A DNA stretch of 64,000 bases from Candidatus Magasanikiibacteriota bacterium (GTDB lineage Bacteria > Patescibacteriota > Patescibacteriia > Magasanikbacterales > UBA922): the NCBI GenBank assembly GCA_052033375.1, contig JBPOJQ010000013.1, forward strand, positions 2,255 through 66,254. The letters run 5' to 3'. Shown one piece after another: positions 1 to 64,000 of this stretch. The stretch's first letter is position 1. Each line of letters starts with the position of its first letter. A model generated the notes under the pieces. That model was not told the origin of the DNA. It made no database searches and worked only from the letters and a program-made list of their open reading frames with translations. A program made the translations under genes and the position numbers.

Positions 1-3000
1 ACAACCTCTACTCGATGCGAAAATGGAATTTGCACCTGTCCTAAATCCATCCCCACCACGACATTGGTATGGCACGCCAAAATTATAATCAGGGAATCCA
101 AATATTGGCGTCAACAAACTCTGCGTATTAGCCCCTAAAATCTCTGCATTTACGACACTCTGTGGAAGTGAACCATATGGTGCGATTCCGGTGGTCTGCC
201 CTTTGATTACTGAAAGAAGGCCATTTGCAGCCGGCTGATACACACTATGAGCCCACACTCGATCGGTCCACGCTTTATTATTATCCTCCATCAGACTTAC
301 TCGATTATCTACGACAGCACTATATTCGAGACATCGATCTTGCATCTTTGCGATTGTTGCGATTCTAATACCAGTCGCCTCTCCGCCACTATTTTCTGTT
401 GCCATACACCATCGTGCAATATACCCGAGAAATTCACCTTCTGCATTGAAATCCATTCCGATTGCGAGCCAGTTATTTTTTCCCCTCTGTTCACAGCGAA
501 CCTGGAATGGATCACTGAATGCGTCAATTGTATTTACTTCAGCATTCTGAAGTGCAGAAAATTCAACACTGTCGCTTCCAAAAACCACAGAAACATATCT
601 TCGCGCTATTTTATTTCTATCACGCATGTCTTCTGATTCGGGACGATTGTATAATTCCCAAATAAATCCTTCCGGACTAATTCCCGAAGAATCATAATCA
701 CAATATGATAACAATCCATTCACACCGCAACTTTCGCTATCACCTGTACGATTCAATACATACGAAATATTCGTCATGTTTGTCTCAGAATTGGTAACAT
801 TGTACGTATGCTGATCATCCGCTCCTCCGTCAGAGTAGGCTGGTACTGTATTTCGATATACCCGCTGATTTGCTGGGGCATTTTTTAATACACTAAATTC
901 AATCTTGACCTCTGCAGTGAGTAGAGCAGGATTCACCCCCTCTGCCCCATCCGTAAATGCAATTGGTACAAAATGAACACTCTCCAAATCATCCTCACGG
1001 AGCCCAGCTTCGACAACTCCATCTGCATGGATAAATGTATTTGAATCTCTAAAACCAGGGAGTAACCCTATTTCAGGCGAGAATGCCATGGTCCCAATTT
1101 TTCCAATCTCCTCACTCCCTGCGTTCATATAATATTCACCGATATGTGAATACCCACTCGAATTTTGTGTTGCACTAAATTTCCGTGGTGGATGCATCAA
1201 TACGCCCGTATCCTCTTCCAACAAATTACCACCACTACCCACAATCTCGGTAACCAGAGGCGCAAATGAATACACTTCTTTCCCCACCCCACCAAGATCT
1301 TCTGAATAATCTACTCGATCACCGCCCTTGGTATCCAGACGAAGCACACGCGCAGAAGGTCCAATATTTTTCCAACTCCATGCCTGGATTGCACGATACA
1401 CTTTCATTTTTTCAGTCGGGCCAGTACCAGTATCACTCATTAAATTACGGTAGACGCTCGTACCCCGATCGACTCGATAATTAGTCTGATTATCTATATC
1501 AAATACCTCACGATACTCAACACCACTATACAATGGTCGTGTAGATATCTGATCGATTGATGTCAGATTCGACCCAATAAATGTTCCCAAATTAACCAAG
1601 CTATTAAGTGATGTGTCATAATACCCTGCACCACGATTCGTGCTCTCCGTGCAATACGCATGTCCTCCACCAAGTGGTGAATCGTATGCCTGTACAGGAT
1701 AATACCCTGCCTGAGGATCAAGATTATTCAAATCCACTGCCGAAGCCGACACTTGAATTGGAAGCCACGTAAGACATGCAAATGCTTCATGCAGTCGAGC
1801 AGTCGCTTTTGAGGTGCCAAGTGGACGACTAAAATCATATTCAATACAAAGTCCTTTCTGTCCCACATATGTCCCACGCTGTTTTATCGTACTACATACA
1901 CCACCCACTCCACACTCAGTAGTGCTCGCGCATGGATTTCCATCACTGTCCCCACCAGTACAAATTCCTGGTGCAACCAATTCAGCGTCTGATGTCGCCC
2001 AATAGTCTACCACTCCATTCTTATATTCAACTTTGACATATTCACATGAACAATCTTCAGATGCACTGCCTGGCTGGCATACATTCGCTCGTTCATACAA
2101 TTCTTTTTTCTCAGTGAAATCTACTCGTGAAAATTCACCATTTTCTTTTACATCACTTTCATTTAGATCGCGTACGGCAATTTCAATCGAGAACGGACTT
2201 GTCTGTTCTGGATACGACTTACAAATTCCTGGCTGCAGCTGCTTCAACATATTCTGAATATTTGACGCAACTGCCGCATCGCTCGTCCCTGCTGCTGGAG
2301 TGAATGTGAATGTACCCTCAATCGGATAAATGCACCGCTCACGGTAGCATCGTCCACCATTATCAAATCCACACACAGCGCCATCGCTTTTTACATACGT
2401 CACACCTTCGCTAGTGTTTGTAGTTTCACGACATCCACGTGCCTCGTCTTCAGTAAAGAAACTATGGCTCATTTCATACCCCATGTATGCTTCCTTTCTA
2501 CCATCAAACAAAAGATATACAAAATTACTTGGATTGTACATGTTGAAGAATGAATAACCAGAATATTCCGTCGCGTTCCACCCTATATCGCGGGAAATAT
2601 ATTTTTCTTCCGTCATTCGAGAATTATCGAGTGTTGCATTTATCCGTTCAATACATTCTCCGGTTGGCCCAAATTTGCGACATCCCACATATTGCTGACA
2701 CAATACCTGTTTGTTTCCATTTTCATCAGTAACTGTAATCGAACTACCACATGCCAGCCATTCACTACACTGTCTATCACGATCTACTTTGAGCAGAATA
2801 TTCGCATCTAAATTCCCTGTAATTACAGGAGTGACCAGGCTATCTTGCGGATTCGCGCTTCGGCTCGCCTGATATGATGCTGACGTATTGTATACCTTAT
2901 CCAAATCTTCGGTCATGTCGAACAATACACATCCTTCTTTTTGACTCACTTTCCCCTGACACTGTGCAACACCCTCTGTCAGTCGATCATTCATGAGTAC

Positions 3001-6000
3001 GTAGTACGATTTGCCATTAGGTGTCGCTGGTGTAATTGCTGAACGATCTACCAATTCAGTACATCCATTATATGCACTTTCACACACACCCACCGCACCT
3101 TGATATTGCTGACTTCCTTGCGAATGAATACCATACTCATTTCCTGCATTAAGATACGTCGGATCACACGGAATAATACCAATATCAATACATTGGCCAT
3201 TACTGCCACACTCAGAATTGGTCCGACATTCCTGATTGCCCACGCTACACCGCCCAGTATCTCTAAACCATCCACTGTACGTCTGTGCCGAAGACCCTGA
3301 GCCGAGCGTCACCTTATCTTTGTATACACACTGTCCATTTCCGCTGTACTTAGGATCCTTGAAATACACCAGTGAATTATCATTTTTAAATGCCGCGCAC
3401 CCCACCTCATTACCTGTACACAATGTATCACCATAGATACGAGGATCATTCTTGATAAATACGTCTTGATAGCTATACGCATTCGCATTATCGGTATTTA
3501 CATTTTTTGTCTCAAGACCGACACGTGTACAAGCAAGATTTTCTTCCTGACATAAAAATTGATTTTGTGCTGCAAGATAAATCAAATCAGAGTCTTCCTT
3601 CACAACAACACTTGATTCATCAATAAATAGTTTATCTGAATTATCAACCGCACATGATCCATTAATCGAGATACACCTGCCGGACGTACCCGCAAAACTA
3701 CCCGATGTAATAGAGGCGTGTGTTGCCGCAGGTGGAATCACCACTGGATTTTGCACTCGGCATTCTCTTTCCCCTTTTGCAACCATACATGTATACGTTG
3801 CCGACACTCCAAGAGATTCAGTTAGAGTGACTGAGCACGGCGTCTGATTGGTGACAGTAGTCGATTTTCGACAAACCACACCATAGGCCTGCTTTTCTTC
3901 AGGTCGCACTCCAGATACAGTATTTTGCGTATCTACCAACGCACGACACCCCACGGCCTCCTCACGACACAATCGATCAAAACCAGTCAATGCAAAAGTT
4001 TGTCCATCGTTTCTTGTATATTCACGACATCCCAGATGTTCTCCAGGCAACCCATTATTCGGTGTGGAATCGCATGCGAGCGAAACCTCATACCCCTCTC
4101 CTGTACGCCATGAATTTTTTATGAGGAACACATGATCACTCGCGGTGCCACCAATTTGCACAAATTCGATATTGTCGAGAAAGAATACTTGATTCGATCC
4201 TTGTGTATTAAAATACAATTGTGTCTGCTTGGTACTATCCCCCGTAAACTGTACAGGTCCCACTCGGTATTCTTGCCACTGTGTTCCAATAGACACAGGC
4301 ACGTTGCTATTTGACGCAGGGTCGAATGTAAATGCATTTCCAATCTGTGCACCATCCTGACTAAATCCAATTGATAATTCAAAGGATGCATTACCCCGTG
4401 CCCAAAAACGAATCTCATACCAGGCACCTGGCTGCAATTTCCCTGATTCAAACGTATAATTCGTGCTTTGAGCATTTACCCGAAGTGAATGTAACCCTAC
4501 TTGCAAGGACTCTGCCTCAATTGACGTGTTTCCAAACCACCCAAGCTTTGCTTGATTGATTGCCCCAGCTGAGGTATCTGATGGTTCGAATCCAAAATTA
4601 GCAACTTCATACAAATTATTTCCCGTATTTCCAATATAAGATCTACATCCATTCGCACTCACAGGACAACTCGTTGCCTCTGCTTTAATCGATTGGTACA
4701 CACACGAGCCAATTCCTTCGGCGTTTAATTCATATCTTCCTCCGGATGCACATCTCTTACATTGACTATTTCCCCATACCCCACCTTTTGCTTCACATAG
4801 AGATGCGCCACCATTTTCTGCAGTAATATTAGTATCTACCACCAATTCTGAATTTGTTTTTCGAAGTGGCGAGCATGAATTTGATACTGTCACCGTATTT
4901 CTAAATACTCGATAAAAAATTTCTCCATTAGCATTATACAAAGCTCGACAATCAGGATCAGCAGCACGAGGATCATTTTGAGTATTATTTAATAAAATAT
5001 TATAAGATTCTTGATTACACTGATCATAATTACTCTGCATGACTGTTTTTACATCTTCCACATAGATTGGAGAGCCTACTGGAAATACAGTCGCAACTGA
5101 ATCACTCGTCTTGTAATTGAGCCCGAGTCCTGCAATATATTCAGCATCTGATTGAGTGATTGGTAATAACGTGTTTCGTCTCAATTGATACCCCTGACTC
5201 TCTGAACCTTCCCATGAGTAAAATACTCCGCTGTTGTTGCCATTCGGACGTTCACAGCGCTTGAGTGATGTGTAATATTCGAGTGACTCACCTCCCGCAT
5301 TTGCAGCATCAATATTCGTAAATTCATCACATCCTACCTGAAGCGCAGAACATGTTCTCCCACTCCCAGCAATGAAATGTAGCGGGAATTTGGTAGATTC
5401 AAACGCAGTCGCTTCTTGCTTGAATGTCTCATACCCCACACACTGTGTCGGACAGCTGTTGCCCCCAATAATACCAGCAACTGATGCACCACCACTCTTG
5501 GGTCGATACTCATCGCATCCCACTTCCTCTGCAGTACATGCACTTGCAAATTGCGAACATGATGCTGATTTTTGTTCTTCCAGTTTTACTATCTCTGCTT
5601 GTGTTTTTGGCCATTCAATGGTCTGCGGTGTTGTCACATCAGTATCGTAACACTGTAGATATTCAGGCGCTTTTTTCAAAAATACTTTTGCATCATCGCT
5701 TGAACTATCATTAACGAGTGGATCCATAAACAGAGAACATCCCTCAGCAGACGCAGGACATTGTGCGCTCAATGTGAAATGGATCGCCTGTGTGCGACCA
5801 GCAAATGCTAATACAGGATCCGCACTTGCAGAAGGAGTCCAGGTATTTCCTACCTTTTCCATACTATACGACCGGCAACCAATTGAATCTGCACTACATG
5901 ACTGTGTATCAAGCGTACGGGACAAATATGATCCTACCTGCCCACTCTCTACTGACACATACGTCTTACATGTATTAAACTGTGGTTCACAGGACTCTCC

Positions 6001-7644
6001 AGGCATGCTCCACATATTCTCTTCTTTGGTACAGTATCCAAATCCCGTACACTGACCATTTTCGTCAGTTTGTAGACAGGTAGAAAAATCTACACACTCC
6101 TCACGTCTATTTGCAGCAGATTCAGTCAGAAGTTCTGGGCCAGACACACGTGCCTCACAACGCGCTTCAGGTGACTTGAGTATCCAATTCGGATCGATCA
6201 ATTTGCAATATGGATACGCTGGACTCGGTTTACCACTAGGGTCGCACGCATTAAATCCGTCGACGACATCGCCAAGTGTCCATGGATTATCTGGACTTGA
6301 TTTTCGAACCGCAATTTCAAATCCGAGCGGTAAAATACGCGCTTTTCTTAATTTTTCCACATTCGAGATACAGTACGCTGAGCTATGACAATACTGTAAA
6401 TTAGTATTATCGGCAGTGCGCGCTTCTGGAATCAACGGCCAGTTTGGGTGGAGTAAATTCTGTTCCAGCGCTTCGGCAATAGTCATTGGTGTTTCTACTC
6501 GTGCGCGTTCAAGTGCCTGGACCAGTCCTGAATCCATGACACAATTATTCAATCCTGGATTATTTCCACACGTGCTAAATTCCGTCACCACGTCATACGC
6601 GGTCAATGGTCGCTGAGGGACGCTTGCAATTAAATAAGAAAATGCCTGTTCTGCAATCTGACGATTACTATTTACATTCGATGCATAAAAATCACCCACA
6701 GATGAAGGATCGCCTTTGCTCGGGAACAAGCCTTTTTCAACCACATTCTGAAGTAACGAATTTACTAATGTATTTGCAAAAACCGAGAGTGCCATCGGCA
6801 GAATTTGGACTGCACCTGCTCCATAAATTCCTGCGATTTGTTCAGTATTTAATTTGGTTTGAGCTGAAGCAGTCAATTGATTTTTTGTTTCAGTACTGAT
6901 TATTTGCGCAGGTGTTTTGATATCATCTGAAATCAATCCTGACACTGCTTTGAATCCTTCTCCTTCAAGTCGCTGTAGCTGAGCTGATAATTGTTTTTCA
7001 GCCACTAGCGTGTCTACTTTTCCCAAAATACCAAGCGCAACTCCAATATCTCCCTGAGATGTTTTGAGTGAGGCATTGAAATTTTCGAGTAAATTTCGAT
7101 CACCAATGACACTTTCTCTTGCGTTATCCCAATTTTCTTTAAACTGATTATATGTACAGTTGGGCGTAGGTCCCTCGACTGTGCGATTTAATTCATTTTC
7201 AAAAATATTTGAAATACTCACCTGTAGCCCAATCTGCATTCGGATATCTGGGGGTTTACAGATGTTCAAACCAAACGGTTTTCCCAATTCATCAAGCGCA
7301 TCAAATGCACTGTCTGCTGCAACAGTTCCCAAATATTCTCCGAAACCTTCCTGGAACGCTAGTGCCCCCTGTCCTTTTCCACCTGATGCGACATATTTTG
7401 CCGTATCATAGGCAACCTTACGCATAAAATAAGACACACCGTTGACCAGAGCACCCAATCCAGCCGCAAGCAGTGAATCTCCGATATTATCAGTGACATT
7501 TCTGATACCCTGATTGACATCAACCATACCCGCTCGTACAGGGGTCGGACGGAATATATTAAAGCCAAAGATACTCACTGACACCACAATTGCAAGTACT
7601 GTCAATGTGGAGTATTTACGTGTCTTTTGTGATAGGAAAAACAT
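1..7644 (-). CDS. Giant Cys-rich secreted/surface protein, N-terminal 2548 aa in window, C-terminus continues beyond position 1. It has an N-terminal signal/TM anchor, many Cys-rich modules and an internal jelly-roll/CBM-like domain.
   Basis: I translated the frame by hand from ATG (7644..7642) to position 1 and saw no in-frame stop. The N-terminus MFFLSQKTRKYSTLTVLAIVVSVSIF has a hydrophobic anchor. Cys content is high, with many CxC/CxxC spacings. The segment YEVANFGFEPSD...WYEIRFWARG...FLDNIEFVQIGG resembles CBM/laminin-G-like beta-sandwich domains. All listed ORFs in 1..7600 lie in other frames, as expected for shadow ORFs. Confidence 0.85.
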   Translation of the reverse strand, partial: MFFLSQKTRKYSTLTVLAIVVSVSIFGFNIFRPTPVRAGMVDVNQGIRNVTDNIGDSLLAAGLGALVNGVSYFMRKVAYDTAKYVASGGKGQGALAFQEGFGEYLGTVAADSAFDALDELGKPFGLNICKPPDIRMQIGLQVSISNIFENELNRTVEGPTPNCTYNQFKENWDNARESVIGDRNLLENFNASLKTSQGDIGVALGILGKVDTLVAEKQLSAQLQRLEGEGFKAVSGLISDDIKTPAQIISTETKNQLTASAQTKLNTEQIAGIYGAGAVQILPMALSVFANTLVNSLLQNVVEKGLFPSKGDPSSVGDFYASNVNSNRQIAEQAFSYLIASVPQRPLTAYDVVTEFSTCGNNPGLNNCVMDSGLVQALERARVETPMTIAEALEQNLLHPNWPLIPEARTADNTNLQYCHSSAYCISNVEKLRKARILPLGFEIAVRKSSPDNPWTLGDVVDGFNACDPSGKPSPAYPYCKLIDPNWILKSPEARCEARVSGPELLTESAANRREECVDFSTCLQTDENGQCTGFGYCTKEENMWSMPGESCEPQFNTCKTYVSVESGQVGSYLSRTLDTQSCSADSIGCRSYSMEKVGNTWTPSASADPVLAFAGRTQAIHFTLSAQCPASAEGCSLFMDPLVNDSSSDDAKVFLKKAPEYLQCYDTDVTTPQTIEWPKTQAEIVKLEEQKSASCSQFASACTAEEVGCDEYRPKSGGASVAGIIGGNSCPTQCVGYETFKQEATAFESTKFPLHFIAGSGRTCSALQVGCDEFTNIDAANAGGESLEYYTSLKRCERPNGNNSGVFYSWEGSESQGYQLRRNTLLPITQSDAEYIAGLGLNYKTSDSVATVFPVGSPIYVEDVKTVMQSNYDQCNQESYNILLNNTQNDPRAADPDCRALYNANGEIFYRVFRNTVTVSNSCSPLRKTNSELVVDTNITAENGGASLCEAKGGVWGNSQCKRCASGGRYELNAEGIGSCVYQSIKAEATSCPVSANGCRSYIGNTGNNLYEVANFGFEPSDTSAGAINQAKLGWFGNTSIEAESLQVGLHSLRVNAQSTNYTFESGKLQPGAWYEIRFWARGNASFELSIGFSQDGAQIGNAFTFDPASNSNVPVSIGTQWQEYRVGPVQFTGDSTKQTQLYFNTQGSNQVFFLDNIEFVQIGGTASDHVFLIKNSWRTGEGYEVSLACDSTPNNGLPGEHLGCREYTRNDGQTFALTGFDRLCREEAVGCRALVDTQNTVSGVRPEEKQAYGVVCRKSTTVTNQTPCSVTLTESLGVSATYTCMVAKGERECRVQNPVVIPPAATHASITSGSFAGTSGRCISINGSCAVDNSDKLFIDESSVVVKEDSDLIYLAAQNQFLCQEENLACTRVGLETKNVNTDNANAYSYQDVFIKNDPRIYGDTLCTGNEVGCAAFKNDNSLVYFKDPKYSGNGQCVYKDKVTLGSGSSAQTYSGWFRDTGRCSVGNQECRTNSECGSNGQCIDIGIIPCDPTYLNAGNEYGIHSQGSQQYQGAVGVCESAYNGCTELVDRSAITPATPNGKSYYVLMNDRLTEGVAQCQGKVSQKEGCVLFDMTEDLDKVYNTSASYQASRSANPQDSLVTPVITGNLDANILLKVDRDRQCSEWLACGSSITVTDENGNKQVLCQQYVGCRKFGPTGECIERINATLDNSRMTEEKYISRDIGWNATEYSGYSFFNMYNPSNFVYLLFDGRKEAYMGYEMSHSFFTEDEARGCRETTNTSEGVTYVKSDGAVCGFDNGGRCYRERCIYPIEGTFTFTPAAGTSDAAVASNIQNMLKQLQPGICKSYPEQTSPFSIEIAVRDLNESDVKENGEFSRVDFTEKKELYERANVCQPGSASEDCSCEYVKVEYKNGVVDYWATSDAELVAPGICTGGDSDGNPCASTTECGVGGVCSTIKQRGTYVGQKGLCIEYDFSRPLGTSKATARLHEAFACLTWLPIQVSASAVDLNNLDPQAGYYPVQAYDSPLGGGHAYCTESTNRGAGYYDTSLNSLVNLGTFIGSNLTSIDQISTRPLYSGVEYREVFDIDNQTNYRVDRGTSVYRNLMSDTGTGPTEKMKVYRAIQAWSWKNIGPSARVLRLDTKGGDRVDYSEDLGGVGKEVYSFAPLVTEIVGSGGNLLEEDTGVLMHPPRKFSATQNSSGYSHIGEYYMNAGSEEIGKIGTMAFSPEIGLLPGFRDSNTFIHADGVVEAGLREDDLESVHFVPIAFTDGAEGVNPALLTAEVKIEFSVLKNAPANQRVYRNTVPAYSDGGADDQHTYNVTNSETNMTNISYVLNRTGDSESCGVNGLLSYCDYDSSGISPEGFIWELYNRPESEDMRDRNKIARRYVSVVFGSDSVEFSALQNAEVNTIDAFSDPFQVRCEQRGKNNWLAIGMDFNAEGEFLGYIARWCMATENSGGEATGIRIATIAKMQDRCLEYSAVVDNRVSLMEDNNKAWTDRVWAHSVYQPAANGLLSVIKGQTTGIAPYGSLPQSVVNAEILGANTQSLLTPIFGFPDYNFGVPYQCRGGDGFRTGANSIFASSRGC

Positions 7645-7646
7645 AG

Positions 7647-8309
7647 TTATTGATCAGTCGTAGTCGCTGATTTATTTTGTAGCGCACTATATTCAGTTAT
7701 CATTTCTTCTGCCAATTGTTTGAGTGTGGCATCATCAATTTTTTCCAATTCTTCTTTTGAAATTTTTCCTGTATTCAGAATCAGCTGTCGTAGCTGCGCC
7801 GGATCTCTCAAAATCATTGCGACTGCTTCTGGATCGATTGCACCGCCACTCACATTTCCGAGCTGGCTTTGAAGTAAAATTTCACTTGGTGAAACAGCAC
7901 TCTCAAGCAAGGGAGATTCGGGCGAATTTTCTTCGCCTGTTCCTGCGCCAAATTCGTTTTCACACATCTGCCCTTCTGGACAGAGCGGATTAGTACCTTC
8001 TGATATCTCAGTCGCGTCAGTACGTTTATCACTATCTGTGTCAGGAAGATACGGACTCGTATTGAAATCGTAAATTTCTTCATAATCAGACAACGTGTCT
8101 TTATCCGTATCAATACTCTGGAGTCTGACCGTCTCGCTATATTCTCCTAGCTGTAAATCAGGCGTCTGCTGTCTCACGGTGAATCTCCCATATACAGTAT
8201 TTCTCAGATGCAAAAAACTAAACGAAAAAGTCACTAAAGCAAATATAAGCAAAGAAATAAATCCTGCTTTTTGCGCGGAATCGAGTTGTCGAGGCTCCGA
8301 CGAATTCAT
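7647..8309 (-). CDS. Small membrane-anchored acidic protein with Asp-rich, thrombospondin-type-3-like Ca-binding repeats, co-transcribed immediately upstream of the giant gene
   Basis: 220 aa ORF. It has an N-terminal TM (FISLLIFALVTFSFSFL) and the repeats DTDKDTLSDYEE and DTDSDKRTD. Its TAA stop is 2 nt from the giant gene's ATG. A TTGTGA-17-TATACT promoter-like sequence lies upstream at about 8325..8360 (minus strand). Confidence 0.75.
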   Translation of the reverse strand: MNSSEPRQLDSAQKAGFISLLIFALVTFSFSFLHLRNTVYGRFTVRQQTPDLQLGEYSETVRLQSIDTDKDTLSDYEEIYDFNTSPYLPDTDSDKRTDATEISEGTNPLCPEGQMCENEFGAGTGEENSPESPLLESAVSPSEILLQSQLGNVSGGAIDPEAVAMILRDPAQLRQLILNTGKISKEELEKIDDATLKQLAEEMITEYSALQNKSATTTDQ

Positions 8310-8370
8310 GAAATCAGAGCTTAAATATCTTTGTACTCAAGTATAGCAAAAAAACACGCTCCTCACAAAA

Positions 8371-9195
8371 TTATCTTGTGAGTAAGTCTGAAAATTTTTC
8401 CCATTGTTCGATTGACAATTCTTCTGCTCTGCTATTTTTATCAAGATTCAAATGTTCGTATATACCTTCAACCGTCTCTTTTGAAAGACCGTAGGCTTCA
8501 ATGACATTGTTGATTAATTTCTTTCTCTTATGATGAAAGCCCGCTTTTACCAACCTAAAAAATGTATCGCTTCCAGGACGTGGTCGGATGTTTTTAATTG
8601 CAATAATCGCTGAGTCTACCTTTGGACTAGGCCAAAACGATCCTCGATGCACCTTCCCGACCATCTGCGGTTTTCCAAAATACTGAATCGATACCGCAAG
8701 AATACTCATCTCCCCCGGTCCTTTGACTATGCGCTCAGCGACTTCTTTTTGTACCATGCAAACGACTTCTGTCGGCGGATTTTTTGACTCAAGAATAATC
8801 TGAAGTGCTTCAGAGGTGATCTGATACGGAAGATTGGCCAATACTTTATATGGGAGACGTTCGGAATCAGTATACTCGCCCCATTGTCGTAATACATTTC
8901 CCCAGACAATTTCTAGCGTAGGATACGCCGCCTCATACGTTTCCCAATATGGTTTGAGTTTCTGTTCAATTTCAAATGCTCGAACTCTCGCACCTGCTTT
9001 CAATAATTCAAATGTCAAAATACCAAACCCAGGACCAATCTCATAGACGACTTCATCAGGCACCACTGCCGCAGCCGTAATCATTTTTTGTATTGGAATT
9101 TCTGAAATCAAATAATTCTGTCCGTATTTTTTACTCGGGGTAAGAGAATACTTTTCGCACAATTGTTTGATTTTGGTTGGAGTCAACAGGCTCAT
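8371..9195 (-). CDS. rsmA: 16S rRNA (adenine1518/1519-N6)-dimethyltransferase
   Basis: 274 aa. The SAM-binding motif EIGPGFGILT and a KsgA-family C-terminal region are present, with length typical for KsgA. Confidence 0.9.
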   Translation of the reverse strand: MSLLTPTKIKQLCEKYSLTPSKKYGQNYLISEIPIQKMITAAAVVPDEVVYEIGPGFGILTFELLKAGARVRAFEIEQKLKPYWETYEAAYPTLEIVWGNVLRQWGEYTDSERLPYKVLANLPYQITSEALQIILESKNPPTEVVCMVQKEVAERIVKGPGEMSILAVSIQYFGKPQMVGKVHRGSFWPSPKVDSAIIAIKNIRPRPGSDTFFRLVKAGFHHKRKKLINNVIEAYGLSKETVEGIYEHLNLDKNSRAEELSIEQWEKFSDLLTR

Positions 9196-9358
9196 AGAAT
9201 GATGATTATACGATTATTTTTGTTTTTGAAGTCTGACAAATACATTTGATTTTTTACCTAATTGCGTATACTCACCTTTCCAAATTTCACGTTCATGAAG
9301 ACATGCATATTCCATACCCCTCCCTAATGTATAATGTAATCCCCGATCTTATTATCTT

Positions 9359-9982
9359 TCAATCGTTCAAAATTATCTCTCCTTGTCTCAAAATTATTTT
9401 TGATCCGTCTTCTCCGACTCGGACTACCGTAGACGGGCTATGATGGGCTAGATTCCCTGCGTCAATAATAAGATCAGGTACATGTTCCTGACCATCAAAC
9501 ATCTCGGTGATGTAGCGGATATCGTAGGGATTCGCATATGAACTGATGTTTGCTGAGGTGGAGACAAGCGGTGCGTTCAAATTTTTTGCACAGGCGACTG
9601 CGTAGGGATGATTGGTCACCCGAAATGCCAAGGTATCATCGCTTCCGATTACACCAGGGGCAAGCTCAGCACGATAACGTGGTTGTATGTTTGCAACAAT
9701 TGTCAAAGGTCCTGGCCAATAGGTGCGCGCCAATTCATCAATTGTTTCATTCCATTCTACATACCTCATAGCAACCGAGACATCATGTACCAATACCAAC
9801 ACAGGTTTACCTGACTCTCGGACCTTGATTTTGAACACATTCTCAACCGCCTTTGCACTTCTTGCATCGCACCCAAGCCCATAACAAGTCTCTGTCGGAT
9901 AGATAATAGTGCCCTCCTCTCTGAGGACGGTGAGGGCTTTTTCTATCGAAAGCGGGTCATGTATTGATACAATACGCAACAT
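9359..9982 (-). CDS. tsaC: L-threonylcarbamoyladenylate synthase (YrdC/TsaC family)
   Basis: 207 aa. YrdC-domain motifs are present (YPTETCYGLGCDA, SANISS). It is a single-domain TsaC rather than Sua5. Confidence 0.85.
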   Translation of the reverse strand: MLRIVSIHDPLSIEKALTVLREEGTIIYPTETCYGLGCDARSAKAVENVFKIKVRESGKPVLVLVHDVSVAMRYVEWNETIDELARTYWPGPLTIVANIQPRYRAELAPGVIGSDDTLAFRVTNHPYAVACAKNLNAPLVSTSANISSYANPYDIRYITEMFDGQEHVPDLIIDAGNLAHHSPSTVVRVGEDGSKIILRQGEIILND

Positions 9983-10121
9983 ATGCTGTAAGCATAGCGT
10001 AGTTGTATGGTATATGCAATATATAGAAAGGGCTTGATTTTTTTTCTTAATTATCGTATACTATAGCTATATTTCATCGAATTACCCGATGGTACTTATT
10101 TCTTAATATACTAACCTGTAT

Positions 10122-10337
10122 ATGGGACTTCCCTCAAAACGTCGCACCAAACGTTCACAACGAGAACGCCGAGCACACCACGCATTATCAAAAGTTCATG
10201 TAACATATGATGCTGATGGCAATCCTCAGCTCCCTCACCGTGCAAATAAAACGACTGGTGCATACAAAGGAAAAACTGTAGTTGACACTACCAAACGAAA
10301 AGCACGATACGCTCGCGCACACAAAGCCGCTAAATAA
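10122..10337 (+). CDS. rpmF: 50S ribosomal protein L32
   Basis: N-terminus [19 protein letters not shown] matches the L32 signature (KRRxSKSRRDxRRxHxAL), on a small basic protein. Confidence 0.85.
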
Positions 10338-10344
10338 TTACGGT

Positions 10345-10821
10345 ATGTCCAAACGCCACCTCGCCCGATCAATCGCCATGCAGACACTCTACCAATGGGA
10401 TTTTCGAGGCAACCCTTCTTCTGCTATCCCTGCAATCATCGCAGAAACAATGCATGAATTTGGCGTCGGACTCGAAGAGCATGGACAATTCGTAGAATCT
10501 CTTATTGATGGTGTCATTGAACACCAAAAAGAGATCGATCAATACATTGCAAAATACGCCATACATTGGTCAGTCGAACAGATGACACTCGTCGATCGTA
10601 ATATTTTGCGTATTGGTATTTATGAAATTCTTCATAGTACTGCTGATGTCCCACCCAAAGTGGCAATCAACGAAGCCATCGAACTTGCAAAAAATTATGG
10701 CGGACCATCTTCAGGAAAATTTGTTAATGGAATTCTCGGGGCTCTCTACAAAGATCTTGTTGCTGAAGGTATTGTCGTAGAAACCCCGCAAAATCCAGCT
10801 CAAACTGAACACAGTACCTAG
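10345..10821 (+). CDS. nusB: Transcription antitermination factor NusB
   Basis: [20 protein letters not shown] matches the NusB N-terminal motif (ARxxAxQxLYQ). I set the start at the ATG at 10345, after the rpmF stop. The track ORF starting at 10282 overlaps rpmF. Confidence 0.8.
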
Positions 10822-10937
10822 CGGGCATACTCCTCAATTCAATTACATTACACTAAATTATACTACTTTACCCAAGTATTCTGCACCGTAGCCGTTTAGA
10901 ATAATTAGGTCAATTAGAACAATTTCGACGCTCCCTT

Positions 10938-11699
10938 ATGACTTTTGCACTCTACGAAGAAAAAGGATTTCAGACAATTGAAGAAACGATCGGGATTGTC
11001 TTTACTGATAAAAAACTATTAGTGCAAGCACTCGTACACCGATCATATCTCAATGAAAATCGTGATTTTCCTCTCGGACATAATGAACGTCTTGAATTTC
11101 TCGGAGATGCAATTCTCGAACTTGCGGTGACTGAATTTTTGTTTGAAAATTATCTCAATCCTGAGGGAGAACTCACCAATTGGCGTGCCGCTCTCGTGAA
11201 TGGCACGATGTGTGCACGTGTTGCACGAGAATTAGACCTCGAGCAATTTTTATTTTTGAGTCATGGCGAATCAAAAGATACTAATGTCAAAGCCCGTGAC
11301 TACATCCTCGCAAATGCATTGGAAGCACTCATCGGTGCGATTTATCTGGATCATGGCTGGGAACTCGCAGAACAATTCGTCACTCGTTTTATTATTACCA
11401 AACTCCCCGAAGTACTTGAGCTCGGGCTTTGGATGGATGCAAAATCGCGTTTCCAGGAAGCTGCACAAGAAATCACCGGCATTACCCCCACATATAAAGT
11501 ATTACGTGAAGATGGCCCAGACCATGCAAAGAACTTTGTTGTCGGCATATTCCTTAATAAAGAAAAAATTGCGGAAGGTCTCGGTACAAGTAAACAAGAG
11601 GCGCAAACCGCTGCAGCCGAAGAAGCACTCAAGGTGAAGGGGTGGAAAGGACCTAAAGTATCAATCACTCCTCGCACGCCTGACGACCCTATTGGATAA
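10938..11699 (+). CDS. rnc: Ribonuclease III
   Basis: The RNase III signature ERLEFLGDAILEL and a C-terminal dsRBD (KSRFQEAAQE...GTSKQEAQTAAAEEAL) are present. Confidence 0.92.
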   Translation: MTFALYEEKGFQTIEETIGIVFTDKKLLVQALVHRSYLNENRDFPLGHNERLEFLGDAILELAVTEFLFENYLNPEGELTNWRAALVNGTMCARVARELDLEQFLFLSHGESKDTNVKARDYILANALEALIGAIYLDHGWELAEQFVTRFIITKLPEVLELGLWMDAKSRFQEAAQEITGITPTYKVLREDGPDHAKNFVVGIFLNKEKIAEGLGTSKQEAQTAAAEEALKVKGWKGPKVSITPRTPDDPIG

Positions 11700-11778
11700 A
11701 CGCTGGGTAGAGATTATCTGCAACTTGATTTTTTCTTCTACTTAGGCTATACTCGTGCTTACAAACTTTGTATGTTAT

Positions 11779-11851
11779 GGGCCGTTAGCTCAGCCGGTAG
11801 AGCAGTTGCCTCTTAAGCAAACGGTCGCAGGTTCGATCCCTGCACGGCCCA
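11779..11851 (+). tRNA. tRNA-Lys (anticodon CUU)
   Basis: Cloverleaf folded by hand. Acceptor GGGCCGT/ACGGCCC, anticodon loop CTCTTAA, T-arm GCAGG-TTCGATC-CCTGC. Confidence 0.85.
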
Positions 11852-11858
11852 CACCAAT

Positions 11859-11930
11859 GCCTCTATAGTTTAATGGATAAAACTACGGTCTTCGGAACCG
11901 TTGATGGGGGTTCGATTCCCTCTGGAGGCA
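11859..11930 (+). tRNA. tRNA-Arg (anticodon UCG)
   Basis: Acceptor GCCTCTA/TGGAGGC, anticodon stem ACGGT/ACCGT with loop CTTCGGA, T-loop TTCGATT. Confidence 0.8.
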
Positions 11931-11937
11931 CTAGTAT

Positions 11938-11967
11938 AAAACCACCCTTACCGGGTGGTTTTATTTT
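11938..11967 (+). terminator. Rho-independent terminator after the tRNA pair
   Basis: AAACCACCC-TTA-CCGGGTGGTTTTATTTT, a GC stem followed by a T-run. Confidence 0.75.
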
Positions 11968-12153
11968 GTATTGAGTTCAAAGGTACACACATCCGTTGTC
12001 GGAATACCCTCTAGATAACCATTGCAAAACTTTTCTGCTTCGTCATATGAATGTAATCTAGGGTATCCACTCACCCTACTGAATGGGAATATATAGATCG
12101 ACATTATACTACAAAAATTTTAAAAAAGAAAACAGAGAATGATATCTCTGTTT

Positions 12154-12429
12154 TTACTCTCCCGCATACTCAAATCTTTTCATTGTCTTTCCATCAACTT
12201 CCACATCACTTTCAAACATACTCTTTGGTCGTGCCCAGAGCTGATCGACTCCATTCTCATCAGGGTGAGAATACACGACCAATTCCTCGTCGGGATTTTC
12301 ACTATGTTTTGCGACACCGATCACTGTGCACATATGACCTTTGTAGTGCCGATATTTTCCAAGTTTAATCATACATGCATTTTTTTCCCTGCCTGCTGAC
12401 AGGTAGTGTGCGTTTTCATCGTTACTCAA
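12154..12429 (-). CDS. DUF1653 family protein
   Basis: The YRHYKG motif and a VVYSHPDENG...WARPKSMF region match the DUF1653 consensus. A minus-strand hairpin plus T-run overlaps the stop at about 12131..12160. Confidence 0.7.
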   Translation of the reverse strand: MSNDENAHYLSAGREKNACMIKLGKYRHYKGHMCTVIGVAKHSENPDEELVVYSHPDENGVDQLWARPKSMFESDVEVDGKTMKRFEYAGE

Positions 12430-14471
12430 CGAAGTTGAATCCCATCCCCCACTTTCTTTAGGGTTACCTGCGTGACCTGATCATCTGCGCTCATACGTAC
12501 TTTTGAGGTAAGATCTTTTTGCGTCGGATTATCTACGTTCAACACTACAGGAAATGTTGCTGAAAGAATATCGACGCTGGTGGGCATTTCAGGTATGGTC
12601 CAGGTGATTCGTTTACTCGTCTCATCATATGTCATTTCCCCTGCAGCAACCGTAAATTTGGATGGATCGACCACTACTTCACCATACACATCCATCTCCA
12701 ATTTGATATTTTTCAAACCATGAAAAGAATTTGATAACGCCCATGAAATATCATAGGTTCCAGCAGCACCACCAGTGCTGCCAAATTCATATTCTGTTTT
12801 GAGTGCAAAATCAGATACCAGCGTGAGATTAATCTGATTTGAAGAAATTGTCTTTCGATCATCTTTTTTTCCATGCGTAAAGCTCGACGTAAAGATAATA
12901 TTATTGGTAGTAAAATTACCCAAGGTAATCTGATCTCCTGACCGAATAGGAATTGATACATCCACCTGAACTTGTTCTCCCGGAGCAATTGATGCGAGCT
13001 CGGGCACATACGCCTTATTCCAACTGATTTTTCCTCGTCGAGTATCTGGTGTCAATTGTTCTCCATCTACCGCAGCATCACCTGTGATCACGAGATCCTG
13101 CCAACCGAGAATACTTCGATTACTGTATGACGGACCATCAATCACCGCGTCAATCACCACATCAGTCAGCACAGTTTCTCCTTTATTCTGGACAACAATA
13201 CTTGCTGATACTGTTTCACCCGGGGCAATTGTTGTATCACCCGCACCCCCATTGATGACTAAACTAATATTTGTCGTAGACTCAGTCAAAGACACTGATT
13301 GTGTGGCACGTCCGACGATATATCCGTCTCCTGTGCGCTGATCAGTCTCCCACCCCCGTAATTCGACCATAACATCACTGGTCGACGAAGGACTAGAAAA
13401 GGCGCCGGACAATTCGACTACTGTCTTTTCGGTTATATTATCAAAATCCCAGGTACATGGCATTCCTTCTTCAGAAGCAGGCGTACTCTTGATATCTGGT
13501 TGAAAATCCAGAGAAGTGCAGATGAGCCGTACGTGTGCAAGTACCACGCCAGATGCCGGAGTAATCGTGATTGTGATTGGAGTTTTTCCACCCCGAGGAA
13601 CTTCATTTGCGACACCAATCTCAATCACTGCTGCATCTGTATTCGCATGTATTTTTTTGACAGCTACAGCATGAAATGTGGAAGTAAAATTATCTGGTTT
13701 ATAGGAGAGTATTCCACGAATTGACTGCTCTGATCCGCTATCCCCGTACAAGATCCCTGTCACATCAATAAATCCACCGCTTCCAGGATCGAGGGTTCCC
13801 AATGTCCAACGATCATTTGATTCATCATCCCCTGCTTTAGTCGTTGTAGTTATCTTGAATCCTTCGGGAAAGCGCACCTCGAGTACTGACTCGTGCAGTG
13901 ACACACTCTGTGCATTCCGATAGCGTATCCGATATGTCACCTGACTTCCTGGAAGAACACTTTCCTCGCCTGTAATACCCAATGACACATCAGCTTCTGA
14001 AAAATGTGATTTCGGTTGTAGTAGAAATAATCCTGCCCAGGCTGCTCCGCCAAAAAAGATACATGAGATCAAAAAAATCACTAGCGCACGCACAAACGTA
14101 CTTGTTTTCCTACTTTCAAATGTCTTCATGTCTGGCATCGATCCATCACTATTTTCATAAATCTGAGATAATTGTTCGGCTATCACCTGCCCCCTCACAC
14201 TGTCTGTCGGAGCAGCATACGTCTCTTCCACATCAGCAATCTCTTCAGAGTCATCCTCGATATCTTTTTTTTCAGAGTCATGCGTCTGCTTTTTCTTTTT
14301 TTCATGCCCTATCTTTTTCTTTTCTTTTTTTTCTTTTTTTTCCCCTGTTTCCAAATCTTTTTCCACAAATGCACCGTGCTCATGTTCATCATGTGCCGGT
14401 GTTTCACCATTCCATTCCCGTTCCAACTCTTCTATATGTTCAGTGTCGTGTGATTTTTTTTCATGTGTCAT
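12426..14471 (-). CDS. Membrane-anchored surface protein. It has a K/E-rich low-complexity cytoplasmic N-terminus, one TM, then beta-rich repeated (DUF11/Ig-like) extracellular modules.
   Basis: 681 aa. The N-terminus HEKKSHDTEHIEELERE...KKEKKEKKK is encoded over poly-T/A tracts at 14276..14345. TM segment LVIFLISCIFFGGAAWAGLFLL. Repeats such as GSQVTYRIRYRNAQSVSL are DUF11-like. There is a 4-nt ATGA overlap with the downstream gene. Confidence 0.8.
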   Translation of the reverse strand: MTHEKKSHDTEHIEELEREWNGETPAHDEHEHGAFVEKDLETGEKKEKKEKKKIGHEKKKKQTHDSEKKDIEDDSEEIADVEETYAAPTDSVRGQVIAEQLSQIYENSDGSMPDMKTFESRKTSTFVRALVIFLISCIFFGGAAWAGLFLLQPKSHFSEADVSLGITGEESVLPGSQVTYRIRYRNAQSVSLHESVLEVRFPEGFKITTTTKAGDDESNDRWTLGTLDPGSGGFIDVTGILYGDSGSEQSIRGILSYKPDNFTSTFHAVAVKKIHANTDAAVIEIGVANEVPRGGKTPITITITPASGVVLAHVRLICTSLDFQPDIKSTPASEEGMPCTWDFDNITEKTVVELSGAFSSPSSTSDVMVELRGWETDQRTGDGYIVGRATQSVSLTESTTNISLVINGGAGDTTIAPGETVSASIVVQNKGETVLTDVVIDAVIDGPSYSNRSILGWQDLVITGDAAVDGEQLTPDTRRGKISWNKAYVPELASIAPGEQVQVDVSIPIRSGDQITLGNFTTNNIIFTSSFTHGKKDDRKTISSNQINLTLVSDFALKTEYEFGSTGGAAGTYDISWALSNSFHGLKNIKLEMDVYGEVVVDPSKFTVAAGEMTYDETSKRITWTIPEMPTSVDILSATFPVVLNVDNPTQKDLTSKVRMSADDQVTQVTLKKVGDGIQLR

Positions 14472-14481
14472 AGAAAAAAGA

Positions 14482-17151
14482 TTATTCTTGTTTCATTACA
14501 ATTCCAAACACTGCGTCCTCTGTCAGAATACCCTCGGTTGACGCTCCATTGAGGGAGAGTGAGATATCATCACTCGTTCTCCAAACCGGACGCCAGTGAT
14601 CAGGATAAATAACTGTATGTACAAACGCACTCGTCATACCAGACTGTTTTTGCATGACCATACTATATTTCGATGTATGCTCTACCGCCTGTGATAGTTT
14701 GGTAAGATATTCTTTAACCTTGTTCCCTTCTGTTTCTGCATGTTTATTTTCTTCATCGGAAAATGCACGAAAAGGTAGTCGATACGTGAAATATACTTTT
14801 GTCTCCGTATTAGGATACGTGACAATCCAATTTCCAAATGAAGTCTTACCAAATTCATTCACCATTCGAGTTCCTGATCCTTGATGAATACCTTTTTCGA
14901 TTTCATGTGTAGCAAGATCAGCGTCTTCGCGGTACCATTCAGGTGCCACGTGGAATGATGATTCATCAGGAAATACAAATCCACCAGCGTCGAGTAATTC
15001 TGCCCCCTCTGGCACATATACACGAATGTAGCTCGTATTTGGCTGACCAAAAAGTGTTGATTCATCACGCCCCTCATGTCTTCGTGTAATAATGACAGTG
15101 TCGATAATTGAACCATCAGCTTCAACTACGGCTTGATGTTCTACTGTCTGTGCAATATTCACATCACTCTTACCTCCGCCGATATTTGCATTGACGACCA
15201 TGAGATAATCCTGTGTGCGATCAGTCTGAATGATTTCTCCACTCCACCCATATGAACGAGCAAAATCCTGTACACGCGTATCAGTAAAATATGCCTGAAT
15301 TTCACGCTCACCCAGTGCGTCTGAGAGCTCGGTTACCAACGCAATCAATTGCTCCGGCTGAATCGTCTTCAGAATATCGGTAATCTGTCCAAACAGTACT
15401 GAGAGCACTGCCTTTGGTGTATTCAATCCATCCGCATTGTCATACGACTGAATTTCATAACTGAGATCTTTGATAGCTGACTCGCTCGTCAACATCACGT
15501 CATACTGTTCATTCTGCAATGGACCGATAATTTTTAATAGACGCTTGAGTACATCCGCATTAATTGCAATTACCCCATCGACAGTCGTATTTCTACTTTT
15601 TTGATAAAACCATGCAAGTTTTTCTCCTGTTGCTCTGAAATCAGGAAACCAATTCGCATCCTGAAATTCCCATCTATTATTAATTGACTGAAGTGGGACG
15701 GGAGGCTTCACAAATTCACTCAATTGCCCTTGCAAATCATAACTTCCGCCACCAGGAATATCGATGTTCAATATATTTCCATTCTGCACGTCGATTACCC
15801 CAAAACTTCCGATAAATCCTCCTGTCGGACGCAATTCATAGGGATTCTGGAATACGACTAGATACCGTTTGAATCCTTCTGAACCAAGCATGAGTTCAAT
15901 ACCAGAAATCACATCGGACACTTTTTGTACGTCTCCGACCAGTGTGTGAAATAACTCACGAAATTCACTAAATGATTCCTGATATTCAACGGGGAGCGAG
16001 GCAGGCGACACATGATCGAGACGTTCCAGTGCCTCGGTATATTGAGGCAGAGCTCCACGTATATGTACCCGGAGTGTTTTTAGGCGCTCAATATTTGAGA
16101 CATCAGTTGCCATGCGCACCTCATTGATACCCTTGATCAAATACGCATTCCCCAATGCGAGATAATGTCCTGCTTCCAATAATTCCTGTCTACTTTTGAT
16201 TTTTGTACCAACGACTGGTAATAGATCGAGTACATAGACCAATGCTTTATACTCTTTATCAACCATCGTCCGAGCGTTGCCAAAAGAGTTGAGCGCACTC
16301 GTCAAATCTAATTCTGCTTGTGGCAAATTCTGATTAAACGCAGCAACCGTCGAGGATTGGAGCGATAAAAATGCATTCGTACTCTCTGCAATGATTTCTT
16401 TGGTATTTTTTTCTACATCACGATAATACCCCAGTGCTTGGAATGGTGCTGCAGCAATGGTCACCAATATCAGGAGTGACAAAGCAAACTTTCGTATCTG
16501 AAATGAATGGTGTATTTTTTCTCGCGTACGCGCAATCGCGTCTTTCAGAGATACCCAGAACGAATGCCTCGTACGTGTCATGAGTACAGGGGTCAGTGGT
16601 ACTTCCACGTGATTATCGAGGGGTGACATGTTTTGTACAGTATTTTTCGGAGTGATTACATATGCCACGTCACGCACACCCTCGAGTCGTGCAATTTCTT
16701 TCAAAATATCAATGGCTGGTTTTTTGAGCGTATCTCTCGTCACCTGTGTTGCCGGTGCTGCATTTTTCTGATTTGCCAGACGCACCAACTGAGCAAAATC
16801 CACCGCCACCGGACGAGAATTTTTTTTTCTTGTGTCGGGACGATATACCTGAAGACTCTTCCATGCAGTGTCCAATTCTTCATTTTTGAGTGAAACCATG
16901 TGTGGAGATACCGGTGGTTCTCCTGGGGTGACATGTACCGTAATTGTTGGGGTTGTTTTTTTTGTTTTTGGACTGGTTACTATTGGTGTTTCTGGTTGTT
17001 TGTGAACCACGTTTATACCCAAAACAGGAGTTGATTTGTTCACTCCATTTTCGACACACGTACGCGCATTATGTCCCACTTTGTCGCATCGTGCACAGCG
17101 ACGCAGTGGTGCGCGTTTTTTGTTTGAGGATGTTTGAGAATAGTGCGGCAT
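14482..17151 (-). CDS. Large single-pass membrane protein with an N-terminal CCHC zinc knuckle and a large extracytoplasmic domain (possibly DUF4012-like), first gene of the polysaccharide cluster
   Basis: 889 aa. CARCDKVGHNARTC fits CX2CX4HX4C exactly. TM segment FALSLLILVTIAAAPF. C-terminal domain motifs RPTGGFIGSFG and NWFPDF are present. The DUF4012 assignment comes from memory and is uncertain. Confidence 0.8.
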   Translation of the reverse strand: MPHYSQTSSNKKRAPLRRCARCDKVGHNARTCVENGVNKSTPVLGINVVHKQPETPIVTSPKTKKTTPTITVHVTPGEPPVSPHMVSLKNEELDTAWKSLQVYRPDTRKKNSRPVAVDFAQLVRLANQKNAAPATQVTRDTLKKPAIDILKEIARLEGVRDVAYVITPKNTVQNMSPLDNHVEVPLTPVLMTRTRHSFWVSLKDAIARTREKIHHSFQIRKFALSLLILVTIAAAPFQALGYYRDVEKNTKEIIAESTNAFLSLQSSTVAAFNQNLPQAELDLTSALNSFGNARTMVDKEYKALVYVLDLLPVVGTKIKSRQELLEAGHYLALGNAYLIKGINEVRMATDVSNIERLKTLRVHIRGALPQYTEALERLDHVSPASLPVEYQESFSEFRELFHTLVGDVQKVSDVISGIELMLGSEGFKRYLVVFQNPYELRPTGGFIGSFGVIDVQNGNILNIDIPGGGSYDLQGQLSEFVKPPVPLQSINNRWEFQDANWFPDFRATGEKLAWFYQKSRNTTVDGVIAINADVLKRLLKIIGPLQNEQYDVMLTSESAIKDLSYEIQSYDNADGLNTPKAVLSVLFGQITDILKTIQPEQLIALVTELSDALGEREIQAYFTDTRVQDFARSYGWSGEIIQTDRTQDYLMVVNANIGGGKSDVNIAQTVEHQAVVEADGSIIDTVIITRRHEGRDESTLFGQPNTSYIRVYVPEGAELLDAGGFVFPDESSFHVAPEWYREDADLATHEIEKGIHQGSGTRMVNEFGKTSFGNWIVTYPNTETKVYFTYRLPFRAFSDEENKHAETEGNKVKEYLTKLSQAVEHTSKYSMVMQKQSGMTSAFVHTVIYPDHWRPVWRTSDDISLSLNGASTEGILTEDAVFGIVMKQE

Positions 17152-17245
17152 GGGTACACATCAAGCATATGTGTAGTATAGCATAGTTGCTCTCCCTATA
17201 TCTATGCTCACACATTCTTTTTGAATACCTGTTGTGTACAAGTAC

Positions 17246-18391
17246 TTACGGGACCATGTCCAGCGCCTTTTTATACACGTCACCTGTTTTTTGTATAAAC
17301 ACTGCTTCAGAGAAAAGCGCAGCCTGTTCACGCCCCTGTATCGAAAGTTCGCGACGCATTTCAGGGTCTCCCAATACTTGCGTCAATCCATATGCGATAT
17401 GATCCACACTCGTAGGATCAATATAGTACCCTGCGCCTCCTACTACTTCAGGTAGTGACCCCGCATGTGACACGATGACCGGTACCCCCCTACTCATTGC
17501 CTCTAATGCAGGGAGTCCAAATCCTTCGTGCAGACTTGGAAACACCACTGCCTCCGCACCGAGATATAATTCCGATAATTGAGCGTCTTCTACAAATCCG
17601 AGCATTCGCACACGACCAATTCCTTTGCGTATACATGATGCTTCCAATTGTTGATACCACTTATTTTTTCTTCCTACCAATATGAGCTCATGATTCGGAA
17701 AATTATGATATATCATCTTCCATGCGTCGAGCAGACGTTCCAAATTTTTATGCGGATATGCTGCGCCTACGTAGAGAAGATACGGATGATCGGGCAGTAA
17801 TTCGAGTCTGGACGCGTCCACGGTCGTTGATATCTTTGCATGCTGATACGGGGCCTGATACATCACTGATATACGTTCCTCAGGAGTACCACATGTACGC
17901 ATAATATCTTGCTTGGTATACTCACTCATTGCCATGATACTATCTGCATGTTTCAATGCGTGACGCACGACGAGACGGTGCACCATATCTTTGATCCAGA
18001 ACACCGGACGACTCCGCGTCGTCGCTTCATACCGAGAAAAATGAAACATGGTAAGATCGTGTATGGTCACGACATATTTTTTTCGATACAACAGTGGCAT
18101 ATTCCAATGTGGAAAATGCATCAACTCGTGAGATCCATTGTGTATGAGTGATAAAAATCTGGTCTGTTCATCCCATCCGTACCAATGCATCGGAGCCTCA
18201 ATGACATCAAAATTTCCGCCCGCCATGCGATAATTCCGTACTTCTTCTGGCTTGAGATATAGTGTATACGAAAAATCAGACTGATATTTCTGCAATCCGT
18301 GTACGAGTGATTCTACATACCGCGCAAGCCCAAATCCCTTTCCATACATCCGCGCGTCAATTGCAATTTTTTTTCCTGACATACTAGACAC
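17246..18391 (-). CDS. Glycosyltransferase family 4 (GT-B fold)
   Basis: The C-terminal GT1/GT4 signature is FPSLHEGFGLPALEAMSRGVPVIVS. Confidence 0.88.
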   Translation of the reverse strand: MSSMSGKKIAIDARMYGKGFGLARYVESLVHGLQKYQSDFSYTLYLKPEEVRNYRMAGGNFDVIEAPMHWYGWDEQTRFLSLIHNGSHELMHFPHWNMPLLYRKKYVVTIHDLTMFHFSRYEATTRSRPVFWIKDMVHRLVVRHALKHADSIMAMSEYTKQDIMRTCGTPEERISVMYQAPYQHAKISTTVDASRLELLPDHPYLLYVGAAYPHKNLERLLDAWKMIYHNFPNHELILVGRKNKWYQQLEASCIRKGIGRVRMLGFVEDAQLSELYLGAEAVVFPSLHEGFGLPALEAMSRGVPVIVSHAGSLPEVVGGAGYYIDPTSVDHIAYGLTQVLGDPEMRRELSIQGREQAALFSEAVFIQKTGDVYKKALDMVP

Positions 18392-18392
18392 A

Positions 18393-19520
18393 CTAAAAAT
18401 CTTGTAATAATTTCAATACACTCTGCGCCGCAGTACTCCATGAAAATTTCACTACACGTTTCCTGCCTTCGACACGATACCATTCTCGAAGTTCTGGACT
18501 ATATGCGAGATCACGCATGGCATGTGCGATATCTGAGGTAATATGCGGACGCACGAGATATGCTGCCCCGTCGCACACTTCAAGCAATGACGACCGATCC
18601 GAAGTGATGACTGGTACACCTGCACTAAATGCTTCAAGGATCGGAAGACCAAATCCCTCATAAAAACTCGGATATATCAATGCCAGAGCACCAGCAATCA
18701 ATCGTTGCTTCTCCGCATGATTCACATATCCGCGATATACCACTCCCGGAGTAGTCGTAAATTTTTTGACTACCTTCCGATATCGCCACCCTAGCCCACC
18801 GCAGATAATTAGCTGTATCCCATGTTTGTGCAATCCGCTCTCTTTGTATGCAGCGATGATTCCTTCAAAATTTTTGCGTGGTTCAATAGTCGATACTGCT
18901 ACAAAATAGGGCGTCGCAGAAGACGCTGTGTTTTCTCCTCCTGCTACATCTGATACATCTTCTGGCCGACCATGTGGTATCGTGCGCACACGTGTATGAT
19001 CAATGGTGTAGAGAAGTTTCAGATCTTCTGTAGTACTCCGCGAGGGAGTAATAATCGTATGTGCATGTGCAATCAGACGTTTGGGGCGCAGAATAGCATG
19101 CCACCAGATACGTTTGAGTGAATAATACTGCTTGAAACGTTCGAAGGTGAGATCATGCACCACAAGCATCATCTTGGTATGTTTGGATACAGAAATAAAC
19201 CCAAGATTGGGGAAGAAAAACCAATCCAACGCGGGAATTCCTGCTCGCGCGCATACAATACGATCGAGTGTGAATATCCGAAGAGAGAGTAAGAAATTGA
19301 ATATTTTATTCGGATATCGAGTAGAGACGAGATGGACGTGTGGTATATCGTGGCACAGATCGACAAGCGCTGGTGGTGCTATTTTTTTTCCCTGATTATA
19401 AAATACATACCACTCGATTGACGTATTCTGTATCAATTCGCCAACCAGTGAGTGCGTATATTGTCCGACTCCAGTCACTGTTTCCTCGACCAAACTTCTG
19501 ATGTCGATTGCAACTCGCAT
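18393..19520 (-). CDS. Glycosyltransferase family 4
   Basis: The signature YPSFYEGFGLPILEAFSAGVPVITS is present. The gene is adjacent (1-nt gap) to the upstream GT4. Confidence 0.88.
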   Translation of the reverse strand: MRVAIDIRSLVEETVTGVGQYTHSLVGELIQNTSIEWYVFYNQGKKIAPPALVDLCHDIPHVHLVSTRYPNKIFNFLLSLRIFTLDRIVCARAGIPALDWFFFPNLGFISVSKHTKMMLVVHDLTFERFKQYYSLKRIWWHAILRPKRLIAHAHTIITPSRSTTEDLKLLYTIDHTRVRTIPHGRPEDVSDVAGGENTASSATPYFVAVSTIEPRKNFEGIIAAYKESGLHKHGIQLIICGGLGWRYRKVVKKFTTTPGVVYRGYVNHAEKQRLIAGALALIYPSFYEGFGLPILEAFSAGVPVITSDRSSLLEVCDGAAYLVRPHITSDIAHAMRDLAYSPELREWYRVEGRKRVVKFSWSTAAQSVLKLLQDF

Positions 19521-19523
19521 ATC

Positions 19524-20651
19524 TTAGAGAGATAGAGTATCGTGTGCCTTGCGATATGTATGTTCTACCAATTCCCTCATACGTGTCTCAAATACTGTGC
19601 ACGAAAATGTTTCAGCATGCGCGCGGATTGTGGCTGGATTCCACGCCAGCGGATCAAAGGCGTTGACGGCATCGTAGAGCGCGTTCCATGATTGGGTCTT
19701 GAAAAATACTCCCGTGACTCCTTCGATAATGGTCTCCAATGCACCCCCGGCACCATAGGCAATGACCGGTCGTCCATTTGCCATTGATTCGATAGGTGTG
19801 ATACCAAAATCCTCAAGTTGCGGATGAATAAATGCTTTTGCTCGGGATAGTAATTTCATTTTTTCTTCTTCACGTATTCTTCCGGTAAATACAATATTTT
19901 CTTTTGCACGTTTTTTCAGTTCAATCATGCTTGGACCGTCACCAAAAATAATCAATTTGTGTGTGAGCCGGTTGAAGGCTTCGACAATCAAATCAAATCG
20001 TTTGTATGGCACCAATCGTCCTCCGGAAATAAAATACTCATCAATCGGAGTCGCAATCGTCGTGTGAGACATATCGACTGGCGGAAATATAATCTCACTC
20101 TCACGGCGGTAATATTTGAGAATGCGATCCTGTACTGTATGCGAATTCGCAACAAAGATATCGACTCTTCCTGCTCCAAGCTGATCGACTACCCGTAATC
20201 TATGTATCAATCGAGGTAAAAACATCTTCACGATCTGTGGATATTTCAAATCTGCGATATATTCCTGTGTATCAGTCCAGAGATAGCGGGTCGGTGTGTG
20301 ACAGTAGCAGATATGGAGTGTGCCCGGGGGTGTAATAATTCCTTTTGCAAAAGCACTCGTCGAAGAAATTACCACGTCAAACCCAGTAAAATCAAAAGAC
20401 TCGAATGCTTGTGGCATAAGTGGTAGATACCACTGATATTTCTTTCTGCCCCATGGCAGGCGCGCAATAAATGATTCACGAATATCCGCGCCATCAAAGC
20501 CACTCACTGTTCCTTTCTGGTGAAATAACGTAAAAATAGGGGCTTCAGGCCACATCCGATGCAAGGAACGGAGCACACGCTCTGCTCCCCCGTCTTGAGC
20601 CAAATAATCATGTACGAGGGCGATTTTCATATAGAGTCGTAAAGTCATCAA
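19524..20651 (-). CDS. Glycosyltransferase family 4
   Basis: The signature EDFGITPIESMANGRPVIAYGAGGALE is present. Confidence 0.85.
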   Translation of the reverse strand: MMTLRLYMKIALVHDYLAQDGGAERVLRSLHRMWPEAPIFTLFHQKGTVSGFDGADIRESFIARLPWGRKKYQWYLPLMPQAFESFDFTGFDVVISSTSAFAKGIITPPGTLHICYCHTPTRYLWTDTQEYIADLKYPQIVKMFLPRLIHRLRVVDQLGAGRVDIFVANSHTVQDRILKYYRRESEIIFPPVDMSHTTIATPIDEYFISGGRLVPYKRFDLIVEAFNRLTHKLIIFGDGPSMIELKKRAKENIVFTGRIREEEKMKLLSRAKAFIHPQLEDFGITPIESMANGRPVIAYGAGGALETIIEGVTGVFFKTQSWNALYDAVNAFDPLAWNPATIRAHAETFSCTVFETRMRELVEHTYRKAHDTLSL

Positions 20652-20681
20652 GTCACAAAGTCGAAAGTCAATACAAGTGAA

Positions 20682-21023
20682 CTAACGTAACGTTTTAATG
20701 AAACCGGAAAGGAGTTTTGAAATTTCGACTGACTGTTCATAGAGTTTACGGGTTTGTTCCTTGGAAGTAAAGCCCAGCTCACAGGATACATATAGCATCG
20801 ATCGAACTTCCCTGCACGAACCTTTAGTAATGTAGAGAAAATGAGAAAATTCTCTATCTCCTCGCCGTTCAAACCCTTCTGCAATATTATTCATGATCGA
20901 AAGCAATGCTCTTTGTATTTGGTCTCTAAACCCAAAATCCCGACATGATTTAAATACGGCATATACACCAAGAGTTAAGGATCGTGCCTTTTGCCACGTA
21001 ATAATATCCTCAAATTTTTCAAT
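20682..21023 (-). CDS. Four-helix-bundle protein (TIGR02436), probably with a non-canonical start codon
   Basis: My translation of the frame upstream of the TTG at 20906 continues to a stop at 21069 and reads ...IEKFEDIITWQKARSLTLGVYAVFKSCRDFGFRDQIQRALLSIMNNIAEGFERR..., a canonical four-helix-bundle family sequence. No ATG/GTG/TTG lies upstream in frame. An ATT sits 6 nt after an AAGGGGGG SD-like run. Confidence 0.6.
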   Translation of the reverse strand: MEKFEDIITWQKARSLTLGVYAVFKSCRDFGFRDQIQRALLSIMNNIAEGFERRGDREFSHFLYITKGSCREVRSMLYVSCELGFTSKEQTRKLYEQSVEISKLLSGFIKTLR

Positions 21024-21068
21024 ATATATATCCCCCCTTATGACTTTATGGACTTGTAACTTTTTGAC

Positions 21069-22559
21069 TTACTCTGCCTTTCTTTTTTTGAACAAAATAA
21101 ACGGAGTTTTGAGCATAATAATCAAATCAAGGAACAAGGTCCAGCGTTCGATATAGAGCACATCGAGTCTCATTTCTTCTTCGAATTCCAGATCTGACCT
21201 GCCTGAAATTTGTGAGAGTCCCGTGATTCCCGGCTTTACCGCAAACACGGTCGGATATGCATCTCGGTACAAATCTACTTCGCGCGGCTGATGCGGTCTG
21301 GGGCCCACGATACTCATAGTCCCAGCTAATACATTGAAAAACTGAGGTAATTCATCGATACTCCATTTTCTAATCCATCTCCCGACTGGCGTAATGCGTG
21401 GATCATTTCCAATTTTATAGATCGGGCCCGTGCGCGTGTTTTGTTTTTCTATCAATTGTTTTTCTCTTTTTTCAGCAAAGGTGCCTGCCCTACCAAATTG
21501 GGGACCGGTGCTATCTTTCTGATACATGGATCGGAATTTGTACGTAACAAAATCTTTTCCTTGATACCCTACCCGCTTATTTTTATACAAAATTGGACGT
21601 CCTGTCTCTATGAAAATAATCAATGCTACGAGAAGTAGTACAGGAGAAAACAGTATGATACACAGAAGACTAAAGACGATATCTGACACTCTCTTAATCA
21701 CCTTCCCCCATCCTTCGAGTGGAGTGCGTTTGAGCTCGACCATAGGCATTCCTGCGAGCGCGGTAATCGTTGTGTTCGCCGCGTACGCTGCGAACATATC
21801 TGCGCTATATTTGAACACAATATGATGACGAGTACAGTATTCAATAATTTTCAAAGCTTCTGCTTCGCGACCCCTCGGATGTGCAAATATGATTTCATCA
21901 ATTCCATGCTTCCCGAATTTTCGTGCATCAGTTTCAGTGAAATTTTTTGAAATCATGAGTACGCGATACCCCAGCTCTTTTCTGCGATCGAGCTCTTCGC
22001 CGATACGCTCAGCCACATGCTCATCCCCTACAATAATCACTTTTCGGAGACCCGCTCCCAGACGATACATCACCCCTCGAATAGCGCGCATGATAATTCT
22101 TCCGAACCCCACGTAGACAATCGTACACAGCCAGGTCACGACGAGGAGAAATCGGGATTCGAATTGTGTCGAGAAAAAAATAATCCCGAGTGCGACAAAT
22201 GCTAGCCCGACAGTCGACATCATGGCTACGCGCTTCAATATTTCGGCAAGCTTTCTATTCGGATCCGGAGTATAGAGCCCATCAAGTGCAAATATGACAA
22301 TCACCCCTATTCCGACTAGTGCTGTCCGCGCAAAAAATTCGGCGAGTGACAGATCGAATCGTATTGATCGCAAATCCACAAAAAATGGCAAAAAACGTAT
22401 GCCGTATGCTGTGACTGCCGCGAGTAAGATGAGGATGTAGTCGAGTGGTACCTGAAGCACCATGAGCATTCCTTCGGAGCGTTTCATAAGGAGAAAAATA
22501 TAGACATAGTATAGCAAAATATGGCTAAATTTCAAACTATCCAACTGTATAAAATACAT
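21069..22559 (-). CDS. Polyprenyl-phosphate glycosyl-1-phosphate transferase (WbaP/EpsB-type bacterial sugar transferase)
   Basis: 496 aa with N-terminal TM helices. The C-terminal domain carries KRVSDIVFSLL...GRPILYKNKRVGYQGKDFVTYKFRSM...SIDELPQFFNVLAGTMSIVGPRP. Confidence 0.9.
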   Translation of the reverse strand: MYFIQLDSLKFSHILLYYVYIFLLMKRSEGMLMVLQVPLDYILILLAAVTAYGIRFLPFFVDLRSIRFDLSLAEFFARTALVGIGVIVIFALDGLYTPDPNRKLAEILKRVAMMSTVGLAFVALGIIFFSTQFESRFLLVVTWLCTIVYVGFGRIIMRAIRGVMYRLGAGLRKVIIVGDEHVAERIGEELDRRKELGYRVLMISKNFTETDARKFGKHGIDEIIFAHPRGREAEALKIIEYCTRHHIVFKYSADMFAAYAANTTITALAGMPMVELKRTPLEGWGKVIKRVSDIVFSLLCIILFSPVLLLVALIIFIETGRPILYKNKRVGYQGKDFVTYKFRSMYQKDSTGPQFGRAGTFAEKREKQLIEKQNTRTGPIYKIGNDPRITPVGRWIRKWSIDELPQFFNVLAGTMSIVGPRPHQPREVDLYRDAYPTVFAVKPGITGLSQISGRSDLEFEEEMRLDVLYIERWTLFLDLIIMLKTPFILFKKRKAE

Positions 22560-22650
22560 ACTTTTACATTCCTCACTGTCCTATCTCATGCAATATCACT
22601 TATGTATTGACTTTTCTTATTCACTGTGGCATTCTATGTAAGCAAATTAA

Positions 22651-22732
22651 TGCTCAGGTGGCGAAATTGGTAGACGCACTACCTTGAGGTGGTAGCGCCG
22701 AAAGGCATGGAGGTTCGAGTCCTCTCCTGAGC
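22651..22732 (+). tRNA. tRNA-Leu (anticodon GAG)
   Basis: Acceptor GCTCAGG/CCTGAGC, anticodon stem CTACC/GGTAG with loop TTGAGGT, and a long variable arm. Confidence 0.85.
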
Positions 22733-22789
22733 ACGACCTTGAGAGACCCTGCTAGATGTCCGAGATGGATACTGCAGATGAGCTTAACA

Positions 22790-22818
22790 AAAAACACCCG
22801 AAATTGGGTGTTTTTTGT
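22790..22818 (+). terminator. Rho-independent terminator downstream of tRNA-Leu
   Basis: AAAAACACCC-GAAATT-GGGTGTTTTTTG. It lies inside the 5' end of the track ORF 22756..24336, so the real CDS start is probably downstream. Confidence 0.7.
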
Positions 22819-22869
22819 TTTACTCAAATAAATGATAATATCTATCTACGCACTATCTGTATTCCTCTT

Positions 22870-24336
22870 ATGAATGAAAAAGAAAAAACTATAAATCAAA
22901 AAATTATCATAAGTTCTGGATTAAATAAGTCAGAAAAGTATTTAGCTAAAATCTGCGGTAAAACTTTCTTATCTTTATGGAGTTATCCTAACCTATATCG
23001 CAATAAAGGAAAAGAATTATCGGATTTGCTTGTTGTTTTTGGTAATCATATTCTAATTTTTTCAGATAAATCATGTGCGTACCCAGTAAGTGAAAATCAT
23101 GAACTTAATTGGAGTCGATGGTTTAGAAGAGCTGTTGAAAAATCAGCAAAACAGTTGTGGCGGGCAGAACAATGGATTCGGCAGTACCCAAAGCAGATTT
23201 TTTTAGATCCAGAATGTACGCAACGTTTCCCATTTGATATAGATATACAAAAAACAAAAATCCACTTAATTTTAGTTGCACATGGAGTTTCTGCATCTTG
23301 CAAAAAGTATTTTAATGGTGGAAGTGGTAGTTTAATTATAAAAAACGATATTAAAAGTATTAATGAGCACACAGAGCCATTTGTTATTGGAGATCTCAAT
23401 CCTTCTAAAACTTTTATACACGTACTCGACGACATAACTCTCGATATAGTGATGAACGCACTTGATACCACATCTGATTTGGTTTCCTATTTTTCTAAAA
23501 AAGAAATTCTGCTTCGCTCAGATAAACATATAATGTATACAGGGGAAGAAGACTTACTTCCCTACTATATGACAAAAATTAAAAATGATGAACATGATTT
23601 TGTATTTCCTGAAGAATCAAATGGTATAGCGATTTTCGAAGGTGAATGGAAAAACTTTTGTAATAATCCACAAAGGAAAGCCCAATTAGAAGAAGATAAA
23701 ATAAGTTACTATTGGGATGCACTAATAGAACAATTCAATAAAAATGCTTTAAACGGCACGCAATATAATACTTCAGCAGGGGGTATAAAAGATTCTGAAA
23801 AAATAATGCGTTTCTTTGCAAGTGAAACTCGATTTCGTAGAAGAATTCTTTCAAAAACTGTTCTTGGTTTGATTGAAAAAACACCTAATGATATTTGTGG
23901 CAGAAGATTTAGTGTTCCTCTAACTAAAGATGGAACCTATTATGCTTTTATCACTTTTCCTAAAAAAAATCATCACACGGAACAACAATATCGAGCTTTT
24001 AGAAGCGAGTACTTAAAAATTTGTTGCATGGTTGTTCGCGCAGTATATCCTAATGCTAAAGATATAATTGGATTTGCAACAGAGTCTGGTAAAGAATTAA
24101 AAGGAAGATCAGAAGATGCTCTATATCTTGATGGAAGACATTGGAATGAAGGAATGCAAAAAGAAGCATTAGAGTTACAGAAGAAATTGGGAATTCTTAT
24201 GGAACCTAATTATTACAAAATGAGTGATACTGAATTTCCAGATGTTAATCCAACACAGATTCCTAAAGTTGGAAGAAATGAAAAATGCCCTTGTGGGTCA
24301 AGTAAAAAATATAAAAGATGTCACGGATTTAAATAA
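22870..24336 (+). CDS. Hypothetical protein with a C-terminal SEC-C metal-binding motif, in an AT-rich (about 28% GC) segment
   Basis: The C-terminus NEKCPCGSSKKYKRCHG is a SEC-C motif. I chose the ATG at 22870 (MNEKEK) because the annotated 22756 start would read through the tRNA terminator hairpin. GC content is clearly below neighbouring genes. Confidence 0.65.
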   Translation: MNEKEKTINQKIIISSGLNKSEKYLAKICGKTFLSLWSYPNLYRNKGKELSDLLVVFGNHILIFSDKSCAYPVSENHELNWSRWFRRAVEKSAKQLWRAEQWIRQYPKQIFLDPECTQRFPFDIDIQKTKIHLILVAHGVSASCKKYFNGGSGSLIIKNDIKSINEHTEPFVIGDLNPSKTFIHVLDDITLDIVMNALDTTSDLVSYFSKKEILLRSDKHIMYTGEEDLLPYYMTKIKNDEHDFVFPEESNGIAIFEGEWKNFCNNPQRKAQLEEDKISYYWDALIEQFNKNALNGTQYNTSAGGIKDSEKIMRFFASETRFRRRILSKTVLGLIEKTPNDICGRRFSVPLTKDGTYYAFITFPKKNHHTEQQYRAFRSEYLKICCMVVRAVYPNAKDIIGFATESGKELKGRSEDALYLDGRHWNEGMQKEALELQKKLGILMEPNYYKMSDTEFPDVNPTQIPKVGRNEKCPCGSSKKYKRCHGFK

Positions 24337-24364
24337 ATCTTTATCTTATTGCCAAAAATTTACT

Positions 24365-24787
24365 TTAAATTAAACATAATTTTTTATCTCTTAGTATTAG
24401 CCTATTTTTAACTACTTCTATAAGTTCTCTTTTCTCAAAGATCTTTCCTTCTTTCAAGATATATTTTGCATACTTCTTCATATCTAAATCTTTCTTTTTC
24501 TCTAATTCATCATTTTTTAAACCCAGAACTGCATACCTAAACTGACTATACCGATCTAGTTCTGCTTCTAATTTCTGTTTGATTCCCAGTTTATCTAGAC
24601 TCACCTTACCTATTATTTCTACTAGCTGCTTTATTACTTCGTTCTCATTCATACTCACTCCCCTGCAATTTTGATCCTTTGTTCTCGTGCACACATAGTA
24701 CACGTATCTATGAACATTCCCATTCTGCTGATGCTTGAATTTTTCATCTGCAGTAATACCTGAACCACAATTTCCACATGTCATCAT
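24365..24787 (-). pseudogene. Probable remnant of a large serine recombinase (recombinase zinc-beta-ribbon plus coiled-coil C-terminal region only)
   Basis: CGNCGSGI...YVYYVCTRTKDQNC followed by a K/E-rich helical tail matches the Zn-ribbon and coiled-coil region of large serine recombinases. No resolvase catalytic domain lies upstream. The 5' region is replaced by the 80-bp repeat. Confidence 0.45.
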
Positions 24788-24840
24788 TCTGGTGAACGCG
24801 AATTCTTTGTTCTTTTTCTTTTAGTACACGCTTCGCCTCT

Positions 24841-24919
24841 TTTACATTCAAAACCAAAGACGCTATACTTATTGACAATGCTATAAATTTGTGTAAATAT
24901 AGCGTAAAATCTTAACTTT
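24841..24919 (+). repeat. 80-bp direct repeat copy 1 (promoter plus 5' leader of secreted-protein paralog A)
   Basis: The two copies read tttacattcaaaaccaaagacgctatacttattgacaatgctataaatttgtgtaaatatagcNtaaaatcttaacttt. The only mismatch seen is G (copy 1) versus C (copy 2) at position N. It contains TTGACA and an extended -10-like TGtaaatat. Confidence 0.85.
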
Positions 24920-24920
24920 A

Positions 24921-26525
24921 TTGATTATGAACAGAAACACAAAAATATCTATTACGGCAGCAGTCGCCCTTGTACTCATTATTGGTGTTGGAATTGGATG
25001 CTACATACATAGTAAAAAAACTACTACAGTATCTACAGGACCAACAACCACCAGCACTCCAAATGTTGTGACAGATCCTACTCCAACCGCTAAAACACCA
25101 TATAACATCGGAGAATCCAGAACACTTAGCCCGATCGGCTATTCAGACTTTGATGAGTTTTTGAAAAAAGCTATTCAAAAAAAGACGGTGAAAAATACAC
25201 GCGATAATCTCAATTACACAGCATATCTCTTGAAACAAGAAGATGCAGATTTTCTTGGCTCATCACGTATTATTGTAAAAATTGATCTTGAACGAGATTA
25301 TGCACCACTTCCCTTTTTTGATACACAAATCAATGATGTAGATAGTATTGGTAATTTTCATGTAACCGACAGCGGTCTTGAACTTACGTCAAAAACACAG
25401 ACTTCTGAAGATGAACGCGCATATCTTCTTGAATTTTCACCTATCGTACTTGGAGATAATTATACTCCAGACTCACTGCGTGTAATGCGATTGGTTTCTG
25501 AATCAATCCGAAATAGCTATAAAAAAACTGTTGCTGATTTTTCTGCCGCACTTACGAAAAATGGTATTGCTAACGAATATAAAAATAATACGCTAGTGGG
25601 ATTTGATATTGGCACTATTTACCATATAACTCTTATAGATAATACAAACTATCAAATAAATGTAATGAGTCCTGATTTTAGTATTGGAATTGGCGAAGGA
25701 ATCCCTACATGGTTTACTCCTAATAAGGTAGATTTCACTGCGAGTACTGACATACTACATTCTCAATTTCTTTACCCTACTGACATCTTGTATTCTGATA
25801 AAATAACTATCGAGGGACAGCTGTCTTTTGTAATATTTACTTACTGCGGATATCCAGCATCAAATTATTGCGTACAGATTCGTACAAAAGACAGCCGAAA
25901 CATGGGATATGTAGTGAATATAGACGTTGATGATTCCTATAAAGAAAATCCTGAAATTGCGGTACAGAAAATTATAACCAGCCCATTGGTTAAAAATATA
26001 TTCTCATCAATCAATTCTCAAGAAAGTACTGCCCAGCCTACACGTGAACACGCTAAGAATGTTATTTCTGCACTTAGAAATGCTGATTTCTCACAACTCT
26101 CTACCTACACTCACCCCGAAAAAGGCATCCGTTTCTCACCATACATATATGTGCAGAAGGATTCACATCTGGTGTTTAAAGTAGATAGTATAAAAAATCT
26201 ACTGAATGATACAAAAGTATATACCTGGGGAACTTACGATGGTTCTGGATTCCCTATTGAACTAACCCCTAAAGAATATTATGATCAATTCGTATATTCT
26301 CGTGACTTTGCGAATGTAGCAAAGATTACCTATAATGATATATCCAATTATAATACCCAAAAAATACTTGAAACGTATCCACAGAGTACTATTGTGGAAT
26401 ATTATTATCCTGGCACCGATCCAAAATTCGAGGGCATGGATTGGCAAAGTTTGCGATTGGTATTTGAGGAATTTAATGGTACCTGGTATCTGGTAGGCAT
26501 TGTGCACGACGAATGGATGATCTAG
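24921..26525 (+). CDS. Membrane-anchored secreted protein, paralog A (N-terminal TM, Thr/Pro-rich linker, multi-domain ectodomain)
   Basis: 534 aa. TM segment ISITAAVALVLIIGVGIGCYI, then linker TTTVSTGPTTTSTPNVVTDPTPTAKTP. The central region NVMSPDFSIGIGEGIPTWFTPNKVDFTA is homologous to the 29310 gene. Confidence 0.8.
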   Translation: MIMNRNTKISITAAVALVLIIGVGIGCYIHSKKTTTVSTGPTTTSTPNVVTDPTPTAKTPYNIGESRTLSPIGYSDFDEFLKKAIQKKTVKNTRDNLNYTAYLLKQEDADFLGSSRIIVKIDLERDYAPLPFFDTQINDVDSIGNFHVTDSGLELTSKTQTSEDERAYLLEFSPIVLGDNYTPDSLRVMRLVSESIRNSYKKTVADFSAALTKNGIANEYKNNTLVGFDIGTIYHITLIDNTNYQINVMSPDFSIGIGEGIPTWFTPNKVDFTASTDILHSQFLYPTDILYSDKITIEGQLSFVIFTYCGYPASNYCVQIRTKDSRNMGYVVNIDVDDSYKENPEIAVQKIITSPLVKNIFSSINSQESTAQPTREHAKNVISALRNADFSQLSTYTHPEKGIRFSPYIYVQKDSHLVFKVDSIKNLLNDTKVYTWGTYDGSGFPIELTPKEYYDQFVYSRDFANVAKITYNDISNYNTQKILETYPQSTIVEYYYPGTDPKFEGMDWQSLRLVFEEFNGTWYLVGIVHDEWMI

Positions 26526-26535
26526 TATTTCCTAT

Positions 26536-27144
26536 ATGTCTACCACCCAACTCCATTTCCGTTACTCTCCCATCTACGACCGCTCTCTTGCAGCATTATC
26601 TTCTACAGAACTTTCTGACGATCAGATTTCAGAAGGTTTTTCTTTTGCCAATGATTTTGCTGCGTATTGGCAAGATAAAAACGACAAAATATTTAATTAC
26701 TATAGTGAACTAGGATTAGTGCTTGCAGATTTTTGGTTAGCATACCCGGTTCATGCACAAAAAAATATTGTTCCATTTAATGATCCTCTTACATTCTTCA
26801 TCAAAGATAATTTTGATGAATGTGCAGCAACAATTACTCATGAAATTTGTCACACGTTCTTTAGTTATTTTGCAAACAATGAACGTGCAGTAGAACTCTG
26901 GAAACCAATTGCAGAAAAATTCTCAGATGAACCAAATGACGTACAGGAACATATTTTAATTAATATGCTTGCATCTGGTGGATACTTCAGAATCTTTGAT
27001 AGTAATAAAGCTATTGAATTAATAAAAATGGAAACCGAATATTCTTCACTCGCTCGAAGCTGGAAGCTTATCTATGATGGTATTGGTGGAGATTTTGAGA
27101 AGCTTAAAGATCCTTTGGAAGCTCTCAAAATTCTTGCTACGTAA
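26536..27144 (+). CDS. Hypothetical protein with an HExxH motif (putative zinc metallopeptidase-like)
   Basis: 202 aa. ITHEICHTFF contains HExxH and is followed by an acidic helical region. Confidence 0.6.
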   Translation: MSTTQLHFRYSPIYDRSLAALSSTELSDDQISEGFSFANDFAAYWQDKNDKIFNYYSELGLVLADFWLAYPVHAQKNIVPFNDPLTFFIKDNFDECAATITHEICHTFFSYFANNERAVELWKPIAEKFSDEPNDVQEHILINMLASGGYFRIFDSNKAIELIKMETEYSSLARSWKLIYDGIGGDFEKLKDPLEALKILAT

Positions 27145-27148
27145 GACG

Positions 27149-27829
27149 TTAAATAGTTTTTCTCTTAAATTCAAAGACATAAAACATAAAAGACTTATTG
27201 TGGGCTGGTCTTTTATATACTTCTACAATTTCAAATCCATTATTTTCTGCCAAATGGAAAGGTAGGTAAATACTCAGATCAGCAAAATTTGCCCAACCGA
27301 AATAGATTCGACCACCAGGATTTAAGTATCTAGCTGCCTGGTTAAAAAACTTTTGTTTCATTAGATTATTTGGGTCCCAAAACATTTTATCGATAGCGTC
27401 CTTTGCACCATGATTGTTGTATGGTGGATTGCAGATAATAGCATCAAAGGTACCGGTAACATTTTCAAAAACATCAGACTGTAAAAACTGAATATTACTT
27501 ATTCCATTTTTCTCTGCATTCAATTTGCTGTTTTCTACCGCGCGTTCATTGATATCCACCCCTACCCCAGATTTTGCATACTGAGCAAGGTATAAACATA
27601 TTGTTCCAGTACCACATCCTATTTCTAAGAATGTTTGTCCTGGTTCCAGACATACCGATTGAGCCATAAGTTCGGTATCAACAGACGTTCTGTATACTCC
27701 ACTAAGCACTTGAATTGGAAGACCACAACACTCAATATCTAGTGGTTGCCCTGTTGTGTGTCTTTCTTGAAGTCTCTCTGTTTGAGACGGGACAGCTGGA
27801 ATATTGCTTTGCTCTAGAGTGAATTTCAT
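27149..27829 (-). CDS. Class I SAM-dependent methyltransferase with an NPPY motif (HemK/PrmC or TrmN6/methyltransferase-small-domain type)
   Basis: Motif I LEIGCGTGTICLYLAQ, acidic DIN, and NPPY (AIICNPPYNN) are present. Confidence 0.7.
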   Translation of the reverse strand: MKFTLEQSNIPAVPSQTERLQERHTTGQPLDIECCGLPIQVLSGVYRTSVDTELMAQSVCLEPGQTFLEIGCGTGTICLYLAQYAKSGVGVDINERAVENSKLNAEKNGISNIQFLQSDVFENVTGTFDAIICNPPYNNHGAKDAIDKMFWDPNNLMKQKFFNQAARYLNPGGRIYFGWANFADLSIYLPFHLAENNGFEIVEVYKRPAHNKSFMFYVFEFKRKTI

Positions 27830-27844
27830 AATTCAAAATAGTAT

Positions 27845-28078
27845 CTAAGACTTTCTCTTGAAAAAAAGGTTCTCAAGCTGCTCAAGTTCCTTTATTGGTT
27901 TTTCTTCAAAGAAACAGACGAATGATTCTTTGAGTGTTTCGTTTTCTAATACTATCTGGAATTTACCTTCATGACTAAAAATGCAATCAATTGGGAAAAA
28001 GTGATGATGCCACGGGATTCCGTTGATAGAATATGATTGGACGAGACGAATTATTTCTTCAAATTGAACAATCTTCAT
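27845..28078 (-). CDS. Small hypothetical protein
   Basis: 77 aa ORF, AT-rich, and co-directional with the neighbouring small gene. Confidence 0.4.
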   Translation of the reverse strand: MKIVQFEEIIRLVQSYSINGIPWHHHFFPIDCIFSHEGKFQIVLENETLKESFVCFFEEKPIKELEQLENLFFKRKS

Positions 28079-28087
28079 ATATTATAT

Positions 28088-28474
28088 CTATTTATTTTCC
28101 ATCACTTGTTTTAAATTTTCTAATATAGCTTGTGTAAATGGATTTTGTAACTCCCCAGTCTTTACCCATTCGTAATATTCTAATTCAGTCTGTGTATCTC
28201 CTATCACTGTATACGAATATCTAACATGATAATTCTCCGCCATATCTGAAAGAGTAAATACATCATATAGTTCATATTCTATTACTTTATAGGTATTCCA
28301 TTCAGTATCAGTGCCAGAATTTTTATACTGCGTACCAATATGCGGAGGATATTCCTCAGCAATTTCTTTTTGAATAGATGGAATCCATAAATGGGTATTC
28401 TCGGGATTGGTGGTAAATTCAAATACAACTGGGGCAGGCTTATCTATAATAATAGTTAGTTTATTTTCTTTCAT
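28088..28474 (-). CDS. Hypothetical protein (possibly SRPBCC/START-like fold)
   Basis: 128 aa. Alternating beta-strand-like hydrophobic patterns are visible. No definitive motif was found. Confidence 0.45.
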   Translation of the reverse strand: MKENKLTIIIDKPAPVVFEFTTNPENTHLWIPSIQKEIAEEYPPHIGTQYKNSGTDTEWNTYKVIEYELYDVFTLSDMAENYHVRYSYTVIGDTQTELEYYEWVKTGELQNPFTQAILENLKQVMENK

Positions 28475-28554
28475 AGATTGAAATCAGTATATCCCATAAA
28501 AAGCACGACCGTCCACAGATGTTCTGGGACGGTCGGCGAATGCGAGCGTAGTGC

Positions 28555-29034
28555 TCAGTAGCCTTTGGAAGGCGGGATGACCTCGTCTCCGACTCGGATG
28601 AGTCCGCACTGGAACACTTCGGCAACGAGACCGCCGCGATCGTAGAAGGCTTCCTTGAACCCCGGCTTGCCCGAGAGGTTGCTCGGACGATCACAAGGAT
28701 CGCAGTACTTCACGCCGAGGAACTTGGCGTCGTCAATCGAGAAGTACTTTCCGATGAGCCACATGAGCTCGACACCTTCGACGACGATGTTCCGTCGGCT
28801 ATCGACGTAGTCAAAGCCCGTCCCTGGGAAGAAGACCCCGTTGATGAACGTGACCTGTCGACGACCTTGGTTACCCTTGTTAAAGCTACCTTCACCCGTG
28901 CAGTAACGATCTCCTTCGAGACCCATACCTTCGAGCGCTCGGACTTCGTTGACCAGCTGCATGGGACCTCCAGCAGCCGGTGAGATGCAGATCGCTATGA
29001 CCTTGCCATTCGCCATACCCTGACTCCTTTTCAT
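28555..29034 (-). CDS. MOSC-domain protein (MoCo sulfurase C-terminal-like), in a high-GC patch
   Basis: 159 aa with conserved Cys and GDRY-type motifs (GLEGDRYCTGEG). Local GC is about 58% against about 39% in the flanks. Confidence 0.55.
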   Translation of the reverse strand: MKRSQGMANGKVIAICISPAAGGPMQLVNEVRALEGMGLEGDRYCTGEGSFNKGNQGRRQVTFINGVFFPGTGFDYVDSRRNIVVEGVELMWLIGKYFSIDDAKFLGVKYCDPCDRPSNLSGKPGFKEAFYDRGGLVAEVFQCGLIRVGDEVIPPSKGY

Positions 29035-29202
29035 GGGTTTGTGCCTATACTACCAGATATTTGAATAAGTTCAATAAGTGTCTTATTTACCACGGAAACA
29101 TGCTCCCCTGACCGAGAGGGTTTCCCCCATCCTTTCAAAAAGACCTTGAAAGAGCCCATGGTTGGCTGTAGATGTGATTATTTGGGCCGTGGTGGTGCAC
29201 AG

Positions 29203-29227
29203 AAAAACACCCGATGAGGGTGTTTTT
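29203..29227 (+). terminator. Hairpin terminator AAAAACACCC-GATGA-GGGTGTTTTT (bidirectional-capable)
   Basis: A GC stem flanked by A-run and T-run. It sits between MOSC (minus) and repeat copy 2. Confidence 0.65.
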
Positions 29228-29303
29228 ACATTCAAAACCAAAGACGCTATACTTATTGACAATGCTATAAATTTGTGTAAATATAGCCTAAAATCTTAAC
29301 TTT
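29225..29303 (+). repeat. 80-bp direct repeat copy 2 (promoter plus leader of paralog B)
   Basis: Near-identical to 24841..24919 (one G/C difference seen). It carries the same TTGACA and extended -10-like element. Confidence 0.85.
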
Positions 29304-29309
29304 TTACTT

Positions 29310-29999
29310 ATGAATAGAAATACTCAGATTGGTATACTCGTTGCAGTTGTTGTTCTTGTAGTGGGTGGATGGTTTGCATACGATATGTATACAACCAAAA
29401 ATACTCCTGTTGTAACTGATCCTAACGGTCAAACTCCTGTAGTTACTCCGACCAATACTGAACCTGGCGATGTTTTAGATTTCTCTAAAAAAATTGCAGA
29501 TATTAGTGCACAGCTGACTGCAAAAGGTGTTACTAATGAATATAAAGAAGTCACTGAATCATTGGATACTGGTAGACGTTTTATGTTTACCTTTGGAGAC
29601 CAGGCACCAGATTACCAGTTATATGTGATGAGTCCTGATTTCGCTCTTGGTGTTGGAGAAGGTGGCCCAACGTCGTTTACTCCTCGTGATATGGATTTTG
29701 CTGCACCTTGGTACGGTATGGTAGATCAATTACAAGAACTTGGATACTACCGCGAACAAAATATTCAAGATTCAAAAAAAGCTGAAATTAATGGAGTGTA
29801 TTTTTATTGGATCTTTGGAGATTTCGGATTTGTGGAACCAGACTTACATGTTCAAGCACTTGCAAATGACAAAGATACTATCGGATACCTACTTCATGTA
29901 AACACCTTTGATCTCGACTACACGGGCAAAGGCATGAAAGCGATTGAAGAAGTAGAGAATAATCCATTTGCACAAAAGATTTTTTCAGTCATCAAATAA
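29310..29999 (+). CDS. Membrane-anchored secreted protein, paralog B (short form)
   Basis: 229 aa. TM segment IGILVAVVVLVVGGWFAYDMY, then T/P linker TPVVTDPNGQTPVVTPTNTEPG. YVMSPDFALGVGEGGPTSFTPRDMDFAA is homologous to the central region of paralog A. Confidence 0.8.
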   Translation: MNRNTQIGILVAVVVLVVGGWFAYDMYTTKNTPVVTDPNGQTPVVTPTNTEPGDVLDFSKKIADISAQLTAKGVTNEYKEVTESLDTGRRFMFTFGDQAPDYQLYVMSPDFALGVGEGGPTSFTPRDMDFAAPWYGMVDQLQELGYYREQNIQDSKKAEINGVYFYWIFGDFGFVEPDLHVQALANDKDTIGYLLHVNTFDLDYTGKGMKAIEEVENNPFAQKIFSVIK

Positions 30000-30027
30000 T
30001 ACATTGCAATATAAAATGTGATCTTTT

Positions 30028-30603
30028 TTATTCTAACATTTTTCTTCGTACCAACAACAGCACCACAAAAGCTCCATTCATGATAATAAGAGAACTCGGG
30101 TATAGCCACGTGGCAAGAGAAAAGGAGTTAAGTGCGATAATTCCAAAAATCCATTTAACACTACTGAACGTATACATAATCGCTGTTTCTTCGTGTGGAT
30201 AGTGATAACCCTTTCGGAAGGTTGGCAAGAAGCCGATTGCGTCAGTAATCGTAATTAATACTACTGACCATGTAGGATCACTGGTAAATTTCCACAGTAA
30301 CATCGATACACATGCAGAGGCTAAACAAAGCCAATCAAACAAACTAAATGTTCGTTTTCCTTTAAATAACGCTAGAAAGAAAATAGTGAAACAAACTAAC
30401 GACGAAAATCCAGTTACCCATGCTCCAGCTCCTGCGTTTTCGGTAACTTGCGCAGCAAATGCGATACCGGTTAGTATTCCCCATACGAGCCAAGAAAATG
30501 CATGCGGTTTTGTCTGATTTTTAATAATATCCCGAAAATATGGAACATAGCCAATGAATGCAAGTATCGTAGCAATATATCCAAATGCAATTTTATAGTC
30601 CAT
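30028..30603 (-). CDS. Polytopic membrane protein with two PQ-loop/MtN3-like repeats (SWEET-like), paralog of 42056..42649
   Basis: 191 aa with 6-7 TM helices. The first repeat is GYVPYFRDIIKNQTKPHAFSWLVWG and the second is GFLPTFRKGYHYPHEETAIMY. Clear similarity to the 42056 gene. Confidence 0.55.
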   Translation of the reverse strand: MDYKIAFGYIATILAFIGYVPYFRDIIKNQTKPHAFSWLVWGILTGIAFAAQVTENAGAGAWVTGFSSLVCFTIFFLALFKGKRTFSLFDWLCLASACVSMLLWKFTSDPTWSVVLITITDAIGFLPTFRKGYHYPHEETAIMYTFSSVKWIFGIIALNSFSLATWLYPSSLIIMNGAFVVLLLVRRKMLE

Positions 30604-30739
30604 ATTGCCTTATTCTACACGAGATCAAAAAATTATGAAAACAAAAACAACCCAGTATCTGAGTTGTTTTTGATGGAACCGCGTTTGCACTCGACTCCAC
30701 CAGGCACACCGCGGTTGAATGTACCCGTTGTCTCAGATG

Positions 30740-31399
30740 TCAGGTTCGGCGACGAAAGATGAATAGACTGTCGACCACACCTCTCTTGGTCGGCAGGCTG
30801 GGCAGATGTGCGTTGCCTCTCGTTCTCACCGCGATCAGCGCCCGATAGGCTTCGAACACCGACTTGTACTGAGTGATGCCAGCTCTCGACAGGAGTAACT
30901 TCAAGAAACTGTACGACTTCGTCTGCTTCAGTTGCTCATCATTCTCCACGGTCTCCCATGCGAGCTGGAGATCAGACGTGTCGACGGTTGCACCACCACC
31001 CATGCCGTCCGAATCGACTCTCGCGACTTCCTCAAAATCTGAATCGTTGTGGAGCCTGGTAGCCACCTCCCACCAGTTGTTGCACACCACGAACCCCGGA
31101 GTGTTGAGGCAGTCGAGTGGACGAGAAGGCAGTGGTGAATTCCTGGCGAAAATCACGTCAGCGAGTTCGGGAAGGGTGAAGTTTTCGACATCTGACTCGT
31201 ACGCTTCATACCCTCGCTCCACCATATTCGACACCACTTTCGGATCAATGTCGAGATAGATGACACGTGCATCAGGGAACATATGCGTCGGCGCATCGTC
31301 ATCGCCACATCCGGGATAGTAGACGACCCGGACCGTGACGCTGATCGACGCGAAGTACGCCTGAATTGCCTTGACCTGGTTACTGTAATTGTCTTGCAT
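30740..31399 (-). CDS. Hypothetical cytoplasmic protein in a high-GC patch with a strong SD
   Basis: A GGAGG sits 7 nt upstream of the ATG at 31399 (MQDNYSNQ...). GC is well above the flanks. The track ORF start at 31447 lies upstream of the SD. Confidence 0.6.
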   Translation of the reverse strand: MQDNYSNQVKAIQAYFASISVTVRVVYYPGCGDDDAPTHMFPDARVIYLDIDPKVVSNMVERGYEAYESDVENFTLPELADVIFARNSPLPSRPLDCLNTPGFVVCNNWWEVATRLHNDSDFEEVARVDSDGMGGGATVDTSDLQLAWETVENDEQLKQTKSYSFLKLLLSRAGITQYKSVFEAYRALIAVRTRGNAHLPSLPTKRGVVDSLFIFRRRT

Positions 31400-31496
31400 G
31401 TTTTTTCCTCCGAAAGGGAAGGTACAGAAAAAAGAGATGCTCGTCAATGGCGTACGCCCACATGATATAGTTTTGATTTAAGTCAACGTTATGGAT

Positions 31497-31525
31497 TTAA
31501 AAACACCCGCTGGGGGTGTTTTTTT
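31497..31525 (+). terminator. Hairpin AAAAACACCC-GCTGGG-GGTGTTTTTTT (bidirectional)
   Basis: It sits between the convergent ends of the 30740 gene and the PEP-utilising enzyme gene. Confidence 0.6.
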
Positions 31526-31536
31526 ATTTATACACT

Positions 31537-33537
31537 CTACACCATCTCTATTTCTCCTGTCTTTCCATCTATTTGAACCATGGTACCAACCAATGTACTA
31601 TCAACTTCTGAATGGATGATGACCGGCATTTTTCTTTCTCGCGCGATGATTGCAAGATGCGACAGCATGCCCCCGCGCTTGGCACAAATTCCCTGTATAC
31701 GATCGAAATATTCAGTGAGTGACGGTGACAGTGTGTCTACCAATAATATGATGTTTTTTTCTGAAAATTTCTCTATAGAAGACATGTTGAGGAGAACTCC
31801 CTTTCCAATTCCTTCGGACACACCCATTCCTTTTTCAATATTCTTTTCAGCATATACTGAAGTGATAAGTGTATCTGTGTATTCAGGTAGATTATTGAAT
31901 ACTTTTTTTCTTTCTGCAATAACAGCATGATCAATAGCACCTGTAGCAAGTTCATCAAGTGTGACAAATAGATATTCATCTCGAGACAAATCTGCTCCTT
32001 TTGCAAGTTCTCGCAGTTTTGAAATATAGACTATAGTAATCCACCTTCCCATTTCACGTATACGTTCACCCTCTCTTGCAGCATTAATCTTACGTTCAAG
32101 ATATTTCTTTTTGCCGACTGAAAGTGTGTCGAGCCATGTCGCCACTACGTCATTTTTTGCATAATTCTTTAGCGGACCAATTGAAAATGTGGAAGTGTCT
32201 GAAATATCCAACCCATTTCCTGTGAGCCTCGGTAATTCCTTCTGTAATTCTGTATACTCTTCATCCAATTCAGAGCTACCTCTTAGCACGTCCAGCACAC
32301 TTACTGACTCTTTTTTCAATAAGATTTTCAGATACCCAAGAGACGTGCTCGCACACAAATTCGCATTGAATACATCCTGATACGCTACGGTAAATCGTTC
32401 TATCCATTCTTCAATAGTTGAGATATGTTCTACACGTCTCACATGTGTAGAAAAATTCTGTACAATTGGACGTGATTTTACATTAAGCACTGAAAGCTTC
32501 ACTAGATTTCGTATGGTTCGTATTACTCCTGATTGGAGTTTAAACGATTGTTTTCCTGTTTGTATGTTTACAATATAAGATGGTAGCAGTGTTTTAATTT
32601 CTTTTACATTATCAATATAGAGGGATTTTCCGAGTAAGGTAAAAAAATCTGTGTCCTTGTATTGTATTCTGTGTATTCTGTACGCTTGCGCAACTGGCCC
32701 CGTATCGCCGTAAATATACTCGAACAGGCTCATTGCTAAGGGATAGGGCACCCCAACAATATCTGTAATGTCATTTTTTACATATCGGTAGTCCGTGTCT
32801 CTTGGTAATGTTGATTCAAGCGAAATAATCTTTTCGTACTGGTCAGTGGTAATAGTCGTAATCGGACGAGACTGTACTACGTACCATACTCCATCTTTGA
32901 TACACCACTCAATATCCTGCGGATGTCCTGCCGTATCCTCCAATACCCTGAACGTCTTTTTCATGCCCTCCCAATTTGGTAGTTTGATTGGCGTGTGTTC
33001 CTGCCAATAAGCCTTGATGGTTTTTGGAGTGACCGCACCTGATACTAATAACTCCCCTGCTCCTTCATGATACTCTAGTACAAATTCTCTTCCTCCGTCT
33101 GGACTTCGGGTAAACAATACACCGGATATATCAGGATCAATATATTCTTGAATAATAATTGAAAATGATGATAATTTTCCGTTTAGATATGTTTTTGCAT
33201 GACGAATAACTTCTTGCAGTGCTTCTGCGATATTCGCTTCAAAAATATTACCCTTACTCATGAATTGACCTGCGTGCGATGATTCTTGTGCATCTTCAAT
33301 AAGCGCATTTGAGCGGATAATATAACGTTTTGCATGCAGAAGTTTTATCACTTCTTGTGCAACAGATTCATATATATCGTGTTTTGCAATGTCTACAATC
33401 TTTTTTGGGGGGATAACGACAAAAGCTGGAACGTTACACCAATTTGTTTGAAGCAATCGTAATCCTCTGGCTTTTCCTCCCCATTGTTTTGCAGGAATAC
33501 GATCCAGCTCTTCACTTACATAACAAAACTCATTCAT
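31537..33537 (-). CDS. PEP-utilising enzyme family phosphotransferase (PPDK-type N-terminal ATP-grasp domain plus C-terminal phosphohistidine swivel domain), similar in architecture to rifampin phosphotransferase
   Basis: The N-terminus WGGKARGLRLL matches the PEP synthase/PPDK nucleotide-binding domain. The C-terminus GICAKRGGMLSHLAIIARERKMPVI is the mobile His-domain signature. Confidence 0.75.
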   Translation of the reverse strand: MNEFCYVSEELDRIPAKQWGGKARGLRLLQTNWCNVPAFVVIPPKKIVDIAKHDIYESVAQEVIKLLHAKRYIIRSNALIEDAQESSHAGQFMSKGNIFEANIAEALQEVIRHAKTYLNGKLSSFSIIIQEYIDPDISGVLFTRSPDGGREFVLEYHEGAGELLVSGAVTPKTIKAYWQEHTPIKLPNWEGMKKTFRVLEDTAGHPQDIEWCIKDGVWYVVQSRPITTITTDQYEKIISLESTLPRDTDYRYVKNDITDIVGVPYPLAMSLFEYIYGDTGPVAQAYRIHRIQYKDTDFFTLLGKSLYIDNVKEIKTLLPSYIVNIQTGKQSFKLQSGVIRTIRNLVKLSVLNVKSRPIVQNFSTHVRRVEHISTIEEWIERFTVAYQDVFNANLCASTSLGYLKILLKKESVSVLDVLRGSSELDEEYTELQKELPRLTGNGLDISDTSTFSIGPLKNYAKNDVVATWLDTLSVGKKKYLERKINAAREGERIREMGRWITIVYISKLRELAKGADLSRDEYLFVTLDELATGAIDHAVIAERKKVFNNLPEYTDTLITSVYAEKNIEKGMGVSEGIGKGVLLNMSSIEKFSEKNIILLVDTLSPSLTEYFDRIQGICAKRGGMLSHLAIIARERKMPVIIHSEVDSTLVGTMVQIDGKTGEIEMV

Positions 33538-34883
33538 AATGATTCAGTGCCATCATAGAATGTTCTTCCCAAAAATGTATGTCCTTGTCTCTCAAGCTCG
33601 ATTCCCACCAACCGAGCATCAAAACAATCAACATAATTATCACACACCACAATAATTTTACTTTCAGGAGGAACTACAGATAGAATAGCATCCATTTGAC
33701 GTGTCGGCGTGTGCATAATCCTCAGTGGGATACCCCCTGCCAATGGTTTTTCTCGTGTTGTTGAAGGTTCTCGACTATCTATCAATACTACTCCCTCTTT
33801 TTTCAAATCAATTACTTGTTGTGAGGTAAATAGTTTTGAATACCGTTCTGCTTCATATACCGCACCAAACGATAACTCCCCTTCCCACCGCCCACCACTT
33901 TCAACCCATCCCTTTGCCCCATCTTTGAGGTAATACGCGTCAATACCTTTTGAACGAAGAAATGTAACCACCATGCTTCCACGAATCCCTGACCAACAAA
34001 AAACATACACAGGCACATCTTTCGGTAATTCTATCCATTGACCTCCTTCATCAAGATCCGCAAACTTTATATGCGTACTGCTCGGATAATGACCATACTC
34101 ATATTCTATTTGCTCACGCGCATCGAGTACAAATACTGTACTTGTTGTCTGTGTAATTTGTGCAAACAACTCATTAGTTATTTCGTGAGTTACTGTTGTG
34201 TCTATCGATGCTGTACCATTCCCCAGTTCTACAATATCTGCAGAATCCAGCGTGAGTGGATTTCCGCTTTGATCTAGAACAAGCGTCGTTAAGATTCCAT
34301 AGGTGGTCTCAGTTGAACCTTCGACCAGAACTACTCTCACTGAATACGTATATGGATCCATTTTTTCCACTTTCTCAACACGAGTATTTGTAACACTTGC
34401 ATACACAGATGCAAATTCTTCATATGTGCTTTGTTTTGCAGTCATCGCATATGCTGTAGTTAAATCTCCTATAGCAATATATTCGTAATACAGACGTATA
34501 AATGCACTCGCTGTAGCATCTTGTGCATCTTCTTTCTCTTTCTTTTCTTCCATTTTTTGAGTATATGTCTCCTGTTGAACTAAAATCTGTGCGTTTATTT
34601 TTTCCAATTGTTTGCGTTGAAAATGTAGATCAATTCCATATGCGACACCAAGGGAAATAGTGAAGATTCCCAAAATGCTAAAAATAATAATGATGTATTT
34701 ATGAGAAATCAGCCGACGGATAAACTGAAATGATACAGTAAAGCCAGTCACAAGAAATGCAAAAATCCAACCAAAAATAGGAACAATTTGAGATGTAATC
34801 TGCACAATAAATTCAGGCGGGGGTACTGCACGCGTAATTCCAGGAACGAAGAGTAAGACGAGTACCAAACAAAGGTAAATCAT
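33534..34883 (-). CDS. Membrane-anchored tandem rhodanese-domain protein (putative sulfurtransferase)
   Basis: Two N-terminal TMs. Rhodanese motifs YVFCWSGIRGSMVVTFLRSKG and IIVVCDNYVDCFDARLVGIELE are present. There is a 4-nt overlap with the upstream gene. Confidence 0.7.
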   Translation of the reverse strand: MIYLCLVLVLLFVPGITRAVPPPEFIVQITSQIVPIFGWIFAFLVTGFTVSFQFIRRLISHKYIIIIFSILGIFTISLGVAYGIDLHFQRKQLEKINAQILVQQETYTQKMEEKKEKEDAQDATASAFIRLYYEYIAIGDLTTAYAMTAKQSTYEEFASVYASVTNTRVEKVEKMDPYTYSVRVVLVEGSTETTYGILTTLVLDQSGNPLTLDSADIVELGNGTASIDTTVTHEITNELFAQITQTTSTVFVLDAREQIEYEYGHYPSSTHIKFADLDEGGQWIELPKDVPVYVFCWSGIRGSMVVTFLRSKGIDAYYLKDGAKGWVESGGRWEGELSFGAVYEAERYSKLFTSQQVIDLKKEGVVLIDSREPSTTREKPLAGGIPLRIMHTPTRQMDAILSVVPPESKIIVVCDNYVDCFDARLVGIELERQGHTFLGRTFYDGTESL

Positions 34884-35131
34884 GAAATTTTTGTAATTAT
34901 GTACTATATTTTAGCTTAAATTACTAAACATCGCAATTTATTGGGTTACCCACGACAGTCTCTCATTTCCCATAGAAACATACCCCCGACCGAGAGACGC
35001 CCACTCAGAAAACAGGCGATACGACTATTGAAAAAAACACCGTACTGTAGTACATTTCTCAATGTAGAGGTCAGTCTAGGAACAACTCTCCTGACCTACC
35101 AATTCACACACCTCAGAGGAGGTAACGCAAC

Positions 35132-35824
35132 ATGACGCGACGTGTTTTCCGCCTGTTCATTCTCATGGTATCACTCTTCTCCATGAGTGACTGCACGACT
35201 GACCGTCCAGGTCCCCAACCCGTGATCGTGAGCAATGCTTCGATCACGAAGATCAGCGAGCTCATCCAGGCTCGATGCTCCACGGGCGCCGACATCGTCA
35301 CACAGTCACTCAGAAACATCAATCTTCCGCAAGGACCTGATACATACGAAGTGTTCGCAAGTCACGAATTCACCAACTGCAAGAAAGGCAGGAAAGTCCG
35401 ATTCACGTCCCTCATCTACGAAATGCGCGCGGAACGTGTATTTCCCAATGGAAAGACCGTGCCCCTGGATCTCGTACAGAGCGACCAGATCATTCGGGTG
35501 AAGAAAATCATGAGCAATGACTTCAGCACAGGAATCGACATCACGCCGCAGCTGATGGATAGCCGAGCACACATCACTATCCGCGTGACGCCACACCCAC
35601 GTTCACCTGGAACAACAGTGGGTATTCCAATGGATCGCGACACCTGGACATTCAGTCTGCTCGGACGATTCAACCGCGAACAGTGCCAAACACCCTGTGC
35701 AGATATCTATGCCACCCGACTCACGTCTATCCAGGCAGTCGATGAGAATGGAAAGAATCTGCTATTCACGCCGATCGATGACACTGCGTTCACTCTGCAT
35801 ATTGCGGGTGACTACCGCAACTGA
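35132..35824 (+). CDS. Putative lipoprotein in a high-GC patch
   Basis: Signal peptide MTRRVFRLFILMVSLFSMSDC ends in Cys. A GGAGG SD sits 7 nt upstream. GC is about 55%. A terminator lies about 70 nt downstream. Confidence 0.65.
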   Translation: MTRRVFRLFILMVSLFSMSDCTTDRPGPQPVIVSNASITKISELIQARCSTGADIVTQSLRNINLPQGPDTYEVFASHEFTNCKKGRKVRFTSLIYEMRAERVFPNGKTVPLDLVQSDQIIRVKKIMSNDFSTGIDITPQLMDSRAHITIRVTPHPRSPGTTVGIPMDRDTWTFSLLGRFNREQCQTPCADIYATRLTSIQAVDENGKNLLFTPIDDTAFTLHIAGDYRN

Positions 35825-35889
35825 GGTTTCGAGCTCTTCTGTGGACTCACACCCACCGAGAGCTCGTACCTATTATATTCATAAACACC

Positions 35890-35915
35890 ACTCAAAAAAT
35901 GAGGGTGTTTTTGTT
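35890..35915 (+). terminator. Hairpin ACACCACTCA-A6-TGAGGGTGTTTTT
   Basis: An imperfect stem with a T-run. It shares the ACACC/GGTGT stem core with three other terminators in the window. Confidence 0.55.
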
Positions 35916-35923
35916 ATACTTAT

Positions 35924-36676
35924 TTATTCTGTAAATTTCCCTTCATCCAAGAAATGTACCACGGCATCCAATACTTCAGGAGCGTTCATAATCCAGGTAT
36001 GTTCTTTTGGGACAACCAAAAAATCCTGTACTCCATCGAGTTGCGCTTGTTCTGGTGATACCTTTTCATCATACGCACCCGCAATAATTCCCACTTCATA
36101 TGTCGGAATAGGCAATGTATTCACCAAACTCTTTTCGTCAGTGGTGAGTTCCTCAAGCGCAGGTCCCATCACACGACCGATCAGTGTACTCCCAATCCAT
36201 CGATCCGCGAGTTTACTTCCCTTGTTTGGCGGAGCGAGCATGACGAGTCGATGCATGCCTTCCAGTTCGTGGTGTGCCAAAAAATATCGAACCATGATTC
36301 CTCCCATTGAATGCGTCACAAAATTAATTCGTTTATTTGCATCCGTATATTGCTCTTCCACGAGTGGTTTCAATTTTTCCTCTACCAAATCTTCAATACT
36401 TCCACGAGTCCCCGGATAATTGATATTTATGACTCGATACCCCTCATGCGCAAGACGCACCCCCATCCGCTGCATTGAGAGCGAGGTCCTCCCAAGACCA
36501 TGTAACAAGACTACGTACTCACCTTCATTTTTGAGAGAGTGCCTAATTATGCTGTCATTACGCAACACATATATACCACACAGGAGTATGGTAATTGCAA
36601 TACCGATGCATATAACACTAATAATTTTCTTCATAAGATTTGATTGTACCATAGCCCGCACATATATGTTAAGCAT
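35924..36676 (-). CDS. Alpha/beta hydrolase (lipase/esterase, GxSxG) with an N-terminal TM anchor
   Basis: NFVTHSMGGIMVRYF contains the nucleophile elbow GHSMG. The N-terminal anchor is ISVICIGIAITILLCGIYVL. Confidence 0.75.
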   Translation of the reverse strand: MLNIYVRAMVQSNLMKKIISVICIGIAITILLCGIYVLRNDSIIRHSLKNEGEYVVLLHGLGRTSLSMQRMGVRLAHEGYRVININYPGTRGSIEDLVEEKLKPLVEEQYTDANKRINFVTHSMGGIMVRYFLAHHELEGMHRLVMLAPPNKGSKLADRWIGSTLIGRVMGPALEELTTDEKSLVNTLPIPTYEVGIIAGAYDEKVSPEQAQLDGVQDFLVVPKEHTWIMNAPEVLDAVVHFLDEGKFTE

Positions 36677-37302
36677 GAAGAATACCCATTGTTCTTCATT
36701 AGTAAGTATCTCATACTCTTATGCTCCTACAAAAAAATCCGTACCATTTCTGGTACAGATTTTTTTGTTTCATACTACTCCTATAAGCCGAATTTTGTAT
36801 CCCGACATAGTCGGGACGACGATCATTTCTCTAGTCTTACTGTTGCCAGTAAAATCATGAACGAGCTAACTTTTCGAATCCCAAATTGCTTTGGAAAACG
36901 CTGCTCTTTCTTCAGGTAGGGTTTGCCATCAATCTGTCTCGCGACAGAGGAAGTATCGTAGTATTGATACAGATGCATATGCGGACCGATCAATACACCA
37001 ATACACTTTTCACCTTTCATCGCATAGCGATTAGTATAGTCTCTGTGGCACTTTCCCGTCAGAACATTTTGCAATGCCTGAGGTGGGTGTTACCCACTAC
37101 CTTTTTTCTTATCTACTTGGTAGACAAGAGAAGTTCGGACTTTCCTCCCTTCTTCGCTCTTCACTGTGTTCAAGCTTCATACAGACCAGTACTCTCGTAT
37201 TCACAAACATATACGGTGTGTCTGGTGTGGCTCTAAACGTAATGAAGAACGAAGTCAGGCGATCATCCAGAGTAATACGAAACAGTGAGAGAATACCATA
37301 AA

Positions 37303-37330
37303 AAAACGGTCTTGTCAACCGTTTATCAAC
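37303..37330 (-). terminator. Rho-independent terminator downstream of the lipid kinase gene
   Basis: The minus strand reads AAACGGTTGACAAGACCGTTTTTTTATGG. Confidence 0.6.
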
Positions 37331-37407
37331 TACCAATGAACAAAAAACAAGAAGCAATAAATTCAATTCTTTACATTCCACTATGTGTATTTTCTATATA
37401 ATCAATA

Positions 37408-38169
37408 CTAAAACTTTCGCTCTTTTCCGACCACCATATCGATTCTACTCTTTGCGAGCCTGATCGTAATCTTCACCTCTTTCGTTATCTTTCCATCCGC
37501 TTCGACAGAGAATGGTTTTTTACTCGACACAATCATTTCTTCAAATGGAAAGATACTCGGTTCTTCAAATTGTTCTTTCTTAAAAAATCCCCCAGTCACT
37601 ACTGGCCGCAAAAAAGCTTCAAGTTTGTTATCTTGAGGATGTGCGATATAGCGTTTTCCTTTTCCCGTCCAGACAAAAGGTTTCAAATTACATACCACCA
37701 ACTCCATTTTTCCACTCGTGGTGGAAACATTAAAACGTTCATCGTATTGAATCGAAATATTACTTGGTGGAATGTGGAGTTGGGAAATAAAATACCGATT
37801 ATTAATCCAGCCTACATCCAAACGCAGCCGTCTACGGCGAGCAAGTGTATCGCAGGCATCAATTCCAATCGGAATACCCAATACTTCTGCAATGCTATTA
37901 TCTGGGCCTAACGGAATAAATGCAAAAGTAATATCATAAGAGGCCACATATGAAAGCACATGACCAAAGGTAGTATCATTTCCCACAATCACAATCGTCT
38001 TTGCCCCACGACGAATTTCTTCTTGAATCAGTAATTCAGAAGATGAATATTGTTGGAGACGAATAATTTTTCCTGCGATGCCGTAATCAGTGAGACGAGT
38101 TTCGAGTGCTTTAAGCACCGTCTCATATCGCCGGTGCCTCAAAAAGTTGTCGTAGAGATAGACATACAT
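37408..38169 (-). CDS. Diacylglycerol kinase catalytic-domain lipid kinase (YegS/BmrU-like)
   Basis: IVIVGNDTTFGHVLSYV corresponds to GGDGT, and PLGPDNSIAEVLGIP to PLGTGNDFAR. Confidence 0.75.
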   Translation of the reverse strand: MYVYLYDNFLRHRRYETVLKALETRLTDYGIAGKIIRLQQYSSSELLIQEEIRRGAKTIVIVGNDTTFGHVLSYVASYDITFAFIPLGPDNSIAEVLGIPIGIDACDTLARRRRLRLDVGWINNRYFISQLHIPPSNISIQYDERFNVSTTSGKMELVVCNLKPFVWTGKGKRYIAHPQDNKLEAFLRPVVTGGFFKKEQFEEPSIFPFEEMIVSSKKPFSVEADGKITKEVKITIRLAKSRIDMVVGKERKF

Positions 38170-38202
38170 ACCACCAAGTCAACAAGAGTAACTCCTAGTT
38201 TC

Positions 38203-38682
38203 TTACACCATCTCCTCGGTAGTTTCTTCAGGCATCAATTCTATTTTTGATTTGGTTCGAGTAGTCGTTCGTTTTCTTTCTGGACGAATATCTTCGATTT
38301 CAATATCAGTCATGGTCACTTTCCCATGTATAATAGCTCCTGACTCCACTTCGAGTACTCTGCAATAAATATCCCCGAGAACGCGCGCACTTTGTGTCAA
38401 TTCCAATTTTTCTTCTACTCGCATATTACCCTTTACTTCCCCGGCGACGAGGGCATCATTTGCTTTTACATTTGCCAATATTTTTGCGCCTTCTTCAACC
38501 GTCAAAAGTCTCCCTGTCTGCACATTTCCTGATACAGTACCTTTGACTAGGATATTCCCTTCTGAAGAGAAGTCCCCTTCGACTACTACTGACGGACCAA
38601 CGACGGTCTCGATTTCATCAGCTTGAGTACGTATAGTATTCATTGGTTGTGGTGTAGGCATATCTGAAGAACTTTTAAACAT
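38203..38682 (-). CDS. Bactofilin (polymer-forming cytoskeletal protein, DUF583)
   Basis: Repetitive beta-helix pattern VVGPSVVVEGDFSSEGNILVKGTVSGNV...ANDALVAGEVKGNMRVEEKLEL and a charged C-terminal tail are present. Confidence 0.85.
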   Translation of the reverse strand: MFKSSSDMPTPQPMNTIRTQADEIETVVGPSVVVEGDFSSEGNILVKGTVSGNVQTGRLLTVEEGAKILANVKANDALVAGEVKGNMRVEEKLELTQSARVLGDIYCRVLEVESGAIIHGKVTMTDIEIEDIRPERKRTTTRTKSKIELMPEETTEEMV

Positions 38683-38746
38683 AGGTGCACATTAGTGTTA
38701 AGGACGATTGGGGTAGTATATACAATTTTCTACCATTTCGCAAGAA

Positions 38747-40414
38747 TTATACATGTGCCTGCTTCTCAGGAACCCAAAAACCAAATTCACTTCCCTTGCC
38801 CAGACCTGCGCTTTGCGCCCATACATGCCCCCCATGTGCTTCAATAAACATACGACAAACGTAGATTCCAAGACCAGTGCCATTAACATTAGTTCCTTTC
38901 ACATTTTCTCCTCGATAAAATTTTTGGAAGAAATTTGCTTCATCCATATGCCCAAAGCCCACACCCTGATCTTTTACCCGTACATTCACCCCGCCATTTC
39001 CCATTTCTGTCGATACTACGATCTCTTTCCCATCTGTTCCGTATTTTATAGCGTTATCAATAAAGTTAAAAATCACATTTCTAATCTTTTCTGAATCCAT
39101 ATTTACTTTCTGAATCCGCGGTGAAGTATGCATTACAATCGTCAAACCTGCCTCTGCCGCACGTGGCTGCAATTCCTGTACCACATCCTCAACAATAGTA
39201 TTGATATCCATTTTTTCAAAAACATACTTTGTTCTCCCCTGCTCAATACGTGTAATATCTAAAAATTCATCAACCAACTTTACGAGTCGTTCATTACTCA
39301 CATCCATATCATGAAGGACACTTTCCAATTTTTTACTTGGCTTGCCATATGCACCATCCTCAATCAATTCAATATACCCTTTAATAATTGAAAGTGGGGT
39401 TCGCAACTGATGAGATGCGATTGAAAGAAACTCTGTTTTTTGCTGATCGAGTTCTTTTAATCTCACGTTTGCTTTTTCAAGTGAACGTGCGAGCTCAGTC
39501 ATTTCCTCACGACGCCTAACATCACGATGTACTCCAAAAACAAGGAGTATTCCCACAATCGTCGTAAATACTAGAGTAATAATGGTAATAAGTCTTGATA
39601 CTGTGTTTTGTTGTAAAAATATAAGTGCAAATTCGGCAAGCCAAAGTGCGCTTACCAACAATATCGATCCTGCAACCTTAATATTAAATGTTCGAAACCT
39701 TACAATTGTGTAGCCTAAAAACCCAATAAATACAGGCACTGAAAATAACCCAATTTGTGCAAAATTCCAATCTTCAGTAAAGCTACTTACGATATTGCCC
39801 CATGAAAAAGCAAGAAGGAAAAACACGATCCCCGTTGCAAGAAGTACTAATTCTCGACGCTTTTGTTTATCCAGGGTCTGTCTATGCCATTTGATAGCTA
39901 ATACTATCAGAAATATCGTATAAAATAACTCAACAGGATAAGTAGAATAAATAGAAACAGCGCCTTCTATACTAAGACAGCTATCTAAATCAAACCCTGG
40001 CAATGCAAGCGAGGTTGGCAACGTAAGGGCTATAAAAATACATGGTAAAAAGAATAGCAGCTTAGTTCTCAACCTAATCTCTTCTTTTTTAATTAACGTA
40101 TAAAATAAATATAGCCCACCAAGATGTACTAATGGCTCAAAAAGAATTTGTAGGGACCACACAAACATGATTGCATCGCTACTATTAGAAGCCCAAAATA
40201 TAGAATCAAGAAAAACCCAAATAAAGAAAAAAAATAGCGTCAAAAATAAAATAACATTTGGTCTGGAACGTCTATTAGCAAACAATACAAAAAGTCCAAC
40301 TATCAGTGCAACAGCTAGTACGGTGAAATGCGAGTAGTATACTAATGGCGGAACATTTTCAGAAAATAGTAAAAAACTAGGAGTTGGGTACTGACAAAAT
40401 GTTGGTGCTGCCAT
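38747..40414 (-). CDS. Sensor histidine kinase with a polytopic N-terminal membrane domain
   Basis: About 8 TM helices, then HisKA (SHQLRTPLSIIKGY) and HATPase_c (GTGLGIYVCRMFIEAHGG). No cognate response regulator is adjacent. Confidence 0.9.
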   Translation of the reverse strand: MAAPTFCQYPTPSFLLFSENVPPLVYYSHFTVLAVALIVGLFVLFANRRSRPNVILFLTLFFFFIWVFLDSIFWASNSSDAIMFVWSLQILFEPLVHLGGLYLFYTLIKKEEIRLRTKLLFFLPCIFIALTLPTSLALPGFDLDSCLSIEGAVSIYSTYPVELFYTIFLIVLAIKWHRQTLDKQKRRELVLLATGIVFFLLAFSWGNIVSSFTEDWNFAQIGLFSVPVFIGFLGYTIVRFRTFNIKVAGSILLVSALWLAEFALIFLQQNTVSRLITIITLVFTTIVGILLVFGVHRDVRRREEMTELARSLEKANVRLKELDQQKTEFLSIASHQLRTPLSIIKGYIELIEDGAYGKPSKKLESVLHDMDVSNERLVKLVDEFLDITRIEQGRTKYVFEKMDINTIVEDVVQELQPRAAEAGLTIVMHTSPRIQKVNMDSEKIRNVIFNFIDNAIKYGTDGKEIVVSTEMGNGGVNVRVKDQGVGFGHMDEANFFQKFYRGENVKGTNVNGTGLGIYVCRMFIEAHGGHVWAQSAGLGKGSEFGFWVPEKQAHV

Positions 40415-40417
40415 ATA

Positions 40418-40921
40418 TCACGTAAGTTTCTTGAGATATGATGATAGATAAGGAAAATATTTCTTTTTTTCTTTGCTTGTCAATTGTGAAAATGAAGGTA
40501 TTTTTCCACGACATTTTGCAGATCCACATTTGCATGGAATAGTAGCCTCAACCGCTTTTTCAGACCAAGTAAACTCGGTCATATAATATCCATACACTAT
40601 TTCCTCACCTGATTTGATCTCTCGTAAAGCGAACAGTGTTGGGAATCCATTCTCACGTGTCTTGACATAACAATTCGGTTCACATGAATGGTTCCAATAC
40701 TTTCCAGTCCATTTCGATGGAATGATGTGCGTTTTCAGTCCTATTTGTATTGAAAAATTTGAGGTTTGCTGATCAGATAACTTACCATACCCATGTGATA
40801 CCACTTCACCAGGCATTATATTTTTTAAAGCAAAAATAGCAAAACCATACCCTTTCGGACTTCGTCCACATCTAACTATTTTTTTATTTTCCCTGCTAAC
40901 GCTAGCCAACGCTTCTTTCAT
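40418..40921 (-). CDS. SET-domain protein (putative protein-lysine N-methyltransferase)
   Basis: NHSCEPNC and EIVYGY are SET motifs. The post-SET Cys cluster is CKCGSAKCRG. It ends 4 nt upstream of the histidine kinase gene. Confidence 0.8.
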   Translation of the reverse strand: MKEALASVSRENKKIVRCGRSPKGYGFAIFALKNIMPGEVVSHGYGKLSDQQTSNFSIQIGLKTHIIPSKWTGKYWNHSCEPNCYVKTRENGFPTLFALREIKSGEEIVYGYYMTEFTWSEKAVEATIPCKCGSAKCRGKIPSFSQLTSKEKKKYFPYLSSYLKKLT

Positions 40922-41212
40922 ATTTTTATTTATTTTTTGTTAAATCATCATTCCCTAGTCACTGTAACAACTACTTATCCGCCAGATTCTACCGCATTTG
41001 AACCCACCCCCTCACTAGAAGTCACATAATAGTCATGTCGAATATAGATTCTATAGTAGACTAAAGCTACAATAACAAACAAAAAAATAAACAAATATAA
41101 AATAAAATTTTTACTAGAAGACTCTTCGAATTTATTCTGTTCCATATACTATGCAAGGGATTATACATTTATTTTCTAAAAAATAAAAGTATTTAAACTT
41201 TCACACGTTCAC

Positions 41213-42046
41213 TTATTTTTCAAAATAAGCTTTAAAATTTTTATAACCTGTTCCAAATTTATATTTTACATGAATTCTGACTACATCATTTTTTTGAACA
41301 GAACGTTCCTCTAAAGGAATAATTACTGGTGCATTAAGCGCTTTAGTGTCTTCCACTGTCTTAGTACCTAGAATTGATTTACTCTCCAAAAGAATACTAT
41401 TAATTTTTCCTTTTTTTACTACCTTAAATTCAACAACCACATCACACTGTTCTTTATATGGATGTGAAAAATCAATCTTATTCAACAATTCTTTTTTTGC
41501 CATCTTACTTTTAATTGGATTATACTCCAGCCATTTCCATAAATGATTTACCATAGGAAATAAGTGCCCACAAACTTCAAAAGATGTGTCTACAGGTGTA
41601 ATGTATGTCTCTTGCACCCCTGGAATAAAAATTGTGCTTTTGTGTATATTCTTATGTCTATGTAGATTATTTATTGCCTGCACTTGATGTTCATCAACTA
41701 TTCCCGTGGTTAACATTTCAGAAATAACGATATCAAATTTTTCCTTTAAAGAAATTTTTTTTGCGTCATTTACAATCATTTTAATCTTATTCTTTAACCC
41801 ATTCACCTCAATATTCTTCTTCGCAATGCTCGCAATAAAAGGATCGTACTCTACGCAATACACTTGTTTTGCTCCAGCTTTAGCTGCAGCAATTGCCATA
41901 ATACCTGAACCAGTTCCTAAGTCTATTACCACACTTTCTTTCGTGACGACTTTATTAATAGCATCAACAAAGGCAGTGGTCCTCTTGCTATCTACAAGAC
42001 ATTGGAAAACAAAATCTACTGAACTAAATGCTTTATCTTCTGACAT
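41213..42046 (-). CDS. PRMT-like class I SAM-dependent methyltransferase (protein arginine N-methyltransferase fold)
   Basis: Motif I VVIDLGTGSGIMAIAAAKAGAKQVYCVE. FDIVISEMLTTGIVDE is a double-E loop. HLWKW is a THW-like loop. Order and spacing follow the PRMT core. Confidence 0.6.
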   Translation of the reverse strand: MSEDKAFSSVDFVFQCLVDSKRTTAFVDAINKVVTKESVVIDLGTGSGIMAIAAAKAGAKQVYCVEYDPFIASIAKKNIEVNGLKNKIKMIVNDAKKISLKEKFDIVISEMLTTGIVDEHQVQAINNLHRHKNIHKSTIFIPGVQETYITPVDTSFEVCGHLFPMVNHLWKWLEYNPIKSKMAKKELLNKIDFSHPYKEQCDVVVEFKVVKKGKINSILLESKSILGTKTVEDTKALNAPVIIPLEERSVQKNDVVRIHVKYKFGTGYKNFKAYFEK

Positions 42047-42055
42047 ACTGTTATT

Positions 42056-42649
42056 TTATTTTTTAATAAATGCTCTATTTTTATAAAACTTTCCCATTAC
42101 TAACGATAATAGTATAACTAGGTTTCCAAAAAACATATATATAGGGTAAACACTTAGTTCAAAGGACCATGACGCCAGTGCAAATATATTTATTAAACTA
42201 CCCAAAACTATAAGTAACCAAGATAATAAAAACTCTTCATGGGGCTTTTGAAGTGCATGTCGAACTGTAGGAAAAACACCACATACATCAATTAATAGAC
42301 TAAAGAGTAATGCGTTAACGGGGTTTTTTGTTACAAGCCATAAAATTATCCCTGCAACTGCGCCAATCATGCACATTTTATCTAACACATTCCATTTAAT
42401 ATATCCCGATCTTATTGAAAATGCCACAATCAACAAATCCTGTATTACATACACTAAAGGTACCCAAATCGTTGTTCGCGCTCCTGACTCATAGTAGCTT
42501 ACTAGAACTAGTGTATTTACAGAGGTCCAGATAATCCAAGACGCTATATTTGGTTTAATTTTTTTTTGAAAAACCAAATAAATATAAGGCAAAAATGCTA
42601 CTAATGAGACTAGTCCAGCAATTTGCCCTAAGATTATCTGTAAATTCAT
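42056..42649 (-). CDS. Polytopic membrane protein with two PQ-loop/MtN3-like repeats, paralog of 30028..30603
   Basis: AFLPYIYLVFQKKIKPNIASWIIW and GVFPTVRHALQKPHEEFLLSW align with the 30028 gene. Confidence 0.55.
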   Translation of the reverse strand: MNLQIILGQIAGLVSLVAFLPYIYLVFQKKIKPNIASWIIWTSVNTLVLVSYYESGARTTIWVPLVYVIQDLLIVAFSIRSGYIKWNVLDKMCMIGAVAGIILWLVTKNPVNALLFSLLIDVCGVFPTVRHALQKPHEEFLLSWLLIVLGSLINIFALASWSFELSVYPIYMFFGNLVILLSLVMGKFYKNRAFIKK

Positions 42650-42684
42650 AACTATTTTTTACAAAAAAATAACCATTGCATTGG

Positions 42685-43167
42685 TTATTTTTTTAGACGG
42701 TACCACACCACACTTCCAAACATGGTTGTCGACATTGCAGCCGAGAGCATACAATACGGGCAGACCGTGTATAGGATAAATAGTTGTAGGTAGACAAGAT
42801 AGAGACTGGTCAAAAATCCAAATGTAATGATTCCCTGCAATAGATGCCAGAGACGTATATTACGCACCCGATGAAGTTGGAATACAGTAATGCCGATAAC
42901 GGTATAGTACAATAATCCAAGATACGCGAGAGGAATACCCAATACTTCAGAATATATGCTCTGGAGAACAATATTACAGCTCCCCGGTGATCCTACGATG
43001 CAATTGATTGTACCATCCCCCCCAAACGTACCAATCATATGTTCAATTGAGAGATACAATGCGTCGAGGAATCCAATCCCAGCACATATGATGATTATAC
43101 GAAATAACCAGGTAGGTACTCGCGCCTCACGGACATCAGTAATTAATTGTTTTAGTATAGAAAACAT
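42685..43167 (-). CDS. Vitamin K epoxide reductase (VKOR) family protein
   Basis: Four TMs. Loop Cys pair CIVGSPGSC and active-site CPYC are present. Confidence 0.8.
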   Translation of the reverse strand: MFSILKQLITDVREARVPTWLFRIIIICAGIGFLDALYLSIEHMIGTFGGDGTINCIVGSPGSCNIVLQSIYSEVLGIPLAYLGLLYYTVIGITVFQLHRVRNIRLWHLLQGIITFGFLTSLYLVYLQLFILYTVCPYCMLSAAMSTTMFGSVVWYRLKK

Positions 43168-43175
43168 ATGATATA

Positions 43176-44894
43176 TTACATGTGTTCAACTGTTGTGATA
43201 CCTAAAAGGTCAAACCCACGCTCCATAGTATGAACCACTCTCTCGATAAGTGCAAGCCTGAATTCTTGTGTTGGTTCCGAAGCATTCAACACAGGACATT
43301 CATGATAAAAATGATTCGCGCTTTGTGATAATTCAAATAAATATTGGGCGATATACGACGGATCTCGTTTTTCCACAGCGAGACGTAGCGCAGCATCAAA
43401 TTCGCCGAGACACAATATGAGCTCACGTTCAGCTGATTCCATTACATCTGGAATATATAATTCTCGCCCATGCGATGCGGGTGCACGTTTGGACAAAATA
43501 CTTTTGAATCGAGCGACGATATAGAGAAGATACGGGCCACTGTCTCCTGAAGTGGAGATGGATTCTTGCATATCAAATACAATATCATTTACTCTCCCGG
43601 TTTTGAGAAATGCATATTTCACTGCACCCATAGAGACTCTTTCAACCGTTTCTGCTTTTTCTTCTTTCGACAATTTTGCTTTGATCTCACTTGTCTCCAT
43701 GTGTTCACGGATACTTTCTTTTACTTCTCCAATTAAATCCTCTGCAGTGACCACATTTCCAGTTCGCGAACTCATTTTTCCACCTTTAAGTGTGACCCAG
43801 CCATACGGTAAATGAAATTCTTTTCCCGTGCTTTCTGGAAGCGTTGATTCAAGTGCTTTAAATACTACTTTGAGATAATCTGCTTGTTCAGGACCAATTA
43901 CATGATAAATTGCATCTGGATTGAATTCAGAAAAATGTTTTTCAGCGAGCGCCAAATCTTTTGCTTCATATACCGGAAAACCTTTACTGTTCAAAAACAC
44001 CCGGTCATGCAAATCATGATCACTGCCTTTGAATATGACTGCTCCCTGACTTTTTTCAAATATCCCCTCTTTCAAACCGTCTCCTACGATTTCAACCGCT
44101 CTCTCAAACATTTCTGATTCAAAATAATATCGATCAAATGTGATATCGAGTGAGTTGTAAATACTCTCTAAGTATTCAAGACTCCATGAACGAGTGGTCT
44201 CATACACTTCTTTGATTGCATCATTTCTTTCATACACCATCTCATTGTATTTTTTTACTTCTTCTTGCACGCTTTCACTTTTTTCAAATTCAGTTGCTCC
44301 GTATGCATATACTTTGCCAATAAATTTCATTCGCTCTGACAATGGAGCTTCTTTAATTGCTTCATAATCACTCTTCATTTTTTCAATCCCCCAAAGACAT
44401 TTTGCAATATGCATTCCTACATCCCCTCCGTAGGTCGTACGGATGACTCGATAGCCCGCATATTCATGAAGACGGACTAGCGACTCACCAAGAATTGCAT
44501 TGCGAAGATGTCCGATATGAAAAGCCTTATGAGTATTGGCACAAATAAATTCAATAATAATTGTTCCTTTTGAATCAGAAACTGCCGGTTGTATATGGTT
44601 TTGAAGATTTAGAATAATCTGCGCCAATTCTTTGTCATTGAGAAAAAAATTGACATATGGACCAAATGCTTCTGCCCGTTCTACGAGCACATCTTCAGTT
44701 TCTATATTGAATTTTTCCGCGAGTAGTTTTGCCGCTTCTACGGGCGACATCTTATTCTCTTTTGCATACTGAAAAACAGGAAACGCCACATCTCCCATTT
44801 CTTTTTTTGGCGGAGTAGTAAGGATAATACCTGCTTCACCGATACCAATAGCTTCAAGAAGACCCCCAATGTGGTCTCGAACGTATCGAATCAT
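43176..44894 (-). CDS. argS: Arginine--tRNA ligase
   Basis: Class I HIGH-type motif AFHIGHLRNAILGE. The C-terminal DALR-type anticodon-binding region is present. Length 572 aa. Confidence 0.9.
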   Translation of the reverse strand: MIRYVRDHIGGLLEAIGIGEAGIILTTPPKKEMGDVAFPVFQYAKENKMSPVEAAKLLAEKFNIETEDVLVERAEAFGPYVNFFLNDKELAQIILNLQNHIQPAVSDSKGTIIIEFICANTHKAFHIGHLRNAILGESLVRLHEYAGYRVIRTTYGGDVGMHIAKCLWGIEKMKSDYEAIKEAPLSERMKFIGKVYAYGATEFEKSESVQEEVKKYNEMVYERNDAIKEVYETTRSWSLEYLESIYNSLDITFDRYYFESEMFERAVEIVGDGLKEGIFEKSQGAVIFKGSDHDLHDRVFLNSKGFPVYEAKDLALAEKHFSEFNPDAIYHVIGPEQADYLKVVFKALESTLPESTGKEFHLPYGWVTLKGGKMSSRTGNVVTAEDLIGEVKESIREHMETSEIKAKLSKEEKAETVERVSMGAVKYAFLKTGRVNDIVFDMQESISTSGDSGPYLLYIVARFKSILSKRAPASHGRELYIPDVMESAERELILCLGEFDAALRLAVEKRDPSYIAQYLFELSQSANHFYHECPVLNASEPTQEFRLALIERVVHTMERGFDLLGITTVEHM

Positions 44895-46072
44895 ACAATT
44901 TTCACAAAAAATCTTTTTCCTTTTTGAATTATATCTCCTGGACTGCAGACCTCTTCATAGGACGTTACTTTTTTATCATTAACTTTGACTCCCCCGCCCT
45001 CAATCGTTCTTCGCGCATCACTCGTGCTCGTTGCAAATTTTGCATCCTTAAGAACAGTGATAATATCGTAGGCGGTGGGTTTTAATTCTTCGATATCAGT
45101 TGGGATTTCTTTTTTTGCAAATGTCGCAATGAAGTATTCTTCTGCTTTTGTAGCCTCTTTTTGACCGTGATAAAAACGAACCAACTCAATTCCTAACTTC
45201 ACTTTAAAATCTCGTGGATTCCCGCCTTTTTTCATTTCTTGTGTAAACCCAATAACGGTTTCCATTGGCACCCGAGTCATGTAGGTAAAGTAAGGAATAA
45301 TGAGATCATCTGGAATACTCATGATTTTACCAAACATTTCGTTTGGTTCATCAGTGATATTGACCGTATTACCCCAGCTTGAACTCATTTTTCTCCCATC
45401 AGTACCCGCCACGAGTGGATTCATAATAATGTCTTGTGGCTCTTGTTTGTATGAAGCCTGGAGTGTGCGTCCAGCCAGAAGATTGAATCTCTGATCAGTT
45501 CCACCCAATTCCACGTCAGCTTTTACCGCAACAGAATCATACCCCTGCATAAGCGGATAGAGTACTTCCCGAAGTGATACACGGGTACCTGCATCAAGAC
45601 GACGACGTATATTGTCGCGTGCAATGAATTCAGCAAGTGAAAAAGCATTTGCCTGTTCGCCAAGCTCGTTGTAGTCAATTTTTGATAACCATTTACTATT
45701 GTACTGCACCTCTGCTTTTTTGATATCAATAATTTTTCCTGCCTGTTCTACATAACTTTTCATGTTCTTTTTCACTTGTTCTCGCTGAAGCATGGGTCGT
45801 TCACTGTCTTTGTCCGACGTGTCGCCGATAATACCAGTAAAATCGCCCACAATAAAGACAAGTTGGTGTCCGAGCTCCTGAAAATCTCGCATTTTGAGTA
45901 ATGGAATCGATCTACCTAGATGGAGATTCGGGCTTGTCGGATCAATACCTAATTTTACCCGAAGTTTTTCACCCGATTCGAGACGTTTTTTCAAATGATT
46001 TTTATCAATCACGCTCTCCACTCCTCGGGAGAGTAATTCTTCAATTTTTTTCTTGTCAGTTGAAACTTTCAT
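44891..46072 (-). CDS. tyrS: Tyrosine--tRNA ligase
   Basis: HIGH region PNLHLGR. KMSKS is seen as KMSSS. A C-terminal S4-like domain is present. 4-nt overlap with argS. Confidence 0.88.
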   Translation of the reverse strand: MKVSTDKKKIEELLSRGVESVIDKNHLKKRLESGEKLRVKLGIDPTSPNLHLGRSIPLLKMRDFQELGHQLVFIVGDFTGIIGDTSDKDSERPMLQREQVKKNMKSYVEQAGKIIDIKKAEVQYNSKWLSKIDYNELGEQANAFSLAEFIARDNIRRRLDAGTRVSLREVLYPLMQGYDSVAVKADVELGGTDQRFNLLAGRTLQASYKQEPQDIIMNPLVAGTDGRKMSSSWGNTVNITDEPNEMFGKIMSIPDDLIIPYFTYMTRVPMETVIGFTQEMKKGGNPRDFKVKLGIELVRFYHGQKEATKAEEYFIATFAKKEIPTDIEELKPTAYDIITVLKDAKFATSTSDARRTIEGGGVKVNDKKVTSYEEVCSPGDIIQKGKRFFVKIV

Positions 46073-46126
46073 AATACAGAAACTATAACAGTCACAAAAG
46101 TTAAAATCAAGCTACGTCGTGATCCA

Positions 46127-46507
46127 TTATGATGGAGCTTCACATTTTGTCTTCTCCGCAAGTTCAGCAAATGATTTTTCTCCTGTCACCATCGTCCCGT
46201 CGGAAAATTTCCAGGTAGGATATGATTGTACTCCTGCATCATTGCAGACCGGTAATTGTGATTTGCTCGGCGTCGAACATTCCACATAGGGAAGAAGTTT
46301 TGCTGATTTTCCAAATAGTGCTTTCTGTGACTGACAATGTGGGCACCAAAACGCACCATAAAATATAGCCCCGCTATCCTTGATACATGATGCAAATGCA
46401 TCAAATTCACCCGGCTGATTCTTCTTGTATACAGAAAGTCCAATAATGCCCCCAAGAATGAGAATTGCCGCAACCCACCATATAAGATTCTGCTTTTTTT
46501 TGTCCAT
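46127..46507 (-). CDS. Membrane-anchored thioredoxin-fold thiol-disulfide oxidoreductase (CPHC active site)
   Basis: N-terminal TM, then FWCPHCQ. Confidence 0.7.
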   Translation of the reverse strand: MDKKKQNLIWWVAAILILGGIIGLSVYKKNQPGEFDAFASCIKDSGAIFYGAFWCPHCQSQKALFGKSAKLLPYVECSTPSKSQLPVCNDAGVQSYPTWKFSDGTMVTGEKSFAELAEKTKCEAPS

Positions 46508-46522
46508 AGTATGTGAAATTAA

Positions 46523-49500
46523 TTACTCCGTTAATGATCCCAATTGATTGCGCAATGCCTCTAACTTTTGTCTGCTCTCCTCAAGTTTTTGTTGCTCTTT
46601 TTCCACCACTGCTCGCGGTGCATTTTTTACAAACTCTGTATTCGATAGTTTCTTTTCCATCTGAATCACATAAGGCTCTACGTTTGCAATCTCTTTTTCA
46701 ATTCTCACTTTTTCCTTTTTCATATCAACTGCACTACTCAAATCTATTTCTACTTCCACACCAGACTCAGTAAACGAAATTCCCTTTTCAAGTTTTTCGG
46801 CTGCAATTTTTTCGAGTCCTGCTAATCGAATTAACACTGGCGTATATTCTTTGAGTAATGTACTCATGCTCTCTACTCTTATGTTTGCAGTTATTTTCTT
46901 TGCTGGTTCCACTTTGTACTCAGTACGAATTGAACGAATTTTGGTAATAATATTTCGGAGCGTAGTATCAATGAATACAATATTATTATTCTCCTTCTTA
47001 CCTTTACCTAGCTTTGGATATTCTTCTACCATAAGTGGCGTGTCCCCGTATATCTCTTGCCATACTTGTTCTGTCACAAAGGGCATAAACGGATGCCAGA
47101 GTTTGAGAATCGTATTCAAAATATAATTCAAAATATTACTCTTCTCACCTTCTACTTTTGCAATTTCTAAATACCAATCAGCAAGTTCTCCCCAGGTAAA
47201 GTCTCGCAGTGTTTCACCTGCAATGGAAAATTGATATGAATCAAATGACTTACCCACCTGAGTAACTACGGTATGCAATTTCCATAAAATCCATTCATCT
47301 GCAGCAGTCTGTGCTTTTGGTTCTGTAATATCTTTCGCAGGTGTATCAATATTCAACAACATGAACCGGCTAATATTCCAAAGCTTATTGGTAAAATTAC
47401 GGAAACCTGCAATTTTTTCTTCTGACAATCGCATATCATTCCCTGGCGTCCCGCCAATGAGAAGCGATAGACGTGTCGCATCAGTCCCATATTTCTTGAT
47501 CATGTCCAACGGATCAATAATATTTCCGAGAGACTTACTCATCTTTCTTCCTTCTTCATCACGCACCAGTCCATGAAGATACACGGTTTTAAATGGAACT
47601 TCACCAAGGGCGTATGTACTCATAAGAATCATACGGGCAACCCAGAAAAAGAGAATATCGTATCCTGTTTCCAAAACTGAAGTGGGATGGAACACTTCTA
47701 TATCAGTCGATAATGAATTATCCGCAGCGTACACTCGAGTATCTGCCGTGGCCCTCTGTTGTATGGTGTCCCAGCTCTTTCCTGTAAGCGACGTACCGAA
47801 TTGTTTTAGAACTTCGAGCGTATCTCCATGAGATACAATTGCGATACGTTTTCCTCGATTTTTTTGCAATATTTCTAACAAAAAAGAATGTGTCCGTTCA
47901 CGCAAATCCACGTATGATTCCATCCCATAGGGTGTTTCAATCATCCATTCATGTTGGTCCCTCATTTTGTCAAACTCCTCTTCACTTCTACTATTGAACT
48001 CGCCCACACCCACTTCTCGAAGTCGAATATCTTCAATAACAGGAACTCCTAATTTTTTTGAGAGGATTTCGGCTGTCTCATGTGTACGCACAATTGGAGA
48101 TGCGTAGATAATATCCGGCTTTTTTTTCGATAATTTTTTGCTCAATTCCTCCACTTGTTTTCTCCCAACCTTGGTGAGGTGATATGAATTCGTATCTGAC
48201 ACATCGCTCACTACCCCTGCCACATTATTCTCTGCTTCTCCGTGACGAATAAACTGGATTTCAGTCGTAGGCCACCCAAGTGTAGAAAATGTCCACGAAC
48301 CTGAGGAAAACCAGGTATCGAGTGTATCTGAATCTTGAGTCCAACCTTTTCCTTCAGGTTTTGTTCCAACCACAGTCTCTTCACCTTTGTACCACACAGG
48401 AATTTGATGCCCATACCAAATCTGCCGACTGATATTCCAATCACGCAGATTATCAATCCAATGAAAGTATGTTTTATCGAATCGTTCAGGGATAATTTTA
48501 ATATCCCCAGTCTTGACTACGGTTTGCATCAATTGTTTCAAAGTAACCAATTGTCCTTTATTAATTGTCTTTAATCTTGAATCCTTAATCTTAAATTTTT
48601 TATTCACATCAATAAACCACTGGGTTTTTGGCAATGGCTCAACAATATCTCCAAACCGATCACTGGTCCCAACATTCTGAATTGTGTCTTCAGTTTTCTC
48701 AAGAAGTTTTTGCTTTTCAAGCCATGCAACTAACTTCTTTCGAGCTTCTTCAATCGTCAGCCCGGCAAAAGATTCACCTGCATTAGTAGTCATTTTTCCA
48801 TCCTCACCAATCACCTGAATCAGTCCAATATCTTTATTTTTCTGATAGATTTCAAAATCAGTCTGACTGTGTGCCGGAGTGACTCCGAGCGCTCCAGTAC
48901 CAAATGTGTCATCGACTCCAGCGTCTCCAATTACTTGCAATTTCAATGTATGTCCGGTTTGACCGAAGTTTTTTATAACAAAAGTTTTTCCAATATATTT
49001 TTTCCATTTTCCTTTTGGGTTGACTGCAATCGCTGTATCTCCGAGCTTGGTTTCTGGACGAGTCGTTGCGATAGTTATCGGACATTCTGGCCCGTATGTA
49101 AAATAATATAATTTTCCTGGACGCTCGACATACACGAGTTCATCATCACTGCACGTTGATTGACCTTTAACAGACCAATTAATCACGCGGTACCCTCGAT
49201 AAATAAGCCCGTCATCATACATCATTTTGAATATGGTGTTTACGGCCACATTTCGTGGATTATCTAGAGTAAATGCTTCACGCGACCAATCGAGCGATGC
49301 GCCCATTTTTTTCGCTTGATTTACAATCGTATCATGCGACTCACGTGCAAATTTTTCTACGTGTTTCAAAAATTTTTCACGCCCCAGCTCTGCTTTTGGT
49401 TTTTTCATTCCACCATCAATCAACATTTTTTCTACTTTTGACTCAGTTGCGACTGCTGCATGATCGGTTCCTGGAATCCAGAGGGTTTTGTCACCCTTCA

Positions 49501-49738
49501 TCCGATGATAGCGCGCCATCACATCCTGCACTGCGAGCATGACCGCATGACCCATATGGAGGGTTCCAGTCACATTTGGAGGAGGCAATACCATACTAAA
49601 AGACTCTCTCTTCGTATCATCCTTGATCCACTCTGGAGTGCTCTCAGGCGCAAAAAAACCGCCTTTTTCCCAGCGTTTGTAGATCTTATCCTCGTATATA
49701 TGAGGTTCGTAAGCTTTGGGTAATTCTCGAGGGGGCAT
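46523..49738 (-). CDS. valS: Valine--tRNA ligase carrying an inserted histidine-phosphatase (phosphoglycerate-mutase-like) domain
   Basis: HIGH (HMGHAV) and KMSKS are present. A C-terminal coiled-coil is present. A 192-aa insertion between ...FSTLGWP and FHPTSVLETGYDILFFW contains RHGEAENN and SHGDT. Confidence 0.9.
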   Translation of the reverse strand: MPPRELPKAYEPHIYEDKIYKRWEKGGFFAPESTPEWIKDDTKRESFSMVLPPPNVTGTLHMGHAVMLAVQDVMARYHRMKGDKTLWIPGTDHAAVATESKVEKMLIDGGMKKPKAELGREKFLKHVEKFARESHDTIVNQAKKMGASLDWSREAFTLDNPRNVAVNTIFKMMYDDGLIYRGYRVINWSVKGQSTCSDDELVYVERPGKLYYFTYGPECPITIATTRPETKLGDTAIAVNPKGKWKKYIGKTFVIKNFGQTGHTLKLQVIGDAGVDDTFGTGALGVTPAHSQTDFEIYQKNKDIGLIQVIGEDGKMTTNAGESFAGLTIEEARKKLVAWLEKQKLLEKTEDTIQNVGTSDRFGDIVEPLPKTQWFIDVNKKFKIKDSRLKTINKGQLVTLKQLMQTVVKTGDIKIIPERFDKTYFHWIDNLRDWNISRQIWYGHQIPVWYKGEETVVGTKPEGKGWTQDSDTLDTWFSSGSWTFSTLGWPTTEIQFIRHGEAENNVAGVVSDVSDTNSYHLTKVGRKQVEELSKKLSKKKPDIIYASPIVRTHETAEILSKKLGVPVIEDIRLREVGVGEFNSRSEEEFDKMRDQHEWMIETPYGMESYVDLRERTHSFLLEILQKNRGKRIAIVSHGDTLEVLKQFGTSLTGKSWDTIQQRATADTRVYAADNSLSTDIEVFHPTSVLETGYDILFFWVARMILMSTYALGEVPFKTVYLHGLVRDEEGRKMSKSLGNIIDPLDMIKKYGTDATRLSLLIGGTPGNDMRLSEEKIAGFRNFTNKLWNISRFMLLNIDTPAKDITEPKAQTAADEWILWKLHTVVTQVGKSFDSYQFSIAGETLRDFTWGELADWYLEIAKVEGEKSNILNYILNTILKLWHPFMPFVTEQVWQEIYGDTPLMVEEYPKLGKGKKENNNIVFIDTTLRNIITKIRSIRTEYKVEPAKKITANIRVESMSTLLKEYTPVLIRLAGLEKIAAEKLEKGISFTESGVEVEIDLSSAVDMKKEKVRIEKEIANVEPYVIQMEKKLSNTEFVKNAPRAVVEKEQQKLEESRQKLEALRNQLGSLTE

Positions 49739-49924
49739 AGGGTAAACAAATTCAACAATATACCTAAAATTCTATCCTAAACCTCAGAATTTAGCAAGAA
49801 TTAGGCTAATTTTCGCAAAAACATGGCATTTTTTGATCCCTATATATATCAAAAAGCCCATGGTTGACAATATTTTTGTGCTCTGGTATACTCCTCTATC
49901 CCCTTTTTACTTATACTAGAGGAT

Positions 49925-51070
49925 ATGGGATTGTATGTAATACAGCAAATAATCCGCACACTCGAAGACAAAAAGAATGTTCTGATTACATTTAAAAAAG
50001 ACTTTCATGGAGACGCTCTTGCAGCATCACTCGCATTGAAATTGTTCTTCGAGCAGCTCGGCAAAAAAATCCACCTCGCGTGTGATGGTTTTGTATTACC
50101 TGATCGTTTTTCTTTTCTTACCAATTCTCAATCTATCGCCTCTTCACTTGGTAGCCTCCACCAATTTGTGATTACTCTAGATATTTCAAAAAACGGGCTT
50201 TCCAATCTGAAATATGATATCAAAGATGATACACTCCGACTCTTCATCACCCCAAAAAATGGATACTATGGAAAAAATCTAATCCGCACCTCACAGACTG
50301 AATTCAAATATGACGCGGTCATTGTAGTCGATACGCCAGCACTCTCCGCACTCGGGGCAATTTATGCAAACAATGAAGAGTTCTTTTTCAAAACCCCAGT
50401 CGTCAATATTGACCATAAAAATTCAAATGAATATTTTGGACATATCAATCTCGTAGAACTTCCCGCGAGTACTTCATCTGAGGTGGTCTACGAATTATTG
50501 AATGCATACAAACCAGAGCTCATTACCCCAGAAATCGCACAAATCCTGCTTACAGGTATTATCGCAGGCACCAATAGCTTTAAAGATAAAAAGGTTCGTC
50601 CATATACGCTCACTGTCGCAAGCAAACTTGTAGAATTGGGAGCCGATCGTTCATTCATTATTGAACAACTTTTCCAAACCAAATCAATTTCCACCTTTAA
50701 ACTCTGGGGTGCCGCCCTCTCTCATATCACCTACGATGCCATACATGGCATTGTGTCGACCACACTTACACGCGATGACTTTATCCGTGCCAACGCACAC
50801 GCTGAAGATCTAAGTGCGATTATCGACGAGCTTATCTCTTTTTCACCTGACGCACGAATTATTCTAGTCTTATATGAGAATCCAGCTGATACGACTGGCG
50901 CGATACATGGCATGCTCAAGATTATCCCAAATTTCCATGCGACTGAAATCATGAAAAAATATGAAGCAGTGGGAGATGAAGATGATGCGACGTTCTCAAT
51001 TTCGGGTAAAGAATTAAAGGAAGTTGAGGAAGAGATAGTTACACATCTTAAAGAAAAAATTGCTGTATAA
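49925..51070 (+). CDS. DHH-family phosphoesterase (NrnA-like)
   Basis: The N-terminus FHGDALAASLALK is NrnA motif-like. The DHH-like motif is NIDHKN. A DHHA1-like C-terminal half is present. Confidence 0.6.
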   Translation: MGLYVIQQIIRTLEDKKNVLITFKKDFHGDALAASLALKLFFEQLGKKIHLACDGFVLPDRFSFLTNSQSIASSLGSLHQFVITLDISKNGLSNLKYDIKDDTLRLFITPKNGYYGKNLIRTSQTEFKYDAVIVVDTPALSALGAIYANNEEFFFKTPVVNIDHKNSNEYFGHINLVELPASTSSEVVYELLNAYKPELITPEIAQILLTGIIAGTNSFKDKKVRPYTLTVASKLVELGADRSFIIEQLFQTKSISTFKLWGAALSHITYDAIHGIVSTTLTRDDFIRANAHAEDLSAIIDELISFSPDARIILVLYENPADTTGAIHGMLKIIPNFHATEIMKKYEAVGDEDDATFSISGKELKEVEEEIVTHLKEKIAV

Positions 51071-51081
51071 TTTCAAATAAA

Positions 51082-51112
51082 TAAAAAAGACTTCCTACGA
51101 GGAAGTCTTTTT
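51082..51112 (+). terminator. Bidirectional hairpin terminator AAAAAGACTTCCTCGTAGGAAGTCTTTTTT
   Basis: A perfect palindrome flanked by A-run and T-run, between convergent genes. Confidence 0.75.
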
Positions 51113-51152
51113 TATTTTGTGTAACTTTAATTTTTGAATTCGAGATTTTCTC

Positions 51153-52730
51153 TTATATCAAACTTCTCCCCGTCATCTCAGGCGGTTGTTCGATGCCAAG
51201 AATGGAGAGCATCGTAGGGGCCACATCTGATAAAATTCCAACCGGATGCATCAAGCTCAAATCCCCTTCTGGAGGATCGCCTGTCGGACCTGCCTTACCT
51301 CGAAATTCATTACCAATAATCAGGAATGGTACAGGATTATTACTGTGCTCTTTATCCTGTTCACCTGTTTTCAAATTAATTACTTCTTCAGCATTTCCAT
51401 GATCGGCGGTAATCAATAACACCCCACCTTTTGCCTCTACGTATTCAGCTATTTTACCCAAACTACGATCAATCGTCTCACAGCCTACGATAGTCGCCTC
51501 AAGATTCCCCGTGTGTCCTACCATATCTGCATTCGCAAAATTGACCAAAATCACGTCATACGTATCAGACTCAATTGCAGCGATAACTTTCTTAGTCACT
51601 TCAGACGCGGACATTTCTGGTGCTTTATCATACGAGGACACATTGGGGGATGGAATGATTGCACGCTCTTCACCCTTAAACGGCTCCTCGACAGTACCAT
51701 TGAGAAAAAAAGTAATATGCGCATATTTTTCAGTTTCTGCTGCATGAAACTGCGTGAGTCCTGCTTTACTTATCACCTCAGCAAGACAATTATGCACCAC
51801 AATTGGCGGATATGCTACCACGACCGGAATTTCTTTTTCATATTCAGTCATAGTGACAAATAACAAATCGGTCACATACTCACGCTTAAATTTATCAAAT
51901 CCCGGCAATACAAATGCCTTGGTCAACTGTCGTGCACGATCAGGACGGAAATTAAAGAAAATTACGGCATCACCTTTTTCAATTTGTGCGGTAGGCTTGC
52001 CTTCTTTCCCAATCACAGTTGGAATAAACTCTTCATCATATACTTGTTTTTCATATGAGGCAGCAATTGCATCGACAGGATCCGTACTGTACGTTTCAGA
52101 AATTCCTTCAGCCATCGCTCGATATGCGCGTTCAATTCTATCCCATCGATTATCGCGATCCATCGCATAATATCGACCAGCGAGAGAAGCAATTTGTCCC
52201 ACTCCAATTTTCTTCATTTTTTCCTCAAGTTTGAGAACAAAATCTGTCGCACTATTGTAGAGCGTGTCTCGTCCATCGAGAATAACATGTACAAAGACTT
52301 TTTTTATTTTGTTTTTCTTTGCAAATTCTAACAGCGCGTACAAGTGATCTTGGCTTGCATGTACATTACCAGGACTTACCAATCCAATGAGGTGCAGTGC
52401 AGATTTGTGAGTCAAGACATGTTCTTTTGCAGAAAGAAATGCTTTGTTCTGAAAAAATGTACCGTCCACAATTGTTTTATTGATTCGAGGAAATGTCTGA
52501 TAATATACACGTCCTGCACCGATATTCAAATGCCCTACTTCGGAATTTCCCATTTCACCATACGAAAGTCCAACCTCATTTCCAGAAGCATATAACGACA
52601 TTGCAGGGTATTCTTCGATAAAACGATCCATGTGCGGAGTGTTTGCACGATAGACCGCATTCCCCTCACTCGGAGGCGCGACTCCCCACCCATCAAGAAT
52701 TGCGAGTACAACAGGTTTTGGCCTTGGCAT
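51153..52730 (-). CDS. gpmI: 2,3-bisphosphoglycerate-independent phosphoglycerate mutase (copy 1)
   Basis: N-terminus ILDGWG. SEVGHLNIGAGR matches the iPGM metal-binding and Ser-phosphatase motifs. Length 525 aa. Confidence 0.9.
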   Translation of the reverse strand: MPRPKPVVLAILDGWGVAPPSEGNAVYRANTPHMDRFIEEYPAMSLYASGNEVGLSYGEMGNSEVGHLNIGAGRVYYQTFPRINKTIVDGTFFQNKAFLSAKEHVLTHKSALHLIGLVSPGNVHASQDHLYALLEFAKKNKIKKVFVHVILDGRDTLYNSATDFVLKLEEKMKKIGVGQIASLAGRYYAMDRDNRWDRIERAYRAMAEGISETYSTDPVDAIAASYEKQVYDEEFIPTVIGKEGKPTAQIEKGDAVIFFNFRPDRARQLTKAFVLPGFDKFKREYVTDLLFVTMTEYEKEIPVVVAYPPIVVHNCLAEVISKAGLTQFHAAETEKYAHITFFLNGTVEEPFKGEERAIIPSPNVSSYDKAPEMSASEVTKKVIAAIESDTYDVILVNFANADMVGHTGNLEATIVGCETIDRSLGKIAEYVEAKGGVLLITADHGNAEEVINLKTGEQDKEHSNNPVPFLIIGNEFRGKAGPTGDPPEGDLSLMHPVGILSDVAPTMLSILGIEQPPEMTGRSLI

Positions 52731-52737
52731 AGTAAAA

Positions 52738-54348
52738 TTAAAACAAAGATTTCCCAGTCATATCTTTCGGCTGTGTACCACCTACCATCTTTATTATCGT
52801 AGGCGCAACATCAGCGAGTATACCATCTTTTAATCTAATCCCTTTGGTACTATTTCTAATCAATATACAGGGCACCGGATTCAAACTGTGTTCAGTATCA
52901 ACTTCCCCAGTCTCAATGTTTTTCATTTCTTCAGCATTTCCATGATCAGCGACAATCAACACTTGTCCATCACGCGAGAGCACCTCTTCAACAATTTTTT
53001 CCACACAGTCATCGACAACAGACACGGCAATTTTTGCTGCTTTGAAATTCCCGGTATGACCTACCATGTCCGCATTTGCAAAATTGATACAATAAAAATC
53101 ATACGCCTGTTTTTTTATCAATTTTATTACCGTATTCGTTATTTTCCCTGCAGCCATTTCGGGCTTGGTATCATGATGTGCGACAGTTGTTGATTCTATT
53201 TTCATTCGATCTTCCCCATTTACAGGATCAGAGTACCCGCCGTTGATAAAATACGTCACGTGGGCATATTTTTCTGACTCAGCAATATAGAGCTGGGTCA
53301 TATGTGCCAAGGTGAGTGGTAATGTATTGTATACATCGGGCGACGGAAATGCAGTCAAAATTTTTTCCAGATCGGGACCAAAATCAGTCAAAGCGACAAA
53401 CCTAATATTTTTGGGAACCTTGGTACGCCTAAAAGAACGTGGATTTTTCTGATTAAAATCATCCTGTACAAAAGCCTTGGTAATTTGTCTGGCGCGATCA
53501 GATCGAGCATTGAAAAAAATAATAACATCTGTATCTTCAATAGTGCCTACGGGTTTTCCATAATCGTCGACTATGACTGAAGGTGAGATAAATTCGTCAG
53601 TCTCTCCTCGATTATACGCCTGTTCAATCGCCTCTTCTGCATTTTTTACCTGATGTCCTCGCCCGAGAGTCATCGCTTCATATGCAGCTTGGGTTCGATC
53701 CCATATTTTATTTCGATCCATGCCATAGAGTCTCCCCATAATTGTGGCTATTTTTTCGGTATGGAGCATGTGTCCTCGCAGTTGGTGCAAGAACGTCGAT
53801 GCGGCATGCGGACCCGAATCTCGTCCATCAGTAAAGAGGTGCAGGTATACTTTATCAATACCCTCTCTCCGACATAATTCCAACAATGCATAGACATGTT
53901 CTGGATAGGAATGAGCGCTATTCTCATCAGTGAGCAACCCCATCAGATGTACGGCTGAATTGTATTTTTTTGTATGGAATAATGCTTGCCTAAATGCTTC
54001 ATTTTTGAAAAAAGTTCCATCATGAATAGTATCTGAAATAGAAACCAAATCTTGTTTTACAATTCTTCCAGCACCAATATTCAAATGTCCTGCTTCAGAA
54101 TTTCCAATTTGACCAGAGAATAACCCCACGTGTTCACCGTAGGTTTTGAGCTTTGACCATGGATATTTTTTGAGATATCCGAATATATGAGGTGCAGTAT
54201 GCGAAGTGATTGCATTACCCTCACGATCTTCGGGCGCCAAACCAAAGCCATCAAGAATAATAAGCGCCGTTGGAGCATGCATGTGCTGGGTAGATTGTTG
54301 TTTTCCTTTTGTTTTTTGCTTGAGTGACATACTACGTTCAAATTTCAA
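52738..54348 (-). CDS. gpmI: 2,3-bisphosphoglycerate-independent phosphoglycerate mutase (copy 2, tandem paralog)
   Basis: ILDGFG and SEAGHLNIGAGR are present, over a full-length 536 aa. Confidence 0.88.
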   Translation of the reverse strand: MKFERSMSLKQKTKGKQQSTQHMHAPTALIILDGFGLAPEDREGNAITSHTAPHIFGYLKKYPWSKLKTYGEHVGLFSGQIGNSEAGHLNIGAGRIVKQDLVSISDTIHDGTFFKNEAFRQALFHTKKYNSAVHLMGLLTDENSAHSYPEHVYALLELCRREGIDKVYLHLFTDGRDSGPHAASTFLHQLRGHMLHTEKIATIMGRLYGMDRNKIWDRTQAAYEAMTLGRGHQVKNAEEAIEQAYNRGETDEFISPSVIVDDYGKPVGTIEDTDVIIFFNARSDRARQITKAFVQDDFNQKNPRSFRRTKVPKNIRFVALTDFGPDLEKILTAFPSPDVYNTLPLTLAHMTQLYIAESEKYAHVTYFINGGYSDPVNGEDRMKIESTTVAHHDTKPEMAAGKITNTVIKLIKKQAYDFYCINFANADMVGHTGNFKAAKIAVSVVDDCVEKIVEEVLSRDGQVLIVADHGNAEEMKNIETGEVDTEHSLNPVPCILIRNSTKGIRLKDGILADVAPTIIKMVGGTQPKDMTGKSLF

Positions 54349-54460
54349 ATAAAAGTCTCATACGATATTCCACCATTCATGTCTGTGAGATGTCGAACAT
54401 ATCGAGAACAATCTTTTACAACTGAAAAGTAGATTGAGGGGATAATTCGCACGTACTGCG

Positions 54461-55738
<1,278 letters not shown>

Positions 55739-55754
55739 TCAGTATATCAAAAGA

Positions 55755-55785
55755 AAACGACCTTGAAAAGGCCGTTTTCGAAATT
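55755..55785 (-). terminator. Terminator downstream of the SIMPL gene
   Basis: The minus strand reads AAAACGGCCTTTTCAAGGTCGTTTTCTTTTG. Confidence 0.55.
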
Positions 55786-55799
55786 TATTTGTCGTATTT

Positions 55800-56693
55800 T
55801 TACCTCAATTCAAAGGTTACACCAACACGAATTACCACATCATTCGTACCAGCCTCAAGCGCAGGAGCTGATCCTCCACCGAGAGCCATATCATACATTT
55901 TTGCACCATAATATGACTCATTTGACGCTTCATATTCATCGTATGATACGATGCCTGAAAGTTTTAATCCGAGAAGATTTGATAATGTTTGCGCTTTTTC
56001 ACCCACTTTTTTCAACGCCTCTGATCGCGCCTCCTCGAGATATGCTTCCTTATCATCAATCGTGAAAGAGAGACCACTCACATTTGTAGCACCGACTTCA
56101 CCTGCAAGCGCTAAGACCTGATTTGCTTTACTCAAATCTCTAATCTTTATTGCAACATTCTGACTAATGGTATAGCCTCGAAGTTCAGGCGTTCCCACAT
56201 CAGCAGGATAATTATATACAGGATATACGCTGTAATCTCGTGTCTGCATATCAGCTGCGTCTATTCCCAATTCTTTGATCTTTGCGATCAATTTATTTAC
56301 TACCTCAGTATTTTTCTGCTGTGCTTCAGCTACAGTAGGCGACTCAGTAGTCACGCCCATAGTAGTCATTGCAATGTCAGGTTTCACACTTACTTTACCC
56401 TCACCTTCCACACGAATAGTGCGCTCTGGTTTATCTGCCATTCCAATAAAATCGTATTTACGTACTTCATTTCTAATCAATACACCCAAAAATACAATCA
56501 GGTATACAATCAAAATTCCAACAAATGTCGATAGGATTTTTTTTCCTACCCATCCACACCACCCTCGCTCTTCACACTTGTTATCTTTACAACAATTCAT
56601 CGAATGTTCTGGCTCGGTAGTCAGGGGAGATGTTACCACCGAAGCCATTGGCTCATCCATCATCGGACGAGCAAATGATTTTTTGACAGGCAT
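55800..56693 (-). CDS. SIMPL-domain (DUF541) membrane-anchored protein
   Basis: Cys-rich N-terminus plus TM, then TIRVEGEGKVSVKPDIA. Confidence 0.7.
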   Translation of the reverse strand: MPVKKSFARPMMDEPMASVVTSPLTTEPEHSMNCCKDNKCEERGWCGWVGKKILSTFVGILIVYLIVFLGVLIRNEVRKYDFIGMADKPERTIRVEGEGKVSVKPDIAMTTMGVTTESPTVAEAQQKNTEVVNKLIAKIKELGIDAADMQTRDYSVYPVYNYPADVGTPELRGYTISQNVAIKIRDLSKANQVLALAGEVGATNVSGLSFTIDDKEAYLEEARSEALKKVGEKAQTLSNLLGLKLSGIVSYDEYEASNESYYGAKMYDMALGGGSAPALEAGTNDVVIRVGVTFELR

Positions 56694-56934
56694 ATTTTAC
56701 AGAAGTAAAAAATAAAGAGTTAAAATAAAAAAATCAAATATTTTTCTATTGGAAGTATAGCACACAATGACTTTTTCTTCCGCAGCACTCTGTGGATAGA
56801 TGATACAAAATACAAAGGACACGCTACAAACAAATCATGCTGTTTAATTTCTTTTTTCTCTCCTATTTGCCGATTTGATTTGTTTGAGACTGTCCGATTG
56901 AGCACAGCCACATCGAGAAATATTCGACATGAAA

Positions 56935-58137
56935 TCAACTTGAGTGTTTTGTCACAATTTCCACTCCTGGAAGTTTTTTTCCGGATAAAAATTCCAACAT
57001 TGCTCCACCACCAGTCGAAATCATATCTACATATTCTGTCATACCTGTCTGATTCATAGCCTGAATTGTCTCTCCACCACCGATAACACCATATGCTCTC
57101 CCTTTCGATTGTGCTGCTACCAAGCGTGCGACTGAATATGTTCCGACTCCGTATGGTGTTTGTTCAAAATATCCCATTGCACCATTCCAAATAATAGATG
57201 TTGCCAATCTAATATCTTCTGCATACAGCCGAATGGTCGCTGGCCCAATATCAAAAATCGCTTCATCATCTGAACACAACACACATGGTTTTTTTGGAAC
57301 CGACACGACACGAACTCCTGAACCATCTTTTTTTCCGACCACCAAGTCGACTGGCCACTCAATGGAATGAATTGCTTTTAATTTTTTTGCCTCAGAAATC
57401 ATGCCTTCGTCTATGAGCGAAGCACCCACTCCAAAGCCCTGGGACTTGAGATACGTATTTACAATACCCCCTCCTACCAAAATAACCTCGACTTTATTTT
57501 TAAGATGAGTAATGACGGGAAGTTTTGTCTCTATCTTTGCCCCACCAATCAGTAGTACGCTTCCCTTTTTCTCCATTTCAAGCACATGTGTGAGTCCTGC
57601 CACTTCTTTTTCAAGCAACAACCCTGCGTATGATGGAATATAATTTGCGACACCTGTCACTGATGGACTCGATCGATGTGCCACCCCAAATCCATCAAGT
57701 ACAAAAATATCACCTAGCGATGCTAATTCTTTTGAAAAATACTCCTTATTATTCTCCTCCCCTTCAGCAAATCGAATATTATCAAACATTACAATGGTAC
57801 CTTCTTTTATTTTCGAAACTTCTTTCTCTATTTTTTTTACCTGTGACCAATCACCTGTTCTGATAATACGTATATTCTTGTGAATCAATTTTTCCAATTC
57901 TTTTGCAATAGGATCCACTTTTAGATCTTTCATCACCTTTCCGCCAGGCCTGCCACTATGTGTAATCAACACTACACATGCTTTTTTTTCAAGTAAAAAA
58001 TTAATCGTCTCAAGTGAGGCTGCAATACGGTATGGTTCCTCCACTTTTCCACGTTTGATTCCCACATTATAATCAACACGAACAAGTACTCTTTTTCCTG
58101 CGAGATCTTTTACGTGCTTGATAGAACGAAGATTCAT
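56935..58137 (-). CDS. pgk: Phosphoglycerate kinase
   Basis: RVDYNVG is at the N-terminus. GGGA is near the C-terminus. Length 400 aa. Confidence 0.92.
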   Translation of the reverse strand: MNLRSIKHVKDLAGKRVLVRVDYNVGIKRGKVEEPYRIAASLETINFLLEKKACVVLITHSGRPGGKVMKDLKVDPIAKELEKLIHKNIRIIRTGDWSQVKKIEKEVSKIKEGTIVMFDNIRFAEGEENNKEYFSKELASLGDIFVLDGFGVAHRSSPSVTGVANYIPSYAGLLLEKEVAGLTHVLEMEKKGSVLLIGGAKIETKLPVITHLKNKVEVILVGGGIVNTYLKSQGFGVGASLIDEGMISEAKKLKAIHSIEWPVDLVVGKKDGSGVRVVSVPKKPCVLCSDDEAIFDIGPATIRLYAEDIRLATSIIWNGAMGYFEQTPYGVGTYSVARLVAAQSKGRAYGVIGGGETIQAMNQTGMTEYVDMISTGGGAMLEFLSGKKLPGVEIVTKHSS

Positions 58138-58226
58138 AATACAGTATAGTTCATAATCAATAGCGAGACAGGCAATAGGAGATATACATTCGTATCACTA
58201 TGGACTACTGGCTCTGGACTTTCTTG

Positions 58227-59213
58227 TTATTTCTTCCCTGCAATTACCGCCATCTCCACTAATCGATTCGCATACCCCCATTCATTATCATACCACCCAA
58301 TTACCTTGACCAAATTCCCATCGACTACACGAGTAAGTTCAGCGTCCACAATCGCAGAATATGCATTGCCAATATAATCACTTGAAACTAAAGGTTCATG
58401 TGATACATCAAGAATTCCTTTCAAATAGGATTTTGAAGCTTTGATGTAGGCTTTGTTTATTTCTTCAACAGTTGTTGATTTTTTTAATAATACAGTGATA
58501 TCAGTAAGTGACACACTAATTGTCGGGACGCGAACTGAAAGACCGTCAAACTTTCCTCCAAGTTGTGGAATAGTTCGGGTCACCGCAATAGCAGCACCTG
58601 TTTTGGTAGGAACCATGTTTTGTGCAGCTGCACGAGCCTCACGCAAATCTTTTGAAGGTCCATCCTGGAGTACCTGAGAGGCGGTATATGAATGCACTGT
58701 GGTGAGCATTGCTTTTTCTATTCCAAATTCTTTTTCCAAGACCAGCATCATAGGTGCTGCACAATTGGTAGTACACGATGCATTGTCGAGAATCGCTTCA
58801 CCTGCGTACTCTTTGTCATTTACCCCACGGACATAGGTTTTCAATTCACCTTTTCCTGGCGCTGAAATGATTACTTTTTTTGCTCCTGCAGTAATATGTG
58901 CTTTTGCACTTTCCGCGTCAGTAAATCGTCCAGTTGATTCGATTACCACATCTACTTTGAGTTGTTTCCATGGCAATACCGTAGGATCTTTTTCCGCAAA
59001 TACTGGAATTTTCTTACCTTTTACAATAATATGTTTCTCATCAAAAGAAACCGGATATTCAAAATCATTGTATGCAGTATCATGTTTTAATAAATGAGCC
59101 AATGTCCTCGTATCAGTCAAATCATTGATACCTACAATATCTAGCTTTTTTTGAAATGCTATTTTGAATGCGTGTCGACCGATACGACCAAATCCATTGA
59201 TGGCAATTTTCAT
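58227..59213 (-). CDS. gap: Glyceraldehyde-3-phosphate dehydrogenase, type I
   Basis: NGFGRIGR is present. The active-site motif SCTTNC is present. Confidence 0.93.
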   Translation of the reverse strand: MKIAINGFGRIGRHAFKIAFQKKLDIVGINDLTDTRTLAHLLKHDTAYNDFEYPVSFDEKHIIVKGKKIPVFAEKDPTVLPWKQLKVDVVIESTGRFTDAESAKAHITAGAKKVIISAPGKGELKTYVRGVNDKEYAGEAILDNASCTTNCAAPMMLVLEKEFGIEKAMLTTVHSYTASQVLQDGPSKDLREARAAAQNMVPTKTGAAIAVTRTIPQLGGKFDGLSVRVPTISVSLTDITVLLKKSTTVEEINKAYIKASKSYLKGILDVSHEPLVSSDYIGNAYSAIVDAELTRVVDGNLVKVIGWYDNEWGYANRLVEMAVIAGKK

Positions 59214-59326
59214 ATTTTTGAAATAAATCTAATAGAATACAGATTACTAAGATTTCCGTGAAAATCTATGATTACATCCTAGGCAATCTGGGTAATCATG
59301 GCAATCTGTGTGCCATTATACCATAC

Positions 59327-59836
59327 TTATCTGGATACTTCCTCCATTTTTCTTGAAGCCGCACAGGTCAAGGCGATCGCCAGTGCATCAGCAGCATCGT
59401 CGGGAGTAATTTTTTTCTTTATTCCCAATAAAACTTTTACCATCATCTCAAGCTGAGTTTTGTCAGCCCTCCCGTATCCAGTGATACTTTGCTTTACTTC
59501 AAGCGGTGTATACTCGTGGACAGCAAGATGGGCTTTGGTAAGAGTCAATAGAATGACACCCCGCGCTTGCCCTACTTTGAGCGCAGTTGTGACGTTTTTA
59601 TAAAAAAATAATTCCTCGACTGCAGCACAATTGGGCTGATGTGTACGTATTATTTTTATCAACTCATCGGAAATATCCACCAATCGTTCAACGAACGTTC
59701 GTTTTGTATCCGTCTCAATACAACCATAGTCGACCACTCGAAACCGATCACCCGCAACGTCAATAATACCAAAACCTACTCGTCCAAAGCCTGGATCAAT
59801 GCCGAGAATGCGGATAGATTTTTGATGATGTTTCAT
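59327..59836 (-). CDS. ruvC: Crossover junction endodeoxyribonuclease RuvC
   Basis: ILGIDPGFGRVGFGI contains a catalytic Asp. Length 169 aa. Confidence 0.9.
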   Translation of the reverse strand: MKHHQKSIRILGIDPGFGRVGFGIIDVAGDRFRVVDYGCIETDTKRTFVERLVDISDELIKIIRTHQPNCAAVEELFFYKNVTTALKVGQARGVILLTLTKAHLAVHEYTPLEVKQSITGYGRADKTQLEMMVKVLLGIKKKITPDDAADALAIALTCAASRKMEEVSR

Positions 59837-59994
59837 AGGCTAACTCTAGTTTATCATGCTTCCCAAAATAAAGGCAGATTATTGACAAACATGATGAAAC
59901 TGGCTACATTGTACCGGGCTCTGGCTATGCAACCATCTCTTGGTTACACTGTCGGACACGCGTATATCTTACACCCAGCCAAAAGGATTCATCA

Positions 59995-60384
59995 ATGTGT
60001 ATCAGATGTGAGACACATGCTACTTACCTCGTTCGTTCCAAGCTCGCACATACCATCCTGCAATCGATGATGGCATCCTCCAACCCCTCTACTAACCCCG
60101 TCCTGATTCTGGGTGTCAGTATTCGGGCGATCCGCAATGCTCAAGTCACCTTCATCTGCATTCGGGATTCCTCTAGTCTGAGCGAGAACGGCACGCTGGA
60201 CAGCGACCGCTGGTCGGTCGTGCAAACTGGGACAAGAATTCTCGGAAGCAGTGAACGAGACAACCTGTGCGTCGAACGCCTCCGAAGGGCTGCAGAAGAA
60301 ATGTTCGGAGCAGGCCTCCGCATCTTCGCGGTCGATAATGACGAACCTGATCACAGCTGGCGAGTCGAGATACGTCAATTCTGA
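59995..60384 (+). CDS. Candidate small protein on the opposite strand, inside the GC-rich insert between ruvC and yebC. It has its own promoter-like and terminator-like elements. Function unknown.
   Basis: An AAGGA SD sits 9 nt before the ATG. A TTGACA-17-TACATT promoter-like element lies at 59881..59909. A hairpin terminator lies at 60438..60469. High GC yields ORFs in several frames, so the coding assignment is tentative. Confidence 0.3.
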   Translation: MCIRCETHATYLVRSKLAHTILQSMMASSNPSTNPVLILGVSIRAIRNAQVTFICIRDSSSLSENGTLDSDRWSVVQTGTRILGSSERDNLCVERLRRAAEEMFGAGLRIFAVDNDEPDHSWRVEIRQF

Positions 60385-60612
60385 CTCCAGCCGCCGTCGC
60401 AATGATACCTATACGGCCATCGCGACGGCACTACACAAAAACAGCCCTCTGAATAGAGAGCTGTTTTTGTGTAATCCTGCTAGGTCGTGCCATTCTGAGC
60501 GACCCCGAGCGTAGTCGAGGGGGAGTCGAAGGGAAGGATCCCCTGCACTATACAAGTCTTATTTTAAACAAGGGATTCCTCGACCCACCTGTAGGACTCG
60601 ATCGGAATGACA

Positions 60613-61344
60613 CTATCGAGCAGTCGTATATACCTCTTTGACATCATCAAGTTCATACAACGCTTCAACCAAAGCACCCAATACTTCTGATTGTTCGGGA
60701 GACAGCTCCATTGTTTCCTTTGCCATCCACTCAAGGCTCGCACTATCGGGACTAATCCCTGCCGTGTGAAGTACTTCTGACATTGCTTGAAATTTTTCTT
60801 TTGGCCCGACGAGCTCTACCCCATTCTCGCTTTCCCGAATATCATCAACTCCTGCGTCCATAAGCGCAAGTTCTAGCTCTTCCCAGTTTTTTATTTCTAC
60901 CTTTTTTTCAGCGCTAATACGAAGCACTGCTTTGTATTCAAATTGCCACGCAACCGCGCCTTTACTTCCCAATGATCCACCAATTTTGGTAAATGCATTT
61001 TTAATTTCGGTAAGTGCGCGATTGGTATTATCCGTGACTGATTCAATCAGCATTGCAACTCCGCCTGGTCCATATCCTTCATATACCAACTCTTGCAACG
61101 CAATACCATCTTTCAATTCTCCTGTTCCTTTCTTGATTGCTCGATCAATATTATCTTTCGGCATATTCACTTCCTTTGCCTTATCAATTGCGAGACGAAG
61201 TGAAAAATTCATTGCAGGATCCCCACCACCATTCTGTGCTGCAATGGTAATTGCCTTTGAGACTTTGGTAAATGCATGTGCCTTTGCCTTATCTGCTTTT
61301 CCCTTTTTCCCTTGTATATTGTGCCATTTTGAGTGACCGGACAT
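60613..61344 (-). CDS. yebC: YebC/PmpR-family DNA-binding transcriptional regulator
   Basis: The N-terminus is MSGHSKWHNIQGKKGKADKAKAHAFTK. Confidence 0.92.
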   Translation of the reverse strand: MSGHSKWHNIQGKKGKADKAKAHAFTKVSKAITIAAQNGGGDPAMNFSLRLAIDKAKEVNMPKDNIDRAIKKGTGELKDGIALQELVYEGYGPGGVAMLIESVTDNTNRALTEIKNAFTKIGGSLGSKGAVAWQFEYKAVLRISAEKKVEIKNWEELELALMDAGVDDIRESENGVELVGPKEKFQAMSEVLHTAGISPDSASLEWMAKETMELSPEQSEVLGALVEALYELDDVKEVYTTAR

Positions 61345-61467
61345 ATAAATTTATTCAAAAGTATATACACGATAACACGAAAATATAAGCTTTTCAAGCT
61401 TGTTGCCCGATATAATCTATAATGGTATACTCCCGCATATTAACGTACTATATACACATTATTATCT

Positions 61468-61731
61468 ATGGATAAAATAACACTGCTTGGACTTGTAGCT
61501 GCTATTTGTACCACGATCTCATACTTGCCTCAGGCGATAAAAACCATACAGACTAAAGAGGTAAAAAATATATCTCTTATCATGTATTCAATTCTTACTT
61601 TTGGTGTACTGTTATGGCTTATTTACGGCATTTTTATCAAGAATACTCCTGTAATTTTGGCGAATGGAATCACCTTTATTTTTGTTGCGACCACTCTTGT
61701 ATTGGTGATTAAGTACAAAAATAAGTCGTAA
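61468..61731 (+). CDS. SemiSWEET (single MtN3/PQ-loop triple-helix-bundle sugar transporter)
   Basis: 87 aa with three TMs. TTISYLPQAIKTIQTKEVKNISLIMY is the PQ motif. Confidence 0.8.
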   Translation: MDKITLLGLVAAICTTISYLPQAIKTIQTKEVKNISLIMYSILTFGVLLWLIYGIFIKNTPVILANGITFIFVATTLVLVIKYKNKS

Positions 61732-61797
61732 TTGTACCTCTTTACAAATTACCTACTCTGAGCTAGGATACTACCCATACCTAATGTATAAATTTTT

Positions 61798-62337
61798 ATG
61801 GAAAATCAAAACGCATGGCATTCAGTATCAATTGGAGAAAAATCTCCAGAAGTAGTCAACGCAATTATTGAAATCTCAAAAGGAAGTAAAGGAAAATTTG
61901 AACTCGACAAAGATTCAGGATTAATCAAACTTGATCGTGTTCTCTTCTCAGCAGTACACTACCCTACCAACTACGGATTCATCCCCCAAACTTATTGCGA
62001 TGATGGAGATCCATTGGACATTCTCGTTCTCACGACTGTCGATCTTCCATCTCTTTGTCTCGTAGAGGCGCGTGTAGTCGGTGTTATGGGAATGATTGAT
62101 GGTGGCGAGGGAGACGACAAAATCATCGCGGTTGCAAAGGATGACCCAAACATGAAACATATTAATGAATTGGAAGATCTGCCTCAGCATACACTCGATG
62201 AGATCAAACAGTTCTTCGAAGAATATAAGAAGCTCGAAAAGAAAACAGTCGAAGTAAAAGGATTTGAAGGAAAGAAACGAGCACTTGCGGTAGTAGAAGA
62301 AAGCATTGCACTCTATCAGAAGACATTCAAAAAATAA
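61798..62337 (+). CDS. ppa: Inorganic pyrophosphatase (family I)
   Basis: [10 protein letters not shown] and the KIIAV motif are present. Length 179 aa. Confidence 0.92.
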
Positions 62338-62349
62338 TACCACTCACAC

Positions 62350-62378
62350 AATACCCCCTGGCATCAGGGGGTATTTAT
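62350..62378 (+). terminator. Terminator of ppa
   Basis: ATACCCCCTG-GCAT-CAGGGGGTATTTAT. Confidence 0.75.
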
Positions 62379-62909
62379 ATAGTATCCGCTATAGACGTGA
62401 TTGCACTCCGACGAATATACAAAATAAAAAAAACTGCCAATTCAAAGACAGTTGTATACAGATGTGGCAGCGCCGGCCGTAGGAGTCCTACAGCCGGCGT
62501 CCGTCGCGTCTACCCGGCGACGACGTGCAAGATCAGGGCTACCAGGCCTGCGTACACCGCGAGGCCAAAGACACCCTTCGCACAGGTCTTCACCACCAGA
62601 CGCGCGAAATCGAACTGGTTCAGAAACATCCGCTCCCCCTCTCGTTGGTTGATCACCCAGTCCTCCCAACACAGTTGTTGGGACACAGCACAGTACCACA
62701 AAAAGGGTGTTTTGTCAATAGTTCTACTCACGGAAAAACAATAAAAAACGCTATAATTAGCTAAATTTTACAGACACTACCTATTTTCAAAATAGACAGA
62801 TATTAGAGTGGATCTCCTACTCTCTAGAGAAAAGCTCAGCACAATTCCAAAAGCTGTGCCTGTGCACATGCCGACCTATCTGATGCTGACAGTTTGACTG
62901 ATGAGTAAA

Positions 62910-62940
62910 AAAAGACCCCTACAATAGGGGTCTTTTAACA
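62910..62940 (-). terminator. Terminator of rpoC
   Basis: The minus strand reads AAAAGACCCCTATTGTAGGGGTCTTTTTTT. Confidence 0.75.
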
Positions 62941-62952
62941 CATGTAGCACTA

Positions 62953-64000
62953 CTAGTTCATCGCTTCTGCTTCTACTTCTTCTTTTTCTTGAACCAGTTG
63001 GATAGCTTGATCTACCGTGCCTGTCCCAGCAGGAATAAGGCGTCCGATAATCACATTCTCTTTCAATCCTTCCAAATGATCCATCTTTCCTGTAATTGCT
63101 GCATTTACCAAGACACGGGATGTTTCCTGGAAAGACGCACTAGAGAGGAAGCTCTGGGTGGTAAGTGAAATTTTACTAATACCCATGAGCATATCCCGCC
63201 CTCGAGCAATTTTCTGTTTATGTTTCAGTGCATCAGCATTTGCAATCATGAGCTGTGAACGCTCCACAATTTCTCCCGGAATCAATTCAGTATCACCAGT
63301 ATCTTCGATAAACACACGAGAGAACATCTGTTTGATGATAATTTCAATATGTTTATCATTCAAGCGCTGACCCTGTGAAGCATAGATTTCTTGAATTTCT
63401 TTTAAGATATATCGTTTTACCGCATCCTGACCTTTGAGATCGAATAATTCTTTCAAATCAATTGCTCCTTCAGTCAATTGGTCACCTTTTTCTACCGCAT
63501 CATTATTCTTCACCCACAATTTATATCCTAGCGGTACAATATATTCTTTGGTTGTCTTGCCATCATAAATATAGTGAAGTTTCATGCCATTGATAGACAC
63601 TTTTCCATCAAATTCAGCTTTGATTTCTTCACCTGAAGCTCCACGAATAATGAGTGTGTCACCTGCTGAAACTTTTTGTCCTTCTGCAAATTTTACATCA
63701 TCCTCACCATGAATATCATATACAATCTCATCAATTCCATCATGATGAATTTTGATAATCTTTTGTCCACGGCGACCTTCAAAGATTTTTCGTCCTGTTG
63801 GCCCCATCACCACTTTTCCGTCAGCATCTTCAATTTCAACAGTGCCTGCAACCTCTGAAAGCAATGCTTTTCGTTTTGGCATGCGGGCTTCAAATAATTC
63901 TTCTACCCGAGGAAGACCCTGTGTAATATCTCCACCAGCAACTCCACCAAGGTGGAATGTACGCATGGTGAGCTGTGTACCCGGTTCTCCGATAGACTGT
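62953..64000 (-). CDS. rpoC: DNA-directed RNA polymerase subunit beta-prime, C-terminal portion (gene continues beyond the window end)
   Basis: MRTFHLGGVAGGDITQGLPRVEELFEAR is a conserved rpoC segment. The frame stays open to position 64000. Confidence 0.9.
   Translation of the reverse strand, partial: QSIGEPGTQLTMRTFHLGGVAGGDITQGLPRVEELFEARMPKRKALLSEVAGTVEIEDADGKVVMGPTGRKIFEGRRGQKIIKIHHDGIDEIVYDIHGEDDVKFAEGQKVSAGDTLIIRGASGEEIKAEFDGKVSINGMKLHYIYDGKTTKEYIVPLGYKLWVKNNDAVEKGDQLTEGAIDLKELFDLKGQDAVKRYILKEIQEIYASQGQRLNDKHIEIIIKQMFSRVFIEDTGDTELIPGEIVERSQLMIANADALKHKQKIARGRDMLMGISKISLTTQSFLSSASFQETSRVLVNAAITGKMDHLEGLKENVIIGRLIPAGTGTVDQAIQLVQEKEEVEAEAMN

Follow-up and report, generated by a model that had tools for sequence, protein, structure and literature searches.

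A GC-rich block in the variable yebC-ruvC slot of a Candidatus Magasanikbacteria genome probably carries a protein-coding accessory transcription unit

Introduction

Phage morons and free-standing homing-endonuclease genes are autonomous promoter-gene-terminator units located between conserved genes. An integron cassette is composed of a promoterless ORF and an attC site (RYYYAAC...GTTRRRY), and such cassettes form arrays beside intI. Strain-specific ORFan genes, located in intergenic hot spots or small genomic islets, represent variable content at a fixed site between conserved genes, and toxin-antitoxin or immunity modules such as HicAB are small, fast-evolving and patchily distributed. The genomes of CPR bacteria (Patescibacteria) are small and streamlined. 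Here we analyze a block of 776 bp located between ruvC and yebC in a genome of Candidatus Magasanikbacteria (CPR), at positions 59837-60612 of the window, as the whole 64-kb stretch of DNA that was analyzed will be called.

The block shares with ORFan islets the variable content at a fixed site, an atypical composition, the lack of homologues and a promoter-like site and predicted terminator of its own. It differs from them in being a single gene of less than 0.8 kb without integrase, tRNA or repeat boundary, and in that several of its alleles are apparently very distant homologues rather than unrelated cargo, all of them GC-rich. Like morons and homing-endonuclease genes, it is a self-contained unit between conserved genes that are normally adjacent, patchy in relatives and of atypical composition. 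Unlike morons, it lies in a CPR chromosome with no prophage context within the ±4 kb compared, and its ORF contains no HNH, GIY-YIG or LAGLIDADG domain, which places it outside both classes. The small single ORF followed by an imperfect GC-rich hairpin, and the different ORFs found at one site, recall integron cassettes; however, the block has its own promoter-like site and is present as one unit per site, with no array. No GTTRRRY or RYYYAAC core site was found at approximately 60385-60480, hairpin included, and the window showed no integrase of the IntI type, so that the unit does not qualify as an integron cassette. HicAB occupies the same variable slot in a distant relative (L019) and is similarly small, fast-evolving and patchy. 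The block, in contrast, is a single gene without partner ORF or evident antisense RNA, and its ORF shows no toxin-antitoxin, PADLOC or Pfam domain, which separates it from type II toxin-antitoxin modules.

Results

The two flanking core genes, ruvC (59327..59836, minus strand; Pfam RuvC, 5.6e-52) and yebC (60613..61344, minus strand; Pfam TACO1/YebC, 3e-44 and 8.5e-31), remain outside the insert, in a neighbourhood comprising glycolysis genes, ruvC, yebC, ppa and rpoC. The RuvC and YebC proteins are 75-93% and 84-92% identical in relatives, respectively. The block as a whole has a GC content of 0.51, and its 200-nt windows between 60000 and 60499 range from 0.525 to 0.575 (core 55-57%), whereas the value for the window is 0.41, and values of at least 0.52 are reached by only seven stretches in 64 kb. 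A previous sequence-only reading, which described a GC-rich block separating ruvC from yebC, was correct in this respect, and the elements that it listed were found almost to the base. A candidate extended -10 element for ruvC (TGATAAACT; 59848..59856, minus strand) is located at the ruvC border, and TGn-TAnnnT elements are also present 10-25 nt upstream of ruvC in four relatives (L004, L006, L007 and L008). The insert would cut ruvC, together with its candidate extended -10 element, off from yebC.

A sigma-70-type promoter-like site, TTGACA-17-TACATT, is situated at 59882..59910 on the plus strand, pointing from ruvC into the block; the sequence-only reading had it one base earlier (59881..59909). 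The site has 10/12 matches and is the best of ten in 59200-61500, where 4.9 ± 2.1 are expected, and the pattern TTGA(C/T)(A/T)-17-TAnnnT occupies the equivalent position in 5/5 related inserts. It is followed by a predicted 5' leader of about 78 nt (59917..59994, plus strand) that includes a Shine-Dalgarno (SD) sequence, AAGGA (59983-59987, plus strand), placed 7 nt before the ATG. In the inserts of relatives 56-101 nt lie between the -10 element and the ATG, with an SD in each. No convincing common leader structure was found among the window, L004 and L006, whose three leaders align poorly (-10 kcal/mol, covariation term about 0).

Downstream of the ORF, a GC-rich hairpin (GCCGTCGC...GCGACGGC, equivalent to GCCGTCGCAATG...CATCGCGACGGC; 60393..60429, plus strand) begins 8 nt past the stop codon, and in L004, L006, L001, L003 and L005 an analogous GC hairpin likewise separates the stop codon from the terminator. 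Next to it is a predicted intrinsic terminator, ACACAAAAACAGCCCTCT-gaat-AGAGAGCTGTTTTTGTGT (60432..60473, both strands), that would serve the convergent small gene and yebC. Its arms (60432-60450 and 60455-60473) are 19 nt long and 95% complementary, extending slightly beyond the terminator previously placed at 60438..60469. The hairpin would be bidirectional because its A-run and T-run pair within the stem, and it was not called by a strict terminator scan because of one internal mismatch. A terminator hairpin of the form CAAAAA(C/G)AGC...GCT(G/C)TTTTTG is present in 5/5 related inserts.

The slot was then compared in relatives. The site is empty (56-68 bp) in L002, L007 and L008, and contains inserts of 424-655 bp in L001 and L003-L006 that are mutually unalignable except for short 3' modules. 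The inserts of L004 and L006 carry ORFs collinear with that of the window and starting, like it, with MCxxC, while those of L001, L003 and L005 carry unrelated small ORFs with the same layout of promoter, SD, hairpin and terminator. In all six inserts, TTGA(C/T)(A/T)-17-TAnnnT is accompanied by an SD and an ATG as well as by a GC hairpin and a terminator. In two distant relatives the slot is filled by HicB and HicA (L019; HicA 9e-19, HicB 1.5e-6) and by a GH5 cellulase (L028). The spacing was compared, as had been proposed, in 44 species in which yebC lies upstream of ruvC: the gap between both genes is at most 100 nt in 23, 101-300 nt in 10 and more than 300 nt in 11. The normal adjacency of the two genes stated by the sequence-only reading was thereby confirmed. 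The L004-type insert was recovered identical or nearly so from independent samples (L062 and L131-L135), and the insert of the window is known from a single contig. The results showed that the yebC-ruvC slot is variable, and its content has probably been replaced repeatedly in this lineage.

The ORF of the block (59995..60384, plus strand) encodes 129 amino acids starting with MCIRCE, and is present in the ORF list as had been described, with its ATG and its AAGGA. The GC content at its codon positions follows a coding pattern (GC3 0.59 > GC1 0.55 > GC2 0.48), with a GC3 far from the 0.29-0.38 of the host genes. GC3 is high in every slot allele (0.53-0.75), reaching 0.75 in the L006 ORF. The ORFs of the window, L004 and L006 all start with MCxxC, have 120-130 amino acids and are collinear with about 20% identity, a similarity that rests on three sequences. 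Shuffle tests gave z scores of 7.0/8.3 for window-L004 (0/2000 shuffles exceed) and 3.8/5.9 for window-L006 (2000 shuffles), while antisense frames and unrelated slot ORFs remained between -1.2 and 1.3 in the same test. Codon positions 1 and 2 are identical at 0.35-0.48 of the sites among these slot ORFs and position 3 at 0.25-0.38, a test with some circularity, since the sequences had been aligned as protein; in the window-L006 pair, position 3 (0.38) is more often identical than position 1 (0.35). Cys2, Cys5 and Cys92 are invariant in the three sequences of the family. Hence the features expected from a protein-coding gene were found together: an SD with a start codon, codon-position composition, conservation of amino acids on one strand, and a frame kept in divergence.

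Homology searches with the 129-residue product, as the sequence-only reading had suggested, yielded no homologue beyond the ORFs in the slots of L004 and L006. A word-indexed search of 5.8e9 clustered proteins, with the single sequence and with the three-sequence profile, retrieved only the query and the L004 ORF, and an exhaustive phmmer search of 1.84e9 representative proteins retrieved the query alone. No family was assigned by Pfam, NCBIfam, PHROGs or PADLOC, the best PDB profile match had an E of 0.15, and no homologues were detected in phages (tblastn), plasmids (blastn) or viral contigs (back-translated patterns). The predicted order of secondary structure elements is helix-strand-helix-strand-strand. 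AF2 gave an unusable model for the window protein (pLDDT 42); that of the L004 homologue (pLDDT 65, pTM 0.58) has an order of elements matching the window model. Foldseek gave no fold match at E ≤ 0.001 against PDB and BFVD, and its matches to the DUF600/EsaG immunity proteins were insignificant (probability about 0.1). The small product is probably a cytoplasmic alpha/beta protein, in which the N-terminal CxxC and the other invariant cysteine may form a metal or redox site. The ORF is a member of a tiny, very fast-evolving family so far seen only in the yebC-ruvC slot.

The behaviour of the ORF over a short distance was analyzed in L004 and L131, strains with 98.9% nucleotide identity overall. 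Their homologous ORFs differ by 13 changes in 363 nt, affecting 6 synonymous and 6 non-synonymous codons, and diverge about six times faster than the five flanking genes, in which 0.2-1.2% of positions are changed. The dN/dS ratio is roughly 0.3, a value from small counts that cannot be told apart from weak or relaxed constraint. The ORF is nevertheless intact, with no stops or frameshifts, and indels are confined to the 3' UTR and to the loop of the GC hairpin, whose stem is kept in spite of the indel. The 165 nt of promoter and leader are unchanged. The sequence-only reading would have been contradicted by relatives in which the block lacked an intact ORF; the comparison favoured the ORF, since the frame survived 13 substitutions.

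These data bear on the view that the foreign DNA of the block is inert, the remnant of a horizontally acquired fragment in decay, whose ORF has lost its function or never had one and whose promoter- and SD-like sites are fortuitous. The orphan nature of the ORF, its low-confidence structure model, a slot that collects varied DNA, and a very fast divergence with dN/dS near relaxed values would all agree with such a remnant. However, three species (the window, L004 and L006) with flanks only 75-84% identical in nucleotides have all retained a frame of 120-130 codons, and by our own estimate from composition only about 0.6% of random stretches of 129 codons with this GC content would be free of stops. 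Moreover, the indels of the strain pair lie only outside the ORF, promoter and leader stay constant between the strains while the ORF changes, and promoter, SD and terminator recur in 6/6 inserts. We therefore consider that inert DNA is an unlikely explanation.

The sequence-only reading had also contemplated a structured non-coding RNA, the ORF then being incidental to GC-rich DNA with few stops. Structured RNAs are usually GC-rich in AT-rich genomes, and the block is indeed GC-rich within an AT-rich CPR genome, has its own promoter-like site and terminator, and shows long ORFs on both strands. The folding of its 3' part of 233 nt (60380-60612) is far more stable than that of shuffled sequences (z -5.2), in agreement with the further stable hairpins that had been noted, among them the GC hairpin at 60393-60429. 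This excess of structure is, however, fully accounted for by the two terminal hairpins and a palindromic repeat, and for the leader and ORF together (59915-60384) no such advantage over shuffled sequences was seen (z +0.19). An Rfam family explaining the whole block would have settled the matter against a gene, but none matched: the whole window gave nothing at gathering score, no relevant family came out of permissive scans covering 59700-60750 and 62250-63000, and at E ≤ 10 there were only chance matches of hairpin shape on the terminator, such as mir-9457, whose 25.5 bits fall short of the gathering score (90). Apart from the short 3' modules, the inserts of relatives cannot be aligned at the DNA level and show no nucleotide conservation, yet they have amino acid similarity in frame and on one strand, and the SD and ATG are equally placed in every insert. 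Without a body folding beyond shuffles, and without conservation or covariation, a structured RNA is very improbable.

Scarcely any weight can be given to the opposite-strand ORF (59992-60402, minus strand, 136 amino acids) as the real gene. It slightly exceeds the plus-strand ORF in length and runs in the direction of yebC and ruvC, on the operon strand; but its TTG start lies within the GC hairpin and has no SD, the GC at its codon positions (0.60/0.48/0.55) mirrors that of a plus-strand gene, no similarity was seen with the antisense frames of relatives (z -1.0 to 0.2), a long ORF is absent from the minus strand of L004, and the bidirectional terminator stands between this ORF and yebC. A mis-assembly, in which DNA of a higher-GC organism was chimerically joined into the metagenome contig, would suit the sharp GC shift and the single contig bearing the insert of the window, but is hardly credible given that five related, independently assembled genomes have inserts at the exact site with the same layout, that the insert of one relative was recovered from at least six independent samples, and that both junctions lie in host-like AT-rich promoter or terminator sequence beside intact flanking genes.

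A separate element, missing from the sequence-only reading, adjoins the stop codon of yebC within its 3' UTR. It is a palindromic, MITE-like element of about 125 nt (60488..60612, both strands) with ends TGTCATTCCGATCGAG and GCTCAGAATGGCA, inner arms containing GTCGAGGAATCCCTTG, and the motif TGTCATTCCGAGCG. Its terminal inverted repeats are formed by GCCATTCTGAGCGA (60489-60502) pairing with GTCATTCCGATCGA (60598-60611, minus strand). Among the relatives only L005 has, at the same position, a near-perfect palindrome of the same kind (113 nt, 71% identity, inner arms common). The length of about 115-125 nt, the terminal inverted repeats, the long inner palindrome and the intergenic location beside a stop codon resemble MITE/REP-like repeats, but there is one copy each in the window and L005 and no transposase. 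The terminal inverted repeats of a MITE are thus present, whereas no target-site duplication was seen at the ends of 60488-60612 and no other copies were found in 845 kb (window plus loci). The exact pattern had no match in viral contigs, where 76 matches to a 16-mer of the element, devoid of its context, were attributed to chance, and no paper containing the sequence was found.

Discussion

The block is probably an accessory transcription unit that codes for a protein and occupies a variable slot. Its anatomy, the variability of the slot, the conservation of protein on one strand and the faster divergence with an intact frame were observed directly. From the layout of its signals, the block would be a strain-specific accessory insertion into the yebC-ruvC slot of a Candidatus Magasanikbacteria genome, made of one self-contained transcription unit antisense to ruvC and yebC. 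A near-consensus sigma-70 promoter would fire away from ruvC, producing a transcript with a leader of about 78 nt and an SD, followed by the 129-codon gene and the GC-rich 3' hairpin, and an A/T-flanked hairpin would end transcription of both the small gene and the convergent yebC. We infer that promoter and terminator are active. The sequence-only reading spoke of a horizontally acquired small-gene cassette, of which the self-contained small gene is supported, given its SD, its ATG, its coding GC pattern and the protein similarity on one strand. The term cassette is too strong, as neither a recombinase nor a target duplication nor a repeated boundary was found for the block. A 22-nt direct repeat (59946-59967 and 60610-60631, 77%) was rejected as a target duplication because, according to our own estimate, chance alone would give about 0.3 pairs of this kind in 900 nt.

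As to function, a role in conflict, whether immunity, defence or anti-defence, can be proposed tentatively; it is favoured only by analogy with hypervariable single-gene slots and with the HicAB pair in the slot of a distant relative.

A more ambitious proposal would take the block as one of a class of GC-rich mini-cassettes exchanged among Magasanikbacteria at defined intergenic sites, with the tandem 3' hairpin module acting as a handle for recombination or mobilisation. Each of these self-contained units would comprise a promoter of the TTGACA type, a long leader, an ORF with SD, a GC hairpin and an A/T-flanked terminator. We regard this proposal as improbable. The architecture of the block is found again at 62400-62720, 30640-31450 and 34940-35920 of the window, and also in the rpoC-ppa gap of L007. 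In the window, 4/5 modules of GC hairpin plus terminator lie within GC-rich islands, three of the module pairs coming from a hairpin scan (7153-7247, island B and island C) and two being recognized by eye (60393-60473 and 62470). The 3' modules of L001, L003 and L005 are 85-92% identical, with an invariant stretch of 37 nt, which exceeds the 81-84% identity of their coding flanks, and yet the ORFs attached to them are unrelated. The 3' module is represented by AGACCCTACATCTCGCGGTCCCATTCAAAAGCAGCTT and by the type GCGACRRC-N-CAAAAASAGC. The steadily high GC3 of the slot alleles may look as if they were repeatedly drawn from an external pool. The likeness of the island-B 3' module of the window to that of L001, L003 and L005 was retained only as a weak lead, because chance alone would yield about 1.8 occurrences of the 16-nt pattern (at most 2 mismatches) in the searched DNA, and two evidently unrelated matches were obtained. 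Island A was rejected as a sign of a foreign gene pool: it encodes a MOSC-domain protein common in Patescibacteria, and therefore the GC-rich islands are not all orphans.

Concluding remarks

As it stands, the locus illustrates ordinary, well-documented turnover of accessory genes. If the mini-cassette proposal were true, it would represent a new way for tiny genomes to exchange single genes. The MCxxC family was missed by every homology tool, and it was the comparison guided by synteny that indicated coding; it thereby offers an example of how an orphan gene of an uncultivated lineage can be validated without expression data. Since CPR genomes are streamlined, a slot that renews small, putative genes with strong predicted promoters would be one at which accessory functions come under selection, and these functions probably concern the interaction with phages or hosts.

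Organization of the ruvC-yebC block

The window genome is low in GC (41%), and its RuvC falls in a cluster of at least 90% identity with proteins annotated Candidatus Magasanikbacteria (Patescibacteria/CPR). The genes ruvC (59327-59836) and yebC (60613-61344), both on the - strand and identified through Pfam, are separated by 776 bp (59837-60612) of 0.51 overall GC, reaching 0.525-0.575 in 200-nt windows across 60000-60499. The sequence-only reading had described a GC-rich block here with an outward-facing promoter-like element, a 129-aa ORF, a hairpin terminator and further stable hairpins, and every one of these elements was recovered. They form a unit on the + strand, antisense to both ruvC and yebC: TTGACA-17-TACATT (59882-59910), which scores highest among the promoter-like sites here (10/12 matches) and lies one base away from the position first assigned, a leader of ~78 nt carrying AAGGA at its 3' end (59983-59987), the 129-codon ORF from the ATG at 59995 to 60384, a GC hairpin (60393-60429) and a hairpin with 19-bp arms (60432-60473). 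Since the outer stem of the latter pairs an A-run with a T-run, it constitutes a bidirectional intrinsic terminator. A 125-nt palindromic element (60488-60612) with inverted ends GCCATTCTGAGCGA and GTCATTCCGATCGA, distinct from the rest of the block and abutting the yebC stop codon, had not been set apart in that reading.

The yebC-ruvC slot in related genomes

The intergenic slot was compared in 60 species-level loci, fetched through RuvC, and 69 metagenome loci. The closest clade shows 75-93% protein identity in RuvC and 75-86% nucleotide identity in the flanking genes. The slot is empty in loci L002 (56 bp), L007 and L008 (67-68 bp), and holds inserts of 424-655 bp in L001, L003, L004, L005 and L006, those of L001, L004, L005 and L006 being GC-rich. 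Apart from short yebC-adjacent modules, no DNA alignment was found between these inserts and the window block or among the inserts themselves. All nevertheless have a common layout, which read from yebC comprises a terminator, CAAAAA(C/G)AGC...GCT(G/C)TTTTTG, a GC hairpin, an antisense SD-ATG ORF and a promoter, TTGA(C/T)(A/T)-17-TAnnnT, 15-56 nt from the ruvC start; the palindrome next to yebC is optional, occurring only in the window and L005. Adjacency of yebC and ruvC, taken as the norm in the sequence-only reading, is indeed the normal state: of 44 species in which yebC precedes ruvC, the gap is <=100 nt in 23, 101-300 nt in 10 and >300 nt in 11. Slot contents in distant relatives include a HicB-HicA pair (L019) and a GH5 cellulase (L028). 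The range of gap sizes and the varied contents therefore mark the site as one where accessory genes have settled repeatedly. In a more distant Magasanikbacteria genome the slot (L020, 1015-1823) has 809 bp of 44% GC in a 32% GC locus, and the recurring LAKGG-like motifs of its translations suggest tandem or REP-like repeats. On the other side of yebC, the window carries an AT-rich 87-aa PQ-loop/MtN3 (SemiSWEET-like) gene (61468-61731, + strand) before ppa; it was not found in L001-L007, where the yebC-ppa gap is ~116-135 bp.

The MCxxC protein family

Homology searches, proposed earlier as a check on the ORF, returned only the ORF itself from an index of 5.8e9 proteins and from an exhaustive phmmer search of 1.84e9 representatives, and no match in Pfam, NCBIfam, PHROGs, PADLOC, PDB, phages, plasmids or viral contigs. 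Synteny-guided comparison located relatives in the slots of L004 (120 aa, counted from the Met after AGGAG, as called by JGI and ENA, P0148) and L006 (130 aa). Both start with MCxxC, like the window protein, and are collinear with it over the full length at ~20% identity; residues M1, C2, C5, R14, L22, I54, C92, A99, A112 and W122 are invariant in the three. Judged against 2000 shuffles, the window-L004 pair reached z 7.0 (local) and 8.3 (semi-global), with 0/2000 shuffles as good, the window-L006 pair 3.8 (local) and 5.9 (semi-global), and the L004-L006 pair 2.3 and 3.3; for the ORFs of the opposite strand, and for the slot ORFs of L001 and L005, which are unrelated, z stayed within -1.2 to 1.3. 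The GC of the three codon positions of the ORF (0.55/0.48/0.59) follows a coding pattern, and GC3 is 0.75 in the L006 ORF and 0.29-0.38 in host genes. The similarity confined to one strand and the codon-position GC support the small-gene reading, and the ORF is quite probably a protein-coding accessory gene. The AlphaFold model of the window protein was poor (pLDDT 42) and that of the L004 homologue moderate (pLDDT 65, pTM 0.58). The elements common to both models follow one order, a helix, strands, a helix and two strands, with one strand in the window model where that of L004 has two; no significant fold matches were obtained.

A strain pair shows how the insert changes over short times. Over 6.5 kb L131 and L004 share 98.9% identity, and their ORF (363 nt) carries 13 substitutions, with 6 synonymous and 6 non-synonymous codons, while five flanking genes have 0.2-1.2% substitutions. 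The block might be inert, decaying foreign DNA, which we consider unlikely: the 165 nt of promoter and leader are unchanged in the pair, the only two indels (5 nt and 3 nt) lie outside the ORF, one just past its stop codon and one in the loop of the hairpin, and the promoter/SD/terminator layout is common to all inserts. Both stems are kept, with one terminator mismatch repaired. A structured ncRNA, the other proposal of the sequence-only reading, is very improbable. The Rfam scan suggested there gave no family in the block at gathering score, and a permissive one (E <= 10) only chance hairpin-shaped matches on the terminator; leader and ORF (59915-60384) fold no better than dinucleotide shuffles (z +0.19), the strong folding of 60380-60612 (z -5.2) being due to the two hairpins and the palindrome. 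That the real gene is the opposite-strand ORF, when the frames of that strand show no similarity between relatives, or that the block is a mis-assembly, when the same insert type is recovered from independent assemblies, is extremely unlikely.

Evolution of the slot

In a neighbour-joining tree built on yebC+ruvC+gapdh the insert-free L007 and L008 lie outside, L004 and L005 take basal positions within the ingroup, and the window and L006 group with the clade (L001, (L003, L002)). The distribution of the MCxxC family is therefore patchy. This fits an MCxxC gene ancestral to the ingroup, evolving at a near-neutral rate, replaced in L001, L003 and L005 and lost in L002; it also fits slot alleles re-imported from an external pool. 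Unameliorated GC3 (0.53-0.75) would favour re-import, as would the 3' module that L001, L003 and L005 have in common beside unrelated ORFs (73 aa containing CxxC...HHxxC; a hydrophobic peptide of 53 aa; 99 aa). This non-coding module of GC hairpin and terminator (approximately L001 3383-3460, L003 3625-3700 and L005 3505-3585) is 85-92% identical, the coding flanks being 81-84% identical, and holds a 37-mer that does not vary, AGACCCTACATCTCGCGGTCCCATTCAAAAGCAGCTT. Conservation in its hairpin is limited to the 3' arm, so that the constraint appears to be on sequence and not on structure.

Other GC-rich islands of the window

Units similar to the block occur at window positions 62400-62720, 30640-31450 and 34940-35920 and between rpoC and ppa in L007. 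The first (- strand, 0.55-0.60 GC), between ppa and rpoC, has a block-like layout with TTGACA-17-TACTGT, the SD GAGGGGGAG, a 39-codon hydrophobic ORF (MFLNQFDFARLVVKTCAKGVFGLAVYAGLVALILHVVAG), a GC hairpin (62470-62500) and a weak terminator; it has no Rfam match, and L001-L006 lack it, having 68-107 bp between rpoC and ppa. The L007 insert (1557-2331; 775 bp, 56% GC), in a locus whose yebC-ruvC site is empty, comprises a TTGACA-type promoter, an SD-ORF, a GC hairpin (GGGGGCTG...CAGCCCCC) and a terminator. The islands 30640-31450 and 34940-35920 (GC3 0.66 and 0.61) encode a 219-aa and a 230-aa orphan respectively, the second with a signal-peptide-like N-terminus, each with its own SD and a GC hairpin and terminator at the 3' end; neither matches Pfam, PHROG or PADLOC, and both cluster with no other sequence of the protein collection. 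A class of GC-rich mini-cassettes moving between defined intergenic sites with a tandem 3' hairpin handle is a doubtful, rather improbable explanation, and the likeness of the island-B module counted toward it is within chance expectation. Island A (28461-29060; GC 0.56, GC3 0.68) encodes a 159-aa MOSC-domain protein, common in Patescibacteria, with hundreds of relatives 60-92% identical, the few source names listed being Patescibacteria or 'bacterium'; high GC alone is thus no mark of an orphan or a cassette. The 25-nt motif GAAACAT(G/A)C(T)CCCC(T)GACCGAGAG adjoins islands A and C (+ strand, 29092-29118 and 34972-34996) and was found nowhere else in the window or 135 loci, zero occurrences being expected by chance.

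Two further features were observed. A 26-39% GC stretch (22652-28000), starting directly behind tRNA-Leu(GAG) (22652-22734), encodes a protein of 526 aa that has a SEC-C motif at its C-terminus, a class-I methyltransferase, two proteins without Pfam match and, at 24365-24787 on the - strand, a 140-aa fragment bearing a recombinase zinc-ribbon domain; the stretch has the appearance of a genomic island linked to the tRNA, its serine recombinase having decayed. The bacterial class A RNase P RNA (36768-37192, - strand, 115.7 bits), at 425 nt against a 367-position model, is longer than consensus, as is common in CPR.

Proposed function and relation to known systems

The block would act as an autonomous transcription unit. 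Its promoter would fire away from ruvC, and translation of the transcript from the SD-ATG would yield a small cytoplasmic protein whose cysteines may form a metal or redox site. The GC hairpin and the bidirectional terminator may stabilise or terminate this transcript, and the terminator would also end the convergent yebC transcript. As the insert parts ruvC from yebC, ruvC probably uses the extended -10 TGATAAACT (59848-59856), a kind of element that relatives also carry.

Among known systems the block comes nearest to the ordinary small genomic islet or ORFan hot spot that lies between core genes; horizontal acquisition is documented in Patescibacteria (PMC12455944). As a promoter-gene-terminator unit between conserved genes the block resembles a phage moron or free-standing selfish gene, but it has neither a nuclease domain nor phage context. 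The hairpin after the ORF is the sole likeness to an integron cassette, since the block has its own promoter and neither core sites nor an array, and it is not recognisable as a TA module. Although its ends are MITE-like, the palindrome shows no repetition in the available data. While orphan accessory genes of variable slots were already known as a phenomenon, the MCxxC protein family is new. Its fast divergence, its patchy distribution and the company found in the slot (HicAB in L019) make a conflict-related role, in immunity, defence or anti-defence, or host interaction, the likeliest guess, though a tentative one.
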